A stretch of 64,000 nucleotides of DNA from an uncultured Bacteroidota bacterium (GCA_963700635.1 CAVOYH010000003.1:1248001-1312000), one strand, 5' to 3'; positions 1 to 64,000 are shown, counted from the stretch's first letter. Made by a program: numbers and translations. The notes: a model not told the origin generated them from the letters alone.

Positions 1-7
1 CCGTCCG

Positions 8-1141
8 ATGAGCCAGCAGGGGTGGCCTGAGCTCGACGACAGCAAGCAGCTGAAATTTTCGCATCAGACGCACATACAGGGTGTGGCGATTGAGTGTGTC
101 TCCTGTCACGGCGCGACCACCAGCAAAAAGGCCTCGGATTCTCTCAGGCCAACACACGATAATTGCACCTCCTGTCATGAAGAACAACTGACGAATGAAT
201 GCGGGTATTGTCATGTAAATCCAGATGACATTCAGCCCCCGCCTTCCCCCGTCAGAGAAATTGTGTTCTCCCATGCGCAACATGTCACGATGTCCGATGT
301 GGCGTGCACCACGTGCCACGCCGGCCTGGACGAAACTGACTATGCCAGAGCGAAGCACATGCCTGCCATGGCCACCTGCGCCACCTGTCACAATGAGCGG
401 AAGGCAACCAACCAGTGTGAAGCATGCCACACCAATGTGACCAATCTGGTGCCTCCCGATCACCTTGCCGCGAATTTTAAGAGCCGTCACCGCGAGTTGA
501 CCAGGTTGGGCGAGCTGGATGCGTCGTGCTCAACGTGCCATTCGCAGAGTTTCTGCGCGGAATGCCACAGCGCCACAGAAGTGATGCAGTTCGGCAAGGG
601 AGCAATGATGAGTGACCCGACTCCACGCACATTTCCGGGAGCCACAACCAGGACGTCGACGCTTCAGATGGTGCATGATTTGAACTACCGCTTTATCCAT
701 GGCATCGACGCAAAAGCAAAAGGGTCGGACTGTTACTCCTGCCATTCCGCACAGGATTTTTGTGCAACGTGTCATGAAACGGGTGACAATATCACCACCA
801 CCCGTGGTTTCAAACCGGCCTGGCATCTTGGGGCAGGTTTTACAACACTTGGCGTGGGAAGCGGAGGCGGCCGCCACGCGGATCTTGCACGCCGCGATCT
901 CGAAAGCTGCATTGCATGCCACGACGCGCAGGGCGGTGATCCGACATGTATCACCTGCCATAGTGATCCCGACGGTATTCGCGGCACGGATCCCCGGACC
1001 CACGTGCCGGGCTATATGAAGACAGAGCGGGGTCCGTGGCATGCTCAACCCGGATCAACCTGCTATAACTGTCATACCGACATGAACGCGCGTCCGGACG
1101 GCACAAAGGGGAGAAACTTCTGTGGGTACTGCCATGGCTAA
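8..1141 (+). CDS. Multiheme c-type cytochrome (cytochrome c3/c7-like repeats), probably 5'-truncated by the window edge
   Basis: 14 CxxCH motifs counted. FSHxxH motifs precede the triheme units. No signal peptide is visible, so the true start is likely upstream. Confidence 0.9.
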   Translation: MSQQGWPELDDSKQLKFSHQTHIQGVAIECVSCHGATTSKKASDSLRPTHDNCTSCHEEQLTNECGYCHVNPDDIQPPPSPVREIVFSHAQHVTMSDVACTTCHAGLDETDYARAKHMPAMATCATCHNERKATNQCEACHTNVTNLVPPDHLAANFKSRHRELTRLGELDASCSTCHSQSFCAECHSATEVMQFGKGAMMSDPTPRTFPGATTRTSTLQMVHDLNYRFIHGIDAKAKGSDCYSCHSAQDFCATCHETGDNITTTRGFKPAWHLGAGFTTLGVGSGGGRHADLARRDLESCIACHDAQGGDPTCITCHSDPDGIRGTDPRTHVPGYMKTERGPWHAQPGSTCYNCHTDMNARPDGTKGRNFCGYCHG

Positions 1142-1151
1142 GAAGGACGAT

Positions 1152-2549
1152 ATGATGAAGAGACGAACCCTCCTTCACTGTGCTGCACCACTCCTGGTGG
1201 TCGGCGCGGTGCTGTTCCTCGGCGGTTGCGGGGAACTTAAGACTGATCTCCCGGCCCCCGGGCCGCAAAAAGGAGTGCACGATCTGGGTTGGAATGATCC
1301 TGCCTCCTCAGCGTTTCATGGGAACGTGCTGAAACAGACACAGTACAAAGCCGACGCGTGTATCGCGTGCCATGCCCGGGCGTTCACGGGCGGAACCAGC
1401 GGGAAATCCTGTTTCACCTGCCACACATCATACCCGCACAAAACGGGCTGGAGTGACACCGTTTCAACACAATTCCACGGTAGATTTCTCCGACTCGGAA
1501 TGTCTGAACTCGCCGAGTGCGCAAAATGTCACGGTGCCGCATTTGACGGCGGAAGCAGTGGGACATCATGTTATTCGTGCCACGCATCCTACCCCCACAA
1601 AAGCGGGTGGACCGGCGTTCTCCCTGCATCATCACACGGTGGGTACCTGGCGCAGAAAGCCTGGCAACTTGGCGAGTGTACGGGATGCCACGGAGATGAC
1701 TTCAGCGGTGGGACCAGTGGAAAATCCTGCTTCACCTGTCACGCCTCCTATCCTCACACCACGTTTACAACAGCGGGTGGTCACCCAGCCTATCTGGTTG
1801 ACAAGGGATATCCCCTGGAACAGTGCAGGGTTTGCCATGGCGCAACCTATGATGGCGGCACGGTCGTGTCCGTATCCTGCATGTCCGCAGGATGCCATGT
1901 TGATGCAGGTGGACAGAAAAAATCACCGGAAGCCTGCAACACCTGTCACGGCGGATTCCGTGCTCTCGCGTTGAACATACCATCCTGGGCCCCCCCAAAA
2001 GGTGTTCTGGGCGATTCTTCCATAACGTCCCGCTCTGTCGGGGCGCATCAGAAACACCTTGTCTCCGGCGCACTCGGTAAGGATGTAAAATGTGCAGAAT
2101 GTCACACGGTTCCGGTACAAGTGGTGGCTTCGGAGCACTTCGATACGCGACTGCCTGCGGAGGTCATGTTTAATGACACGCTTGCCAGATTGAAGACTGC
2201 AGCCGGAACATTTACTCCTGCGCCATCGTATAGCGCGATCACATTACGCTGCAGCGGCACGTATTGTCACGGCAACTGGAAAGCAAGCAGGGCGACATCA
2301 GCGTTTGCGTTTGCCTACACGGATTCGTTCATGGTGGGTTCGAACTATGCGCCGACATGGACGGGTGGAACAGCTGAAGCTGCGTGTGGGAGCTGTCATG
2401 GGCTGCCTCCCACAGGCCACATGCCGGCCACACTGGCCACGTGTGTGAACTGTCACCAGGGTGTTGTTAATGGGTCCGGCAGCATTATTGACAATTTGAA
2501 GCATATCAACGGGAAGATTAACGCGTTTGCCTCAGAGCGCCCGTTCTGA
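1152..2549 (+). CDS. Multiheme cytochrome c lipoprotein with CxxxxCH/CxxCH domain
   Basis: Lipobox-like signal (MMKRR...VLFLGG-C). 11 CxxCH plus 2 CX4CH (CMSAGCH, CSGTYCH). Start could instead be 1134 or 1155. Confidence 0.88.
   Translation: MMKRRTLLHCAAPLLVVGAVLFLGGCGELKTDLPAPGPQKGVHDLGWNDPASSAFHGNVLKQTQYKADACIACHARAFTGGTSGKSCFTCHTSYPHKTGWSDTVSTQFHGRFLRLGMSELAECAKCHGAAFDGGSSGTSCYSCHASYPHKSGWTGVLPASSHGGYLAQKAWQLGECTGCHGDDFSGGTSGKSCFTCHASYPHTTFTTAGGHPAYLVDKGYPLEQCRVCHGATYDGGTVVSVSCMSAGCHVDAGGQKKSPEACNTCHGGFRALALNIPSWAPPKGVLGDSSITSRSVGAHQKHLVSGALGKDVKCAECHTVPVQVVASEHFDTRLPAEVMFNDTLARLKTAAGTFTPAPSYSAITLRCSGTYCHGNWKASRATSAFAFAYTDSFMVGSNYAPTWTGGTAEAACGSCHGLPPTGHMPATLATCVNCHQGVVNGSGSIIDNLKHINGKINAFASERPF
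1359..1835 (+). repeat. Intragenic 159-bp (53-aa) diheme repeat, three copies plus the start of a diverged fourth
   Basis: CxxCH-x3-F-x-GG-x-SG-x-SC-xx-CH-x-SYPH units begin at 1359, 1518 and 1677. A diverged unit begins at 1824. Confidence 0.85.
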
Positions 2550-2557
2550 GTGAACGG

Positions 2558-2590
2558 AAAGGGGACGGCAACGTCCCCTTTTCGTTTTTT
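2558..2590 (+). terminator. Rho-independent terminator after the cytochrome genes
   Basis: AAAGGGGACG-GCAA-CGTCCCCTTT hairpin followed by a T-rich tract. Confidence 0.85.
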
Positions 2591-2752
2591 CACTCCTGCA
2601 AACCTATTCTTACAGATTGGAAAGGCCCAGCGGGATCGCCGGTGCAGCCCGCCCAAACCCCCCTCTATTCATCCTATTCGCGTATTTTCCCCCTTCCACC
2701 TATGGCACGCATGTTGAACCATAAAAAGTGATCAAGCACTTCTGGAGTTGGA

Positions 2753-4978
2753 ATGACTGTTCTTGGACAATGGGTACTCGTACTCGCTGGCGCGCTGTCC
2801 CTCTTTTCTGCCGTGAGTTATCTTCGTGCTGCCGCTCATGGCAAACGTCCGCTGGAGACACCCCGCATGCTTATGGTCATCAGCACTGCACTGGTGGTGA
2901 TTGCCTCGGCACTGCTTTATGCACTTCTCCTCTCACATGATTTTTCAAACGGGTATGTTTTTGGCTACAGCGATCGGGCGCTGCCGCTGCACTACCTTCT
3001 GTCCACGTTTTACGCCGGACAGGAGGGGAGCTTTCTGTTCTGGGTGCTCTGCTCTTCTCTGGTGGCAGTAGGCCTTTCCGGATACTCGCGAAAGCGCGAT
3101 GCAGAGGCAGAGGTTATGGCCGTGTTCCTTTTTGTGCAGACGGTCCTGATTGCCCTCACCCTTGCCAAGTCGCCGTTCCGCCTTGTGTGGGATATGTACC
3201 CGGGGATCCCCCTGGGTCAACTTCCGCCCGATGGACGCGGCCTTAATCCACTCCTGCAAAACTTCTGGATGGTTATTCATCCGCCGGTGTTGTTTGTCGG
3301 CTTTGCCCTCATGGCCGTGCCGTTCAGCCAGGCGATCGCCTCGCTGTGGAAAAAGAAATTTAACCTGCTCGCGGAGCAGGCAATCGGCTGGACTCTTTTC
3401 GCGGTGTGTGTGCTTGGTCTCGGCATCATGCTGGGTGCCTACTGGGCATATGGTGTCCTGGGGTGGGGTGGATACTGGGGATGGGATCCTGTGGAAAATT
3501 CCTCGCTGGTCCCGTGGCTGACAGGCATTGCCATGGTACACACCCTGATTGCCCAGCGAAGGACGGGGAAATATATCCGGACGAACTTCGTGTTGGCTGT
3601 TGTCTCGTTCTTTCTCGTCATCTACAGCACATTTCTTACGCGCAGTGGTATCCTCGGTGATGCATCCGTTCATGCGTTCACAGATTCAGGCGCCGAAGTA
3701 TACTGGCTCCTGGTCGGTCTTATGAGTGCCATTCTGATCTCCGGCGGTGCACTCCTTGTGAACCGGCGGAGTTATCTCAAACCGGCGGTCGGAACGGGCG
3801 GTTGGCTTACCCGAGAAACCATGCTGGCCGGCGGGGCGATTGCGCTTCTGATGAGTGCTGCCGTTGTGCTCTTTGGAACAAGTCTTCCGATCTTTTCCAC
3901 AATCCGGGTCGAACCATCGTTTTACGATACCACCAATCTCCCCCTTGCGGTCCTGATGGCGATGCTCATCGGCGTGAGTCTGTATACGCAATGGGAGGAC
4001 CATGACTTCCGCTTCACCGCACAACGGTCATGGAAGATGCTCCTCGCAGCGATCCTTGTTACGGCAGTCTTTTTTATAGCCGGCATGAACGATATATCGA
4101 CGGTTGCGCTCGTCTTTACCGCGTTCTTTGCACTGTTCGTGAATGTGGATATCGGCATCCGCATTGCGAGGGGCGATCCGTGGTTTCTCGGCGGCAAGAT
4201 TGCCCATATCGGCCTGGCCGTGTTTTTTCTCGGTGTGGTTGCCACCGGCAAATACAGCACCAAAGAGCACGTCTCATTACCAAGGGGTACCCCGGTTCAG
4301 GCCCTGAACCATACGCTGACCTATGAGGGGTTTACCGTTACGGAGGATCAGAAGTATGTCTTTAGCGTCCGCGCTCAAAAAGGCGCCGAGTCGTTTGTCC
4401 TTTCGCCGGTGATGTTCGAAGCGGGGGAACAGGGTATCATGCGCAATCCTGATATCGTGGAGGCCATCACGAGTGACTTCTACATGGCTCCCCAGTCTCT
4501 GGAGCCCCCGCAGGACGGCAGCCCTCTTGAGCAGGCCTCACTGGAGAAGGGGAAGTCAGCGGTCATCGACGGCGTGACTGTCACGTTTGTGGATTTCGCC
4601 TCGGGTGATCACGGGGATTCGAAAATGATGGGAGGGGAGGGAACGGTGAGCGTTGCGGCGGTTCTTGAGCTCCAGAAGGGGCCCGAGCGTGAAACGCTGA
4701 AGCCGACCCTGTCGTTTTCGGAGCAAGGGCCGGTCCATCCCGAAGTTGTTTCAAAGCTGCTGGCCGGTGGGGTCCAGCTGCTCACCATGAATGTCAGCAT
4801 GGGCGGCGCCCCGTCCGTCATACAGATCGGCCTGCAGCACAGTGGCGGAGAGAGTTCCCGGCCTGATGTCCTGGTCGTTGAGGCAAGTGTAAAACCCTTT
4901 GTAAGCCTTCTCTGGGCAGGTACCGTGTTAATGATGATTGGCTTCGGATTGGCCATAGTGAAACGTTGGAAGGAATAA
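2753..4978 (+). CDS. ccmF: Cytochrome c biogenesis heme lyase, CcmF/NrfE family
   Basis: GLNPLLQ, IHPP, WGGYWGWDPVEN and FLTRSG motifs; multiple TM segments. Confidence 0.92.
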   Translation: MTVLGQWVLVLAGALSLFSAVSYLRAAAHGKRPLETPRMLMVISTALVVIASALLYALLLSHDFSNGYVFGYSDRALPLHYLLSTFYAGQEGSFLFWVLCSSLVAVGLSGYSRKRDAEAEVMAVFLFVQTVLIALTLAKSPFRLVWDMYPGIPLGQLPPDGRGLNPLLQNFWMVIHPPVLFVGFALMAVPFSQAIASLWKKKFNLLAEQAIGWTLFAVCVLGLGIMLGAYWAYGVLGWGGYWGWDPVENSSLVPWLTGIAMVHTLIAQRRTGKYIRTNFVLAVVSFFLVIYSTFLTRSGILGDASVHAFTDSGAEVYWLLVGLMSAILISGGALLVNRRSYLKPAVGTGGWLTRETMLAGGAIALLMSAAVVLFGTSLPIFSTIRVEPSFYDTTNLPLAVLMAMLIGVSLYTQWEDHDFRFTAQRSWKMLLAAILVTAVFFIAGMNDISTVALVFTAFFALFVNVDIGIRIARGDPWFLGGKIAHIGLAVFFLGVVATGKYSTKEHVSLPRGTPVQALNHTLTYEGFTVTEDQKYVFSVRAQKGAESFVLSPVMFEAGEQGIMRNPDIVEAITSDFYMAPQSLEPPQDGSPLEQASLEKGKSAVIDGVTVTFVDFASGDHGDSKMMGGEGTVSVAAVLELQKGPERETLKPTLSFSEQGPVHPEVVSKLLAGGVQLLTMNVSMGGAPSVIQIGLQHSGGESSRPDVLVVEASVKPFVSLLWAGTVLMMIGFGLAIVKRWKE

Positions 4979-4980
4979 CA

Positions 4981-5235
4981 ATGCAAACGCAAATAACACA
5001 ACGCCTGCCAAACAATGTCGCGGGTAGATATTTCACCACCGAAGAGTGTGATGGATGCGCCTACTGTGCCTCTATCGCGCCGGAAAACTTTGATTTTGAA
5101 AAGGCCAGCAACACATACTTTGTCAGCTGCCAGCCGCGGAACGCGGAAGAAGAAGAGTATATGCAGGAGGCGGCGGATGACTGTCCGGTGGATGCTATTC
5201 GTATAGAAGAAACCGTTGCCGTGAAGTTTGATTGA
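4981..5235 (+). CDS. Single-cluster [4Fe-4S] ferredoxin
   Basis: CDGCAYC...CPVDAI motif; 84 aa, acidic; AAGGAA upstream of ATG 4981. Confidence 0.85.
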   Translation: MQTQITQRLPNNVAGRYFTTEECDGCAYCASIAPENFDFEKASNTYFVSCQPRNAEEEEYMQEAADDCPVDAIRIEETVAVKFD

Positions 5236-5302
5236 TCAGCGGTCCCGACATCCTTCACGGTCTAGCCACGCCACAGAGTGCACAAACGATAGGATGGTTT
5301 CC

Positions 5303-6631
5303 ATGGAATCAAAACCGGACAAGGAAACAAAAACAGACAAGCAGCACCATTCGGTGGAAGCACAACTGATTTACGGACAGATGGATGACCCTCTCTGGGA
5401 TTACAGCCACCATCTCCTGCCGCCGATGTCTTCGTCCGCAACATTCCGGCTGGATAGCGCGCAACGCGGTGCCCAGGGATTCACCGAATTCGCCCACCGC
5501 ACTGACGAAGTGCAGGTGAAGAGCAAAGCCCCGATCTATATCTACGATCGCCTGGGCGAACCGAACAAGGACATGCTCGAGGCGAATCTGGCGTGCGCTG
5601 AAGGCGGTGACATCGCCGTCACATTTGGAAGCGGTATGGCGGCGATCTCCGGGATCCTCGGCATCCTCACGGGTTCAGGCAGCGAAGTGATCGCCCACAA
5701 GGTGCTGTACGGGTGTTCGTACTCGCTGCTGACAAACTGGTATCCCCGTTTGAAGATCAATGTCAAGTTTGTGGATTTCAGCAATCCGCCTGAAGTGGCC
5801 GCAGCCATCACACGGAATACCCGCGTGCTGTATATGGAATCTCCGGTGAACCCCACGATGCGTCTGGTGGATCTCCGTGCAATCACCCAGATTGCGGAAG
5901 AGGCAAACAAGAACCGGGCTGCTGATGAGCGGTTGCATACCGTTGTGGATAACACGTTTGCCTCGCCATTCTGCCAGAGGCCGATCTCCCTCGGGATTGA
6001 TTTTGTAGTACATTCTCTGACAAAAGCGATCGGGGGCTTTGGCACTGATGTCGGAGGCGTCGTCATTGGGCCCCGCTGGAGCCATGACAGACTGATGCTG
6101 TACCGGAAGGACTTTGGCGGAATTTTGTCGGCGAAAAGCGCCTGGCCTGTGCTTGTAGTCGGGCTCCCTTCCCTCGCAGTCCGGATGCGGCAGATGCAGG
6201 CGACCGCTCAACGGGTTGCGGAGTTTCTTGAACAACGTTCCGAATTCGAGAGGGTTCTGTATCCAGGCCTGCAGTCTTTTCCCCAGGCGGATTTAGCCAG
6301 GCGGCAGATGGTCGATTTTGACGGACTCTTCGCGCCGGGCTCGATGATCTACTTTGTCATGAAGGGAAAAACCGCCCGTGATGCACTCAAGCGGGCCGAA
6401 CGGTTTATCGACCACGTTGCACAAGAAGCGTATTGTATCACACTCGCCGTGAGCCTCGGAAATATCAGAACACTCATAGAACACCCCGGCTCCATGACAC
6501 ACTCCGCCATTCCGGCGGAAGAACAGGTCGGGAAGGGCCTTGAACCCGGGGGTGTCCGGCTCGCGGTGGGGCTGGAGAAGCCGGAAGATATCATCAAGGA
6601 TCTGGCGTTTTCTCTTGACGCAACAACGTGA
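5303..6631 (+). CDS. PLP-dependent Cys/Met metabolism enzyme, methionine gamma-lyase-like
   Basis: YxYDR, SGMAAI, LYGC (Cys typical of MGL), DNTF, HSLTK (PLP lysine), LAVSLG and SMTH motifs. Confidence 0.8.
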   Translation: MESKPDKETKTDKQHHSVEAQLIYGQMDDPLWDYSHHLLPPMSSSATFRLDSAQRGAQGFTEFAHRTDEVQVKSKAPIYIYDRLGEPNKDMLEANLACAEGGDIAVTFGSGMAAISGILGILTGSGSEVIAHKVLYGCSYSLLTNWYPRLKINVKFVDFSNPPEVAAAITRNTRVLYMESPVNPTMRLVDLRAITQIAEEANKNRAADERLHTVVDNTFASPFCQRPISLGIDFVVHSLTKAIGGFGTDVGGVVIGPRWSHDRLMLYRKDFGGILSAKSAWPVLVVGLPSLAVRMRQMQATAQRVAEFLEQRSEFERVLYPGLQSFPQADLARRQMVDFDGLFAPGSMIYFVMKGKTARDALKRAERFIDHVAQEAYCITLAVSLGNIRTLIEHPGSMTHSAIPAEEQVGKGLEPGGVRLAVGLEKPEDIIKDLAFSLDATT

Positions 6632-6684
6632 TTGCTCGCATGGCGCGCAGCACTACTGAATAACGAACGCGAGGAGCAGAGCCG

Positions 6685-6975
6685 ATGGCTAAAGGTGCGG
6701 TGACATTCGATATCGAAACCTGCAAAGGATGTGAACTCTGTATCGACGCATGTCCGCAGGGAAGTCTTCAGATCTCTCCCAGGATTAATACCCAGGGGTA
6801 TCATTACGCCGTCCTGATAGAAGACAATTGCACCGGTTGTACGAATTGTGCACTTGTGTGCCCCGATGCCGTGATTACCGTGTACCGTGAAACCAAGAAG
6901 GCAAAAGTTCCTGTTGCACGGATTTCACAGGTGACGGAAAATATTACCGTGACACTGACCGACGAAAGGAAATAG
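6685..6975 (+). CDS. 2-oxoacid:ferredoxin oxidoreductase delta subunit (2x[4Fe-4S])
   Basis: Two CxxCxxCxxxCP motifs; directly upstream of the alpha subunit. Confidence 0.88.
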   Translation: MAKGAVTFDIETCKGCELCIDACPQGSLQISPRINTQGYHYAVLIEDNCTGCTNCALVCPDAVITVYRETKKAKVPVARISQVTENITVTLTDERK

Positions 6976-6977
6976 TC

Positions 6978-8066
6978 GTGGGTGACATTCGACTCATGAA
7001 AGGAAATGAGGCGCTTGCAGAAGCCGCCATCCGCGCCGGCTGCCAGGCCTATTTTGGTTATCCCATCACGCCACAATCAGAGGTGCTGGAGTACCTCGCC
7101 GATGAAGGGCGTAAGCGCGGTATGATTGTCCTGCAGGCGGAAAGCGAAGTGGCGTCTATCAACATGGTCTATGGCGCCGCCGGTGCAGGAGCACGAGTCA
7201 TGACATCATCATCCAGTCCGGGCATGAGCCTGATGATGGAGGGGGTGTCGTATATCGCCTGCGCTGAATTGCCGTGTCTGCTCGTGAATGTGAACAGAGG
7301 GGGACCGGGTCTCGGAACCATCCAGCCTTCTCAGAGCGACTACTTCCAGGCAGTGAAGGGAGGCGGCCATGGTGATTACCGGTTGATCGTGCTTGCCCCC
7401 TCCAGCGTGCATGAAATGGCGGATTTTGTGTATGAGGCGTTTGATCTGGCGGACACCTACCGGAATCCGGTAATGATTCTTACCGACGGCGCACTCGGAC
7501 AGATGATGGAAAAGGTAGAGTTCCGGGAGTATGATCCTGCGCAACATAAGAACCCCAAGCCATGGGCGACCACCGGAAAACCTTCTACCCGTCCGCCGAA
7601 TGTGATTACGTCTCTTCATATGCAAGCCGAAAAGATGGAAGAAGTGAACCGGAAACTTCAGAAGAAATACGCGACGATTCAGGAACGTGAAGTGAGATAT
7701 GAACTCCTGGAAGCGGAGGATGCAGAGTACCTCGTCGTTGCGTACGGGCTGGCGGCCCGGATCGCACACCGCGGCGTGGAAATTGCCCGGGCGAAGGGTC
7801 ACAAGGTCGGACTGCTCCGTCCGATTACGCTGTTTCCCTATCCGAGTACGGTGCTGCAGTCTCTTGCAGCACGTCTACAGGGAATCCTGGTTGTCGAAAT
7901 GAACGCCGGCCAGATGGTGGAGGATGTCCGCCTGGCCGTCGAAGGACGTACGCCGGTCAGTTTCTACGGGCGGATGGGAGGCGTTATCCCGTCTCCTAAC
8001 GAAGTCGCCGATGCTCTGGACCGGATGATCACCAAAACCGTCACACATCCCGTGGAGGCGAACTGA
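6978..8066 (+). CDS. 2-oxoacid:ferredoxin oxidoreductase alpha subunit (VorB-like)
   Basis: MKGNEALAE, FGYPITPQSE, QAESE and RGGPGLG motifs; GTG start. Confidence 0.92.
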   Translation: MGDIRLMKGNEALAEAAIRAGCQAYFGYPITPQSEVLEYLADEGRKRGMIVLQAESEVASINMVYGAAGAGARVMTSSSSPGMSLMMEGVSYIACAELPCLLVNVNRGGPGLGTIQPSQSDYFQAVKGGGHGDYRLIVLAPSSVHEMADFVYEAFDLADTYRNPVMILTDGALGQMMEKVEFREYDPAQHKNPKPWATTGKPSTRPPNVITSLHMQAEKMEEVNRKLQKKYATIQEREVRYELLEAEDAEYLVVAYGLAARIAHRGVEIARAKGHKVGLLRPITLFPYPSTVLQSLAARLQGILVVEMNAGQMVEDVRLAVEGRTPVSFYGRMGGVIPSPNEVADALDRMITKTVTHPVEAN

Positions 8067-8067
8067 C

Positions 8068-8853
8068 ATGGCACAGGAGATTCTGCAGGAGATGATAACA
8101 CCTGATCTCGAGGGGATGGAGTGTGTGTACGAACGTCCGGAAACGCTGCTGGATACGCGGTTCCACTATTGCCCCGGTTGCGGGCACAGTGTTGTCCATC
8201 GTGTCCTGATGGAGGTGATCCAGGAGCTCGGGATTACAGACAAGACCGTGGGTATCGCACCGGTGGGATGTTCGGTTCTGGCATATCATTACATGGGTAT
8301 TGACATGCAGGAAGCCGCGCACGGACGGGCGAGTGCTGTGGCGACCGCCGTCAAGCGGATTCTCCCGGACCGGTTTGTATTTTCCTATCAGGGTGACGGC
8401 GACCTCGCCGCCATCGGCACAGCCGAGACCATTCATACGTGTAACCGAGGCGAAAACATCTTGATGATCTTTATCAACAATGGGATTTATGGGATGACCG
8501 GCGGTCAGATGGCACCCACGACGCTGCTCGGGATGAAGACATCCACATCGCCGGCAGGGCGGACCGTGGAAACGGCCGGTCACCCGCTGAAGATTACCGA
8601 GCTGGTAGCACAGCTCCCCGGCGTTGCCTATGTCACGCGTCAGTCGGTTCACGCACCCAATGCCGTGCGTCAGCTGAAAAAATCTCTGACCAAGGCATTT
8701 CAATATCAGAAAGAATCACGAGGGACCTGTTTCATCGAGGTCGTATCCAATTGCCCGTCGGGATGGAAAATGACGCCCGCCGAGTCCAATACGTGGCTCG
8801 TGGAAAACATGTTTCCAGTCTATCCGCCCGGTGATCTCCGGACACCACAATAA
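8068..8853 (+). CDS. 2-oxoacid:ferredoxin oxidoreductase beta (TPP-binding) subunit
   Basis: YCPGCGH, GDGD and NNGIYGMTGGQ TPP-binding motifs. Confidence 0.92.
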   Translation: MAQEILQEMITPDLEGMECVYERPETLLDTRFHYCPGCGHSVVHRVLMEVIQELGITDKTVGIAPVGCSVLAYHYMGIDMQEAAHGRASAVATAVKRILPDRFVFSYQGDGDLAAIGTAETIHTCNRGENILMIFINNGIYGMTGGQMAPTTLLGMKTSTSPAGRTVETAGHPLKITELVAQLPGVAYVTRQSVHAPNAVRQLKKSLTKAFQYQKESRGTCFIEVVSNCPSGWKMTPAESNTWLVENMFPVYPPGDLRTPQ

Positions 8854-8891
8854 GGACGATTATCAAGCTGACCGAGAACAAAGGATCTGTT

Positions 8892-9443
8892 ATGACTCAT
8901 GAAATGCTCATTGCGGGTTTTGGCGGCCAGGGTGTGTTGTCGATGGGAATGACTCTCGCCTATGCCGGCATGATCGAAGGGAAGGAAATCACCTGGATGC
9001 CTTCCTACGGTCCCGAAATGCGCGGCGGTACGGCGAATTGTATTGTCATTGTGTCGGATCAACGGATTAATTCGCCGATCGTCACAACGTTCGATACCGT
9101 CATCGCACTGAACCAGCCGTCCCTTGACAAGTTTGAACAGGCTGTAAAACCCGGTGGACTGCTTCTGTACGATTCCACAAGTACGATCACGCCGCCAACA
9201 CGGACGGATATTCAGTTGCTCGGCATTCCGGCGGGCGACGAAGCGGTGAAACTCAAAAACACGAAGGTGTTGAACATGATCGTGCTCGGGGCCTTCCTCG
9301 ACCGGTCGCATGTCCTGGATATGTCGGCAATTCTCAAAGCCCTGAGCAAAGTTCTTCCGGAACGGTATCACCATCTCCTTCCGGTCAATGAGCAGGCGCT
9401 CCGGCGTGGCGTGGAGCTCTCAGGTCAACCCGTGTCAGCGTAA
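8892..9443 (+). CDS. 2-oxoacid:ferredoxin oxidoreductase gamma subunit
   Basis: AGFGGQGV and PSYGPEMRGG motifs. Confidence 0.92.
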   Translation: MTHEMLIAGFGGQGVLSMGMTLAYAGMIEGKEITWMPSYGPEMRGGTANCIVIVSDQRINSPIVTTFDTVIALNQPSLDKFEQAVKPGGLLLYDSTSTITPPTRTDIQLLGIPAGDEAVKLKNTKVLNMIVLGAFLDRSHVLDMSAILKALSKVLPERYHHLLPVNEQALRRGVELSGQPVSA

Positions 9444-9508
9444 GCGGCCGGGGGTAGTGGAAAAGACAACGTACTCACGAAGTGGATTCGTCCGGAGGAG
9501 AGGATTCT

Positions 9509-9757
9509 ATGGCCCCACCATGCGTACATTCCTGCAAAGGGTTGTGTAACGCGTTAAAAGCCGCTGAACACCGTGAAAAAGAGAATCTTGCTGAATACCG
9601 GCGTTTTGCTGCGGAGTGTGACTACCCTGAGGTGAAGCAGATCCTGGATTCACTCGTTGCCGAGCGTGAGCAAACGCTGGTCATGCTCAAAGAAAAACGG
9701 GAGATCCTTGCCCAGAAGTTCGAAGTCATTGATCGTATCAACGACAGTTTCGCGTGA
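9509..9757 (+). CDS. Small ferritin/rubrerythrin-like two-helix protein with degenerate ligands
   Basis: Strong RBS (GGAGGAGAGG). ALxxAxxxExxxxxxY...ILxxLxxE helical pattern; N-terminal CVHSCKGLC. Confidence 0.6.
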   Translation: MAPPCVHSCKGLCNALKAAEHREKENLAEYRRFAAECDYPEVKQILDSLVAEREQTLVMLKEKREILAQKFEVIDRINDSFA

Positions 9758-9760
9758 CCC

Positions 9761-10012
9761 ATGGCACACCCACCGCACGATAAACTGAATTGGACCGATT
9801 TGTCGATCCAGGATATTCTCGAGCTCGCTATCGAGGACGAAATTGAGGCACGCGATTACTATACGACTGCGGCCGACCACGCAGGAGACAGCAACACCCG
9901 GCGCATGTTGCTCGAGCTTGCCGGGATGGAGCAGGGACATGCCGATGTGCTTCGCAAGGAGCTGGAAGACCTCCGGCTGCAGCGGGATCTGGAAACGGGA
10001 ATGGCTGACTGA
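9761..10012 (+). CDS. Small ferritin/rubrerythrin-family protein (half four-helix bundle)
   Basis: AIEDEIEARDYY...LAGMEQGH gives one E...ExxH di-iron half-site; 83 aa. Confidence 0.78.
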   Translation: MAHPPHDKLNWTDLSIQDILELAIEDEIEARDYYTTAADHAGDSNTRRMLLELAGMEQGHADVLRKELEDLRLQRDLETGMAD

Positions 10013-10090
10013 GCCGTACCGGTATCATCGGCACGAACGTCCCCATAGTCACCCTCAAGCATAATCACGAAACGGAGCCCCGATCGATCT

Positions 10091-11209
10091 ATGAGCAAAT
10101 ACACTATTGCATGGCTGCCTGGTGATGGGATTGGTAATGATGTGATGGAGGCTACCCGGCTTGTTCTGGACCGTATTCATCTGGACGCCGAATATATTCA
10201 CGGGGATATCGGGTGGGAATTCTGGTGTAAAGAGGGAGAGGCGTTCCCGCAGCGCACGACCGAGCTCCTTGGCCGGGTACACGCCGCCATGTTCGGCGCC
10301 ATTACCTCCAAGCCGGTAAAAGCCGCGGAAGCGGAACTCGTGCCCGAACTCAGGGGAAAAGGCCTCATCTATCGCTCTCCCATCGTCCGGATGCGGCAGA
10401 TGTTTGATCTGTATACCTGCCTTCGTCCGTGTAAGGCCTATGCCGGAAACCCCTTGAACCTGAAAGACGGAATCGATCTGGTTGTCTTCCGTGAAAACAC
10501 CGAGGACCTCTATGCCGGAGTTGAATTCCATCCCGTTCCCAAAGAACTCGCAGGTGTGCTGGAGAAGCTCTCGAAGCCGTTTCATGTGTTCAAAGATATC
10601 CCCTCCGACCAGTATGCTATTTCCTGCAAAGTGAATACCCAGAAGGGATCTGAACGGATTGTGAGGGCGGCGTTCGAGTTTGCAAAGAAACACAAGCGCC
10701 GCAAAGTGACCGTCGTGCATAAGGCGAACGTTGTCCGGGCGACCGATGGGCTCTTTCTGGAAGAAGCGAGGAAGGTCGCCCGTGCGTATCCCGACATTCA
10801 GTTTGACGAAGCCAACGTGGATGCCATTTGTATGTGGTTGCTTAAAAACCCGTTCAATTATGAAGTACTCGTCGCACCAAACCTCTATGGCGATATCATC
10901 TCCGATCTGGCCGCCCAGATGGTCGGCGGGCTTGGTTTCGGTTGCTCGGGGAATATCGGCCAGAAACTTGCCGTGTTTGAACCTTCGCACGGTTCCGCCC
11001 CCAAGTATGCAGGCCAGTATAAAGTGAACCCGATCGCCACCATCCTCGCGGCAAAAATGATGCTGGACTGGCTGGGGGAGACCGAAAAGGGGATTCAACT
11101 CGAGCGCGCAACGGCAGCCGTCATCAAGGAAGGCCGCGTCCGTACATACGACATGGGCGGGTCCAGCTCCACAATGGAGATGGCAGAAGCCATTAACGCA
11201 CACCTATGA
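10091..11209 (+). CDS. Isocitrate/isopropylmalate/homoisocitrate dehydrogenase family protein
   Basis: PGDGIG, RENTEDLY, HKANV, NLYGDIISD and FEPSHGSAP motifs. Confidence 0.92.
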   Translation: MSKYTIAWLPGDGIGNDVMEATRLVLDRIHLDAEYIHGDIGWEFWCKEGEAFPQRTTELLGRVHAAMFGAITSKPVKAAEAELVPELRGKGLIYRSPIVRMRQMFDLYTCLRPCKAYAGNPLNLKDGIDLVVFRENTEDLYAGVEFHPVPKELAGVLEKLSKPFHVFKDIPSDQYAISCKVNTQKGSERIVRAAFEFAKKHKRRKVTVVHKANVVRATDGLFLEEARKVARAYPDIQFDEANVDAICMWLLKNPFNYEVLVAPNLYGDIISDLAAQMVGGLGFGCSGNIGQKLAVFEPSHGSAPKYAGQYKVNPIATILAAKMMLDWLGETEKGIQLERATAAVIKEGRVRTYDMGGSSSTMEMAEAINAHL

Positions 11210-12117
11210 GTCCAACAGGGCTCATACTGCACGAGGTCGGACTCCGGGATGGACTTCAAATGGAACACACACCCGTTCCGACCGAAAAAAAGATTCAGTG
11301 GGTCAGAGAGCTCGCAGCAACCGGACTGGATGTCCTCCAGGTAGGCTCCTTCGTCCATCCGACGAAGGTTCCGCAGATGGCTGACACGGATGAGCTTTTC
11401 CGGCAGCTGATGGTGCCCGGCATGATGCCCCCGAGTGTGGTTCTTTCCGGCCTCGTGCTGAACGAGAAGGGACTCGAACGCGGACTGACCTGCGGCGTCC
11501 CCATGTTCTGCATGGGGGTATCGGCAAGTGAGACACACAGTAAGAAAAACACCGGCATGTCGGTATCGGAAGCGACGGACCGGATACTTGCGATGGGAAA
11601 ACTGGCGTTGCAGGAAAACCGCTCAGTACAGGTTTCCGTGCAATCGGCGTTCGGTTGCGGGTACGAAGGCCACGTTACCCCGGAGCGCGTCGTGTCTATC
11701 GTGAGCCGCTACATCGAAAACGGGTTCGTGCATATCAGTCTTGCCGATACCGCCGGCCATGCAACACCGGATCTGGTGGAGACACTTTTTACAACCATCA
11801 GCAAACTCGACGGCGCTGCTGAATTTGCCTGCCACTTCCACAATACATACGGCATGGCCATCGCCAATTGTCTTGCCGCCAGACGTGCGGGGGTACGCTC
11901 GTTCGAGTCGTCCGTCGCCGGCCTCGGCGGCTGTCCGTTCACAAAGGTTGCCGGTGGAAACGTGTGCACGGAAGATTTTGTGCACATGCTGCACCGCATG
12001 GGAATGCGTACTGATGTGCGGCTTGAGGGATTGATTGCGGTCGCACAGGATGTGGCATCTTTTTTCAATCGGGAAATGCCCGGGATGGTTTACAAGACGG
12101 GACCAATAAGGTCGTAA
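11206..12117 (+). CDS. HMG-CoA lyase-like (DRE-TIM) acyl-CoA lyase
   Basis: EVGLRDGLQ, SFVHPxKVPQMAD, AFGC, HFHNTYG and GLGGCPF...GNVCTED motifs; ATGA-type overlap with the upstream gene. Confidence 0.9.
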   Translation: MSPTGLILHEVGLRDGLQMEHTPVPTEKKIQWVRELAATGLDVLQVGSFVHPTKVPQMADTDELFRQLMVPGMMPPSVVLSGLVLNEKGLERGLTCGVPMFCMGVSASETHSKKNTGMSVSEATDRILAMGKLALQENRSVQVSVQSAFGCGYEGHVTPERVVSIVSRYIENGFVHISLADTAGHATPDLVETLFTTISKLDGAAEFACHFHNTYGMAIANCLAARRAGVRSFESSVAGLGGCPFTKVAGGNVCTEDFVHMLHRMGMRTDVRLEGLIAVAQDVASFFNREMPGMVYKTGPIRS

Positions 12118-12119
12118 CG

Positions 12120-13325
12120 ATGACCGCACACCGCTCACTCCTTGCCGGTATCCGCGTTCTGGACCTCACGAACGTTCTCTCCGGGCCATTTGCCACCTTG
12201 CATCTTGCACTGCTCGGCGCGGAAGTGATCAAGATCGAGAATCCAAAAGACGGAGACCTGGCGCGCAAACTCGGTTGTGTTCCAAAGTATAACCAGATGC
12301 TCATGGGCACCAGCTTTCTTGCCCAGAACGCCAACAAGAAGTCTCTGACGCTCAATCTCAAATCCGCTGAAGGAAAAGAGATTTTCGAGAAATTGGTGGC
12401 GACAGCGGACGTTGTTGTGGAGAATTTCCGCCCCGATGTTATGGGCCGGCTGGGATTGTCGTACGATGTGCTTCGTGGTATCAATCCCCGGCTGATCTAT
12501 TGCGGGATTTCAGGCTTCGGACAGCATGGCCCGGACGCGCTAAAACCTGCATATGACCAGATCATCCAGGGCTTAAGCGGTGAGATGGCCATCAACGGTG
12601 ACGAGCGGCTGAGCCCCCTGCGCGCGGGCTTCCCGGTCTGTGATACCGTAGGCGGATTGAATGCCGCATTTGCCATCATGGCTGCTCTTTTCTGGCGCGA
12701 GCGCACGGGCGAGGGCCAATCGGTTGATGTGGCACTTCTGGACTCCATCATGCCGCTGATGGGGTGGGTCGTGGCAAATCTTATGATCGGCGGTCAACAA
12801 CCGGTTCTTATGGGGAATGACAACTTTACGGCTGCACCATCGGGTGTGTTCGCGACTCAGGATGGATTCATCAACATCGCAGCGAACAAGCAGGAGCAGT
12901 GGGAAGCGGTAGCGGATGTGCTCGGCCTCCCCGGGCTGAAAACAGATCCCCGGTTTCAGGAACGTGATACTCGCAAAAAGAACCGCAAGGCCCTGACACC
13001 ATTGCTCGAGGAAAAACTGAAGGACCACAACACCGCATTTTGGGTGGAAGTTCTTAATGCGCACGATGTTCCTTCCGGCGCCATATTAACTCTTGAACAA
13101 TCAATGCATCAGCCTCAGGTCGAACACCGCAAGACATTTGGAACGGTCGACGTGGAAGGTATCGGCACAATTCCGCTGTTCAACCTGACTGCCAAATTCG
13201 AAAAGACGCCCGGGATGGTTGTAACCCCGCCTCCAAAACTTGGAGAGCACAACGGAGAGATCCTGAAGTCTCTTGGTTATGAGGAAGCGCAGATTGCCGG
13301 TCTCAAAGGCCGTAACGTCATTTAG
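12120..13325 (+). CDS. Family III (CaiB/BaiF) CoA transferase
   Basis: LAGIRVLDL, GAEVIKIE, NKKS, ENFRP and ISGFG motifs; candidate catalytic Asp in VCDTVGG. Confidence 0.92.
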   Translation: MTAHRSLLAGIRVLDLTNVLSGPFATLHLALLGAEVIKIENPKDGDLARKLGCVPKYNQMLMGTSFLAQNANKKSLTLNLKSAEGKEIFEKLVATADVVVENFRPDVMGRLGLSYDVLRGINPRLIYCGISGFGQHGPDALKPAYDQIIQGLSGEMAINGDERLSPLRAGFPVCDTVGGLNAAFAIMAALFWRERTGEGQSVDVALLDSIMPLMGWVVANLMIGGQQPVLMGNDNFTAAPSGVFATQDGFINIAANKQEQWEAVADVLGLPGLKTDPRFQERDTRKKNRKALTPLLEEKLKDHNTAFWVEVLNAHDVPSGAILTLEQSMHQPQVEHRKTFGTVDVEGIGTIPLFNLTAKFEKTPGMVVTPPPKLGEHNGEILKSLGYEEAQIAGLKGRNVI

Positions 13326-13359
13326 GAGAGAACCTGGAAACATCACCACGAGGTCGTGT

Positions 13360-14649
13360 ATGGGAATGACAATTGTTGAAAAGATCCTTGCGCGCGCCAG
13401 TGCACAAAAAGCGGTCAGGGCCGGTGACGTCCTGGAACCGCGTGTTGATCTTGCAATGTCGCATGAGAATGCCGCACTTGTCATCAATCAGTTTCTTGAG
13501 ATCTACAAAGGCACAGGGCTTGAACCGACGGTCTGGGATCCCTCACGTGTGGCCATCATCTTTGACCACAGGGTGCCTGCAGAATCGGCGAAAACGGCAA
13601 CCAACCAGAAGAAGGTGCGCGAATTTGTTGCACGCCACATGATCAAGAAGTTTCATGACATCCGGGGCGACAGGGGTGGGATCTGCCACCAGATCCTCCC
13701 CGAAAGCGGATACGTGCGTCCGGGCTCCGTGGTGGTCGGCACCGATTCCCACACCACGAGTCATGGTGCGCTCGGAGCGTTTGCTTTTGGCATCGGAGCG
13801 ACGGAGATGGCCAGCGTATGGACTCTGGGGTATGCAGTGAACGTTGAGGTCCCGGCAACCATAAAGGTGGAAGTGACGGGTGACTTTCCCCGTATGGTCA
13901 GTCCGAAAGACCTGATTCTTCATGTGATCGGCACACTGTCGGCCCAGGGAGCGAACTTCCGCGTCATCGAGTTTCATGGCCCGACAATCAGTCGCATGTC
14001 CACGTCCGGCCGTCTGGTGATCTGTAATATGTCCGTCGAAGCAGGCGCGACCTCCGGTATCGTTCCGGCTGACGCGGAAACAGAGTCCTATCTCCGCGAA
14101 GAGGCGGGAGTTCAGGACCCGATAATTCCGGTGCTGCCCGATCCGGATGCGGTGTATGAAAAGACAGTTACGTTCGATGTTTCAAAACTCACACCGCAGG
14201 TCGCGTGTCCTCATACGGTTGATAATGTGAAGTCCGTTGAGCTGGTCTCCGGGACGCGCATCCATCAGGTGGTCATCGGTTCCTGCACCAACGGGCGGCT
14301 GGACGACATTGCCGCCGCCGCCGCGATCGTCCGGGGGAAAAGTGTCGCGTCCACGACGAGAATGCTGGTCTTTCCGGCCTCGGGCAGGATATATCAACGG
14401 GCCCTGGAGCACGGGTATGTGGCCGATCTCATCGGCGCCGGTGCCGTCGTGATGAATCCGGGATGCGGCCCGTGTCTCGGCATTCATGAAGGTGCGTTAG
14501 GCGATGGTGAAGTGGCCCTGTCCACAACCAACAGAAACTTCAAGGGACGGATGGGAAATCCGACCGCGGAAGTGTATCTCTGTTCTCCGGCCGTTGCGGC
14601 TGCATCGGCGATCGCCGGCGAAATAACCGATCCAAGGAAGGGGGCGTAA
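13360..14649 (+). CDS. 3-isopropylmalate dehydratase/homoaconitase large subunit family
   Basis: FDHRVP, GICHQ, DSHT, GSCTNGR, CGPCLG and STTNRNFKGRMG motifs. Confidence 0.92.
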   Translation: MGMTIVEKILARASAQKAVRAGDVLEPRVDLAMSHENAALVINQFLEIYKGTGLEPTVWDPSRVAIIFDHRVPAESAKTATNQKKVREFVARHMIKKFHDIRGDRGGICHQILPESGYVRPGSVVVGTDSHTTSHGALGAFAFGIGATEMASVWTLGYAVNVEVPATIKVEVTGDFPRMVSPKDLILHVIGTLSAQGANFRVIEFHGPTISRMSTSGRLVICNMSVEAGATSGIVPADAETESYLREEAGVQDPIIPVLPDPDAVYEKTVTFDVSKLTPQVACPHTVDNVKSVELVSGTRIHQVVIGSCTNGRLDDIAAAAAIVRGKSVASTTRMLVFPASGRIYQRALEHGYVADLIGAGAVVMNPGCGPCLGIHEGALGDGEVALSTTNRNFKGRMGNPTAEVYLCSPAVAAASAIAGEITDPRKGA

Positions 14650-14654
14650 AGGCC

Positions 14655-15170
14655 ATGGCGAAAGTGGTGTACTCCATCGGTGACGATATTTCGACAGATG
14701 TTATCTATCCCGGCCGTTACATGGCAACCGTACTGCCAACGGAAACCCCTCAGTTTGCGTTTGCCGATGATGCCGCATTCAACGACCAGCTCAGGAACAA
14801 ACAGATTCCTCCGGGAAGTATCATTGCCGCCGGCGGGAACTTTGGATGTGGCTCTTCCCGCGAGCAGGCGGTATCCACCCTGAAGGGATATGACCTTGTG
14901 ATCGTGGCACGCAGCATTGCGCGTATTTTTATGCAGAACGCGGTCAACCTGGGACTACGGCTGGTTGTTGCACCCGGCTGGGAAGCGTCCGCGGGTGACG
15001 ACATCGAATTGGCGGAGGAGCATGTGGTCAACCGGACAACAGGCCAGCGGTATACAATCGAGCGTCTTCCCCGCGCACGGCAGGCGATCGTCGATGCAGG
15101 CGGTCTGATTTCGTATACACGCAAGCGACTCGTTGAAGGATCCACTCTCACTCCCCCGACACGAGGCTGA
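14655..15170 (+). CDS. 3-isopropylmalate dehydratase/homoaconitase small subunit family
   Basis: DDISTDVIYPGRY, NFGCGSSREQA and ARIFxxNAVNLG motifs. Confidence 0.92.
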   Translation: MAKVVYSIGDDISTDVIYPGRYMATVLPTETPQFAFADDAAFNDQLRNKQIPPGSIIAAGGNFGCGSSREQAVSTLKGYDLVIVARSIARIFMQNAVNLGLRLVVAPGWEASAGDDIELAEEHVVNRTTGQRYTIERLPRARQAIVDAGGLISYTRKRLVEGSTLTPPTRG

Positions 15171-15180
15171 CGAGGATATC

Positions 15181-15645
15181 ATGGAAGCTGCTGAACACCC
15201 TACTGTCCGAACAAAATCTTTCACGTACAAGACCGGCACGACGTGGACGGATGGACGTGCCGGGACGCTGGCGTCGGAAGGCAAGCCCACCCTCCGCATA
15301 TCAAGTCCGCCGGAATTCAAGGGCGAACGGGGCGTATGGACGCCGGAGGATCTGTTTGTCGGCGCTGTGGAAGTATGCCATATGACGACGTTTCTCGCAT
15401 TCGCCGGGCAGCGAAAGATCAACGTCCTCTCGTACAAGAGCCATGCCAATGGTGTGCTGGAGTTCATTGACGGAGACTATCGATTCACCCGCATCGTGAT
15501 ATTTCCGACGATCACGGTCGGGAACGCGGTGGTGGAGACAGAGGTCCATACCCTCCTGCGTGAGGCCGAAAAACACTGCCTGGTCGCGAATTCGATTGCG
15601 TCGATCGTTGAAGTGAATCCGACAATTGTCGTTCAGCCCGGATGA
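15181..15645 (+). CDS. OsmC/Ohr family protein
   Basis: PPEFKG..WTPEDLF motif and two conserved Cys (EVCHMTTF, KHCLVANS). Confidence 0.85.
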   Translation: MEAAEHPTVRTKSFTYKTGTTWTDGRAGTLASEGKPTLRISSPPEFKGERGVWTPEDLFVGAVEVCHMTTFLAFAGQRKINVLSYKSHANGVLEFIDGDYRFTRIVIFPTITVGNAVVETEVHTLLREAEKHCLVANSIASIVEVNPTIVVQPG

Positions 15646-15717
15646 CTTCGGCGGGCGAATCCGTGATTTGATTTTACCCCGCCAATATGGTATACTGTAT
15701 GCGTGAGCAATAAGTTT

Positions 15718-17109
15718 ATGGGACGACCGTTCTTGAATATCGATGTTGACCTTCTAAAGAAGTACGACAGGCCGGGACCACGATACACCAGTTATCCGAC
15801 CGCCCCCATCTTCCAGCCCACGTTCACCGCCGCAAATTTTCGGGATGAAATCCTTGCCACAAACCCTCCCGGGGCGAGTGACGACATTTCGCTGTATGTC
15901 CATATCCCTTTCTGCGACACCCTCTGTTTTTTCTGTGGATGTACGATGTTGGTGACACGGGACCGGAACCGGATCGATGAGTATGTACGGTACCTGAAGG
16001 TAGAAATTACGCGTGTGGCCGAGCTTGTTGCTCCCGGCCGGCGCGTAACACAACTGCACTGGGGGGGTGGTACGCCAACCCATCTTTCACCGGATCAGAT
16101 TCTGGATATCGCCGGAGCACTCCGTTCGGCATTTGTTTTTGCGCCGGATGCAGAATGTAGTGTCGAAATTGACCCGCGGGAGCTTGACCGCCGCCATCTG
16201 GAGGCGCTTGCAGAAGCAGGCTTCAACCGCATGAGCATGGGGGTGCAGGATTTTGAACTGCAAGTGCAGGCCGCAGTCAACCGGATCCAACCGGAGTGGA
16301 TCTCGCGCCAGGTCTATGGGTGGGCGAGAGAACTCGGTTTCTCGAGTATCAATATCGATTTAATGTACGGCCTGCCGCATCAAACGGTGGATTCATTCGA
16401 GCGCACCATTCGGGGAATCATCACCTATAACCCCGACAGAATTGCGGTCTTCAACTATGCGCACGTCCCGTGGCTGAAACCACACCAGAAGTTGATCCAG
16501 CAGGATATGCTGCCATCTCCCGAATCCAAACTTGACATACTGAAGATGACGATCGAGCTCCTCACAGAGGGCGGTTATGAGTACATCGGAATGGATCACT
16601 TTGCCAAACCTGAAGATGAACTTGCCAGGGCGCGGGAAAGCCGCACGCTGTACCGCAACTTCCAGGGATACTCGACCAAAGCCGGCGCGGACCTCTACGG
16701 TTTTGGCATGTCATCCATCAGCCACTTCCAGAACGTCTACGCACAGAACACCAAAATCCTCCCTGACTACTACAAAGCTCTCGATGCAGGGACGCTGGCA
16801 ACAATTCTCGGATACCGGATGACCCCGGATGATCATCTGCGCAAGCATGTCATCATGCGCCTGATGTGCGATCTGGAGCTGGACATGGGATCGGTCGAAC
16901 GGCAGTTCGGAATCCGGTTTGCGGAGTATTTTGCCACGGCACTCAAAGCCCTGGTTCCACTGGAACAGGATGGATTGGTCGAGTGTACATCTGACCGGAT
17001 AGTGATTGTCGGTCCGGGTCGATTACTTCTGCGCAATATTGCGATGTGTTTTGACGCATATCTCGAACGCCTCAGCAAAGAAAAACCCATCTTCTCCCGC
17101 ACCGTTTGA
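15718..17109 (+). CDS. hemN: Oxygen-independent coproporphyrinogen III oxidase (radical SAM)
   Basis: GPRYTSYPT, YVHIPFCDTLCFFCGC, HWGGGTP, IGMDHFA and RNFQGYST motifs. Start may be 15703. Confidence 0.93.
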   Translation: MGRPFLNIDVDLLKKYDRPGPRYTSYPTAPIFQPTFTAANFRDEILATNPPGASDDISLYVHIPFCDTLCFFCGCTMLVTRDRNRIDEYVRYLKVEITRVAELVAPGRRVTQLHWGGGTPTHLSPDQILDIAGALRSAFVFAPDAECSVEIDPRELDRRHLEALAEAGFNRMSMGVQDFELQVQAAVNRIQPEWISRQVYGWARELGFSSINIDLMYGLPHQTVDSFERTIRGIITYNPDRIAVFNYAHVPWLKPHQKLIQQDMLPSPESKLDILKMTIELLTEGGYEYIGMDHFAKPEDELARARESRTLYRNFQGYSTKAGADLYGFGMSSISHFQNVYAQNTKILPDYYKALDAGTLATILGYRMTPDDHLRKHVIMRLMCDLELDMGSVERQFGIRFAEYFATALKALVPLEQDGLVECTSDRIVIVGPGRLLLRNIAMCFDAYLERLSKEKPIFSRTV

Positions 17110-17213
17110 ATACTGCTTCGTTTGCGCGGGGGATCGTGCGCGCAAACCGGATAGAAGGAGAGAGCTTGCTTATTCTCTTTCGAAGTGCGATATTAAAACC
17201 AAAGACCCACCGT

Positions 17214-20200
17214 ATGCTTGCCATCTCCCTCTTGCCCCGGCTGCTCATTTTCACCCTTCTGATTCCCGTCTTTGCCTATGCCCAGATGCCCCAACTGTAC
17301 GACAGCTGGCGGTGGGCCCGGTTTGGGAAGGAAGCCGGCCTGTCTTCCGAGAAGATCCTGCAGCTTCATGAATCCCAGAATGGTGAAGTATGGGTGTACA
17401 CGGCGGGCGGCATTAACCGGTTTGATGGATTTCAGTGGATTCCGGTGAAAGTGCCGAACATACCGGTGGAGGGAGTCCATGACCTTCGCATCTCCCCCGA
17501 CACAGCCGGCATTCTCTTGAGTTATGATTACATGATCTATGCTGTGAGGCGAGACACCGTTGTGGCTATTCCGGTTTCTGACTCCCGGGGTCCTCTTGCC
17601 ACGTATGCGACGTGGCGGGAACCGGGTGGATCGCTGGTCGTTCGGGGAGATACGGCACTGTACCGCATTACCGGCACGAATGTCTCTACCCTTCCCTCTC
17701 CGTTTGCTCCTTCTCAGATCCGAAACGTGTACCCACCCGTGCCGGCAAACTTCATTTTTCCTTCAGATCTGGGGCTCTGGTTCAAAGCCGGACCGGCTCT
17801 ATTCCGGTACGAGTCGGGAAACTGGGAAAACATGTATCACTCTCCCGGTGGCTTCCTGCGCCTTCACCATCTTGTGGAAAACAAGGCCGGATCGGGGATG
17901 GTCATACTCGAACCCGTTACCGGAGACGTACGCATCTTCGAATGGTCCCGTTCCGGACCGCTTCAAGAACTTCGCGGCGAAAGCGGTGACCTCGTGCAAT
18001 CACTCACGGTCGATCCCGACGGGCGTTTTCTCCTGCTTTATACTTCCGGGGAACTCCGGTTTCGCCATAACGGACACTGGTCATGGCTTCCCCCTCTGCC
18101 GCCCCCGGTTGCACAGGCACGGTTTCTCAAGTTCGGATCCAGAGGCGATCTCTGGGTGGGAGGTGATGACGGTCTCTTTTACTGCCGTATCTCCCGGGAC
18201 CGCTGGCTGAACTGGAAAGAACCACTCCCTTCCCTCGCGAATATGATCAACGAAATTGTCCTGGCCCGGGATGGCACCTTCTGGATTGGCACACGCGATG
18301 GAATAGAGATACGCAAGCCCGACGGTCAAACACAACGAATCAGGGAGTTGTCCGGTATACCTCTGGGCCGTGTGACTGCCATAGGTGAAGACCGGGACGG
18401 CCATATCTGGATTGGCAGTGGAGCCGCCTTTGCCGGTGCATTCTGCTGGAATGGCCGGACCTGGAACCACTATGGTGTGAAGGAGGGATTAGCTGCTCCG
18501 CGCATCCATCGGATTGCAAAAGACCGGCGGGGGCGATTGTGGTTTCTCGGTCTAAACACGGGACGGCTTGTCCCGGGTCTCGTCGACGAACCGGGTGCTT
18601 TTGTCCTGGAAGACAGAACATTTATCCGCTGGGGAAAAGAGGAGGGTCTGCTCGATGGCCGCGTGTACGCGTTTGTTGAAGACGCAAAGGGTGCGTACTG
18701 GTTCGGAACATGGTCGGGCCTCAGCCGGTTTCACAATGGCCAGTGGACGTACTGGCAAAGGGATCGTGGGTTGCGCGAATCACGGGTCTGGACTCTCGCC
18801 GTGGACTCAACGGATCGTGTTTTTTTTAGTCATCAGTTCACCGGACTGGGTTACTTTGATGCACACGACAGCGTACACTATTTTGGTAATGCCGATGGTC
18901 TGATCGGAGACCAGGTTTGGGAAGTGGACGTGGACCAACGCGGATGGGTATGGGTCGCTACGAGCAGTGGCCTTGGATGTTGGACTGGTTCTGAGTGGTT
19001 TCGATTTGATTCACATGCAGGCTTGCCCAATGACAAACTGTGGCCGATTCTGCCGATGGGTCGTGAAATTCTCGTCGGCACCCTGGGCGATGGTGTGGCC
19101 GTTCTCAGGCTTGACAGTCTGAACACGGTACCACCCCGAGTTGTCATTGCCGAACCTGTGGTGGAAGGTGATGACGCCTCGCTGTCATGGACCCCGCATG
19201 CGTATTGGGGGGATCTTCCCGCGATGGGTATCAAGACTCGCTTTCGGCTCTCCGGCACTGCGTGGTCCACCTGGAGCCTGCAGCATGCCGTTACCATACG
19301 TGGCCTGCCCGCAGGGACCCACCAATGTGAAGTCCAGGCAGAAAGTCCCCTTGGACAAGTCCGATCACAGTCGGCCGTACGTACCTTTACCATTCCTCCC
19401 CCTCTGTACCTGCGCCCGGTTGTGGCCCTGCCTATTGTGATCCTTCTTACGCTCGTGATCACGCTGGCGCTTGTCGGATGGCTGCGCCGTCAATCCTACA
19501 ACCGGACGATTCGGGAAAACGAGGCGAAGTTCAGGGCACAATACAAGGGGAATCCCATTCCAACTTTTACTTTTAGAAGACTTGCTGATGATTTTGTCTT
19601 GAACGACTGTAATGACGCCGCAGAGGTAATCACGCTCGGCAATTCCCGTGAATGGTTGGGAAAACGTTTTGATGAAATCCTTCCCCATGCGAGTGATGCG
19701 AAAGACCTGCTGGAGGAGTGTGTCCGAACGAGTTCCACTATTCGGACGGATTACAGTTATCAATATCAATCGGTAAACCGGAGGGTGGATCTCGCCGTGA
19801 CATTTGCATTCGTCCCTCCCGACTTTGTCCTGGTACACACCGAAGATGTCACCGAACGAAAACTGAGCGAGGAGTATCTGAAACAATCCCGTGAGCAATT
19901 ACGTGCCCTGGCGGCACGCTTGCAGTCTGTCCGTGAAGAAGAACGGACGATGCTTTCGCGGGAGATCCATGATGAGCTGGGACAACTTATGACGGGCTTG
20001 AAAATGGATCTGGCGTGGATCCGGCGGAAGGTCGTGGATCTGGGCCGCGAAATTCCCGACGCGGTGTCCCAGCGTATGGTCCAGATGAATGGTCTGCTCG
20101 ACGATGCGATTCAAACGGTTCGCAAGATTGCCGGACAACTGCGCCCGGCCATTCTGGACGATCTGGGGCTTGTGCCGGCAATCGAGTGGCAGGCCCGCGA

Positions 20201-20567
20201 CTTCGGAGACCGGACGGGTATAGCCTGCGAAATATCTCTTGGTACGGAGGAAGTCCAGATGGAGCGTGACAAGGCGACCGAACTGTTCCGGATTTATCAG
20301 GAGCTCCTTACCAATGTGGCCCGGCATGCCCATGCATCACGGGTGAATGTCACTCTCCATCTGGAAGGAGAACACGTTATTCTCGAAGTGCGTGACAATG
20401 GCCGGGGAATCCAGGAGGAAAATGTCCGACTCCCTTCATCGCTGGGTATTCTCGGTATGGAAGAGCGGGCCAGGCGTGTTAACGGTACACTCACCCTTGT
20501 GCAGGGCGATGAAGGTGGAACCGTGGCACGCGTTTGTGTTCCACGTAATCCCGGAGGCATGGTATGA
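17214..20567 (+). CDS. Membrane sensor histidine kinase: periplasmic beta-propeller repeats, Y_Y_Y-like domain, TM, PAS, HisKA_3/HATPase
   Basis: Repeated D.xG.xW.GT..GL units; TM segment; REEERxxxSREIHDELGQ; QELLTNVARHA; DNGRG. Confidence 0.88.
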   Translation: MLAISLLPRLLIFTLLIPVFAYAQMPQLYDSWRWARFGKEAGLSSEKILQLHESQNGEVWVYTAGGINRFDGFQWIPVKVPNIPVEGVHDLRISPDTAGILLSYDYMIYAVRRDTVVAIPVSDSRGPLATYATWREPGGSLVVRGDTALYRITGTNVSTLPSPFAPSQIRNVYPPVPANFIFPSDLGLWFKAGPALFRYESGNWENMYHSPGGFLRLHHLVENKAGSGMVILEPVTGDVRIFEWSRSGPLQELRGESGDLVQSLTVDPDGRFLLLYTSGELRFRHNGHWSWLPPLPPPVAQARFLKFGSRGDLWVGGDDGLFYCRISRDRWLNWKEPLPSLANMINEIVLARDGTFWIGTRDGIEIRKPDGQTQRIRELSGIPLGRVTAIGEDRDGHIWIGSGAAFAGAFCWNGRTWNHYGVKEGLAAPRIHRIAKDRRGRLWFLGLNTGRLVPGLVDEPGAFVLEDRTFIRWGKEEGLLDGRVYAFVEDAKGAYWFGTWSGLSRFHNGQWTYWQRDRGLRESRVWTLAVDSTDRVFFSHQFTGLGYFDAHDSVHYFGNADGLIGDQVWEVDVDQRGWVWVATSSGLGCWTGSEWFRFDSHAGLPNDKLWPILPMGREILVGTLGDGVAVLRLDSLNTVPPRVVIAEPVVEGDDASLSWTPHAYWGDLPAMGIKTRFRLSGTAWSTWSLQHAVTIRGLPAGTHQCEVQAESPLGQVRSQSAVRTFTIPPPLYLRPVVALPIVILLTLVITLALVGWLRRQSYNRTIRENEAKFRAQYKGNPIPTFTFRRLADDFVLNDCNDAAEVITLGNSREWLGKRFDEILPHASDAKDLLEECVRTSSTIRTDYSYQYQSVNRRVDLAVTFAFVPPDFVLVHTEDVTERKLSEEYLKQSREQLRALAARLQSVREEERTMLSREIHDELGQLMTGLKMDLAWIRRKVVDLGREIPDAVSQRMVQMNGLLDDAIQTVRKIAGQLRPAILDDLGLVPAIEWQARDFGDRTGIACEISLGTEEVQMERDKATELFRIYQELLTNVARHAHASRVNVTLHLEGEHVILEVRDNGRGIQEENVRLPSSLGILGMEERARRVNGTLTLVQGDEGGTVARVCVPRNPGGMV

Positions 20568-21199
20568 GGGTACTTATTGCCGATGATCATGCGGTTGTGC
20601 GACGGGGTGTCCGGCAGATACTGCTGGATGAATTTCCGGATTGTGAGGTAGTCGAAGCCCAGAACGCCGAAGAACTCGTGCGCTTTGTCCGCGCAGAGCA
20701 AACGGACATCGTTGTGCTTGACATCTCTCTTCCTGACCGGAACGGTCTGGACGTTCTTAAGGACCTCAAGCTCGAATTCCCTGCTCTGCCCGTGGTCGTC
20801 CTGAGCATGCATCCGGAAGAGCAGTTTGCCGTGCGGGTTCTTCGTGCAGGTGGCGTGGGATTTGTCACAAAAGAAAGCGCTTCGGATGAGCTGACCACGG
20901 CAGTGCGATTAGGGCTGAAACGGCAGCAATATCTTAGCCCCGCCCTTGCGCGCCGGCTCGCGCTGGAATCGATCACATATCCGAAAGATCTTCCATCACC
21001 TGTCGGACTCTCTGATCGGGAAGTCCAGATCCTTTGCCTCATTGCTCAAGGCAAGACCCTCGCCGAAATGAGGGATTCACTCTCCCTGAGCATCAAAACG
21101 GTAAGCACCTATCGGGCAAGGCTTATGGCGAAACTGAACGTGCAAAACAATGCCGAATTGATACATTATGCTATTGTGAATGGCTATGTCATAAAGTAA
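20564..21199 (+). CDS. NarL/FixJ-family response regulator (REC + LuxR HTH)
   Basis: IADDH, VLDISLP, VTK and LSDRE...LSIKTVSTYRARL motifs; overlaps the kinase stop codon. Confidence 0.92.
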   Translation: MRVLIADDHAVVRRGVRQILLDEFPDCEVVEAQNAEELVRFVRAEQTDIVVLDISLPDRNGLDVLKDLKLEFPALPVVVLSMHPEEQFAVRVLRAGGVGFVTKESASDELTTAVRLGLKRQQYLSPALARRLALESITYPKDLPSPVGLSDREVQILCLIAQGKTLAEMRDSLSLSIKTVSTYRARLMAKLNVQNNAELIHYAIVNGYVIK

Positions 21200-21368
21200 G
21201 ACTCCGTCTGCCAATATGACTGCCACTTCTTCCTACGAGGCCTTCCAGAGATTCTGACACAGACCGCTTTCTTTTCAGGCAGATTCCTACACGAAAATCA
21301 GATGATTTGGAATTGACTGGATCGGGGCAGGTTGGTACCTTGGCCTTGCTCATTGTTCGTTGCCATCA

Positions 21369-21821
21369 ATGCCCCCCAAACCCAAGACAACGCCCTGCAA
21401 CATCATCCTGGCCGACGCTCATTTTCTTGTGAGGCGTGGTCTCCGCCAGATTATCATCGATGCGCTAGGTTCGGCCACCATAAGAGAAGTTGCCGACGCA
21501 GAGTCGTTGGTGCGAGCGATAAAGCAGTCCATTCCCGATCTCATTCTCTTTGATATTTCGCTGCCTGGACCCGGAGGTCTCACCGTCTTCAAAGAGGTTC
21601 GTCAGTTACTCCCGCAGGATGTCCCCATCGTAGTGCTGAGCAGCCATCTGGAATCTGAATTTGTTCTCTGTACGATTGCTGCAGGGGCTCACGCGGTTGT
21701 TCTGACGGAGCGTGCCGATGAAGACCTTTTCCGAGCCATCGAGGCAATTCAATCGGGGAAGATTTACGTGAGCACTGCCCTGCTTACCACCCGCAGCACA
21801 CTCGCTGTTCTTTCCGCCTGA
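21369..21821 (+). CDS. Stand-alone receiver-domain protein, degenerate NarL-type REC without HTH
   Basis: ILADAH...LFDISLP resembles the upstream regulator; the protein ends shortly after GKIYVS. Confidence 0.7.
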   Translation: MPPKPKTTPCNIILADAHFLVRRGLRQIIIDALGSATIREVADAESLVRAIKQSIPDLILFDISLPGPGGLTVFKEVRQLLPQDVPIVVLSSHLESEFVLCTIAAGAHAVVLTERADEDLFRAIEAIQSGKIYVSTALLTTRSTLAVLSA

Positions 21822-21887
21822 TCGTCCTCACACAAAGCATCTCATGGCATAATCCCGTATATTGTGCGGAATTAATCTCATTGAGGA

Positions 21888-22964
21888 ATGGCGACTGCAC
21901 GTTTTTCAACCCCGGGCCGGGTGTGTCTGTTTGGCGAACATCAGGATTACCTCCAACTTCCTGTCGTTCCGTGCGCAATTTCATTGCGTATCACCATTCG
22001 TGGTGAGCATCAAAACGAACGGTCCATAACTGTCGAGCTGCCCGATATCAGTTCTCAGGAGGACCTGGCTCTCGACGAGCCGGCTCCCTACAGGCACAAC
22101 AGAGACTATCTTCGGAGTGGCCTGAATGTGATGCGGCGCCATGGTCATTCCTTCAACCGGGGCATCCGCGCCTCAGTCCGTAGTGCGATACCGATCAATG
22201 CCGGGACCTCAAGTTCATCCGCCTTGCTGGTAACCTGGGTCGCACTCCTCGCTCGATTAAGCGATCAGGAAAAGACCCTCTCTCCTGAAGAGTGCGCCCG
22301 GTATGCCCATGAGGCAGAAGTGCTGGAGTTTGGAGAGCCGGGCGGGCAGATGGATCATTATTCGACCGCGCTAGGAGGGATTCTTGCCATAGAGTTCGCC
22401 CCTGCGTTGCGTATTGATAAACTGGCCGTGTCGCCGGGCGCCTTTGTTCTGGGTAACTCCGGCGAGCCCAAAGACACCACCGGTATTCTCAGGCGTGTAC
22501 GGGACAGAGTGCAGCACATTACCCGGATACTTGAGCAAAGGCATCCGGGGTTCTCGTTGCAGACCGCGGCAGAAAGCACCATCGCGGACCTTGGAGCAGA
22601 ACTTCCCTCTGATGATGCCCTTCTCCTCGCCGGAACGATCAAGAACAGACAGCTGACGCGCGAAGCCCGCGCACTGCTCGGCTCCGCGGCGGTCGACTAC
22701 CGTCAACTCGGTGTGCTGCTGAACGAACACCACGCCGTGCTCTCCGGCACACTCCGCATCTCTACACCGAAAATTGACCGTATGCTTGACGCGGCATCTG
22801 CGGCAGGTGCCTACGGGGGGAAAATTAATGGATCCGGTGGGGGAGGATGTATGTTTGTGTATGCGCCCGAGAATCCTTCGAATATTGCGCAAGCCATAAC
22901 GGAGGTGGGGGGTGAAGCCTTCATCGTCCATATGACTGATGGGATTCGCCAGGAAGGTGCGTAG
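21888..22964 (+). CDS. GHMP-family sugar kinase (galactokinase-like)
   Basis: PGRVCLFGEHQDY, PINAGTSSSSA, GGQMDH and GGKINGSGGGG motifs. Confidence 0.88.
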   Translation: MATARFSTPGRVCLFGEHQDYLQLPVVPCAISLRITIRGEHQNERSITVELPDISSQEDLALDEPAPYRHNRDYLRSGLNVMRRHGHSFNRGIRASVRSAIPINAGTSSSSALLVTWVALLARLSDQEKTLSPEECARYAHEAEVLEFGEPGGQMDHYSTALGGILAIEFAPALRIDKLAVSPGAFVLGNSGEPKDTTGILRRVRDRVQHITRILEQRHPGFSLQTAAESTIADLGAELPSDDALLLAGTIKNRQLTREARALLGSAAVDYRQLGVLLNEHHAVLSGTLRISTPKIDRMLDAASAAGAYGGKINGSGGGGCMFVYAPENPSNIAQAITEVGGEAFIVHMTDGIRQEGA

Positions 22965-22970
22965 GACACC

Positions 22971-23861
22971 ATGAATGAAGGGAACCTGGTGATTCTGGCA
23001 GGCGGAGGCTCTTCGCGCATGCAGTCATCGACTGCGCGCGTGGAGGGACTTGATCAAGAAACCCGTCGCCAGATTCTGAGCGGGGGAAAGACCATGGTGA
23101 GCGTTGATGCAGCCGGCCGACCTCTCATCGAGTACATCGTCCGGAACGCAGCAGCGGCAGGCTACCATCACGTGGCCCTCCTGCTGGGTGTAAAGAATCA
23201 GGGGCTGCGCGACTATTTCGAACAGAAGACCGGCAGCGGCGAGCTTCAACAGATAACGTGGACATTTGTGACACAACCCATCCCTCCCGGACGCAGCAAG
23301 CCTGAAGGCACAGCCGCTGCGTTATTGTGCGCCCTGCGGGCCGTGCCGTCATGGCAGGGACAACACTGTACCGTGTGTAACGGCGACAATTTGTATTCAA
23401 CGCAAGCCCTGCGCCTTCTCCGCGAATCCCAGGCTCCCAACGCCCTCATCGACTACGACCGCGCAGCCCTGCAGTTCAGTCAGGAACGGATCAGGAGCTT
23501 TGCCGTCTTGCTGAAAGACAGGGACGGCTACCTCCGCGCGATTGTTGAAAAGCCCTCGCCTGAAGATCTTGAAGCAGCCCGCGACCGGACCGGGCGGATC
23601 GGGGTGAGTATGAACCTGTTCCGCTTCAGCTATGATGTGATCTTCGGCTTGCTCGAGAAGGTGCCGATGCATCCACAACGACAGGAAAAGGAACTTCCCG
23701 CCGCTGTTGCAGCACTACTTTCGACCGACGCACACACGATGCAGACAATCCCTCTGTCAGAGCATGTTCCCGATCTGACCGATGCCCATGATATAGGGAC
23801 TTTGCGCGGGTTGTTGTCGCCAGACTCACCATCTGGCTCCCGGAATACGAAGTTTCAATGA
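22971..23861 (+). CDS. Sugar-phosphate nucleotidyltransferase
   Basis: ILAGGGSSRM, PEGTA, NGDNLY, IVEKP and SMN motifs. Confidence 0.82.
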   Translation: MNEGNLVILAGGGSSRMQSSTARVEGLDQETRRQILSGGKTMVSVDAAGRPLIEYIVRNAAAAGYHHVALLLGVKNQGLRDYFEQKTGSGELQQITWTFVTQPIPPGRSKPEGTAAALLCALRAVPSWQGQHCTVCNGDNLYSTQALRLLRESQAPNALIDYDRAALQFSQERIRSFAVLLKDRDGYLRAIVEKPSPEDLEAARDRTGRIGVSMNLFRFSYDVIFGLLEKVPMHPQRQEKELPAAVAALLSTDAHTMQTIPLSEHVPDLTDAHDIGTLRGLLSPDSPSGSRNTKFQ

Positions 23862-23901
23862 ATGAACACCCGTTAACGAAGGGAAGTTGCGGGACCTTGC
23901 C

Positions 23902-25131
23902 ATGAAACCTTCCGGCGACACGCCAATTCGGGATGATCGCCTGTTCACAGGCCGTTTTTTTGTGATGTGCCTGTTCACCTTTGTTGTCTTCCTCTCGGCA
24001 TTCCAGCTTTTTCCCACTGCCCCATTCCGGATCATTGACCTGGGCGGCAGCACATTCACCGCAGGACTCTTCCTCGGACTGCTGACCTATGCCTCTGCAT
24101 TTTCCGCTCCCCTGACCGGCGCTTTGTCCGACCGGCTGGGCCGCAGGAAAATGTTGCTGGTGAGCAGCTGGGCACTCGTGTTTTTTGCGGTGGCGTACGG
24201 ATTGAGCCCGAATTATCAGATCCCGCTGATTCTTGTTGTCTTCCACGGGCTGTTCTGGTCCGGCCTCCTTTCCGCCTCTTCGGCGTACATGGGGGATATT
24301 ATTCCTGCTCACAGAAGGGCCGAAGGCATCGGGTACTGGGGGATGTCGAGTGTACTGGCCATTGCGGTCGCACCGTCACTCGGTTTATGGATTTATGAGT
24401 ATGGCTGGGAATGGATGTGTGTTTCCATAGCAGCGCTGAGTCTCCTCATGGCTGCCATCGCCTACAAGCTTCCCGAGACTGTTCCACCCAGAAACGTACA
24501 GGGACCAAAACTTCATCTCCGTGATCTGGTTGAATGGAAGGTTCTTGTACTTTCCATAGCACTGTTTATGTACGCGGTCGGACACGGAGGTGCAACATCC
24601 TTTTCTGCAGTGTATGCCCGCGCGCTGGAGATTGACCCGCCGGGGCTGTTCTTTACCGTAAATGCCGTGATGATTCTTCTGACGCGCCCGTTTTCCGGGA
24701 TGCTGGCCGACCGCCTGGGGCACCGGAAAGTGCTGGTTCCGTGTCTTCTGCTCATCTTCATTGGTTTGCTCCTGCTTGCCTTCAGCACTTCAAAGACCCT
24801 GTTTGTTGTGGCGGCGGCCGTGTACGGGCTGGGAATCGGCAATGTCTATCCGGTGTTCTCCGCATACATCATTCAACGGATCCCGGCCGAACGTCGTGGT
24901 GCGGCATTCGGGAGTGTTCTTGCGGCATTTGACACGGGGATAGGGACCGGTTCAATGATGACCGGCTTCCTCATCGAGCGGTACGGATTTACGGTGGCAT
25001 TTCTCTCCACCGCGGCACTTGCAGGTCTGGCGGTGCCGTATTTTCTGATTGCAGAAAAACGGCTTGCCTTAGATGATTCTCACCCGCCGCATTCCTCCCT
25101 TACCCCTTTAAAGCAGGACAGCCCGGAATGA
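23902..25131 (+). CDS. MFS transporter
   Basis: About 12 TM segments; GALSDRLGRR and GMLADRLGHR motif A repeats. Confidence 0.92.
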   Translation: MKPSGDTPIRDDRLFTGRFFVMCLFTFVVFLSAFQLFPTAPFRIIDLGGSTFTAGLFLGLLTYASAFSAPLTGALSDRLGRRKMLLVSSWALVFFAVAYGLSPNYQIPLILVVFHGLFWSGLLSASSAYMGDIIPAHRRAEGIGYWGMSSVLAIAVAPSLGLWIYEYGWEWMCVSIAALSLLMAAIAYKLPETVPPRNVQGPKLHLRDLVEWKVLVLSIALFMYAVGHGGATSFSAVYARALEIDPPGLFFTVNAVMILLTRPFSGMLADRLGHRKVLVPCLLLIFIGLLLLAFSTSKTLFVVAAAVYGLGIGNVYPVFSAYIIQRIPAERRGAAFGSVLAAFDTGIGTGSMMTGFLIERYGFTVAFLSTAALAGLAVPYFLIAEKRLALDDSHPPHSSLTPLKQDSPE

Positions 25132-25144
25132 TACGCCGGGCTGT
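25118..25144. terminator. Hairpin between convergent MFS and gpmA genes (possible terminator)
   Basis: ACAGCCCGG-N9-CCGGGCTGT inverted repeat; no strong U-tract. Confidence 0.45.
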
Positions 25145-25167
25145 GTCTGCACTGCCATCCAGGGAAT

Positions 25168-25914
25168 CTATTTTTTCTTAAGTTGATCGGCGACCGCTTT
25201 TGCCGCTGCCTGAATCGCGGCCTCGTCGCCAAGATAGTAGTGACGGATGGGTCTCAGCTGGTCGTCCAACTCATACACGAGCGGAATGCCGGTCGGGATG
25301 TTGAGTTCAACGATCTCCTGTTCGGGGATATTGTCCAGGTATTTCACCAGTGCGCGAAGACTGTTTCCATGTGCTGCGATGAGTACGCGTTTTCCTGATT
25401 GGACAGCGGGAGCGATGGTCTGGTGCCAGTGAGGGAGAAAGCGGGCAACCGTATCCTTAAGTGATTCAGTGAGGGGGAGATCCCCGGGATTAAGTCCGGC
25501 GTACCGCGCTTCGCGCAGGGGATATCGCGGGTCGTCCGGAGTGAGGGCAGGAGGCGGAATGTCGTAACTCCTGCGCCATATCTTCACCTGTTCAAGTCCA
25601 TGTTTCTCAGCGGTTTCCGTCTTATTCAGACCCTGGAGGCTTCCGTAGTGACGCTCATTCAGGCGCCAGCTGTTATACACCGGGATATACATCTGGTCAA
25701 GTTCTTCGAGTGCGACCCAGAGTGTTTTGATGGCGCGGGAGAGCACAGAAGTAAACGCGACGTCAAACGTATACCCCTCTTTTCGTAGTGTCTTTCCGGC
25801 CTCACGTGCCTCCAGCAGCCCTTTTTCACTCAGCCCTACATCGGTCCATCCGGTGAAACGATTCTCCTTGTTCCATGTGCTTTCGCCGTGACGCAATAAG
25901 ACCAGCTTCTTCAT
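25168..25914 (-). CDS. gpmA: 2,3-bisphosphoglycerate-dependent phosphoglycerate mutase
   Basis: [34 protein letters not shown] and IPTGIP motifs; AGGAGA RBS. Confidence 0.96.
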
Positions 25915-26035
25915 GATGTATACGTCCTCTCCTTGTGAACGGGATGACAACCCACAAGGTACGGGTTTTTTTACGGTGGTGCAAAGACCCCGGGATGTGT
26001 CCGGCCAGGCAGCGGGAGTTCCGGGGAAAAGACAT

Positions 26036-28057
26036 TCAGGGTTTTGTTTCTTTTGCCTGCGGCACGAACAACCATTCAGGCGGATGGAGCAAGTTCAGGT
26101 GATCGCGCAGTGAAGGATCAAGCAGCAGGAGACCGACCTGGTATGAAGCATTGGTCCATCCAAATCCCTCACGCGTGATGTAGGAGAAGTCTGTACCCAC
26201 ATTGCCGTATTCTGCGAAAACCTGATGAGAACGAAGTTGCACATCGTACTTCTCCGTTACTGTTCCCGCATAGTATGCGGCATTGACGGTAATGGTAAAA
26301 AGCCATCGATAGGCAAGCCGCTGGGCGGCCGCAGAAAAACCGTAACGCTGGAGCCCACCCCACACCAGCATTTGGTGGGGCGCCCAGCCATATGGATAAT
26401 CCCATTGGCGCAGAGGATGTTCGGGAGTCACCGGTCCCCTGGAGATCTCGCCGGAGGATGCGATGCCCCCCGGTTCTTCCAGCAGCGGAAGAAGATTGGA
26501 AACGATGCTTCGGGCCTGCCCGGGTGATGCACACCCTGCCCACAATGGATAGAACCCGGTGGCGCTGGTATAGGGGATCCTGCGTTGCGCGACGATGTCA
26601 TAATCCAGGTACACTCCCCGCTCCGTATCCCAGAGCAGGGAATCGATTCGTGTTTTTCGATCCTGTGCCCGGCGGCGCCACTCTGCCCCCGTCGAAGTGC
26701 GTCCGTCTGGCAGAGTGAGTGTGCCGCCGAATTCAGAGGTGATCATCTGAGCCAGGTCATCCTCAATCTTGTAGAGAAGGGAATTCAGATCCACCGTAAC
26801 AAGGTTTCCGCAGCGCCCGAGCAGGCGATAACCTGTATCGTGTCCTGATTCACGCATCGCTCTGTCATGGACGAAGAACGAATCGAGTGCAGGGATCTTC
26901 AGTGTGCCCCCCTTATAGGCCTGTTCAAGGGCTTGCGGGGTCATACCATATCGAGGCGCATAGTGCCGGAACACAGGGGCAAAGTGACCGGGTTCGACTT
27001 CTGGAGGAACGCCGCTGCTCTCGTCGAGATACCTGCTGAGTCCGGTATCGGTAAGCCGGAGTTTGCCCATCCAGACGGTATCGTATTCGACAATAGCCGC
27101 AGCCAGAATCTCTGCAAGCCATGTACGCGCGGCCGCACCAGCGGGCATGCGCCGGTACACCTCGGTTGCCATAGAGGTCAAAAACGGCGGCTGGGATCGG
27201 CTCAGATAGTATGTTCGATTGGCGTTAAGAATCTTGCCGTAGTGACGGATCTGATAGGCCATATTGTCAACCATACTGCGAGCCAGCTCAAGGCGGCCGT
27301 CAGCGAGAAGTCCCAGGACAATAAAATAACTGTCCCATCCGTACATTTCATTAAATCTGCCACCGGGGACCACGAAAGGAAGCCCGGTTATACGCCCGTC
27401 AGCATGCCGCCGGAGAGCGAGAGTCAGGAGCCCGTGTTCTCGTCCCCCATCTTCCGCAAAAGCGATACGGGATGAAGACGGCAGGGCGTGGACGATAATG
27501 CCCGGTTCGGGCAGGCGTCCGGACAACGATCGGAAATAGTCGAGCGCCAGACTATCACTGTGAGGCACATACACATGCGCGGGACCTGCACGGCCGGCCA
27601 TTTTGGAATCTGCCACGATGTTCAGGAGACCGGCTGAGTCCACGTTTCTGGTCAGGCCGTCCCAGTACCGTTCGCGGATCAACCGGGTAATCCGGGAGGA
27701 GGGAGGCTCGTAGATCCGGCGGAATGAGAGATCCGCGGTGTCTCTTCCCCGTTCCTTCTCCAGGGCCAGTTCCTGAAGCAGATGTGACAACGGCTGGATG
27801 CCGAACACGTCGAATGACCGTCCATCGGTCAGCGGGATGGAGAACTTCTTGTCACCGCGAATGGTCCCGCGGATCGGCGCATCAAGGACCGTGATCCGGG
27901 TATCATGGTCAGTGTCCTCTTCGGTGAGCAGTGAGGAAAATACCTGTGCAGTCACAACCCGCACGGCGACACTATCAACCTGACCCCACGAAGAAGAAAA
28001 GAAGATGCAGAGAGCCAGACCGATGATAGTGGTGCTGGCCTGTAGAGAGAGTCTCAT
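26036..28057 (-). CDS. Alpha,alpha-trehalase (GH37) with signal peptide
   Basis: [48 protein letters not shown] and EGFGWTN motifs. Confidence 0.9.
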
Positions 28058-28099
28058 GGCAATGTTCCATCCGGATTGGGTAATCGAGGGCCTTTCCTC

Positions 28100-30409
28100 T
28101 CAGGGAGAGAGCGAGGAGAGCATGTCAAGGACTTCATGGTGGTCCCTGAAGTTGTACCGCGCCTGGGTATTGGTTATGCCGATACGCACCGTGTAGGCTG
28201 CCGCGGGGAGCGCTGTAAACAGATCTTCATCTGTCCAGTCGTCTCCCGCCGCGAACGTGAAGCCATAGGAGGAGCGGTTTGTCCAATGGCGTGCACCGAC
28301 CCCTTTATTCACTCCGGCGTTCCGGACTTCAATCACTTTTGCTCCCCGGAGGACCTGGACATCAATGTTTCCCGTGAACGTCATCACATGGTCGGCCAGT
28401 TCGGCTTCGATCGGGCGGGACTGATCGGGGTCTGCTGCCCGGCAATGCCAGACAAGGGAATGTTCCTTCTCTTCGACAAAAGCTCCCGGAAGTCTGTCAG
28501 CATAGAGCTGGAATATTGGCTGCAGCTGTGCTTTCCAGGCACTCGTCCGGTGTTGCGCCTTGAACCATTCCTGGTGCGCTTCGCGGATCCAGAATCCGTG
28601 TTCGGCGACCAGTCCGATGGGTAGTGTACCAAACCATTCATCCAGGACTGCGCGCTGCCGGCCGCTGATGATAACCAGTGTCGTGCGGGGATCGGCGGAA
28701 AGACGTGTCAGAAGGTTAAGAAGCGTTTGTCCGGGGCGTGCCTGCTGTGGTCGGCGTGCAAAGGGAACAAGCGTGCCGTCGTAGTCCAGGAGAAGGAGGC
28801 GTGATTCCGCCGCATGATAGGCCAGACGTACCTGTTCCTTTGCGGCCGGAGAGAGGAGTTTTGCATAGTAGTGCTGTTGCACATCATGCATTGCCTCCAG
28901 TTCGGAAAGGAAGTCATGTGCCCACCGATGGATGTCATACCTGCGCAGACGCTCACGCATGATCTGATTCCTGCGCAGTTGTTCCTCCGGCGGCATTTCC
29001 AGGGCCTCGCGCATTGCATCGGCCATCTCGATACGATCGTTAGGGTTGATGACGATGGATTCACCAAGCTCTTTGGCCGCGCCAGCCATCTCGCTCAGGA
29101 TCAGCACACCGGTACCGCTGGCACGCGCAGCGATGTACTCCTTTGCGATGAGGTTCATGCCGTCACGCAGCGGCGTTACCAGCGTGACATCACTTTCGCT
29201 GTACAACGCCATAAGGGGTTCGAACGAAAGATACCGGTACTGGTAAATAACCGGCGTCCACCCGATCGTGCCAAACCGTCCGTTGATCCGTCCGACGGCC
29301 TCCTCGATCTGTTTCTTCATCAGTTCATATTGGTCCACGCCGATTCTGGACGGTACGACAATGAGGACGAGTACGACGGCATTGCGGTAGCCCAGGTCGG
29401 TTTTCAGCAAATGTTCGAATGCGTGGAGCCGGTTAAGAATTCCCTTGGTGTAGTCAAGGCGGTCCACGGAAAGGATAAGGCGGCGGTTGCCGATCTCCTC
29501 GCGCAGTTTGTTCCGTTCAATCTCGACGGCCGGCTCGCCCGCCCCGGTCGCGAATTTGTCGAAGTCTATGCCCATGGGAAACGTCTTGCTGTGCACCACA
29601 TGGCTTGGAAGCACAAGGCGGCCCATCTGATGCTCGTGACCCAGGATACGGAGGACAGACTGGAGAAAGTGCTGGCTGTACTCATAGGTATGAAACCCGA
29701 CAAGGTCGGCTCCGAGCAATCCCTCGAGTATTGCCTTCCGCCACCGGCCGGGGAGCAGCCGGAAGATCTCGAAGGACGGAAACGGAATATGCAGGAAGAA
29801 GCCGATCGATACATCAGACAGACGGTCACGGAGCAGTTTCGGGAGGAGCATCAGGTGATAGTCATGGACCCAGATAATATCACCCGGGCGCGCCGTTGCG
29901 GCGATGACGTCGCAGAATTGCTGGTTCACCCGGCAGTACTGTTCCCAGTGCTCTTCGAGGTATGATGTGTACACCGCAAAGTAGTGGAAAAGAGGCCAGA
30001 TGGTCTTGTTGCAGAAGCCATGATAGAAGTGCTCCATATCTTTTTCGGTCAGGAAGACGGGAAGTGCACCGGCTTCATCGAAGGAGCGTTTCCGCGCGGC
30101 TTCCTGGATCTCCGGTGCGAGTGTCGAGCCGGGCCAGCCAACCCAGAGGGAATCCATTTCCGGTTCTGCAGCGCCGGCCAGGTATGATCTCATCCCTGTT
30201 ACAAGACCGCCGGTGGCTTCGGTGAACCGGACCTCTCCCTCAACCTCGGAGATGGTAAACGGGAGCCGGTTTGAAACGACGATGAGTCTGCGCCCCTGAG
30301 TGCCGCTGCGGGTACCTTTGCTTGCTGATGGTATTGCCATCTGTGATGCAAGGCCGGTCCTCCCGTCCGGTGTTCCGGATGCGGGGGAACTTCCCCGGGG
30401 ATCTTTCAT
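28100..30409 (-). CDS. Bifunctional trehalose-6-phosphate synthase/phosphatase (OtsA-OtsB fusion)
   Basis: VSNRLP, WVHDYHL, HIPFPS, VDRLDYTKG and DGMNL motifs; HAD motifs LDYDGTL and GDDWTDED. Start uncertain. Confidence 0.93.
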   Translation of the reverse strand: MKDPRGSSPASGTPDGRTGLASQMAIPSASKGTRSGTQGRRLIVVSNRLPFTISEVEGEVRFTEATGGLVTGMRSYLAGAAEPEMDSLWVGWPGSTLAPEIQEAARKRSFDEAGALPVFLTEKDMEHFYHGFCNKTIWPLFHYFAVYTSYLEEHWEQYCRVNQQFCDVIAATARPGDIIWVHDYHLMLLPKLLRDRLSDVSIGFFLHIPFPSFEIFRLLPGRWRKAILEGLLGADLVGFHTYEYSQHFLQSVLRILGHEHQMGRLVLPSHVVHSKTFPMGIDFDKFATGAGEPAVEIERNKLREEIGNRRLILSVDRLDYTKGILNRLHAFEHLLKTDLGYRNAVVLVLIVVPSRIGVDQYELMKKQIEEAVGRINGRFGTIGWTPVIYQYRYLSFEPLMALYSESDVTLVTPLRDGMNLIAKEYIAARASGTGVLILSEMAGAAKELGESIVINPNDRIEMADAMREALEMPPEEQLRRNQIMRERLRRYDIHRWAHDFLSELEAMHDVQQHYYAKLLSPAAKEQVRLAYHAAESRLLLLDYDGTLVPFARRPQQARPGQTLLNLLTRLSADPRTTLVIISGRQRAVLDEWFGTLPIGLVAEHGFWIREAHQEWFKAQHRTSAWKAQLQPIFQLYADRLPGAFVEEKEHSLVWHCRAADPDQSRPIEAELADHVMTFTGNIDVQVLRGAKVIEVRNAGVNKGVGARHWTNRSSYGFTFAAGDDWTDEDLFTALPAAAYTVRIGITNTQARYNFRDHHEVLDMLSSLSP

Positions 30410-30421
30410 TCATATTCCTTT

Positions 30422-31639
30422 CTACAACTGCACGATGTCCTCGGTGTGGTACAATGACAAAAACAGGAGAAGGTAGTCTTTGATATGGCGGGTAATGAGG
30501 AAGTTATTCTTGACATGTTGGCGCCCGTTCTCCCCGAGCCGGTTGGCAAAGGCAGGTTCTTGCAGAAGTTGTTTGATCCAGTGTGCCGTGCCCTCGATCG
30601 AATGAGTGAGGATGCCTGAGTATTTGTGCTTGATCTGGAGAGGGATGCCACCCACGGCCCCCGCGATTGTTGGTTTTCCTTTCCAGAGGGCTTCGGCTAC
30701 CGTAAGTCCGAACCCTTCACGGAGAGATTTCTGAAGGACAACAGTGGAGCCTCTCTGAAGGGCATTAATCTCAATGTCACTGGAGGGGGGGAGGTAGAGG
30801 ACGTGGATATCCTTGTCGTGTGCCGCCTCGTCGTTCACCTGCTGCATGATCGCAGGTCCTTCCGGGTCGTCCGTCGCACCGCCGCCCGCCAGAATGAGCT
30901 GGCAGTTTACATGGCGCTTGGCCAGCCTGTACGCTTTGATGACCCCGACGGGATCCTTCAGGAAGTCGAACCTCGAAATCTGCGTCACGATGGGCCGGGA
31001 ACGGTCAATGCCAAACCGCGTGAAGATGGCATCAATGGTCTCCTCGGGGAGTTCCCGGTTCTTGTCGCTGAGGGGATCAATCGAAGGTGAAATGAGAACC
31101 TGGGGGATACTGAGTGCCCGGGCAAATGCCGGGGCAGAGAACACGGCCGAATCGTATTGGTCAACATACGACTTGAGAAACTTCCAGACCCTTTCATCCG
31201 GGCGGGAGAAGTCGATATGGCACCGCCACACCCACTGTCCGCCGACCTGACTACGTTTGTCCACGAGCGCGATCGGTTGCGGGTCGTGAACGAACACGAT
31301 ATCCCCGTAGGTCATGCCCGAGGCGTTTTCCCTGTTGGTTTCAAGAAAGCCGGCCAATTCATCATCGGAGATTTCCACCGGGACGCCGTGAAGCGCGTTG
31401 TGCATCTTCTTGGTTGTCGAAAAGAAGCGCTCGTTTCCTTTAATGACATCCCAGCGGGCGTCAACACCGAGGTCGCGAAGCAGGGGCAACATGCGGGTAA
31501 GGATTTCTGCCACGCCCCCTCCGACAGCGGTCGAATTGATATTCTGTACTACCTTGCCCTGCAGCCGGTCTGCAAGCAGGAACAGCTCCTCAACGGAGCC
31601 CCTGCCTGTGATTTCTCCGTATTCGCTAATGTGTGTCAT
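30422..31639 (-). CDS. treT: GT4 glycosyltransferase, trehalose synthase TreT-like
   Basis: NSTAVGGGVAEIL, HDPQP, WRCHID, ISRFDxLKDP and QKSLREGFGLTVAEALWKG motifs. Confidence 0.85.
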   Translation of the reverse strand: MTHISEYGEITGRGSVEELFLLADRLQGKVVQNINSTAVGGGVAEILTRMLPLLRDLGVDARWDVIKGNERFFSTTKKMHNALHGVPVEISDDELAGFLETNRENASGMTYGDIVFVHDPQPIALVDKRSQVGGQWVWRCHIDFSRPDERVWKFLKSYVDQYDSAVFSAPAFARALSIPQVLISPSIDPLSDKNRELPEETIDAIFTRFGIDRSRPIVTQISRFDFLKDPVGVIKAYRLAKRHVNCQLILAGGGATDDPEGPAIMQQVNDEAAHDKDIHVLYLPPSSDIEINALQRGSTVVLQKSLREGFGLTVAEALWKGKPTIAGAVGGIPLQIKHKYSGILTHSIEGTAHWIKQLLQEPAFANRLGENGRQHVKNNFLITRHIKDYLLLFLSLYHTEDIVQL

Positions 31640-32267
31640 GCTGGCGGACCATTGTGATAATCTGTGAACGTAAGCCTTCCATGGTTTGCGTGTACGGGTC
31701 AAGCGTGCGCATCTGTGCTGCAAGCGATGTATGGCCGAGATCGGCGAACCAGCGTGAAAAATCGTTGTCCCCGCGGCCCAGGCGCAGTTTTGCGTCAAAG
31801 ATGTGGTAGTAGAGGGCGCTAATGCTGATATGCTCCAGGACCGCAGCAAAATCGCCAAGCCCTTCCACCGCATAGGGTGTCGGCAAGACGAATATCCTGG
31901 ACGCCATGAAGTGAAATTCCTGCCCTCGTGGACAGTCGGCGAGGCGTTCCGAATGGTGCAGAGAGTCTTCGACGGCAGCAACAAAGAATGCCCGCAATTC
32001 ACCGAGCGACTCAAATTGAACAACATCAACACTCGAAAGTCGTTCGCCCAGCGTCTCATCATTCACGACATCCGTCACCCAGTAGGCAAAGTCATTCGGG
32101 GGCTCAGGCGAAAGAAAATGATGCTGGAGGAGGAACCGGTGCGTGTGGTAGTATAATGATGAGTCCGGAATAGCCCGGATACCATCGAGCAGCGTCCGCA
32201 GGTTTTTTGCCTTGCGGCCGAGAAGAATTGTCTGGTCATATTTTGTGTTGAATACGAATGGGGTCAT
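31626..32267 (-). CDS. DUF5752-like protein, a usual TreT neighbour
   Basis: Internal duplication (SLYYH...NDFAxW / ALYYH...NDFSxW); overlaps the treT start. Confidence 0.7.
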   Translation of the reverse strand: MTPFVFNTKYDQTILLGRKAKNLRTLLDGIRAIPDSSLYYHTHRFLLQHHFLSPEPPNDFAYWVTDVVNDETLGERLSSVDVVQFESLGELRAFFVAAVEDSLHHSERLADCPRGQEFHFMASRIFVLPTPYAVEGLGDFAAVLEHISISALYYHIFDAKLRLGRGDNDFSRWFADLGHTSLAAQMRTLDPYTQTMEGLRSQIITMVRQHDTH

Positions 32268-32307
32268 GATACCTTGCCGTTTATGCTGGTGTGAAGATCA
32301 GGCAACC

Positions 32308-32433
32308 TCAGAACACTCCAAATGACTTCAGAACAAGGCCGATCAGGCCGAACACAATGATCCCGAGCACGAGCACCAACTCCCAGGAGACACCGTCCGG
32401 GGTTTGCGATGATTCTGAGCGCTTTTCTTTCAT
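32308..32433 (-). CDS. Unannotated 41-aa single-TM small protein (MKEKRSESSQTPDGVSWELVLVLGIIVFGLIGLVLKSFGVF)
   Basis: Translated by hand; GAGGA RBS upstream of ATG; polar N-terminus and hydrophobic helix; below the ORF-track cutoff. Confidence 0.65.
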   Translation of the reverse strand: MKEKRSESSQTPDGVSWELVLVLGIIVFGLIGLVLKSFGVF

Positions 32434-32444
32434 GGGGCACTTCC

Positions 32445-32660
32445 TCATTCATGCGGGTAAGAAACGCCCCCCCCGGCAAAGGATGGCGGGGAAGTGCAAG
32501 GCGAGGGAAGATGAGCGTAACTTTCGTCAGTCGCCGAGAACGCAGGGCGGAAGCCTCCGCACCTCAGCAGGGCGAGGGACGGGAGAACACGTACGCAGCT
32601 CGTCATCGCCTGGAGAAGCGCAAGCAGGATGCAGGAGGCACTCTGGAGTGTTTTTATCAT
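32445..32660 (-). CDS. Possible leader ORF (MIKTLQSASCILLALLQAMTSC..., Pro-rich tail), 71 aa
   Basis: Starts about 20 nt after the predicted transcription start; signal-like N-terminus; no recognised homology. Confidence 0.3.
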   Translation of the reverse strand: MIKTLQSASCILLALLQAMTSCVRVLPSLALLRCGGFRPAFSATDESYAHLPSPCTSPPSFAGGGVSYPHE

Positions 32661-32686
32661 ACGACCGTATGACGTTCTCTTATTCA

Positions 32687-32714
32687 ATTCTACGAAACGA
32701 GGGGAGAATGTCAA
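32687..32714 (-). promoter_or_regulatory. Sigma70-type promoter for the trehalose cluster
   Basis: Minus strand TTGACA-16 nt-TAGAAT. Confidence 0.65.
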
Positions 32715-32870
32715 GCAGAAAACGCACGGTACGCCTGAGAAGCGCTCACTTGGCATTCGTATTGATTTTCCTTACCTTACGATCATAGTGTCCGAAACCT
32801 CCTCCGTGTCGGATCCGCTGTGATAGTGCTGAACTTCAAGTGATTCTAGAATTCCAGGTGAATCCCCACT

Positions 32871-33872
32871 ATGAACTCCCGTGAACGCGTCTATGCCACA
32901 CTGACCCATACGCCGCCCGACCGCGTTCCGCGCGACCTCTGGGTGCTTCCGTATGTTTCTCTTTTTCGGACGACGGAACTCAACGCGCTCCTGCGAAAAT
33001 GTCCGATGGATTTTGAAAGCCCGGAGCTTAGCCCGGGTTCGAATGACCGGGATCTCCAGCGTTTTGCCCGGGTGGGGACCTACACGGACGAGTGGGGAAG
33101 CGTGTGGCATGTTGCAGAACCGGGGGTTGTCGGCGAAGTCAAGGATCCCATTCTCTCTGATTGGGGCCGCCTCAGTCATTTCGGACCGCCCCGGGATTTT
33201 GGCCGGTCACGAGACTGGGACCATGTCAACAGAACGTGCGAGAGTTCTGAGAAGTTTGTGCTCTCCGGTGTGTGCGCCAGGCCCTTCGAACGGCTCCAGT
33301 TCTTGCGCGGCACGGAAAATCTCTACATGGATCTTGCCTACGATTCCCCCGAAGTCCGCGCGCTGATCACCATGGTTCATGAGTACTATCGTGAAGAAGT
33401 TGCACTCTGGTCCCGTTCTTCCGTTGACGGTGTCATGCTCATGGACGACTGGGGGTCCAATACGTCCTTGTTGATACGTCCGGACATGTGGCGAGCGGTA
33501 TTCAAGCCGCTGTACAGGGACTATTGTGAGATCATCCATAGTGCGGGCAAGTATGTGTTTTTTCATTCAGACGGGAATATCGAGGCGATTTATCCCGATC
33601 TCATCGAGGTGGGGGTGGATGTCCTCAATTCACAGCTTTTCTGCATGAACATCGAAGACCTGGGAGCCCGGTACAGGGGAAAACTCACGTTCTGGGGCGA
33701 AATCGACCGTCAGCATGTGCTCCCGTTCGGCACACCCGCCGAGGTGGCCGGTGCGGTGAACCGCGTGCGCGCAGCCCTTGATCGTGGAAAAGGAGGGGTC
33801 ATTGCGCAGTGTGAGTGGGGGAAGGACAATCCTGCTGAAAATATCGAAGCGGTGTTCAAAGCCTGGGAGTGA
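32871..33872 (+). CDS. Uroporphyrinogen decarboxylase/cobamide methyltransferase (URO-D) superfamily protein
   Basis: MNSRERV..PDRVP, DEWG, LRGxENL, DDWG, FHSDG and FWGEIDRQ motifs. Confidence 0.85.
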   Translation: MNSRERVYATLTHTPPDRVPRDLWVLPYVSLFRTTELNALLRKCPMDFESPELSPGSNDRDLQRFARVGTYTDEWGSVWHVAEPGVVGEVKDPILSDWGRLSHFGPPRDFGRSRDWDHVNRTCESSEKFVLSGVCARPFERLQFLRGTENLYMDLAYDSPEVRALITMVHEYYREEVALWSRSSVDGVMLMDDWGSNTSLLIRPDMWRAVFKPLYRDYCEIIHSAGKYVFFHSDGNIEAIYPDLIEVGVDVLNSQLFCMNIEDLGARYRGKLTFWGEIDRQHVLPFGTPAEVAGAVNRVRAALDRGKGGVIAQCEWGKDNPAENIEAVFKAWE

Positions 33873-33893
33873 ATGAGCCATCCGGTGGAGTGA

Positions 33894-34862
33894 TCAGGGT
33901 GTATAGGTGCCCTCGCGCCTCCAGATGTCTAGCATAAGCTCATAACGGGACAGTGGTAAGCCGGTAAACACACAATTACTTGTTGAAAAGACATATCCCC
34001 CGCCCGGCATACCATGACGGAGCGCGTACCGCACATTTTCTTCCACCTCTTCCGGCGTTCCAGACTGCAGCAGTCCGCAATTGACGTTGCCGATGAGGCA
34101 GACTCGATGGCCAAACCGCATCTTCACATCAGCGATGTCTATTCCCGCCTGCGGATCCAGTGAGTGGAGCGCATGCGGGTTTGCGTCCACCAGTTGATCG
34201 AGGATCGGCCGGATGTTACCATCGGTATGTTTAATCGTGTAGAATCCGAGCGCACGATACGCTGTAATTGTGCTGGTGAGGTAGGGTGCGATAAATTCGG
34301 CAAACATGGCCGGACTGAGAAATGGGCCTTCGTTAAAACAATAGTCGGAGCAGAGGGCAAAACCATCGAGTCCGCCATGGCGTTGTAGTACTTCGGCCCT
34401 GCGGAGTGCCCGTTCAACACGGCGCTGTGCCTCCTCATGCATCGCGCCGCCATCATCGGCAATGCGGTAGCAGAACTCGGTCAGGCGTTCCCCCTCTGGT
34501 ATCTCGAATGTGGGGTCGCCGTGCATCATCAGAAAATACCGATCACCGCTGCGCTTCCGCACCACATCAATAAGCCGTTGTGCCTCCTCAAGAGTATCCG
34601 GATTCGGGTGGAGGAAGATGGCGTCATGGTCGTATTTCTCCGCTGTCTTCAGATAGATATCCGCCATATCGATCCGGTGAAGCTCACGTTCCCGTTCCTC
34701 CATTTGATCCCATTGGGTGTACGAGCGGTGGAGTGGATGCACCCGTCCGAATGCTTCCATGGTGAGATAGAAGACAAGCTCGAAGTGGGGGACACGTCCT
34801 GTCAGGGGTCGCCGTTCCAGGGCGGCGATGAATCGTTGCCGGGGGGTCACAGCATGGATCAC
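33894..34862 (-). CDS. URO-D superfamily protein
   Basis: TPRQRF, SDYC, KHTDGNI, LDPQAG, IGNV and GGGYVFSTSN motifs; GTG start at 34862 or 34850. Confidence 0.83.
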   Translation of the reverse strand: MIHAVTPRQRFIAALERRPLTGRVPHFELVFYLTMEAFGRVHPLHRSYTQWDQMEERERELHRIDMADIYLKTAEKYDHDAIFLHPNPDTLEEAQRLIDVVRKRSGDRYFLMMHGDPTFEIPEGERLTEFCYRIADDGGAMHEEAQRRVERALRRAEVLQRHGGLDGFALCSDYCFNEGPFLSPAMFAEFIAPYLTSTITAYRALGFYTIKHTDGNIRPILDQLVDANPHALHSLDPQAGIDIADVKMRFGHRVCLIGNVNCGLLQSGTPEEVEENVRYALRHGMPGGGYVFSTSNCVFTGLPLSRYELMLDIWRREGTYTP

Positions 34863-35344
34863 GATTTGTACAATCCGTACACGGTCAGGAGCCACGGCAG
34901 AATACTGGCGTACCAGGCGACCTGTGCCCGCTGGATCCACCGGTACTTCTGCGATGCAATCTCCGCAGTGCGGTGGGTCTGCCGGATCAGATCGTCCAGA
35001 TAATCTTCCTGCGACATCGTTTTTACTGTTTCCGCGTAGGCATCTCGTTTTTGCTTTGCAATACTGCCGAAAAAAATGATGGAGAAACTTCCACGGGATG
35101 TTCGCGGGACGGAACTCAAAGACAAAAACAGGAGTCCCATCAACAGACCGAACGCCGAAGCGGCGGCAAGCAGGATCAGCCAGATTGAGAGCCCCTCGGG
35201 TCGGGTAATCAACGCTGCCAGAACCGCGAGCATGGTCGTATTGATCCCTATCAGGGTGGCCACTTTGTTGTCGGCTGCGACATTGGTCTTAAGCTGCCGG
35301 GTAAGGGTGAGTTCCATCATCGTAATGCGGCGTGGGGTATCCAT
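34859..35344 (-). CDS. Pycsar TM-effector-like (PycTM/DUF5706) membrane protein
   Basis: ADNK followed by two TM helices, then PR..., SIIFFGSIA, DLIRQ...AEIASQKY and a C-terminal TM helix; matches the remembered family pattern. Confidence 0.7.
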   Translation of the reverse strand: MDTPRRITMMELTLTRQLKTNVAADNKVATLIGINTTMLAVLAALITRPEGLSIWLILLAAASAFGLLMGLLFLSLSSVPRTSRGSFSIIFFGSIAKQKRDAYAETVKTMSQEDYLDDLIRQTHRTAEIASQKYRWIQRAQVAWYASILPWLLTVYGLYKS

Positions 35345-35511
35345 TCTGACCTTCCGAGTGATCTTTCCAGACTATGGGATGAAGATAGTAAGAAATCCCG
35401 CCGGACGCCAATCACGTACAGAGGGAATCTCCTGAAAAGACTCAAAGATTCGCGGTTCCAGGGAGTGCGAAGAGATATTTGACTATATTCACTATGAGGC
35501 CAATTCTGCAT

Positions 35512-35590
35512 ATTGGATCGCTCCAATTCGCTCAAGATGGCGCTTGTACATGAAACTACTGGTCTGTATAATGTATTGGAAGGGTCCAAT
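35512..35590 (+). promoter_or_regulatory. Promoter of the MocR gene flanked by two ATTGGA-N4-TCCAAT palindromes
   Basis: Palindromes at 35512-35527 and 35575-35590; TTGTAC (35544)-17 nt-TATAAT (35567) lies between them. Confidence 0.7.
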
Positions 35591-35612
35591 TTCAGGATAA
35601 GGAAATCAGAGA

Positions 35613-37124
35613 GTGAACCTGTCAATTGACAGAGAGAGTTCCACTCCGATCTACCGACAGATCATCCGGCAGATACGGGACTTGATTATTTCCGGACAAC
35701 TTCCGCCGGGTTTCCGCCTCCCCCCGGAGCGGCGTCTGGCGGCAGCGCTTGACGTGGCCCGGACGACTGTCGTCAGCGCCTATGACGAGCTCAAGGCAGA
35801 AGGGCTTCTGGATGCACGTGTAGGTCGCGGGACAGTTGTGCTTTCCCCGCGCCATGGTGAGGCCCACGCTGAGACCGGTCGGAGTATTCCCTGGCTGCAT
35901 CTCTTTCATGATGAGGGGCAACGTCCGCCAGACCCCCTCGTACGAAACCTCCTTGAGACGAGCATGCGCCCGGGCGTGATCTCCTTTGCGGTAGGTCTCC
36001 CTTCTCCGCGACTGCTCCCCATACCGGATATCCAGCAGCTGGTGCATCGCCTGTTCGCCGATGTGGGGCCGCAACTTCTTCTCCAGACCCCGACCGAAGG
36101 CCATCTTCCGCTGCGGGAGTCGCTCTGCAAGTGGTTCACCACCAGGGGCGTAGTTTGCTCGGCCGATGAAATCCTGATTCTCTCCGGTTCCCAACAGGGC
36201 CTCCATCTCGCTGCGCGGCTTTTCCTTAACCCGGGCGACACCGTCATCGTCGAGGCTCCCACATATTTTGGTGCCCTTGAAGCCTTCCGCAGAGCAGGGG
36301 CACGGATCGTGGACGTGCCGGTGGATGCTGAGGGAATGCAGGTCGACATTTTTGCTTCTCTGCTGCGCCACCACCGGCCACGACTTCTGTATCTTCTGCC
36401 CACGTTTCAGAATCCGTCCGGATCGGTGCTGAGTCTGGACCGACGCCGGCAGTTGTTGCAGGTAGCCGGCCGGCATGGTATTCCTGTGTTGGAAGACGAC
36501 ACCTACTCGGAGCTCCGCTACGAGGGGACACCACTCCCGTCGCTCAAGGCGATGGATGACGGTGGGATCGTCATGAGCCTCGGCACGGTCTCGAAAATGC
36601 TCTTCCCCGGATTGCGGCTCGGCTGGCTTGTTGCGCCACGCCCGGTGATCCGCCGTTTTGCACTTGCCAAACAAACCGACGATCTCCACTCAAGCACGAT
36701 CGGGCAGTGGATTCTGGAGAGTATGATCCGCGAGGGCAAGCTCGAGAGACATCTGGCGGCAGTGCGGGAAGCCTATCGCCTGCAGCGAGACACCATGGGC
36801 CACGCTCTGAAGGCCGCCGCAGTCGACGGCATTCGCTGGCACGTCCCGGAAGGTGGATTCTACTTCTGGATTGAATTACCCCGCGCCGTCGACCGGGCCC
36901 GCCTGAGTGCAGTGGCGGCAGAACGCGGCGTGAGCTTTCTTTTCGGACACGCATGTTTCGCCGAAGAACCCCCCGCGAACATGATCCGGCTGAACTTTAC
37001 GTTCCCGACCGTCGAAGAGATACGGGACGGCATCCCCCGCTTGCTTCATGCGGTCCGCGACGTGCTCGGCAGCAGCGGCGGAGTGGGGGCGCATCATCAT
37101 ACAGCAACCAGGCCACTTGTGTAG
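35613..37124 (+). CDS. MocR/GabR-family regulator (GntR wHTH + PLP aminotransferase domain)
   Basis: PIYRQI, LPPERRLA...TVVSAYDEL, SGSQQGL, FQNPSG and SKMLFPGLRLGW motifs. Confidence 0.92.
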   Translation: MNLSIDRESSTPIYRQIIRQIRDLIISGQLPPGFRLPPERRLAAALDVARTTVVSAYDELKAEGLLDARVGRGTVVLSPRHGEAHAETGRSIPWLHLFHDEGQRPPDPLVRNLLETSMRPGVISFAVGLPSPRLLPIPDIQQLVHRLFADVGPQLLLQTPTEGHLPLRESLCKWFTTRGVVCSADEILILSGSQQGLHLAARLFLNPGDTVIVEAPTYFGALEAFRRAGARIVDVPVDAEGMQVDIFASLLRHHRPRLLYLLPTFQNPSGSVLSLDRRRQLLQVAGRHGIPVLEDDTYSELRYEGTPLPSLKAMDDGGIVMSLGTVSKMLFPGLRLGWLVAPRPVIRRFALAKQTDDLHSSTIGQWILESMIREGKLERHLAAVREAYRLQRDTMGHALKAAAVDGIRWHVPEGGFYFWIELPRAVDRARLSAVAAERGVSFLFGHACFAEEPPANMIRLNFTFPTVEEIRDGIPRLLHAVRDVLGSSGGVGAHHHTATRPLV

Positions 37125-37151
37125 CACACGACAATGTGAAGGAGTGTCACT

Positions 37152-38366
37152 ATGGATACACGGTTTGCAGCCCGCATGGGAATTCTCAGGGCATCCGACA
37201 TCCGTGAGATTTTGAAGGTAACGCAGGATCCTTCCATAATTTCGTTCGCGGGGGGGCTCCCTGCCCCCGAGCTGTTTCCTGCCGCGGCGATCGCCGAATG
37301 CGCCGTTACCGTGCTCTCGACTCAGGGAGAAATCGCCCTGCAGTATTCTCCCACAGAGGGGTTTTTCAGGCTCAGACAGATCATAGCAGACCGGATGAAT
37401 GTGCTCTGGAAGACGCATCTGATGGCGGAAGAGATTCTCGTGACGACGGGATCGCAACAGGGTCTGGATCTGACCGGCAAACTGTTTCTGGATGAAGGGG
37501 ACATTGTGCTGTGCGAGAGTCCGACCTATCTCGGCGCCATCATGGCGTTTAATGTGTTCAGACCCCGATGGATGGAAGTGCCGACCGACGATGCGGGGAT
37601 GGAGATGGAGGCACTGGAGGAGGCGTTACGCAGCAATGACCGTGTAAAATTGATCTATACGGTGCCGAATTTCCAGAATCCGACCGGCCGGAGCTGGTCT
37701 GACGGCCGGCGGGAACGGCTTGTGTATCTTGCGGCCAAGTATGCAGTCCCTGTGATCGAGGACAACCCCTATGGTGAACTCTGTTTTGAAGGTCCGTCTC
37801 CGAAGGCCATCCAGGCAATGGATCCGCGCGGGTTGGTGATTTCGCTCGGAACATTCTCCAAGATCTTTTGCCCGGGGCTTCGTCTCGGATGGGTCGCCGC
37901 ACACAGGCGGTTTCTTGACAAGTACGTGGTCCTGAAGCAGGCCGGCGACCTGCACACCTCCACGATGGATCAGATGGTTGCGGCGTCGTATCTGGATACG
38001 TATGATCTGGAGGAAGATATCACGCACAAGCGCGAAGTCTACAGGAAGCGGCGTGATGCCATGGCGATGGCTCTCGAAGCTGAAATGCCGCCAGGGGTAG
38101 GCTTCACGCGTCCCAGCGGCGGTCTGTTTCTGTGGGTGGAACTGCCGGAGAAGATGGATGCCCGGCGTCTCCTGGTTCGTTCGCTCGACCGGGGAGTAGC
38201 GTTTGTCCCGGGCGAGCCGTTCTTTCCGACGAGCGGGAGGAAGAACACCATGCGGTTGAATTACTCAAACATGCCGGAGGAGCGCATTATTGAAGGCGTC
38301 CGACGGCTTGCAGCGGCGGTGCGCGAGGAACTCGGGGTCGGACGCGAGGCGGCGGCCCCCGTCTGA
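37152..38366 (+). CDS. PLP-dependent class I/II aminotransferase (2-aminoadipate transaminase-like)
   Basis: SDIREILK, ISFAGGLP, FQNPTG, EDNPYGEL and TFSKIFCPGLRLGW motifs. Confidence 0.88.
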   Translation: MDTRFAARMGILRASDIREILKVTQDPSIISFAGGLPAPELFPAAAIAECAVTVLSTQGEIALQYSPTEGFFRLRQIIADRMNVLWKTHLMAEEILVTTGSQQGLDLTGKLFLDEGDIVLCESPTYLGAIMAFNVFRPRWMEVPTDDAGMEMEALEEALRSNDRVKLIYTVPNFQNPTGRSWSDGRRERLVYLAAKYAVPVIEDNPYGELCFEGPSPKAIQAMDPRGLVISLGTFSKIFCPGLRLGWVAAHRRFLDKYVVLKQAGDLHTSTMDQMVAASYLDTYDLEEDITHKREVYRKRRDAMAMALEAEMPPGVGFTRPSGGLFLWVELPEKMDARRLLVRSLDRGVAFVPGEPFFPTSGRKNTMRLNYSNMPEERIIEGVRRLAAAVREELGVGREAAAPV

Positions 38367-38382
38367 TACAGGATAACAACGA

Positions 38383-38411
38383 AAGGCCGTGGTCAAAAGA
38401 ACCACGGCCTT
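38383..38411. terminator. Probable terminator between convergent genes
   Basis: AAGGCCGTGGT-N7-ACCACGGCCTT perfect 11-bp stem. Confidence 0.7.
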
Positions 38412-38462
38412 CCGGGTACGTCTGCGTGCGCTCTTCATACACGCATAGTGTGTTGGCGCAGT

Positions 38463-39581
38463 CTACTTCACGAGTGACATCTTTCGTGTTGAAGAATACA
38501 CCCCTGCCTGCATCCGGGAGAAGTACACGCCGGAGGCAACTTTTTTCCCGTCAAGGTCCGTGCCGTCCCAGTCTACAGTGTATGTGCCGGGGGCATAATC
38601 CCTGTAGTCAATCAGTTCTTTGACCAGGCGGCCGTGCACATCGTAAATGGCCAGATCGACCCGTTGTGCCTGCGGAAGGGAGAACTGGATCCGGGTTTCG
38701 GGGTTGAACGGGTTTGGAAAGTTCTGTGACAGGTGATACGTTGCCGGCGGACCGGTAAGAGCCGCAACCGCTGATTGCACGTGCGGGTCTCCATGGCACT
38801 GCTTGCATTCCATCTTGGCCGCAACAGTGTCAGTGGCTGCCGAACCGTGGCAGGTCATGCAGCCGGTGACGGAAGCAGGGACAACGTACAGTGGTGAAAA
38901 CGTGCCTGCCAGCTCGTCATTCAGGATCTTTGCAGCGTATGCGGCGCAATCGCCGGTCAACCTGGCGCATCGTTCTTTCCGTTCGGTTGATCCGGTCTTG
39001 TACTGCGAGAGTTTTACCCAGTCGGCGACGGAAGCGTGGCAGAGCACTGACCCGCTCACGTTCTGGGGGAGGACCTTGTCACATCTGTTTTCAGTGAAGG
39101 TGTGATTGGAGGCCCTGTCATTGCTGATATCTGAGGGGAATTTCACCTGCGTGTACCAGCCGAACAGCTCGTTGATGAGGACGTCGGAGCGGGCTTTGAG
39201 GCACACAAGGGATATCAAGGCGGCAGCGCCGTTGATGGCACCGCAGGTTCCACCCCATCCTACCCCACCGCCATGCCCGTACACCATAATCTCCGATGGA
39301 AAAGAACTGTAGGGTTCGCCCACGGTCTCTCCCAGAGCGCGAGCGAGCGCATAGAATGCGCCATAGCTGCACCCCTTGCCGGAATAGAAGGCCTGATGTC
39401 CATAGTTCCGTACCACCTCGACGTCAAGAGTCTGATAGGGGTAGGGCCATGTGGCATAGACCTGGCTTGCGGTAGTGTGCGAACGGGAAACGAGACTGAG
39501 TGCTCCGGCACCGACGGCCATAGCGGCAACAGCTTTTGTGCTATTCTGCAGGAACTGCTTGCGGGACAATGCTTCTGACAT
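38463..39581 (-). CDS. Split-Soret cytochrome-like C_GCAxxG_C_C protein with two CxxCH and a C-terminal T9SS/FlgD-Ig domain
   Basis: GGAGG RBS; SRKQFL Tat-like signal; GCSYG, GGTCGAING, VLCHASV and ERCARL; CMTCH and CKQCH; QNFPNPFNP...SGVYF...KMSLVK tail. Confidence 0.8.
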   Translation of the reverse strand: MSEALSRKQFLQNSTKAVAAMAVGAGALSLVSRSHTTASQVYATWPYPYQTLDVEVVRNYGHQAFYSGKGCSYGAFYALARALGETVGEPYSSFPSEIMVYGHGGGVGWGGTCGAINGAAALISLVCLKARSDVLINELFGWYTQVKFPSDISNDRASNHTFTENRCDKVLPQNVSGSVLCHASVADWVKLSQYKTGSTERKERCARLTGDCAAYAAKILNDELAGTFSPLYVVPASVTGCMTCHGSAATDTVAAKMECKQCHGDPHVQSAVAALTGPPATYHLSQNFPNPFNPETRIQFSLPQAQRVDLAIYDVHGRLVKELIDYRDYAPGTYTVDWDGTDLDGKKVASGVYFSRMQAGVYSSTRKMSLVK

Positions 39582-39635
39582 GTCACCTCCGGGAATGAAT
39601 GATGAAAATGTTCCCATGCGAGCCACGGGAACGGA

Positions 39636-40094
39636 CTACGTGTCTTCGTGTAACCATCTGTCCAGTGAACCGAATAACTGTTCCAGCGCATGGACGATGG
39701 GCTGGTGCAATTCTGCCGGGATGTCCTTGAGGATCTCTTTGTGAATATCGATATAGCGGGACTCCAGACGCTGGGACAGGGTAGCTCCTTTTGGTGTAAG
39801 GGATACGCGCACACTACGCCTATCCTGCGGCTCGATGGCCCGGATGAGAAATCCTTTTGCTTCAAGGCTTGCCGCAATTTTGCTAAAACTGCTCCCTCCA
39901 ACCCCGCTCTCATCGATGACATCTTTAACCTGTCTGATCTTGGAGGTCCGGAATGCACGGAGGATCCTGAATTCGGTGACGGTGAGCCCGAATTGTTTGG
40001 CTATTCTCTCTTCCTTTTTCTGACAGCTTGAGAGCAGCTTGAATGTAAGATCCGCGACATCAGCTGCCTGCGTTTCCGGTAGGGAGGTTTCCAT
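39636..40094 (-). CDS. MarR-family transcriptional regulator
   Basis: GLTVTEFRIL and LEAKGFLIR...DRRSVRVSLTPKG motifs; start 40094 or 40109. Confidence 0.9.
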   Translation of the reverse strand: METSLPETQAADVADLTFKLLSSCQKKEERIAKQFGLTVTEFRILRAFRTSKIRQVKDVIDESGVGGSSFSKIAASLEAKGFLIRAIEPQDRRSVRVSLTPKGATLSQRLESRYIDIHKEILKDIPAELHQPIVHALEQLFGSLDRWLHEDT

Positions 40095-40228
40095 TGTGTC
40101 GTACTCCAATTATGTCATTATGCAAATATTTATTAGTATAAGCAATCAGGGTGACACTTTTTTTGACGAGATTAGGGTATTTATTGAGAAATGAGGATGT
40201 TATTCCCGGCAGCATGTTGAATAATGTC

Positions 40229-40273
40229 TTGACATTCACAGGTGTGAAAAGTATATTAATGCAAACGATTGCA
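40229..40273 (+). promoter_or_regulatory. Sigma70 promoter plus LacI-type operator
   Basis: TTGACA (40229)-17 nt-TATATT (40252); operator-like TGCAAACGATTGCA (40260-40273); the spacer holds a TTCACA-GG-TGTGAA palindrome. Confidence 0.75.
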
Positions 40274-40283
40274 CCTATTAGAA

Positions 40284-41306
40284 TTGGCCTGCACACTTAG
40301 CGATATCGCGCGCGAAACAGGATTTTCTGTCTCTACAGTGTCCCGCGTCCTCCACGATAATTCCAACCGATACAAAATCAGGGAGGACACGAAAGAGGCT
40401 ATCCGGCGTGTCGCGCATGCCCTCGGGTACACCCCCAACAAAATTGCCCGGGGGCTCCGTCTGAACCGCACCCACCAGTTGGGCATCATTGTCGCCGACC
40501 TTGCAAACCCGTTCTTTGCCACAATGGTAAAAAGTATTTCCAAAGAGGCAAGGAAATCCGGGTACAGTATTGTGGTCTGTGATTCGGATGAGAACACGCG
40601 CCTCGAAGAAGAGTCTCTCAGGACGCTCCTGGAAAACCGCGTTGACGGTCTGCTCATCGCTGCCGTCGGCCTGGAACGCGCCCACCTTAAACGGTACATG
40701 GCAGAGGGTGTCCCGTTCGTCTTCCTGGATCGCCTTTATGATGAACTGCCGGTTGACTCCGTCAGTGTGGACAACGTAAAAGGCGCGTATGATGCAACAC
40801 AGCATTTGATCCAGAACGGACACCAGCGCGTGGCGATCCTTCAGGGTCTTCCCGGAACATACGCCAGTACGGGGCGTGTGACGGGGTTCCGGGAGGCGCT
40901 TAAGAACGCAGGCATCGAGGTTCGGGAAGAATACATTGTCGGCGAGGACTTTGGGACGCGTAATGGTTTTCTCGGAACAAAACATTTACTCCACCTGCCG
41001 GAGCCGCCCACGGCCATCTTTGCTGCGGGCGATCTTCTTGCGCTCGGGGCACTTGATGCACTGCGCGAAGAACATGTTGTCATTCCGAGGGACATGGCAT
41101 TCATCAGCTTTGATGATCCCGGTTTTGCCGTTCACCTTTCTCCGCCGCTGACAGCAGTAGAGCAGCCAATAGAACAAATGGGTGAGATGGGCGTCAAACT
41201 CCTGCTTCGACGTTTCCTGGATCCATCGGCCGAGCCCCGGCACGTTCTCCTTGGACCCCGCCTTATCGTGCGTGAATCCGTCGCACCGCCCGGAGTCAAC
41301 AGGTAG
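40284..41306 (+). CDS. LacI-family transcriptional regulator
   Basis: TLSDIARETGFSVSTVSRVL HTH, LGYTPN and NPFF motifs; sugar-binding domain; TTG start probable. Confidence 0.93.
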   Translation: MACTLSDIARETGFSVSTVSRVLHDNSNRYKIREDTKEAIRRVAHALGYTPNKIARGLRLNRTHQLGIIVADLANPFFATMVKSISKEARKSGYSIVVCDSDENTRLEEESLRTLLENRVDGLLIAAVGLERAHLKRYMAEGVPFVFLDRLYDELPVDSVSVDNVKGAYDATQHLIQNGHQRVAILQGLPGTYASTGRVTGFREALKNAGIEVREEYIVGEDFGTRNGFLGTKHLLHLPEPPTAIFAAGDLLALGALDALREEHVVIPRDMAFISFDDPGFAVHLSPPLTAVEQPIEQMGEMGVKLLLRRFLDPSAEPRHVLLGPRLIVRESVAPPGVNR

Positions 41307-41309
41307 CGT

Positions 41310-42245
41310 ATGCCAAACCGTGTAGTCGTTGTGGGGAGCTACAACAGGGACATGGTACTGCGCACCTCTCACATCCCGCGTCCCGGTGAAACCGTCATTG
41401 GGGGTGCATTCGAGAGTGGCCATGGGGGAAAGGGAGCGAATCAGGCCGTCGCGGCGGCGCGGGCTGGTGCGGTGGTCTCATTGATAGGACGGGTCGGTAC
41501 CGATAACTTCGGGAATGAGGCAGTCCATGCCCTCACTTCTGAAGGGATCAACACCCGCCACCTGCTGAAGCACCCTTCCTCTCCCACCGGAACCGCGTGG
41601 ATCCTGGTTGACCAGCATGGCGAGAATTCCATTGTTGTAGCCTCCGGGGCAAATGCGGATGTGACGCCGGATGATATGGTCCGGGCACGTGACATCATTG
41701 CAGGGGCAGACATCCTGCTCGCACAGCTGGAATGCCCCCTCAATGCAGTGCGCACGGCTCTGGACATCGCTGCAGAACACTCAGTGCCCGTCATCCTGAA
41801 CCCTGCCCCGGCCTGTCCGTTACCCCCCGAACTTCTCCGTTCTGTGACAATCCTCACCCCGAATGCGATTGAAACGGAAATGCTGACCGGCATCCCCGTC
41901 ACAGATGACGAGCATCTTGCGGTTGCTGCAGACGCCCTGCTTGCGAAGGGAATTCGTACAGCCATTATCACTCTTGGTGCCAGGGGTGTGTACTACGCCT
42001 CCGGCACGACACGCGAACTCATCCCGGCTTTTACGGTGATACCGGTGGACACGACAGGTGCGGGAGATGTCTTCAACGGTGTGCTGGCAGCATTTTGCAG
42101 CAAGGGGTGCCCCGTTCTGGATGCCGTACGTGCGGCAAATGCAGCTGCCGCGTTGTGCGTGATGCGCCGGGGAGCCCAGCAGTCGATCCCTACCCTCGGT
42201 GAGATCCAGGCAGCACTGACATCGCTGGTCCCTTCCATTGCCTGA
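41310..42245 (+). CDS. rbsK: Ribokinase (PfkB family)
   Basis: VVGSYNxD, GGKGANQAVA, GENSIVV and DTTGAGDVFNG motifs. Confidence 0.88.
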   Translation: MPNRVVVVGSYNRDMVLRTSHIPRPGETVIGGAFESGHGGKGANQAVAAARAGAVVSLIGRVGTDNFGNEAVHALTSEGINTRHLLKHPSSPTGTAWILVDQHGENSIVVASGANADVTPDDMVRARDIIAGADILLAQLECPLNAVRTALDIAAEHSVPVILNPAPACPLPPELLRSVTILTPNAIETEMLTGIPVTDDEHLAVAADALLAKGIRTAIITLGARGVYYASGTTRELIPAFTVIPVDTTGAGDVFNGVLAAFCSKGCPVLDAVRAANAAAALCVMRRGAQQSIPTLGEIQAALTSLVPSIA

Positions 42246-42273
42246 CGTTCCCACCATGTCGGGGTAAGAGCAG

Positions 42274-43473
42274 TCAGATGATGCGCACCCGGATCGTGTG
42301 TTTCACGTTCAGAAGATCCGCGAAGAGTTCATCTTTATAGTGCGCGTCCACATCGGCAAGCACATATCCTATATGCTCGTTGGTCCGCAGATATTGTGTG
42401 AGAACATTAACATTGTTCTTGGCGAAGATCCCGTTGATCTCGGACAACACCCCCGGCACATTTTGATGGATGTGCAGCAGTCTGTGTGAAGGGATGCCGT
42501 CGGGGCGCGGCGCGACAATCCGTGGAAAATTTACACTGGCTGCTGTCGCTCCTGTGGAGACATACTCCAGAAGCTTACCGGACACAAACTCCGCTATATT
42601 TTCCTGCGCTTCTTCTGTGCTCCCCCCGATATGCGGTGTCAGGAGTACGTTGGGAAGCCCGTGCAACGGCGTAACAAACGGACTCTTGTTATCCTGCGGT
42701 TCAGAGGGAAAAACATCAATCGCGGCGCCCGCAATCCTCCCTGAACGTATCGCTGCCCCGAGCGCATCGATGTCCACGACATGCCCCCGGCTCAGATTCA
42801 GGAAGCAGACGCCGGGTTTCATCAAATCCAGTTCCCGTGCACCGATCAGCTTGGCATTGGCCGGAGTCCCATCCACATGAACGGTGATGACATCTGCAAT
42901 CCGGAGAATGTCGTCCAGAGACTTCATGCGTGTAGCGTTGCCAATGGACAGTTTGTCCACTATGTCATAATAGTACACATCCATTCCCATGGCTTCGGCA
43001 AGCGTCGAGACCTGGGATCCGATATTGCCGAAACCAACAATACCAAGCTTCTTTCCACGGATCTCTCTGGCCCGGTCTGTTGATTTGTCCCATGTGCCGT
43101 CCTGTGCCCGGACAATCTTCGGGTACAGCTGCCGTATCAGAAAGATAATTTCCGCGATGACCAGTTCCGCGACACTCCTGGTATTGCTGTACGGCGCGTT
43201 GAATACAGCAACACCCCTTGACGCGGCAGCATCAAGATCTATCTGATTAGTTCCGATGCAATAGGCACCGACGGCCAGAAGATCGGGCGCATGGGCAAGG
43301 ACCCGCGCGGAGATGTGCGAGTGTGACCGGATTCCGAGAAGCGTAATGTCCTTAAGCGTTTCAATCAGTTCGTCTTCACCGGGACTTCCTGCCTCTATTC
43401 TGACTGTATGGTTTTCAAAATGGAAAATCTCGTGGGCCCGGAGGTGAATGTTTTCAAGCAACAGGATGTTCAT
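42274..43473 (-). CDS. serA: D-3-phosphoglycerate dehydrogenase with C-terminal ACT domain
   Basis: LLLENIH, CIGTNQIDL, FNAPYSNTRSVAE, TPHIGGSTEEAQ and HQNVPGVL motifs. Confidence 0.93.
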   Translation of the reverse strand: MNILLLENIHLRAHEIFHFENHTVRIEAGSPGEDELIETLKDITLLGIRSHSHISARVLAHAPDLLAVGAYCIGTNQIDLDAAASRGVAVFNAPYSNTRSVAELVIAEIIFLIRQLYPKIVRAQDGTWDKSTDRAREIRGKKLGIVGFGNIGSQVSTLAEAMGMDVYYYDIVDKLSIGNATRMKSLDDILRIADVITVHVDGTPANAKLIGARELDLMKPGVCFLNLSRGHVVDIDALGAAIRSGRIAGAAIDVFPSEPQDNKSPFVTPLHGLPNVLLTPHIGGSTEEAQENIAEFVSGKLLEYVSTGATAASVNFPRIVAPRPDGIPSHRLLHIHQNVPGVLSEINGIFAKNNVNVLTQYLRTNEHIGYVLADVDAHYKDELFADLLNVKHTIRVRII

Positions 43474-43536
43474 GCCGAAACGCTCCTCCGGGTAATACCA
43501 TGTGCTGCGTGGTTACGGGGAATTGTCTTAACGAGA

Positions 43537-45837
43537 TTAGTTTTCTTTGTGTCCGGGTGTGACGGGCAGGAGTGGTGTTCCCGTTTCCGGATCGAGAACC
43601 AGCGTATGCGCGCCTTTGGGGAGCTCGAACGTCAGCCTTTTACCCGAGCGCAACACAACTTCATGCGTCCCACCCTCCTTCATGTGCACAACGAGCATGC
43701 CTCCGCCGGCATAAACGATATCGCCCTGGCGCGAATACACGTGTGCGCCGGACGACCGAAGGATAAACCGGAGTGGATCTGGTCCGGCATGGGGAACTGC
43801 CACATACCAGGCGTTGTGGTGTGCAAACCTCTTGAAAGCGATGGCAGGTTCTCCGGTCTCACGGAAGTGCCCGAACACCTCTGCACCGGGATCATGGATC
43901 GCAAAGAGGGGCGAGACGACCTGTGTTCCCGTGACATACGCCGAGGCTGTGTCGGAGGGGAGATTCATGTCGATCTCCGGGGGTTTTGACAGGGTTGCAG
44001 CGTCGACCCGGATGCCTGTGAGGTCAGAAATCGAGTCTGCCGACAACGTCTTTCCGTCACTGTATCCCGGGGCATAAAACCAGACCAGTGTTCGTCCGTC
44101 CCCTGCTACGTGCTGCCGGATGTACTGACGTTGCTCCGCCGAAAGCACATACACATTTCCGAACACGACGACCTTGTACGGAGAGAGATCGATGCGCGGG
44201 AGGTCATGGACATGGATAGGGTCAAAAACCACGCCACTTTTGAATGCCGCGAGCGAATTGTAATCGATCAGCACATTGGTGACGGGATCGCTGCCACGGA
44301 GACTCGCCGTATGGTAGAAGCTCTGTGTATCATACACAAAGAGTACGTCCGCTTCACTCTTATACGGTCTCTCGCGGTTGGTGTCCACCAGCAGTTTCAT
44401 CTTCCGGATATCTTCCAGGATCACAGAGTGGTCCCAGTTTCCGCGGCTGCCCCGCTGGTTATAGCGAAAGTTATCCAGGTCCACACCCGCAACGCCAAAA
44501 TCATAATACCAGAGCCCCATGCCTTTGGAGGCGGAATGCAGGACATTGCGGCGCGCCGCAGCAACTCCGTTCCCGAGAATCAGGTCGTGGTTGCCGGCCT
44601 GCGGGATCGGGATGGTGGATTCGGCGTCCATTTCGTCGAGCCAGAGTTTTCCATGCAGACGAATGGATGTTATGAGACTGCGAGACCGATATGCTTCACC
44701 CAATTTGAGTGCCTCGGGTTCATAGGCCTGTGGCCCGGAGAGGTAGTCGATGAAGGGGGATGCGAGAATACGGTGGAGCTCAAGATGGCCTCCGGCTGCC
44801 TGCCGTCCGAACACCGAAAAGTAGTATCCATAAAATGTCCCCGTGATCAGAGGACGGGGCCAGGTTTCTTTGGCGATGCGGGCGAAATGAAGAATGTTGT
44901 CTGCCACAAGCTCATGAACACATGTATAGTAGTCGATCGTGCGCTGTTCAGTCACCGGATTGCGAAAGATGCCGGCCGTCGTGCCGCGATCTGCAAGCCC
45001 GGGGAGCGTGGCGGAGGCAAGAGTGACGTTCGCCTTTCTCCACGCTTTCTGAAGAGCATCATCGGTGCCGTAGCGGTTCTGCAGCCAGGAACGGAATGTC
45101 CGCTCCATCGGTTGACTCACGTCCGGTTCATTGTGATAAAATCCCCAGTTGTGCCATTCGCCATAGACCCCGTTTGCCACCTGAATGCCCGCCAGGGCAT
45201 TGCCCTCCGGGGTGGCGGCGAGCGCGAACAGAAATTCGCGCAGTTTTGCCGTTGCCTCCGATTTCCAGAGCAACGATGCCATGCTGACGCGGCGCACGGG
45301 TCCGTTGTCTTCCTCAATAATGCGGGGCATACCCTCTGAGCTTTCATCCCGGGGTTCAACGTCGGCGTACCGCACCCATTCATCGGGGTGTTCCCGCATC
45401 CACCATTTGGGCGCCGTCACGTGAAACCGGAAAAAAACAGATGCATCGGGACACACCGAGAGGATTCCTGCGATCTGCCGTCTCGCGGCGGATATGTCCA
45501 TTGTCCCGTCGGGCTGCCAGCAATGATCGAAAAAAAGATCCACCTGAAAGAGCCGGATGCCTTGAGTGCAGAACTGGCGGATATTGTGCTGGGGCAACTC
45601 TTCCCACGACCATCGTCCGCCCGGGACATCCGTGAGCGCATATATCACGGGGCTTTCCGGTCTGTTGTTGATGAAGATTGTGGGTCGGTTGTTGTGCATA
45701 CGAATCTCGGACGAAAGAGGCGGCCGGGAAGGTTGGGGTGTGGACATGGCGATTTGGGCTAATGGTGGAAGATTCATCGAGAGAAAAAGAGCACAGAGCG
45801 TCAGCTTCTGGGTTGTGAAAGAAGAGAGCACGTTCAT
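43537..45837 (-). CDS. Putative glycoside hydrolase (GH42/beta-galactosidase-like TIM barrel plus GATase-like domain)
   Basis: GEWHNWG, FRSWLQNRYGT..L.KAW, FYGYY, WLDEMD and DLSPYKVVVF motifs; GGAG RBS; family assignment uncertain. Confidence 0.55.
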   Translation of the reverse strand: MNVLSSFTTQKLTLCALFLSMNLPPLAQIAMSTPQPSRPPLSSEIRMHNNRPTIFINNRPESPVIYALTDVPGGRWSWEELPQHNIRQFCTQGIRLFQVDLFFDHCWQPDGTMDISAARRQIAGILSVCPDASVFFRFHVTAPKWWMREHPDEWVRYADVEPRDESSEGMPRIIEEDNGPVRRVSMASLLWKSEATAKLREFLFALAATPEGNALAGIQVANGVYGEWHNWGFYHNEPDVSQPMERTFRSWLQNRYGTDDALQKAWRKANVTLASATLPGLADRGTTAGIFRNPVTEQRTIDYYTCVHELVADNILHFARIAKETWPRPLITGTFYGYYFSVFGRQAAGGHLELHRILASPFIDYLSGPQAYEPEALKLGEAYRSRSLITSIRLHGKLWLDEMDAESTIPIPQAGNHDLILGNGVAAARRNVLHSASKGMGLWYYDFGVAGVDLDNFRYNQRGSRGNWDHSVILEDIRKMKLLVDTNRERPYKSEADVLFVYDTQSFYHTASLRGSDPVTNVLIDYNSLAAFKSGVVFDPIHVHDLPRIDLSPYKVVVFGNVYVLSAEQRQYIRQHVAGDGRTLVWFYAPGYSDGKTLSADSISDLTGIRVDAATLSKPPEIDMNLPSDTASAYVTGTQVVSPLFAIHDPGAEVFGHFRETGEPAIAFKRFAHHNAWYVAVPHAGPDPLRFILRSSGAHVYSRQGDIVYAGGGMLVVHMKEGGTHEVVLRSGKRLTFELPKGAHTLVLDPETGTPLLPVTPGHKEN

Positions 45838-46206
45838 GAGTAAAACTCCCGGAGTATACGTTGAGTGCAGGAGGCAGTGGCACAATAGGGACAGAATAGG
45901 TAAAAGTTGGGAGGAAACAAAACCATTAGGAAATGGTCCGGGAAAAGGGTATCTTAAAACACTGCAAACCAGCGACATTCCGTAACCGGTCATCGTATCG
46001 GAAGCGGACGTGAGAGTTTCGCTCTCCGGTATCGATGCGCAGGGTTTTGTCGGGACGGGTGTTGTTGATCGCTTTTCGCTGATCCCCACCAAGTATCGTC
46101 TTCAAGAACGATTCATTCCCATTGGCACATCGCCAACAGAACTTCGCATAGATTTGTTGTGATCTGGGATTGCAGTGAACTAACCTTCACTATACAGGTA
46201 TCCCAC

Positions 46207-47751
46207 ATGGGTTTTTCAAGCATGGGTCTTTCAGGCCCTGTCATGCAGGGTGTTGAGGCAGCCGGTTATACGGTGCCCACCCCGATTCAAACACTTGCTA
46301 TTCGTCCCGCCCTTGAAGGGCGAGACATTATCGGTCTCGCGCAAACAGGGACCGGAAAGACGGCGGCCTTTGTTCTCCCTCTTTTGCACACGCTTGCAGC
46401 GGACCAGAAGGAGAAAGAGCGGCACCCCAGTCCAAGGGCTCTGGTCTTGACTCCCACACGCGAACTCGCGCAACAGATCCACACCGCAGTAGAGACATAC
46501 GGGCGGTTTGTCGGTTTGCGTTCCACGGCCATCTATGGCGGCGTGGATATGGACAAACAGCTCAAGCTCATCCGTCGCGGTCTGGATATTGCGATCGCAA
46601 CACCGGGCCGGCTGCTCGACCACCTCCAGAGGGGCTCCATTAATCTGGGATCGGTGAAGGTCCTTATTCTGGATGAAGCAGACCGGATGCTCGATATGGG
46701 CTTCATCCGGGATGTCCGGAAAATTATTGCCCGCGTTCCAACCGACAGGCAGACCATGTTGTTCTCTGCGACAATGCCGGATGAAATCAGCTCCCTTGCT
46801 GCCGAGGTGTTGCGTGATCCGGAAACGGTGGAAGTTGGAGAACGGCGCAGTCCCGTCGAAACGATCGAACAGTTTTTCTACACGGTGAGCCAGGATGCAA
46901 AAACAGCATTATTGCTGCATGCACTCGATACCGAGCGTATGGAGAGTATCCTGGTCTTTGCACGGACGAAGCACGGCGCCGACAAGATTTCCCGGCGACT
47001 GGAGCGCAGTGGGGTCACGACTGCAGCCATCCACTCCAACAGGTCACAGGGGCAACGTGATCGTGCGCTGGAGGCGTTCAAGAAGGGAAGGATCAGAGTC
47101 CTTGTCGCCACAGACATCGCAGCCCGCGGACTCGACGTGAGCGGCATCTCTCATGTTGTGAACTATGATATCCCCCATCAGGCGGAAGACTACATCCACC
47201 GGATCGGGCGGACCGGCAGGGCCGGGGCTGACGGAGACGCCATTACATTCGTTGCCCGCGAAGATCAGCAGTATCTACAGCGGATCGAACGGTTTACCGG
47301 CAAGCGTGTTCAGGTAAAAAGTTATCCTGGGTTCGTCGCGCCACCACCATCTCCCCGTACGGCGACACACGCACATCCCGGAGCGCGCAAGCATTCCGGA
47401 TCACAAAGACACCCTGCAAGCTCTGCATCGCGGGGCCAATCGGGGCACGCTGCATCGCGGGGTCAATCGGGGAACTCTGCATCGCGGGGTCAGTCAGGGA
47501 ACTCCGCATCGCAAAACCCATCCGGAAACTACCCATCGCAGGGTTATTCCGGACATTCCGGATCTCAGGGGCGCCCGGCACATTCCGCTGGCGCCAAACG
47601 GAGCCCCGGAGCCTCGGTCTCTCCCTGGAAGAAACGTGGTCCCCAGAAAAAGAAACGTACGCCTGTTGTTGCAGCCCGGAAAAGAACCCCTCTGAAGAAG
47701 CTGGATTCGTTCTCTTCCCACGGCGGCGGTGGCGGCTGGTCAAACCAATAA
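46207..47751 (+). CDS. DEAD-box RNA helicase (RhlE-like)
   Basis: PTPIQ, AQTGTGKT, PTRELA, TPGRL, DEAD, SAT, ARGLD and HRIGRTGRAG motifs; basic low-complexity tail. Confidence 0.95.
   Translation: MGFSSMGLSGPVMQGVEAAGYTVPTPIQTLAIRPALEGRDIIGLAQTGTGKTAAFVLPLLHTLAADQKEKERHPSPRALVLTPTRELAQQIHTAVETYGRFVGLRSTAIYGGVDMDKQLKLIRRGLDIAIATPGRLLDHLQRGSINLGSVKVLILDEADRMLDMGFIRDVRKIIARVPTDRQTMLFSATMPDEISSLAAEVLRDPETVEVGERRSPVETIEQFFYTVSQDAKTALLLHALDTERMESILVFARTKHGADKISRRLERSGVTTAAIHSNRSQGQRDRALEAFKKGRIRVLVATDIAARGLDVSGISHVVNYDIPHQAEDYIHRIGRTGRAGADGDAITFVAREDQQYLQRIERFTGKRVQVKSYPGFVAPPPSPRTATHAHPGARKHSGSQRHPASSASRGQSGHAASRGQSGNSASRGQSGNSASQNPSGNYPSQGYSGHSGSQGRPAHSAGAKRSPGASVSPWKKRGPQKKKRTPVVAARKRTPLKKLDSFSSHGGGGGWSNQ
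47422..47583 (+). repeat. 27-bp coding tandem repeat, six progressively diverged copies (SASRGQSGH/N)
   Basis: Units start at 47422, 47449, 47476, 47503, 47530 and 47557. Confidence 0.8.
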
Positions 47752-47774
47752 ACGCGACACTACTCCGGACACCC

Positions 47775-49613
47775 ATGCAACGCAGAGACGACATCCGCAA
47801 CATCGCAATCATCGCTCATGTGGACCACGGCAAGACAACACTCGTGGACCATATGCTCCGCCAGACGGGAATTTTTCGGGCCAACCAGCAGCTCGTTACC
47901 CGCGTCATGGACTCGAATGATCTCGAACGGGAGCGGGGAATTACCATCCTGGCAAAGAACACCGCCATCCACTACAAGGGAGTCAAAATCAATATTGTGG
48001 ATACGCCGGGGCACGCGGATTTCGGCGGTGAGGTGGAACGGACGCTGACCATGGTGGACGGTGTTCTGCTGCTCGTGGATGCGGCGGAGGGTCCGTTGCC
48101 CGGGACGAAGTTTGTTCTGAAGAAATCCCTCGATCTGCAGCTCAAACCCATCGTGGTCATCAATAAAATCGACAGGAAAGACGCCCGGCCGCATGAGGTG
48201 CTGGATCTGGTCTTTGATCTTTTTCTCTCGTTAGGTGCGGACAACAAGCAGCTGGATTTCCCGACAGTGTACTGTATCGCAAAGCAGGGGATTGCCAAAA
48301 ACGAACTGGAACAGGACAGCACCACTCTGGTTCCACTTCTCGATGCCATTGTCAACCATGTGCCACCCCCTCCGGGCGACACCACCGAGCCGTTTCAGAT
48401 GCTCGTCACCACCATAGACTACAATGACTATTTGGGGCGCCTCGGTATCGGACGTATTCACCGGGGGACCATCCGGCTCGGCGGACCCATGAACATCGTT
48501 CACCGTGATGGTGCCGTTGAGGATGCGCGCGTGACAAAGATCTACACCTTTGACGGACTGAAGCGAATCGAGGTCGAAGAGGCCGGTGCGGGTGACATTA
48601 TCGCGATCGCCGGGATGGAGGATGTGGATATCGGCGAGACGATCGCCGATGCGTCCGATCCGACACAACTGCCGTTCGTTGCCATCGAAGAACCGACACT
48701 CTCCATGAATTTCATCGTGAACAACAGCCCGTTCGCCGGACGGGATGGGAAGTATGTCACGACCCGGCATCTGAGCGAACGTCTGACCCGGGAGCTGCGG
48801 TCGAACGTCAGCTTGCGAATTGAACTGACAGACTCTCCGGACAGGTTCAAGGTGAGCGGACGCGGTGAGTTACATCTGGCAATCCTGATCGAGACGATGC
48901 GCCGGGAGGGGTACGAATTCCAGGTTTCGCGGCCCGAAGTTATTCTCAAAAGAATTGATGACGTCCTCTCGGAACCGATGGAGCATGTGATCATCGATGT
49001 TCCGGATGAGTTTATCGGAGTGGTGATTGAAAACCTCGGCCGACGGCGCGGGGAGATGAAAAACATGATCTCGTCGAATGACAATACCAGGCTGGAGTTT
49101 ATTGTCCCGGCGCGGGGGTTGATCGGATTCCGGGGGGAGTTTATGACGCAGACAAAGGGAACCGGAATTCTGCACCACAATTTTCACGGCTACGACCCCT
49201 ACAAAGGCGAAATCACGCAGCGCACAAAAGGCGCAATTGTCGTTATGGAAGCCGGAGAAGCGGTGGCATACGGGATGTGGAAGTTGCAGGAGCGTTCGGT
49301 CTTCTTTGTTGAACCGGGGACGAAGGTGTACGAGGGAATGATCGTGGGCGAAAACTCACGCGAGCAGGACATGACGGTAAATGTGTGCAAGACCAAGCAG
49401 CTGACCAACATGCGAGCTTCGGGATCCGATGAGGCCGTCCGGTTGGAGCCTCCCCGGCTTCTGACTCTTGAGCAGGCCATAGAGTGGATCGGAGACGATG
49501 AGCTGGTGGAAGTTACTCCGCAGAGTATTCGTTTACGCAAGCGGCATCTGAATGCTGACGTCCGCAAGCGGATGAGCAAGAAGGCTCTGGAAGCGGTCGA
49601 GAGTCCGGCATGA
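47775..49613 (+). CDS. typA: Translational GTPase TypA/BipA
   Basis: [50 protein letters not shown] and LTNMRASG motifs. Confidence 0.97.
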
Positions 49614-49665
49614 CCGGTGCACTCGCGCGCGGAGTTTCCGGCGTGAACACCGTCATCCCCGCAAA

Positions 49666-49698
49666 CAAAAGGGCTCTCCTGGTGAGAGCCCTTTTTTA
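49666..49698. terminator. Bidirectional Rho-independent terminator
   Basis: AAAAGGGCTCTC-CTGGT-GAGAGCCCTTTTTT between convergent genes. Confidence 0.88.
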
Positions 49699-49744
49699 CG
49701 TTGGAGCGAAACCGTATCCGTTACCGTCCGGGCTTCATGACACG

Positions 49745-50401
49745 TTAGAAAGTGATACCGGCAGTGACAATCGGTACGTACGTGCTCGTGCCCTCTTCGA
49801 TCATGATCCAGTTGACTTTTAACTCGGCAAAAATCGCTACGCCGCCAAATTGAAGATCTGCTCCCGCGCCGACGTTAAAAGCGCCGACAGTCTGCGTCTT
49901 CAGAATTGAAACCGGTGCGAGCTTGGTGCCACCCAGGGAGAGTGTAACTTCGGTGGCTTTGACATTTACAAGTCCCGCGCCTCCTGTCACATACGGTCTG
50001 AAAACCGGCAGAGGGAGCACGACAAGTTTCGCATTGGCATTTCCGGAGATCATATCCACTCTGCCGCCTTCCACAAATTGAACGGGGAGGCCGGGGATGA
50101 CCTGCTGTACATACGCCGTAAACTTCTCCTTTTCAGGGGAAAGAGTGACATAGTCGCCGGAAATGCGGATGCTCAGAATGCTCAAATTAAGATCAAAATG
50201 AATACCCCCACCCAGCCCGAGTCCATACACCTCGTCCAGGGCGACCTGTAAAACGCCGGTGGACGGCGTGATTCCGGCGATTTGTTTCACCTTTGCATTT
50301 ATCTTGGAATTTATCATATTTCCGTGCACGCCGAATCCGACTGTCTGCGCCGAGGCTATTGTTGCTACACACAGGGCACAACTGAGTAGTAAGCGTTTCA
50401 T
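49745..50401 (-). CDS. Outer-membrane beta-barrel protein (8-stranded type)
   Basis: Signal peptide (MKRLLL...ASAQ), RPYVTGGAG, alternating strands and C-terminal GITF; GGAGG RBS. Confidence 0.8.
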   Translation of the reverse strand: MKRLLLSCALCVATIASAQTVGFGVHGNMINSKINAKVKQIAGITPSTGVLQVALDEVYGLGLGGGIHFDLNLSILSIRISGDYVTLSPEKEKFTAYVQQVIPGLPVQFVEGGRVDMISGNANAKLVVLPLPVFRPYVTGGAGLVNVKATEVTLSLGGTKLAPVSILKTQTVGAFNVGAGADLQFGGVAIFAELKVNWIMIEEGTSTYVPIVTAGITF

Positions 50402-50595
50402 ACATCCTCCACAATGGTTATTGGGTGCTGATGTGCACAAGCGCTGGCGTCGGTTGTGGCCAGCCAATTTTCCTGCATAAATCTATGTTGTTATCTACAC
50501 TTTATCAAGTTTTTGTTTCTGCATGCCCGGAAAGAAGAGAAATATCGTAGAGAACCATTTCACTCTCTTCGGTGTTAGTGGTTTGGAGGCAATTT

Positions 50596-51132
50596 ATGCG
50601 AAGTAGGATTATCGCGTCAGCACTGGTCGCGGGCTTGCTCGGTTTCTGTTCCGGTTGCGACAGGGGATTAGGCCCCATTACGGAAGAAACAGGGTTTAGC
50701 GGTGTGATTACCTTTGCGAACTGGCCACCACCGGAACAGGTGCTGGAACTGCGTCTTGTCGCCTTCCGGGATTATCCGTCTGATAGCAGCGGAATCATTG
50801 CGGCACTGTTGGACCAACGCGCTGCGATCTATCCCCACGTCACCACTGGCGTTGCCGGCGCGCTCGAGATTCTCGGGAACAAGACCGCTGACACGGTGCA
50901 CTATTCGTTTACTACAGAGGGGACGATCTTGAAGGAGGGAACATATAATTATGTTGTTCTCGGATGGCGGTACGGACCGAATTACTTCGCGGACTGGCAA
51001 CCTGTCGGTGTGTACACGGAGAAGCCCGGGACCTTTGAACCCGCTCCCGTCGTGGTGCGCGACCGGCGGATGAGAAAAGACGTCGACATTAAAGTTGATT
51101 TCAACAATCTACCGCCGAAACCATGGAAATGA
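50596..51132 (+). CDS. Hypothetical lipoprotein
   Basis: GGAGG RBS; hydrophobic leader with Cys (FCSGC); overlaps the TonB receptor start. Confidence 0.7.
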   Translation: MRSRIIASALVAGLLGFCSGCDRGLGPITEETGFSGVITFANWPPPEQVLELRLVAFRDYPSDSSGIIAALLDQRAAIYPHVTTGVAGALEILGNKTADTVHYSFTTEGTILKEGTYNYVVLGWRYGPNYFADWQPVGVYTEKPGTFEPAPVVVRDRRMRKDVDIKVDFNNLPPKPWK

Positions 51133-53330
51133 ACCGTTTAAAACTGTTCGTCCTGCTGCTGCCGTGGATTGTTGTACAGGGATTTGCGGAAAGCGGCAGT
51201 ATCACAGGTCGTGTCTCCTCACTGACCGATGGCCAGTCTGAACCACTCGTGGGTGCAGTACTCTTTGTGCAGGGATCGGTCCGCGGCACCACAACAAACA
51301 TCAAGGGAGAATACCGGATTGCCGGCCTCGCGCCGGGAACATATACTCTTGTGGTCTCATTGGTAGGATACCAGCGTTTTACCCGGTCAGGTATTGTTGT
51401 GGAAGACGGACGCGAAACCACCGCTCATTTCTCCCTGGAATCATCACCCGTCCAGTTTGATCAGGTTGTCGTCACCGCAAGCAAGAGGCCGCAGTCGCTT
51501 GAGGAAGTCCCGATCAGCCTTTCCATTCTGGATGCGAACGAAATCCGCCAGCGTAATGCCCTGGTGCTGGATGATGCATTACGATACATTCCCGGTGTCA
51601 ACATGACGGGTTTTCAGGTGAACATACGGGGATCCAGCGGCTACAGCCGCGGCGCGGGAAGCCGGGTTCTTATGCTGCTGGATGGAATACCCTTTATCAC
51701 CGGTGACACCGGCGAGCTGAACTTCGAGACAATCCCGGTCGGACAGGTTGACCGTATCGAAGTGGTAAAAGGGGCCAGCTCCGCTCTGTACGGTTCAAAC
51801 GCTCTTGGTGGCGTGATCAACGTGATCACCAAGGAGATCCCGGAACGGCCCAGCACGCACGTTCGTCTTTTCGGCGGGGTCTACGATCAGCCGTCTCATG
51901 ATCAATGGAAATGGACTTCAAAATCCCGGTTTGTCCAGGGGCAATCGGTGAGCCATGCGTACCGCGTCGGAGATCTCGGCGTCGCCGTGTTTCTCTCGCG
52001 GCAGCTCGACGATGGATACCGGCAGAACGACTACCGTCGCCGGTACAACTTCTACCTTAAATTGAAGGAAGAGTTCGCGCAGCAGAGCGCCCTTACCATG
52101 ACGTTTGGATTGTTGTACCAGTATGGCGGTCAGTATCTGTACTGGCGCAGTCTTGATTCTGCCCTTATTCCTCCGCTCGCACAACAGGATGATAACATAA
52201 AGTCCATCAGGTTTTTCACCACCGGACAATACAGTACCGTGGTGAACGACAATTTCCAGCTCACAACCCGCGCGATGTGGTTTCACAATGACTGGGGTTT
52301 TGAAACCCGGAGCGGCATCGGCCGCGCGGAATCGATTGCAGACGACTTCAGATTTGAGACAGTGGCAACAATCCTGCCCGGCGACGGACACACGGTTACC
52401 GCCGGGGTGGATGCGAACGTGGACGTCATCGGCGGGGATGTGATCAGCAACCGGGTCATCGGAGGGTTTGCCGTTTTCGGCCAGGATGAAATCCGTCTTG
52501 CAGATCCGCTTACCCTGACTCTCGGGGCGCGGTATGATTTTTCGTCAGTGGGAGTGACAACACCTGGCGGTCAGGTGAACCCGAAAATAGCGCTTGCCTA
52601 TACGCCTTTTGGTGGAACCACGTTCCGCACGTCGGTAGCCAGGGGGTTCCGGGTGCCTGCTGTTGCCGAAGCGTTTCTTATGGCCGGATTCAGCAATATC
52701 GTCGCCCGTCCCAACGAAGATCTGAAGCCTGAACGTAACTGGTCCTTCGAAGTCGGTCTTTCACAACGGCTGGGTGAGATCGGGACACTTGATATTTCGG
52801 CGTTCCGGTCGGACTATGACAATCTGATTGAAGTGGATGTGGTGGATACGGCTCAGAATTCGCTTCTTTTCCAGTGGCGCAATGTGGCCAAAGCCCGAAT
52901 CCAGGGGGTTGAGGCGTCCGTGAAGCTGGTGTTTTTTGACGGTGGACTCCAGTTGAACACCGGCTACACATACGTGTATCCGGAGGACCTGACGCGAAAC
53001 GATATTTTGAAATACCGTCCGAGACATCTTTTGTACACAACCCTCTCCGGCCGGGTCGGCATGTTCCATGCCTCCTCCGATTTCAGGTTCATCAGCCGTG
53101 TGGATCGTGTGGATGACGTATTGAGCAAGACGGGCATCGTCTTTGACGGTGACGTACGAACAGATATTTTTGTTACGGATTTCCGGCTGGGAGCGGACTT
53201 TTCTCTGGGGAGCGTCCCACTCACCCTTACCGCAAGTGTGAATAACGCGCTGCAGTACAATTATGTGGAGTTGATCGGAAATATTATGCCGCCCCGCACG
53301 TATGTGCTGGCGCTGGATGTACGAATGTAA
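51123..53330 (+). CDS. TonB-dependent receptor with N-terminal carboxypeptidase-regulatory-like domain
   Basis: GSITGRV..GTTT..GEY, VVVTASK, IEVVKGASSALYGSNALGGVINVITK plug and LKPE barrel motifs. Confidence 0.92.
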   Translation: MEMNRLKLFVLLLPWIVVQGFAESGSITGRVSSLTDGQSEPLVGAVLFVQGSVRGTTTNIKGEYRIAGLAPGTYTLVVSLVGYQRFTRSGIVVEDGRETTAHFSLESSPVQFDQVVVTASKRPQSLEEVPISLSILDANEIRQRNALVLDDALRYIPGVNMTGFQVNIRGSSGYSRGAGSRVLMLLDGIPFITGDTGELNFETIPVGQVDRIEVVKGASSALYGSNALGGVINVITKEIPERPSTHVRLFGGVYDQPSHDQWKWTSKSRFVQGQSVSHAYRVGDLGVAVFLSRQLDDGYRQNDYRRRYNFYLKLKEEFAQQSALTMTFGLLYQYGGQYLYWRSLDSALIPPLAQQDDNIKSIRFFTTGQYSTVVNDNFQLTTRAMWFHNDWGFETRSGIGRAESIADDFRFETVATILPGDGHTVTAGVDANVDVIGGDVISNRVIGGFAVFGQDEIRLADPLTLTLGARYDFSSVGVTTPGGQVNPKIALAYTPFGGTTFRTSVARGFRVPAVAEAFLMAGFSNIVARPNEDLKPERNWSFEVGLSQRLGEIGTLDISAFRSDYDNLIEVDVVDTAQNSLLFQWRNVAKARIQGVEASVKLVFFDGGLQLNTGYTYVYPEDLTRNDILKYRPRHLLYTTLSGRVGMFHASSDFRFISRVDRVDDVLSKTGIVFDGDVRTDIFVTDFRLGADFSLGSVPLTLTASVNNALQYNYVELIGNIMPPRTYVLALDVRM

Positions 53331-53402
53331 AAGGGGCGGGGAGATCTCTCTCAGATATCGCGAGAGCCCCGTCCAGACACTGTGAACACTGAAGGAGGAC
53401 AT

Positions 53403-54557
53403 ATGAAAACGAGTCTACGCATTGTTGCGTGTGCCGCTATACTCAGCGCCGGTGTGACGGTTGTGCCGGCTCAGGGCATCAAGATTGACACGGCTGACGT
53501 GAGGCAGATGTTTGCCATCGGCACCACGACAACATACCGTGGTGACACCCTTACAACATCAGCGAACATCGGTGCGCCTGGCGCGACCTCGTGGGATTTT
53601 ACCGGGCTGAGCACGCACACGCGGATGTCATTAAGAAGTGTTCCGCTTGCAACGACACCCTACTATGCCAGCCACTTTCCCGCTGCGACCCATGCGCTCA
53701 GCGATACCGCCTTTACATACTCATTCTATTATGCTGATCTTTTCGCGACAGTCACCCTGAGAGGTGCGGGCTATAACTATATGACGCTGGGACAGGATCT
53801 GCTTGATTACGGGTTCAAGGGAGCCGGGAGCGCGTATCTTTTCGGGAACCCATACCCCGCTGAGGGACAGTGGGTAAAATCTCCGCCGGCGGTCTATTAC
53901 AGTCTGCCGCTGGAGATGTCCAAGACATGGACCACGACGTATAACGAAACGCTCGCGGGAAGCGCACAGCTCTTTGCGGCGCCGGCGCCTCCGATCGCAG
54001 TAGGTCCGACGGTCACGGCACATACCGTCCAGTACACCGTCGATGCGTACGGCCTCCTTACGGTTCCGGGGTCCGGTGCGGTGGATGCGTTGCGTCTTCG
54101 CAAGGTTGACCGGTTCTCAGAAGGGACTACGCAGGGAGTACGGGTGAGCTACATGATCATTGCCAGGAACGGCGCGTCAGTTCAATTTACCGCCGTGGAT
54201 ACCCTCTCACCATCCAGCGGAACAATCCCTGTGACTGCCGTCCAGTGGACCACACCAACCACAACACACGTTCAGTCGGTGAGCAATGTTCCTGCTGCCT
54301 TCGCGTTGGGTCAGAACTATCCGAACCCTTTTAATCCATCGACAACCATCCGATTCACATTGCCTGCCAGCGGGCCGGTCACGCTGAAGGTATTCAATCT
54401 TCTGGGTGAGGAAGTTGCTACGCTTGTCAATGAGACAGTGGGGGCAGGGGAGAGCAGTGTCCGGTTTGACGGCTCGGGTCTGGCAAGTGGCATGTACCTG
54501 TACAGACTCCAGGCGGGTAGCTCAACCCAGACGCGCCGCATGATGCTTGTGAAGTAG
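53403..54557 (+). CDS. Secreted protein with T9SS type-A C-terminal sorting domain
   Basis: Signal peptide; WDF motif; LTVPxG; tail LGQNYPNPFNPSTTIRF...LASGMYLYRL...RRMMLVK. Confidence 0.82.
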   Translation: MKTSLRIVACAAILSAGVTVVPAQGIKIDTADVRQMFAIGTTTTYRGDTLTTSANIGAPGATSWDFTGLSTHTRMSLRSVPLATTPYYASHFPAATHALSDTAFTYSFYYADLFATVTLRGAGYNYMTLGQDLLDYGFKGAGSAYLFGNPYPAEGQWVKSPPAVYYSLPLEMSKTWTTTYNETLAGSAQLFAAPAPPIAVGPTVTAHTVQYTVDAYGLLTVPGSGAVDALRLRKVDRFSEGTTQGVRVSYMIIARNGASVQFTAVDTLSPSSGTIPVTAVQWTTPTTTHVQSVSNVPAAFALGQNYPNPFNPSTTIRFTLPASGPVTLKVFNLLGEEVATLVNETVGAGESSVRFDGSGLASGMYLYRLQAGSSTQTRRMMLVK

Positions 54558-54615
54558 GGTGCGCGTGGGGCTTTGAAGGTATCGTGATGGTCTGAACAGA
54601 TGTCCGGTAACACGA

Positions 54616-54656
54616 AGCGGGATCCCGATGTTCGCACGGGATCCCGCTCTGTTTTT
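54616..54656 (+). terminator. Terminator hairpin between convergent genes
   Basis: AGCGGGATCCCG-N9-CGGGATCCCGCT followed by CTGTTTTT. Confidence 0.75.
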
Positions 54657-54678
54657 GTCGTGATGCTTCGGGAGGATC

Positions 54679-55374
54679 TTACTTCTGAATCTCCAGCAAT
54701 TCCACTTCGAAGATAAGTGTTGCATTCGGAGGAATAACTCCGCCTGCTCCCTGCTCACCGTATGCAAGATGGGGCGGAATGAAGAGCTCCCACTTTGAAC
54801 CAACCTTCATCAACAGCAGAGCTTCCGTCCACCCGCTGATCACGCCGCCACACTGAAACACCGCCGGTTCGCCGCGTTTGTAGGAACTGTCAAATTCCTC
54901 TCCATTGATGAGTTTTCCGCGGTAATTTGTCTTTACTGTGGATGTTGCCAGAGGGATTTTTCCCGTTCCTTCTGTGATTACACGGTACTGGAGTCCGCTG
55001 GGAAGTACTTTGACGCCGGGCGCGTTGACGTTGGCAAGAAGGAACGCTTCCCCCTCGCGTTTGTTCTTGATGGCTTCTGAGTGTGCACGTTCTTCGGCCT
55101 TGGTCTGCATGTCGCGCTGGAATGCCGTCATAGTTTCATGGACCTCCTTTTCGGTCATCAGTCGTTGCGCGCTGTCCAGTTTTGCATCAAGCACTCCACG
55201 GAGGAACGCGTCGGTGTTGATGAGAATGGAATCGCGCTTCAGGTTGTTGCCCACGCTCAGCCCGATACTGTAACTTATTTTGTCCTGCTGCGTCTCGAGC
55301 TTCACTTCTTTTTCTCCTGTTGACTGGCATCCGGTGAGACCAACCACCAGCATGGTGGCCACGATGAATTGCAT
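54679..55374 (-). CDS. FKBP-type peptidyl-prolyl cis-trans isomerase (Mip/FkpA-like lipoprotein)
   Basis: LTGC lipobox; KISYSIG, SGLQY, FDSSYKRG, VISGWTEAL and IPPNATLIFEVELL motifs. Confidence 0.93.
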   Translation of the reverse strand: MQFIVATMLVVGLTGCQSTGEKEVKLETQQDKISYSIGLSVGNNLKRDSILINTDAFLRGVLDAKLDSAQRLMTEKEVHETMTAFQRDMQTKAEERAHSEAIKNKREGEAFLLANVNAPGVKVLPSGLQYRVITEGTGKIPLATSTVKTNYRGKLINGEEFDSSYKRGEPAVFQCGGVISGWTEALLLMKVGSKWELFIPPHLAYGEQGAGGVIPPNATLIFEVELLEIQK

Positions 55375-55655
55375 GGGACTCCCTTTCACATGATGAAAAT
55401 GGCCTGCCGTGGGGGCGGACACGCCTGCCTCTGCCACGTTCAACAGACCCATAATCTTTCAATATAATTAAATATCGTTTAAGAACCAACGGGCGGATTT
55501 GCCTGCGATGAACCGTGTCCCAGGCACCTCGCGTCAATCTTCCTGAAAAATGATGAAACAAACGGTTGTTTCCCCATTCTATTGTACATGGTGAGGCGAT
55601 TCTCTATATTGGGTGACCTCTTCCGGGATCCATCACCAGCGTGAAAGAACCCCCG

Positions 55656-55917
55656 ATGCGTAACGCCGGCATCCTGATCTGGACAGCGATTCTGCGCAGC
55701 ACCGACAGGCCTGTACGCCGCGCGTATCTGCTCGCGCGAATCCGGGCAGGGACAGCAGATCTGATTCGTAGTACGTGGGGGCGGGGCCCGGCTCATGCAG
55801 GAACAGTTCAAGTGTTATGACCATTCAATGCAATACCGTGTAGAACCCGGGACGTTCACCATTATGGTCGGTCCGCATTCAGCAGAGTATCAATCGCGGA
55901 CCCTCACCGTGCACTGA
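55656..55917 (+). pseudogene. Remnant of a GH3 beta-glucosidase gene (C-terminal Fn3-like fragment)
   Basis: 55795-55917 translates to MQEQFKCYDHSMQYRVEPGTFTIMVGPHSAEYQSRTLTVH*, the typical GH3 ending. A signal-like start MRNAGILIWTAIL lies at 55656 in another frame. Confidence 0.6.
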
Positions 55918-55966
55918 CCCGGATTGCTCACCGGCAATCTCCCACTACCCGCGGAAAGGACCCGTT

Positions 55967-57628
55967 ATGGCATCAATCGGTCTCAGCATGTTGGATTGGC
56001 TGATCATCGCCATCTATTTTGCTTTTATTATCGGACTGGGGTACTATCTCAAGCGTTTCACAAAGAGCCAGGAAGACTTCTTCCTCGCGGGAAGGAAGAA
56101 CAGCTCATGGGTTGCGGGATTGGCCTTTCTCTCGGCAAACCTGGGAGCACTCGAGCTCCTGGGGATGACCGGGAACACGTTCAAGTATGGTATGTACGTC
56201 GCCCACTTCTACTGGATAGGCGCCATTCCTGCCATGCTGTTTCTCGGCATCTATATGATGCCGTTCTACTACAGCAGCCGGATCCACTCCGTGCCCGGCT
56301 ACCTGAAACTCCGGTTCGATGAGAAGACACGCGTATTGAACGGGATCTCATTCGCGGTGATGACCGTGCTTGTCTCCGGCATCAACCTCTATGCAATGGC
56401 TCTTGTTCTCCATACCTTCCTCGGCTGGAACTGGGACATCAGCATGTGGATCTCGGCGGCGACGGTTGCGGTGTATGTTACCATGAGCGGATTGTTGTCT
56501 GCCATCTTTACGGAAATAGTACAGTTCTTCCTGATCTGGTTCGGCCTGTTTCTCGTTTCGGTCCTGGGTATCATCGAAATCGGCGGTGTGAATGAAGTAT
56601 TCGCCCGCGTACCGGAGGCCTACAATACCCTCTGGTCAACGTCGGGTGATCCGACCCAGAACGGAATGGCGATAACATGGGGGGGAATTGTGCTCGGACT
56701 CGGGTTTGTCCTTTCATTCGGATACTGGACCACAGACTTCCTTGTCGTCCAGCGTGCATTCTCTGCAAAAGACCTCCGGGCAGCACGGATGACCCCGATC
56801 ATCGCATCATTTTTCAAAATGGCCGTTCCGTTTATCGTGATCATCGCCGGACTTGTTGCCTACATCCTGGCCCATGATCCCATGACCGGTTTTGCGTTGC
56901 TGGAAGACGGCGGACAGATTAATTATGACTCCGCGCTTCCGCTGCTCATCGCCCGGTACTATCCGGAGGGGCTTATGGGACTGGGCATCACAGCGTTGCT
57001 TGCAGGATTTATGGCCGGACAGGCGGGAAATGTCAGCGCCTTTAACACGGTATGGACGTACGACATCTACAAGGCCCTCATCAAAAAGGACGCAAGTGAC
57101 GATCATTTGCTGTGGATGGGGCGGGTGACGACCGTTGTCGGCATCATCATCAGCGTCGGCACAGCCTACTGGGCAAAAAGTTTCCCGAGCATCATGGACT
57201 ATATGCAGGCAATTTTCTCGTGGGTGAACGCACCGCTGTTTGCGACGATGCTGCTCGGCATGTTCGTTGTCTGGATCACCCCGGCCGGGGCATTCTGGGG
57301 GCTCATAGCAGGTATGGGATCATCCTTCTTTATGTTCCTGGCTTCAAAATTCCACTGGGTCGAGGGGAGTCTCTTCACAATGTCAGAGCACTCGAGTGAC
57401 ATGGCGGTCAACTTCTGGCGGGCCTGGTGGGCATGGTTAATTTGTTTTGTGGTTACCATCCTCATCAGTTTTGTCACCAAGAAAAAACCTCGCGAAGAGC
57501 TTGTGGGGCTGGTAAAATGGCTCACGCCCGAGGAACACGACTTCGGGATCCCCTTCATCCGCAGGCCGGCATTTTATGCCCTGCTTTCGCTTGTGGTCCT
57601 TGTCATCGTGAATATCATTTACTGGTAG
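55967..57628 (+). CDS. Sodium:solute symporter (SSS) family protein
   Basis: DFFLAGR, AFLSANLGALE, YWTTDFLVVQR and AFNTVWTYDIY motifs; many TM segments. Confidence 0.92.
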   Translation: MASIGLSMLDWLIIAIYFAFIIGLGYYLKRFTKSQEDFFLAGRKNSSWVAGLAFLSANLGALELLGMTGNTFKYGMYVAHFYWIGAIPAMLFLGIYMMPFYYSSRIHSVPGYLKLRFDEKTRVLNGISFAVMTVLVSGINLYAMALVLHTFLGWNWDISMWISAATVAVYVTMSGLLSAIFTEIVQFFLIWFGLFLVSVLGIIEIGGVNEVFARVPEAYNTLWSTSGDPTQNGMAITWGGIVLGLGFVLSFGYWTTDFLVVQRAFSAKDLRAARMTPIIASFFKMAVPFIVIIAGLVAYILAHDPMTGFALLEDGGQINYDSALPLLIARYYPEGLMGLGITALLAGFMAGQAGNVSAFNTVWTYDIYKALIKKDASDDHLLWMGRVTTVVGIIISVGTAYWAKSFPSIMDYMQAIFSWVNAPLFATMLLGMFVVWITPAGAFWGLIAGMGSSFFMFLASKFHWVEGSLFTMSEHSSDMAVNFWRAWWAWLICFVVTILISFVTKKKPREELVGLVKWLTPEEHDFGIPFIRRPAFYALLSLVVLVIVNIIYW

Positions 57629-57640
57629 GAGAATTGTTTT

Positions 57641-57841
57641 ATGAAACCCATCTGGTATTTTGTCGGTATCCTTCTGCTGGTTCTGGGTGTGCTGGTCCTG
57701 GGCGCAGGGCTGTATGGATTGATGTCCCAGGAACCCCATCGAACCGTGCTGGCCGAGCTGCATCCGCGTGTGTGGTGGGGAGCGATCATGACTGTCGCAG
57801 GCGCCCTTTTCCTTTTCTTCAACAGGAAAACCGTAGCCTGA
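57641..57841 (+). CDS. Small two-TM membrane protein, probable SSS partner subunit
   Basis: AGGAG RBS; PIWYFVG...LHPRVWWG; immediately downstream of the symporter. Confidence 0.75.
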   Translation: MKPIWYFVGILLLVLGVLVLGAGLYGLMSQEPHRTVLAELHPRVWWGAIMTVAGALFLFFNRKTVA

Positions 57842-57866
57842 CACCGTACGTTGCTTGGTCGTCTTC

Positions 57867-57926
57867 AGGGGGCCCGGCGGGCCAGACACTCCAGGCCTGG
57901 TGCCGCTGGCCCCCTGGCTCTTTTTT
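57867..57926 (+). terminator. Probable terminator after the SSS operon
   Basis: AGGGGGCC...GGCCCCCT long GC stem followed by TCTTTTTT. Confidence 0.6.
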
Positions 57927-58049
57927 CCCCTCATCCGGAGAGAGATCCCGGTTTGCCTCCGGTGTGCCTCACATGCAACTTCGGCACGTGTTTCTTCGTA
58001 TATAAAGAACTATCTCCCCACACGGTTGTTCCACGAGCACGGATTTTCG

Positions 58050-60053
58050 ATGAAAAGACCAATCGCCGTCCTGGCCCTGGCCATAGCCCTCGTTGCCTGC
58101 AATGCGCCGATCAAACAATCCGGTATTAATCTTTCGATGATGGACACCTCCGTCAGGCCTCAAGACGATTTCTACCGCTACATGAATGGTGCGTGGCTGG
58201 CAAAGTTTGACATCCCGTCTGACCGTTCAAACTACGGGATGTTTTCCCAGCTGGCGGACAAGGCTGAGACAGATCTGCGGGCCATCATCGAGGAGTCGGC
58301 GGCAAAGCAGGCATCTCCCGGTTCAGACCCCCAGAAAGTGGGTGATCTGTATGCAGCCTTTATGGATACCGTCCGTGCAGACCACCTCGGGCTTTCGCCC
58401 ATCACTTCTGATCTGGAACGTATCCGGTCAGCCGGTTCACGTGATGACCTTGTTCGCATCACCGCACAGAAGAGCCTTGACGGGACCAACACCCCCTTCT
58501 TCGTGTTTATCAACCAGGATGCAAAACACCCCACAAAATATGCAATTCATCTCTATCAATCAGGCATCAGTATGCCCGATAGAGACTACTATCTAAGGCA
58601 GGAGCCGCGCTTCGCGGATTTCAGGACGAAATTTCGTGCACACGTGCAGAAGATGTTCACCATGGCGGGGAGCGCCGATCCGGCGGGATCCGCAGAACGG
58701 GTGCTGCGGATCGAAACCGCCCTGGCCGGGGCACACTGGACAAACGTGGAAAACCGCAACCGCGTGAAGACCTATAACAAACTGGCAATCGCCGATCTCG
58801 GACAATCCTTTAATTGGCCTCTTTTTGTTTCCGAGGCGCAATGGAAGAGTACAGACAGTGTGATTGTGTATCAGCCATCCTACTTTACGGCATTCAATGC
58901 GCTCTTCGACACGTTGCCTCTGGACGATTGGAAGGCCTACTTCGCGTGGCATACGATTACGTCCTGGGCGCCGTATCTGAGCACCGACTACGTGAGCGAA
59001 GATTTTTCTTTCTTTGAGACCACACTCAAGGGAGTACCCGAAAACCGGCCGCGCTGGAAACGGGGAGTCGCCCTTGTGGAAAACCATCTCGGAGAAATTG
59101 TCGGCAAACTGTATGTCGAGAGGCATTTCCCGCCGGAAGCGAAGCAGAGAATGCTGGGCCTTGTCGGCAACCTGAAGCAGGCCTTCCGCGAACGCATCAA
59201 TACCGTGCAGTGGATGGGAGCGGAAACAAAAGCCAAAGCCCTCCAGAAACTGGAAAAGTTTAACGCGAAGATCGGCTATCCCGACACCTGGAAAGACTAT
59301 GCCGCGGTTTCGGTGAAAGCAGATGATCTTGTCGGCAGCATCCGGAGTGCGGCACACGCGACGTATGCCAGGGAGATGAAAAAGATCGGCAATCCGATCG
59401 ACCGCACAGAGTGGTTCATGACGCCACAAACAGTGAACGCATACTATAGCCCGAACATGAACGAAGTGGTCTTCCCCGCAGCGATCCTCCAGGCGCCGTT
59501 CTTCAGCCTGGCGGCAGATGACGCCGTAAATTATGGCGCGATCGGGGCGGTCATCGGACATGAGATGACGCACGGCTTCGATGACCAGGGCCGGATGTCC
59601 GATGGCGACGGAAACCTGACCGATTGGTGGACCGAAGGTGACGCCCGTGAGTTTACGAAACGAGCCGACGTTGTCGTAGCGCAATACGCCGGCTATTCAC
59701 CCATTGATACAATGAAAGTGAACGGCCCGCTTACGCTGGGCGAAAATATCTCCGACCTTGGCGGGCTCACCATCGCCTACTACGCGTACAACAAATCGCT
59801 GGGCAATGCGCCGTCACCAGTCATTGACGGCTTCACCGGTGAGCAACGATTCTTCCTGGGATGGGCGCAAGTATGGGCGCGCAAATACCGCGATGATGAA
59901 ATGCGCCGCCGTCTGCTCACGGATCCTCACTCTCCCAGTGAGTATCGTGCCAATGGCGTCGTCGCCAACATGCCCGAATTCTATTCGGCCTTTGATGTCA
60001 AGCCAGGTGATCGGCTGTGGCGGGAAGACACTGTGCGTGCACAGATCTGGTAA
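58050..60053 (+). CDS. M13-family metallopeptidase lipoprotein (PepO/neprilysin-like)
   Basis: LVAC lipobox; PQDDFY, VNAYY, HEMTHGFDDQG, GENISD and DPHSP motifs. Confidence 0.94.
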   Translation: MKRPIAVLALAIALVACNAPIKQSGINLSMMDTSVRPQDDFYRYMNGAWLAKFDIPSDRSNYGMFSQLADKAETDLRAIIEESAAKQASPGSDPQKVGDLYAAFMDTVRADHLGLSPITSDLERIRSAGSRDDLVRITAQKSLDGTNTPFFVFINQDAKHPTKYAIHLYQSGISMPDRDYYLRQEPRFADFRTKFRAHVQKMFTMAGSADPAGSAERVLRIETALAGAHWTNVENRNRVKTYNKLAIADLGQSFNWPLFVSEAQWKSTDSVIVYQPSYFTAFNALFDTLPLDDWKAYFAWHTITSWAPYLSTDYVSEDFSFFETTLKGVPENRPRWKRGVALVENHLGEIVGKLYVERHFPPEAKQRMLGLVGNLKQAFRERINTVQWMGAETKAKALQKLEKFNAKIGYPDTWKDYAAVSVKADDLVGSIRSAAHATYAREMKKIGNPIDRTEWFMTPQTVNAYYSPNMNEVVFPAAILQAPFFSLAADDAVNYGAIGAVIGHEMTHGFDDQGRMSDGDGNLTDWWTEGDAREFTKRADVVVAQYAGYSPIDTMKVNGPLTLGENISDLGGLTIAYYAYNKSLGNAPSPVIDGFTGEQRFFLGWAQVWARKYRDDEMRRRLLTDPHSPSEYRANGVVANMPEFYSAFDVKPGDRLWREDTVRAQIW

Positions 60054-60155
60054 CAATGGATTCGTGACACCCACACGTGTCGTAGTCCGGGGCGGCCACA
60101 GAGAGCCCCACAGACGTTGTCTCATATGAACATTCGAAACGACCCGGAGGTCTCC

Positions 60156-60548
60156 ATGAAAGCGGAAAGCCACATCACACTCGTTGGTATTCTGACTCTT
60201 GTACACAGCGGACTGCTAATGCTGGTCGGGTTGTTTTTGTTCATGCTCTTGATGGGGATCGGGATATTCACAAATGATACGGATGCATTGCTCGTCCTCA
60301 GCATCCTGGGGACGTTGGCGATTGTGATCATGTTCTTCGTAGCCATCCCCGGAATCATCGGAGGGATTGCGCTCTTACGCTATGCAGGCTGGTCTCGGAT
60401 ATTTATGATTGTCCTTGGCGCCCTCAAGCTCATCGACATCCCGTTCGGAACGGCTCTTGGCGTCTATACAATTTACGTGCTTTTGCGGCCGGATGTCATC
60501 CAGCTTCTCGATCCTCCGACCCAGGCTGCAGCCGCCAGGCCAAAATGA
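60156..60548 (+). CDS. Hypothetical membrane protein
   Basis: GGAGG RBS; 3-4 TM segments; PFGTALGVYTIYVL. Confidence 0.75.
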   Translation: MKAESHITLVGILTLVHSGLLMLVGLFLFMLLMGIGIFTNDTDALLVLSILGTLAIVIMFFVAIPGIIGGIALLRYAGWSRIFMIVLGALKLIDIPFGTALGVYTIYVLLRPDVIQLLDPPTQAAAARPK

Positions 60549-60634
60549 GGCCGGGAAAGACACCCCTTTGTCGCAGTTTCGACGGGGGTGTATCCGTCGA
60601 TTGCAAATAAGCTTCTTTGTCTATACATTACTGC

Positions 60635-60943
60635 ATGCGCTCCGTTTTCTGCATTCTGGCTTTGCTGGCCGGTCCCTGGCTTGCTCCGGCGTGGTACGCA
60701 CCGACGCTGGAGCTGGACCATCTGCGCGATGCGCAGCTTGTACCCGAACGGGTATTTGCTGAGCAGGGTGTTACCAGCCCCAAACCCATAGACGGTTATT
60801 CAGGCGATCAAGCCTCAGGCAGCAATCTCGGGTATCGTCCAGAGATACCCCGGCAGTACCCTGCCCGGGTGTTGACCTTTGAGGAGTTGCCGCATCCCAC
60901 GCGCCACCTCCTCATCAATGCCCACGCCTCTTCGTTTTTGTGA
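60635..60943 (+). CDS. Hypothetical protein with signal-like N-terminus (possible leader ORF)
   Basis: MRSVFCILALLAGPWLAPA; ATG 5 nt after a TTGCAA-17 nt-TACATT promoter-like element (60601-60629). Confidence 0.45.
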   Translation: MRSVFCILALLAGPWLAPAWYAPTLELDHLRDAQLVPERVFAEQGVTSPKPIDGYSGDQASGSNLGYRPEIPRQYPARVLTFEELPHPTRHLLINAHASSFL

Positions 60944-61010
60944 CGCTCCATGAGACAGGTACACACTCGTTGTTCTCTTAAACCTGTTCACATTCATGGA
61001 GAGTTCACAC

Positions 61011-61127
61011 ATGCAGCAATACGATGCGTCGACGCAGTCGGGGAAGCGCGTACTCCTCAATATCCTTGTCTTCATATTCGGCACTGTTATCCTGCTTCTG
61101 GCCATTAAGTTCCTTCTTAAAGTATAG
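61011..61127 (+). CDS. Unannotated 38-aa single-TM small protein (MQQYDASTQSGKRVLLNILVFIFGTVILLLAIKFLLKV)
   Basis: Translated by hand; GGAGAG RBS; hydrophobic helix; below the ORF-track cutoff. Confidence 0.62.
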   Translation: MQQYDASTQSGKRVLLNILVFIFGTVILLLAIKFLLKV

Positions 61128-61210
61128 CCGGAGCATCGAGCGGGATCTTCTCATGCGGTGAGTGGTAGGCAAGCACATAACTTGTAGTGACCCAACCAGG
61201 AACGGCCCGA

Positions 61211-62905
61211 ATGATCCCACGTGATGCTGTCATCGGCGTTGACTACGGCACTGATTCTGTCCGGACTTTGATCATCGATGCATCGGACGGGACAGAAATC
61301 TCCACGGCGGTGGAATACTACCCCCGCTGGGGGAAGGGATTGTACAGTGACCCGTCGGCCAATCGTTTCCGGCAGCATCCGTTGGACTATCTTGAAGGAC
61401 TGGAACACACCGTTCGTGCAGCCCTTGCCGGGGCGCCTGCCGGAACCGCTGAGAGGATTCGTGGCATTTCTGTAGACACGACGGGGTCCACACCTGTTGC
61501 GGTAGACAGCAGGGGGACCCCGCTTGCGTTAACGCCGGGATTCGAGGAAGATCCCGATGCGATGTTCGTTCTCTGGAAAGATCATAGTGCGGTGCTCGAG
61601 GCCGGCGAAATTAATCGTACAGCGAAGACCTGGGGCGGGACAGACTACACGATGTACGAGGGGGGAGTGTACTCGTCGGAATGGTTCTGGGCAAAACTTC
61701 TCCACATCCTCCGCACCAACCCGCGTGTCCGGCAGGCCGCGTACTCATGGGTCGAGCATTGTGACTGGATTCCCGGCGTCCTGACTGACAACACAGATCC
61801 GCGCACTCTGAAGCGGAGTCGATGTGCAGCCGGGCACAAAGCCATGTGGCACGCCGCATTCAACGGCCTTCCTTCCGAAGAATTCCTCGTTCACCTTGAC
61901 CCGTTGCTGAACGGTCTCCGCTCCCGCCTGTATACCGAGACCTACACAAGTGACACCCGCGCCGGAACACTCTCAACCTCCTGGGCCACCCGGCTGGGTC
62001 TGCCGGGAGGAGTCCCTGTAGGTATCGGAGCGTTTGATGCGCATATGGGTGCGATCGGCGGTGGAATCCGACCGTATGTTCTGACGAAAATAATGGGTAC
62101 GTCGACCTGTGACATGATCATCGTTCCGAACGAAGAGATGAACCAGAAACTGGTCAGAGGCATATGCGGTCAGGTGGACGGCTCCATCATTCCTGGAATG
62201 CTTGGCATGGAAGCCGGACAATCGGCTTTCGGCGATGTGTATGCATGGTTCAAGGATGTTCTGCTCTGGCCTGTCCATCAACTGGTGAGTTCGTCACCGC
62301 TGCTGGATCCCTCCATCAGCGCGAAACTTGTGGATGACACGGAGAACAGGATTATTGCAGCGCTCTCTGCCGCGGCAGCAGCCCTTCCGATTGAAGAGTC
62401 AGGCGTGCTGGCACTGGATTGGATGAACGGTCGCCGGACACCCGATGCAAATCAACTCCTCAAAGGGGCCATCACGGGAGTGAGTCTGGGCAGTGACGCT
62501 CCCCGGATTTTCAGGGCGCTGGTTGAAGCGACGGCATTCGGCGCGAGATTGATTGTAGACCGGTTCCGGGCGGAAGGTGTACGCATCGACGGGGTGATTG
62601 CACTGGGAGGCGTGGCAAAAAAGTCTCCCTTTATCATGCAGACCGTTGCTGATGTTCTGGGAATGAAGATCGCGGTGCCACGCTCTGAACAGACCTGTGC
62701 TCTGGGGGCCGCAATGTGTGCTGCGACGGCGGCCGGACTGTACCGGTCCATCGAAGACGCGGCGAAGGCGATGGAGAGTGGACTGGAACGCGAGTATGTT
62801 CCCGACGAGACCCGAAGAGCCCACTATGATACCCTGTACGCACGGTACAAGCGGCTGGGTGCGTTTATTGAACAAGACATTATGACGGAATCCACACCTC
62901 TATGA
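61211..62905 (+). CDS. araB: L-ribulokinase
   Basis: GVDYGTDSVR, FRQHPLDY, LWKDH, YSSEWFWAK, GICGQV and DWMNGRRTP motifs. Confidence 0.93.
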   Translation: MIPRDAVIGVDYGTDSVRTLIIDASDGTEISTAVEYYPRWGKGLYSDPSANRFRQHPLDYLEGLEHTVRAALAGAPAGTAERIRGISVDTTGSTPVAVDSRGTPLALTPGFEEDPDAMFVLWKDHSAVLEAGEINRTAKTWGGTDYTMYEGGVYSSEWFWAKLLHILRTNPRVRQAAYSWVEHCDWIPGVLTDNTDPRTLKRSRCAAGHKAMWHAAFNGLPSEEFLVHLDPLLNGLRSRLYTETYTSDTRAGTLSTSWATRLGLPGGVPVGIGAFDAHMGAIGGGIRPYVLTKIMGTSTCDMIIVPNEEMNQKLVRGICGQVDGSIIPGMLGMEAGQSAFGDVYAWFKDVLLWPVHQLVSSSPLLDPSISAKLVDDTENRIIAALSAAAAALPIEESGVLALDWMNGRRTPDANQLLKGAITGVSLGSDAPRIFRALVEATAFGARLIVDRFRAEGVRIDGVIALGGVAKKSPFIMQTVADVLGMKIAVPRSEQTCALGAAMCAATAAGLYRSIEDAAKAMESGLEREYVPDETRRAHYDTLYARYKRLGAFIEQDIMTESTPL

Positions 62906-63597
62906 GCGCCTACGCGGATCTTAAACACCAGGCCTGGGAGTCCAACCTGGAACTCCCCAGGGCAGGGCTCGTCACAAAGACCTTCGGGAATGCGAGTGTT
63001 TTGGACCCGGAACGGAAGGTCTTTGCGATCAAGCCCAGCGGCGTCCCCTTCGAGACACTACGACCGGAGGATATGGTTGTGGTTGATCTCCAGGGGAAGG
63101 TCGTGGAAGGCCGCCTCAGGCCCTCGTCTGACACGCGTACCCATGCCGTGCTGTATGATGCCTGGTCCGACCTCGGCAGCATCGTTCATTCCCATTCCGC
63201 GTATGCTGTTGCATGGGCACAGGCCATAAAACCCATTCCGGTTCTGGGAACGACACATGCAGACTATCTTGCGCAGGATATTCCGTGTACCGCCGTCATG
63301 GGGGATGACCGGATTGCAGGAGATTATGAAGTAGAAACGGGGCTCCAGATACTGCACACCTTTGAGAACATCTCGCACACGGTGGTCTCGATGGTCCTGG
63401 TTGCATGTCATGGTCCGTTTACCTGGGGTGCTTCGCCCGAAAAAGCGATCGAACACAGCATTATGCTGGAACAGATTGCCCGCATGGCTTTCCTGACATT
63501 GCAGATCAACCCGGATACACCACGACTAAAAGAAACGTTGCTGCGGAAACACTTTGAACGTAAACACGGCTCTGCTGCATACTACGGCCAGAAGTAA
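62902..63597 (+). CDS. araD: L-ribulose-5-phosphate 4-epimerase
   Basis: TFGNAS, IKPSGV, PSSDTxTH, HSHS, GTTHADY, HGPFTWG and HFERKHG..AYYGQ motifs. Confidence 0.93.
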   Translation: MSAYADLKHQAWESNLELPRAGLVTKTFGNASVLDPERKVFAIKPSGVPFETLRPEDMVVVDLQGKVVEGRLRPSSDTRTHAVLYDAWSDLGSIVHSHSAYAVAWAQAIKPIPVLGTTHADYLAQDIPCTAVMGDDRIAGDYEVETGLQILHTFENISHTVVSMVLVACHGPFTWGASPEKAIEHSIMLEQIARMAFLTLQINPDTPRLKETLLRKHFERKHGSAAYYGQK

Positions 63598-63621
63598 GCC
63601 CTTCACGAGGAGGAATATTTA

Positions 63622-64000
63622 ATGAAGAATCTGCCGATCATCACGATGGGACTGCTGGCAGTGAGCAGGGACTGTTTTCCCATTGAGTTATCCCGGAAGC
63701 GACGGATGGAGGTGGCGGCTCAGTGCGTAAAACTCGGGATCGGGGTGGTTGAGCTGGAAACAATCGTCGAGAATGACAACGATGTGGTTCGCGCATTGAA
63801 GGAGATCCAAAAAAAGAACGTGAATGCGCTGACGTTGTACCTCGGCAATTTTGGTCCGGAAGGCCCTACGACGCTTCTTGCACAGAAGTTTGGCGGACCG
63901 GTAATGCTTGTCGCGGCGGCGGAAGATTCGGGTAAAGATCTGTATGGAGGTCGCGGTGACGCATATTGCGGGCTCCTGAGCGCATCGTATAATGCCGGAC
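63622..64000 (+). CDS. L-fucose/L-arabinose isomerase family protein (3'-truncated by the window)
   Basis: GAGGAGG RBS; translated by hand: MKNLP...VSRDCFP...YLGNFGPEGP...RGDAYCGLLSASYN; open to the window end. Confidence 0.8.
   Translation, partial: MKNLPIITMGLLAVSRDCFPIELSRKRRMEVAAQCVKLGIGVVELETIVENDNDVVRALKEIQKKNVNALTLYLGNFGPEGPTTLLAQKFGGPVMLVAAAEDSGKDLYGGRGDAYCGLLSASYNAG

Follow-up and report, generated by a model that had tools for sequence, protein, structure and literature searches.

A conserved, synthase-free five-gene operon of uncultured bacteria as a candidate module for running 2-oxoacid elongation backwards

Why would a bacterium encode the dehydrogenase and the two-subunit dehydratase of a 2-oxoacid elongation cycle together with a CoA-transferase and an acyl-CoA lyase, and without a synthase? 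The question arises from a gene cluster in the window, a 64,000-nucleotide stretch of DNA from an uncultured Bacteroidota bacterium (CAVOYH010000003.1:1248001-1312000). The first-pass annotation had described a reversible elongation module beside a methionine gamma-lyase and a 2-oxoacid:ferredoxin oxidoreductase (OFOR), and had proposed that it runs the citramalate route backwards. Our analysis confirmed its gene positions, families and spacing, all on the plus strand (Table 1), and partly supports its interpretation overall. LeuA, CimA and homocitrate synthase are all missing from the cluster. The functional unit is the set of five genes at 10091-15170, in which the dehydrogenase and lyase genes overlap by 4 nt and the genes that follow are spaced 2, about 35 and 5 nt apart, the large-subunit start at 13360 being placed where the profile alignment begins.

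Table 1. Genes of the window cluster (positions 5303-15645)
Gene product	Position	Strand	Family evidence
Met-gamma-lyase-like PLP enzyme	5303-6631	+	PF01053, 313 bits
Ferredoxin (OFOR delta)	6685-6975	+	4Fe-4S dicluster families
OFOR alpha	6978-8066	+	PF01855
OFOR beta	8068-8853	+	PF02775
OFOR gamma	8892-9443	+	PF01558
Small gene hyp91 (91 aa)	9482-9757	+	Without Pfam family
Small gene rbr83 (83 aa, rubrerythrin-like)	9761-10012	+	PF02915
Beta-decarboxylating dehydrogenase (isocitrate/homoisocitrate/isopropylmalate family)	10091-11209	+	PF00180, 290 bits
HMG-CoA-lyase-family acyl-CoA lyase	11206-12117	+	PF00682, 144 bits
Family III CoA-transferase	12120-13325	+	PF02515, 402 bits
Aconitase-family dehydratase/isomerase large subunit (archaeal LeuC/HacA type)	about 13360-14649	+	PF00330, 328 bits
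Dehydratase/isomerase small subunit	14655-15170	+	PF00694
OsmC-like protein, directly 3' of small subunit	15178-15645	+	PF02566

A complete five-gene core occurs at 38 of the 80 genome loci and 24 of the 80 metagenome loci, with the window's order kept in 36/80 and 23/80, respectively; contig ends cut most of the loci that lack a complete core in both sets. Record titles of the carriers name at least 10 phyla. This association far exceeds chance, and the claim of a conserved module without a synthase holds. Regions linked to specificity are similarly fixed: all 51 small-subunit orthologs share the loop [YF]MATV, and the dehydrogenase helix YRSPIVRMRQ is the same in 53 of 54. No further recurring Pfam family emerged among 136 ORFs flanking the operon; the OsmC-like gene follows the small subunit in 5/80 genome and 2/80 metagenome loci.

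Profile searches placed the lyase above the cut-off of the HMG-CoA-lyase subfamily model NF004283 (276.5 against 246), without a synthase C-terminal domain, and its motifs RDGLQ, HFHNT and GGCP align with solved HMG-CoA lyases (best 1ydo, 198 bits). The best NCBIfam model for the CoA-transferase, succinate--glutarate CoA-transferase, misses its cut-off (301 against 750); among solved structures this enzyme comes closest to 10uh (253 bits), followed by human succinate--hydroxymethylglutarate CoA-transferase 9br6 (246 bits). The operon enzymes conserve the catalytic motifs of HMG-CoA lyase (EC 4.1.3.4) and SUGCT (EC 2.8.3.13). We propose that the transferase activates a 2-substituted malate and that the lyase cleaves a 2-substituted malyl-CoA. 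An ordinary HMG-CoA lyase and succinate:HMG CoA-transferase of leucine or ketone-body metabolism, with the leucine-type genes as unrelated neighbours, would fit these relatives and the finding that the lyase is the sole HMG-lyase-type gene in the genome. However, one gene order recurs across phyla with overlapping or near-abutting frames, the lyase family forms its own clade (support 100) on a long stem, and we see no chemical link from HMG to the aconitase-type isomerase and beta-decarboxylating dehydrogenase that the operon adds, which makes this explanation highly improbable.

The large subunit of the dehydratase passes three subfamily cut-offs (NF001614, 543 against 385; hacA_fam, 504 against 386; IPMI_arch, 513 against 410), misses the equivalog cut-offs, and carries the cysteine motifs GSCTNGR and CGPC in its translation. 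The small subunit passes LEUD_arch (114.7 against 109) and contains a GSSRE motif. Its loop reads Y-M-A-T-V, compared with YLVY (3vba), YLRT (2pkp) and YNLT (1v7l), and lacks the Arg of the methanogen homoaconitase YLRT; it is a family-specific loop with a putative role in substrate recognition. Its small Ala-Thr residues resemble Arabidopsis subunits for long side chains, for which an excerpt of PMC7308503 gives the loops AACTF and YGTLI, with FLTLV for Leu.

The dehydrogenase reaches no NCBIfam equivalog: the top model, AksF2 homoisocitrate dehydrogenase, scores 335 against 540, and LeuB 194 against 353. Among solved structures, NAD-isocitrate dehydrogenases rank first as its relatives, with Thermus homoisocitrate dehydrogenase also among the top. 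The segment HGSAPKYAGQ contains a Lys-Tyr motif as in the genome's own NADP-isocitrate dehydrogenase, where the genome's LeuB has Asp-Ile, and the enzyme is predicted to use NADP(H). Because this motif is of the NADP type, the reductive, or backwards, direction already put forward in the first-pass annotation is favoured. In the conserved helix, Ile-Val stands at the place of the Leu-Leu of LeuB. The site that we take to be Arg85 of Thermus homoisocitrate dehydrogenase is not kept; the Arg of the operon enzyme lies one residue later.

On the basis of family chemistry, from which all four steps below are drawn, the operon probably encodes a self-contained, synthase-free catabolic module, a 2-oxoacid elongation cycle run backwards. 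Reductive carboxylation of a 2-oxoacid, R-CH2-CO-COOH, by the NADPH-type dehydrogenase would give a 3-substituted malate, and the Fe-S dehydratase pair would isomerize this to the 2-substituted malate. The family III CoA-transferase would then place CoA on the carboxymethyl arm, with succinyl-CoA or acetyl-CoA probably as donor, and the HMG-CoA-lyase-type enzyme would split the ester into acetyl-CoA and a 2-oxoacid one carbon shorter. No ATP would be spent, and the thioester would be conserved. Citryl-CoA synthetase/lyase and citrate lyase, in reductive TCA variants, share the concept of cleaving a 2-substituted malate as a CoA or ACP ester after reductive carboxylation, but their protein families differ, and the substrate probably does too.

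A citrate version of this chemistry would form a branch resembling the reductive TCA cycle, with the oxidoreductase as 2-oxoglutarate synthase and 2-oxoglutarate passing through isocitrate, citrate and citryl-CoA to oxaloacetate and acetyl-CoA. The dehydrogenase has the Lys-Tyr motif, an insertion and an Arg-Ser pair in common with NADP-isocitrate dehydrogenase, its top solved relatives point the same way, and citrate, as the 3-carboxy analogue of HMG, would suit the relatives of the transferase and lyase. Yet Ile stands in place of the Asn that binds isocitrate, the small-subunit loop has no Arg, and the oxidoreductase misses 2-oxoglutarate models. Citrate synthase, a mitochondrial-type aconitase and NADP-isocitrate dehydrogenase are already encoded in the window's genome, and citrate synthase occurs in 16/18 carriers without anti-correlation. 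We regard this version as extremely unlikely.

The metabolic background of carriers was surveyed in 18 genomes of the class Ignavibacteria against 183 non-carriers, a sample whose related genomes are not independent, so that co-occurrence counts overstate. LeuA-LeuC/LeuD-LeuB and CimA-type elongation uses the same isomerase and dehydrogenase chemistry, whereas the operon has no synthase and misses the LeuB, LeuC and LeuD equivalogs. A search for separate leucine genes found a canonical leuA-leuC-leuD-leuB-ilvE operon on contig C4 of the window's genome, which rules out the operon as its leucine set. Forward, thioester-conserving elongation for Ile, Leu or Lys biosynthesis, the alternative offered in the first-pass annotation, would agree with an overall reaction near equilibrium, as estimated from textbook TCA values, and with our finding neither CimA nor an IlvA-like gene in the window's genome. 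As a general role for Ile or Leu it is impossible because 12 of the 18 carriers have neither LeuA nor IlvC, which leaves them no biosynthetic use for 2-oxobutyrate or 2-oxoisocaproate. Moreover, LysA exceeds its cut-off in 12/18 carriers, the window's genome included; three or four carriers (G065, G055, G160 and G076) encode, alongside LeuA, another LeuA-type synthase that is presumably CimA; the dehydrogenase motif is of the NADP type; and the aldehyde dehydrogenase adjoining the operon at some loci (see below) runs in the catabolic direction only. Forward elongation is therefore very unlikely. Together, the LeuA/IlvC absences and the LysA and citrate synthase counts indicate that no gap in amino-acid or 2-oxoglutarate biosynthesis explains the operon.

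The adjacency of Met gamma-lyase and oxidoreductase genes, reported in the first-pass annotation, is true of the window but confined to one lineage (mgl in 12/80 and vorB in 15/80 genome loci). The Met-gamma-lyase-like gene misses the MGL equivalog TIGR01328 (325 against 550). Its link to the operon fails: it adjoins the operon in family f1 only, and its ortholog does not co-occur with it (9/18 carriers versus 87/183 non-carriers). The enzyme is a neighbour, outside the conserved module. The oxidoreductase (6685-9443; delta, alpha, beta and gamma subunits; PF01855, PF17147, PF02775, PF01558) passes the VorB subfamily model NF005507 (549 against 399). Its alpha ortholog is present in 17/18 carriers versus 91/183 others, and it lies next to the operon in two arrangements, co-directional in family f1 and convergent at L153 and L158; it is a probable, though looser, partner. 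The small genes hyp91 and rbr83 travel with it: hyp91 lies 3' of vorC in 15/80 genome loci, with weak matches (30-31% identity) at the same place in both convergent loci. With its Met-gamma-lyase and VorB-type oxidoreductase, the local context in the window would rather suggest 2-oxobutyrate or branched 2-oxoacids as substrate.

In the citramalate route, 2-oxobutyrate from Met, Thr or propionyl-CoA would be combined with CO2 to give 3-methylmalate, (R)-citramalate, citramalyl-CoA and finally pyruvate plus acetyl-CoA. Besides the co-directional upstream genes, which the window shares with its family, and the lack of CimA and an IlvA-like gene in the window's genome, this route has a precedent in the chemistry of EC 2.8.3.20 and EC 4.1.3.46, as described in an excerpt of PMC8307300.

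Those two Chloroflexus enzymes, succinyl-CoA:(R)-citramalate CoA-transferase and (R)-citramalyl-CoA lyase, belong to the same families as the operon pair, are encoded side by side, and share its logic of activating a 2-substituted malate and cleaving it to acetyl-CoA and a 2-oxoacid. The analogy drawn in the first-pass annotation stands for functional logic and not for orthology. In five Chloroflexota genomes with Mct, a marker of the 3-hydroxypropionate bi-cycle, the transferase-paired lyase is 31-37% and the transferase about 33% identical to the window's (31-39% across operon enzymes and the presumed citramalate enzymes), both fall outside the operon clade, and no dehydrogenase or dehydratase match was found within roughly 1.5 kb on each side of the pair, which we presume from its gene arrangement to be Sct/Ccl. 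The operon enzymes are closer to HMG-CoA lyase and glutarate/HMG CoA-transferase; a Thr-dehydratase-like gene occurs in 6/18 carriers versus 78/183 others, the Met-gamma-lyase counts show no co-occurrence, and the lysine contexts described below are left unexplained. We consider the route improbable.

Similarly improbable is leucine catabolism by reversed biosynthesis, in which 2-oxoisocaproate and CO2 would pass through 3-isopropylmalate, 2-isopropylmalate and its CoA ester to 2-oxoisovalerate and acetyl-CoA. 2-Oxoisovalerate would go on to isobutyryl-CoA via the VorB-type oxidoreductase, whose model match, frequency among carriers and two arrangements are in keeping with this reading, as are the Ile-Val of the dehydrogenase helix, a butyryl-CoA:acetate-transferase-like gene between Met-gamma-lyase and oxidoreductase in seven family-f1 loci, and the 12 carriers without LeuA and IlvC, which presumably import branched-chain amino acids. 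Nevertheless, the LeuB, LeuC and LeuD equivalogs are missed by wide margins, the oxidoreductase is frequent without the operon, and the lysine contexts again find no explanation.

Three loci from two phyla point to lysine: the operon there directly follows an aminoadipate-semialdehyde dehydrogenase, beside differing types of aldehyde-making enzyme. At L085 (Elusimicrobia), an aldehyde dehydrogenase, a lysine-ketoglutarate-reductase-like gene and a saccharopine dehydrogenase immediately precede the operon in the same orientation; L112 has an L085-type aldehyde dehydrogenase upstream and a class-III aminotransferase starting 29 nt downstream. At L049 (Anaerolineae), the operon, whose loop FMATV is of the main type, is preceded by a DAO-family oxidase and then an aldehyde dehydrogenase. 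The latter matches the solved antiquitin/aminoadipate-semialdehyde dehydrogenase/Pcd group at 512-605 bits and other solved aldehyde dehydrogenases at no more than 239 bits. These contexts represent 3 of 160 loci. The L085 and L112 lyases nest within the operon's lyase family, and family-invariant residues are kept there at 87/93 positions in the lyase, 160/168 in the transferase and 155/171 in the dehydrogenase. Their dehydratase belongs to a different lineage (50% and 38% identity to the window's), and the substrate there could differ from that of the main type.

These loci make 2-oxoadipate, rather than 2-oxobutyrate or citramalate, the best-supported substrate, and we tentatively place it first for the backwards module, at lower confidence than the mechanism itself. 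Lysine would yield 2-aminoadipate and 2-oxoadipate, which would be converted via homoisocitrate, homocitrate and homocitryl-CoA to 2-oxoglutarate and acetyl-CoA, a reversal of the upper alpha-aminoadipate pathway. The closest characterized relatives of the operon enzymes act on glutarate-type or tricarboxylate substrates. More speculatively, the neighbouring oxidoreductase could make succinyl-CoA from 2-oxoglutarate, regenerating the CoA donor. In Thermus, fungi and the methanogen Aks system, that pathway employs homocitrate synthase, homoaconitase and homoisocitrate dehydrogenase; the operon's dehydratase and dehydrogenase are of the same families, and the intermediates would be identical. 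By contrast, the operon has a CoA-transferase and a lyase in place of the synthase, a reversed proposed direction with a motif predicting NADPH, no equivalog match, and YMAT instead of YLRT. Within Ignavibacteria, the aminoadipate link fails, and the counts argue against 2-oxoadipate: orthologs of the L085 aldehyde dehydrogenase (55-60% identity) occur in 0/18 carriers versus 19/62 non-carriers, and a LYS9-type saccharopine dehydrogenase (at least 200 bits) in 2/18 versus about 34/183. In favour of 2-oxoadipate, the window's genome has its own reductase-like/saccharopine dehydrogenase pair at C4:289375-292050.

The same reverse mechanism may lack a single substrate, being promiscuous for 2-oxoacids with a beta-CH2 or retuned lineage by lineage, so that Elusimicrobia and Anaerolineae would use 2-oxoadipate, whereas Ignavibacteria would use 2-oxobutyrate, 2-oxoisocaproate or others. 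The division between lysine genes at three loci and Met-gamma-lyase/oxidoreductase in family f1, the missing co-occurrence in Ignavibacteria, the replaced dehydratase at L085 and L112 and the resemblance of the operon's recognition loop to the Arabidopsis subunits in the PMC7308503 excerpt all fit this reading. It is nonetheless unlikely, although a serious contender: a single defined substrate is suggested by the invariance of loop and helix from phylum to phylum, and L049 has the main-type loop yet adjoins an aminoadipate-semialdehyde dehydrogenase.

Our literature search returned no paper describing a homocitrate CoA-transferase, a homocitryl-CoA lyase or the proposed route. Uncultured bacteria from many phyla share, in nearly identical form, the operon that would carry out this chemistry.

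The co-directional gene run proposed in the first-pass annotation is real, with every gene on the + strand. Within the five-gene core, the dehydrogenase and lyase genes overlap by 4 nt and the remaining gaps measure 2, about 35 and 5 nt; the upstream block ends 78 nt before the core, and an OsmC-like gene followed by hemN lies downstream. A promoter and terminator scan of window positions 4800-17300 returned counts as in shuffled sequences (7 versus 7.2; 15 versus 11.2), which are silent on co-transcription, neither for nor against. A look-up of sequencing runs listed no RNA data set, and one DNA run contained a fraction of 0.09 of the query words. The sole suggestive promoter/terminator pair stands immediately before hemN, with a promoter-like site bearing a TG extension at 15668-15696. 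The wider surroundings comprise, upstream (8-4978), a CcmF-like gene and a pair of multihaem cytochrome genes, of which one carries a Geobacter-type CxxxxCH motif, and downstream (within 17106-21199) a Reg_prop/PAS histidine kinase of 1153 aa accompanied by a LuxR-type response regulator.

Genes of the co-directional run (window positions, nt)
Feature	Position	Strand	Place in run
Cys/Met-PLP enzyme (Met-gamma-lyase-like)	5303-6631	+	first of run
Ferredoxin and three oxidoreductase subunits	6685-9443	+	second block
Two small genes: 91-aa without Pfam family, 83-aa rubrerythrin-like	9482-10012	+	
Iso_dh-family dehydrogenase	10091-11209	+	core gene 1
HMGL-like protein, 303 aa, without synthase C-terminal domain	11206-12117	+	core gene 2
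Family III CoA-transferase	12120-13325	+	core gene 3
Aconitase-family large subunit	about 13360-14649	+	core gene 4
Aconitase-family small subunit	14655-15170	+	core gene 5

A lyase-seeded scan of species genomes yielded 80 loci at 55-76% identity to the window lyase, and a metagenome scan seeded with the lyase of L085, an Elusimicrobia locus, yielded a further 80. The complete set of five occurred at 38/80 genome loci, 36 of them ordered as in the window, and at 24/80 metagenome loci, 23 of them so ordered; loci without the full set mostly lay on short contigs. The records span Ignavibacteriota, Bacteroidota, Acidobacteriota, Gemmatimonadota, Zixibacteria, Calditrichota, Chloroflexota, Synergistota, Elusimicrobiota, Verrucomicrobiota and others. 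The 136 ORFs that flank the core in the same direction, identified by a crude longest-ORF criterion that may miss some neighbours, showed no recurrent Pfam family; amidase was the most frequent, with 7 members. A second flanking set of 147 ORFs was sampled by scanning 10. The conserved unit is thus the five-gene operon itself. Furthermore, the small-subunit loop [YF]MATV was identical in 51/51 orthologs and the dehydrogenase helix YRSPIVRMRQ in 53/54, and from sequence these are the regions expected to contact the variable side chain.

Several lineages depart from the standard layout. In four Acidobacteriota loci (L041, L079, L080, L089) the two dehydratase subunit genes, large then small, come first and are followed by lyase and transferase, and the vicinity contains no dehydrogenase; the L041 genome holds no close dehydrogenase ortholog (best match 51% over half the length), and seven loci, noted together with this group, have an amidase gene 2-3.5 kb upstream. 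At the Zixibacteria locus L073 (3820-6125), transferase and dehydratase are separated by two inserted genes, one of the ROK family and one PrpB-like, of the PEP-mutase/isocitrate-lyase family (218 bits, below 354); the dehydrogenase ortholog of that genome (78% identity) lies on another contig, and a second Zixibacteria locus, L077 (12248-14552), carries two ORFs at the same position. The PrpB-like insertion may provide an alternative exit from a 3-substituted malate. Low-GC Ignavibacteria loci (L052, L061, L063, L081) carry small 23S-rRNA-intervening-sequence or bAvd-like genes between core genes.

The first-pass annotation had also tied the core to methionine gamma-lyase and to the oxidoreductase, and these two links fared differently. 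We surveyed 201 genomes of the class Ignavibacteria, defining as carriers the 18 with a lyase ortholog at at least 55% identity. The Met-gamma-lyase-like gene, with orthologs in 96/201 genomes, does not co-occur with the operon (9/18 carriers versus 87/183 non-carriers) and adjoins it in a single family only. Its product misses the methionine gamma-lyase equivalog TIGR01328 (325 against 550) and contains a Tyr-Gly-Cys motif. With 549 against 399, the oxidoreductase alpha subunit clears NF005507, a VorB subfamily model that does not define the substrate, and its ortholog occurs in 17/18 carriers versus 91/183 others, counts drawn from related genomes that are not independent. It lies upstream of the operon and co-directional with it at loci of the window's type, and downstream and convergent at L153, L158 and in part L152, a layout that coordinates also indicate for genome G160. 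Many genomes without the operon also have the oxidoreductase. We regard it as a likely but looser partner, with a stronger link than that of the Met-gamma-lyase-like gene.

Additional genes accompany these neighbours. L022 (2981-4315) and its six sister loci have a gene resembling butyryl-CoA:acetate-CoA-transferase (304 bits, below 675), flanked on one side by the Met-gamma-lyase-like gene and on the other by the oxidoreductase; the window lacks it at that position. The 91-aa and 83-aa rubrerythrin-like genes follow the oxidoreductase gamma subunit gene in the window, and weak matches to the former (30-31% identity) follow the gamma gene at convergent L153 (about 12559-12918) and L158 (about 12532-12858). 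Both small proteins may serve the oxidoreductase as additional subunits or in its protection.

The operon is not the leucine or TCA set of its genome. As the first-pass annotation had proposed checking, separate leucine genes exist: a canonical leuA (767 against 532), leuC, leuD, leuB (470 against 353) and ilvE operon lies on another contig (C4), and the home genome also encodes a mitochondrial-type aconitase, an NADP-isocitrate dehydrogenase, a third isocitrate-dehydrogenase-like gene and citrate synthase. A LeuA-type synthase was found in only 6/18 carriers and IlvC in those same 6; the other 12, 95-100% complete, lack both, so they are unable to make branched-chain amino acids, and all keep the operon. 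This rules out a general role in branched-chain biosynthesis and makes forward biosynthesis, in which the operon would elongate 2-oxoacids, very unlikely. An isoleucine-gap role, considered since the home genome lacks CimA and IlvA, was dropped as a general role after the class-wide counts, as was replacement of citrate synthase, which is present in 16/18 carriers. LysA exceeds its cut-off in 12/18 carriers, and no other biosynthetic gap accounts for the operon.

Across the class as a whole, any LeuA-type synthase occurs in only 45/201 genomes, so most of the class looks auxotrophic for branched-chain amino acids. All three genomes of genus g32, at 99-100% completeness, lack a citrate synthase match.

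The first-pass annotation likened the lyase-transferase pair to the Chloroflexus (R)-citramalyl-CoA lyase and (R)-citramalate CoA-transferase, a kinship that comparison does not bear out. The 3-hydroxypropionate bi-cycle marker Mct was passed by 21/401 Chloroflexota genomes, and in the five of these that we searched the HMGL-family genes were 31-39% identical to the window lyase; where such a gene adjoined a family III transferase, lyase identity was 31-37% and transferase identity about 33%. In a tree of 110 lyases, built by FastTree only, the operon family formed a clade with support 100 and the Chloroflexota lyases fell as outgroup. The pairs are thus not orthologous, and the citramalate route from 2-oxobutyrate to pyruvate and acetyl-CoA appears improbable, even though the window's local context speaks for 2-oxobutyrate or branched 2-oxoacids.

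NCBIfam models placed the core proteins in families, and none reached an equivalog cut-off. The lyase exceeds the HMG-CoA-lyase model NF004283 (276.5 bits, cut-off 246), a subfamily rather than an equivalog model, and its catalytic Arg-Asp, His-x-His and Gly-Gly-Cys-Pro motifs align with 1ydo and 6nds. It does not group with characterised HMG-CoA lyases, the best solved one scoring only 198 bits while members of the operon family are 55-77% identical to the window lyase, and a leucine-catabolic or ketogenic context was not found at its loci. Such a well-supported separate clade, always set in the five-gene operon, makes a plain HMG-CoA lyase highly improbable despite the subfamily score and aligned motifs. 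The transferase matches PF02515 over its full length (402 bits, residues 8-378, above cut-off) and misses the succinate--glutarate CoA-transferase equivalog NF052585 (301 against 750); its closest characterised relatives are glutarate/HMG enzymes. The large subunit passes LeuC/HacA subfamily models only (hacA_fam 504 against 386; IPMI_arch 513 against 410) and falls short of the HacA_Meth equivalog (463 against 550). The same local context that speaks for branched 2-oxoacids would suit isopropylmalate, a reading we also regard as improbable, as the core proteins miss the LeuB, LEU2 and leud equivalogs (194 against 353, 430 against 611 and 102 against 246).

Residue-level substrate clues, as read from sequence, are mixed. 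The dehydrogenase's nearest characterised relatives are homoisocitrate and isocitrate enzymes; it misses the AksF2 and AksF homoisocitrate dehydrogenase equivalogs (335 against 540; 289 against 500), and its best isocitrate dehydrogenase model scores 293 against 510. It keeps the Arg-Ser of isocitrate dehydrogenases and has Ile where the substrate Asn stands, so that the Ser-x-Asn motif of NADP-isocitrate dehydrogenases is absent, and citrate as the intermediate is accordingly hard to credit. Val aligns with Arg85 of Thermus homoisocitrate dehydrogenase, with an Arg one residue later. The small-subunit recognition loop is Y-M-A-T in the window, compared with YLVY in a solved isopropylmalate/citramalate isomerase, YLRT in methanogen homoaconitase (2pkp) and YNLT in the P. 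horikoshii subunit. Relative to the methanogen enzyme, the loop retains Thr and has Ala in place of Arg, leaving no Arg for a distal carboxylate. This Arg is not universal, since the P. horikoshii subunit, which lacks it, replaces the Thermus homoaconitase subunit (PMC7308503). The same source gives small loop residues for Arabidopsis long-side-chain subunits (AACTF, YGTLI) and FLTLV for the leucine subunit (PMC7308503); by this analogy, the small loop residues of the operon would fit a side chain larger than methyl.

Gene context provides the strongest substrate clue and points to 2-oxoadipate as the operon's input. At L085, three co-directional genes lie directly upstream of the operon, encoding an aldehyde dehydrogenase, a lysine-ketoglutarate-reductase-like protein of AlaDh_PNT type and saccharopine dehydrogenase; at L112, an aldehyde dehydrogenase of the same type lies upstream and a class-III aminotransferase begins 29 nt downstream; and at L049 (Anaerolineae), the operon, which has the main-type loop (FMATV) and helix, follows genes for a DAO-family oxidase and an aldehyde dehydrogenase. 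Against the solved antiquitin/aminoadipate-semialdehyde dehydrogenase/Pcd group, the aldehyde dehydrogenase of L049 reaches 512-605 bits, versus at most 239 bits against other aldehyde dehydrogenases. As judged from sequence, the three loci thus carry three kinds of enzyme, one per locus, that could make aminoadipate semialdehyde, each paired with a dehydrogenase predicted to yield 2-aminoadipate, which suggests 2-oxoadipate as input. The L085 and L112 dehydratases belong to another lineage (50% and 38% identity to the window's; loop F-L-N-I). The lyases of these two loci nest within the operon family, nearly all family-invariant residues are kept (lyase 87/93, transferase 160/168, dehydrogenase 155/171), and L112 retains the dehydrogenase Arg.

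This lysine link fails inside the Ignavibacteria class. Orthologs of the L085 aldehyde dehydrogenase (55-60% identity) occur in 0/18 carriers, yet in 19/62 non-carriers, and a LYS9-type saccharopine dehydrogenase (at least 200 bits) was counted by hand in 2/18 carriers versus about 34/183 others. The home genome holds adjacent AlaDh_PNT-type lysine-ketoglutarate-reductase-like and saccharopine dehydrogenase genes (C4:289375-292050; L110:6376-9051), whose products show 44% and 38% identity to the L085 proteins. An amino-acid permease gene lies upstream of the pair, separated from it by a single small + strand gene. An ALDH7-type ortholog was not found in that genome, where the best aldehyde dehydrogenase match is 36% (C1:270119). 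Ignavibacteria either use a non-orthologous aldehyde dehydrogenase to reach 2-aminoadipate, which may be so given that the home genome has the upstream pair without an ALDH7 ortholog, or the operon there takes another 2-oxoacid.

Collectively, we tentatively favour, at somewhat less than an even chance, a lysine catabolism route, ATP-free and thioester-conserving, that would reverse the upper alpha-aminoadipate pathway via 2-oxoadipate. NADPH-dependent reductive carboxylation would convert 2-oxoadipate to homoisocitrate, fixing one CO2 per turn; homoisocitrate would then give homocitrate, a homocitrate CoA-transferase would form homocitryl-CoA, and a homocitryl-CoA lyase would release 2-oxoglutarate and acetyl-CoA. 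Rival readings are kept because the class link fails, the lysine context covers 3/160 loci and the local context favours other substrates; a module that is promiscuous or retuned by lineage is distinctly less probable, though still appreciable.

The backwards direction proposed in the first-pass annotation is favoured. In an alignment with three paralogs of the home genome, the dehydrogenase segment HGSAPKYAGQ shares its Lys-Tyr pair with the NADP-isocitrate dehydrogenase, which is of equivalog grade; Asp-Ile takes the place of this pair in LeuB and the NAD-type paralog. The pair reportedly takes part in cofactor choice, according to work on E. coli isocitrate dehydrogenase. Predicted NADPH use, the lack of a biosynthetic gap and the irreversible aldehyde dehydrogenase adjoining the operon at three loci together favour reductive carboxylation. 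By our estimate, which is not a computed value, the overall reaction should lie near equilibrium, as no thioester is hydrolysed.

Each part comes from a known family, and there are precedents for the logic; what would be new is the combination, together with at least two implied activities, the homocitrate CoA-transferase and the homocitryl-CoA lyase, both absent from the literature searched. Full-text searching, with about 1.7 million PMC articles and supplements outside its reach, returned no paper on the operon gene set, homocitryl-CoA or a reductive 2-oxoadipate route. Our overall verdict stands on comparative genomics only. Automatic annotation labels the five core genes as leucine and HMG-CoA genes, which would mislead metabolic reconstruction in Ignavibacteria, Acidobacteria, Gemmatimonadota, Zixibacteria and others. 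Known fates of 2-oxoadipate are oxidative decarboxylation and HglS routes, to which the operon would add a further one if our reading holds. It would then represent a new central-metabolic module assembled from familiar parts, achieving the reversible, energy-neutral removal of one carbon unit from a 2-oxoacid as acetyl-CoA, and a natural template for synthetic pathways that incorporate CO2 or edit chain length. If true, the lysine route would be spread over more than ten mostly uncultured phyla.
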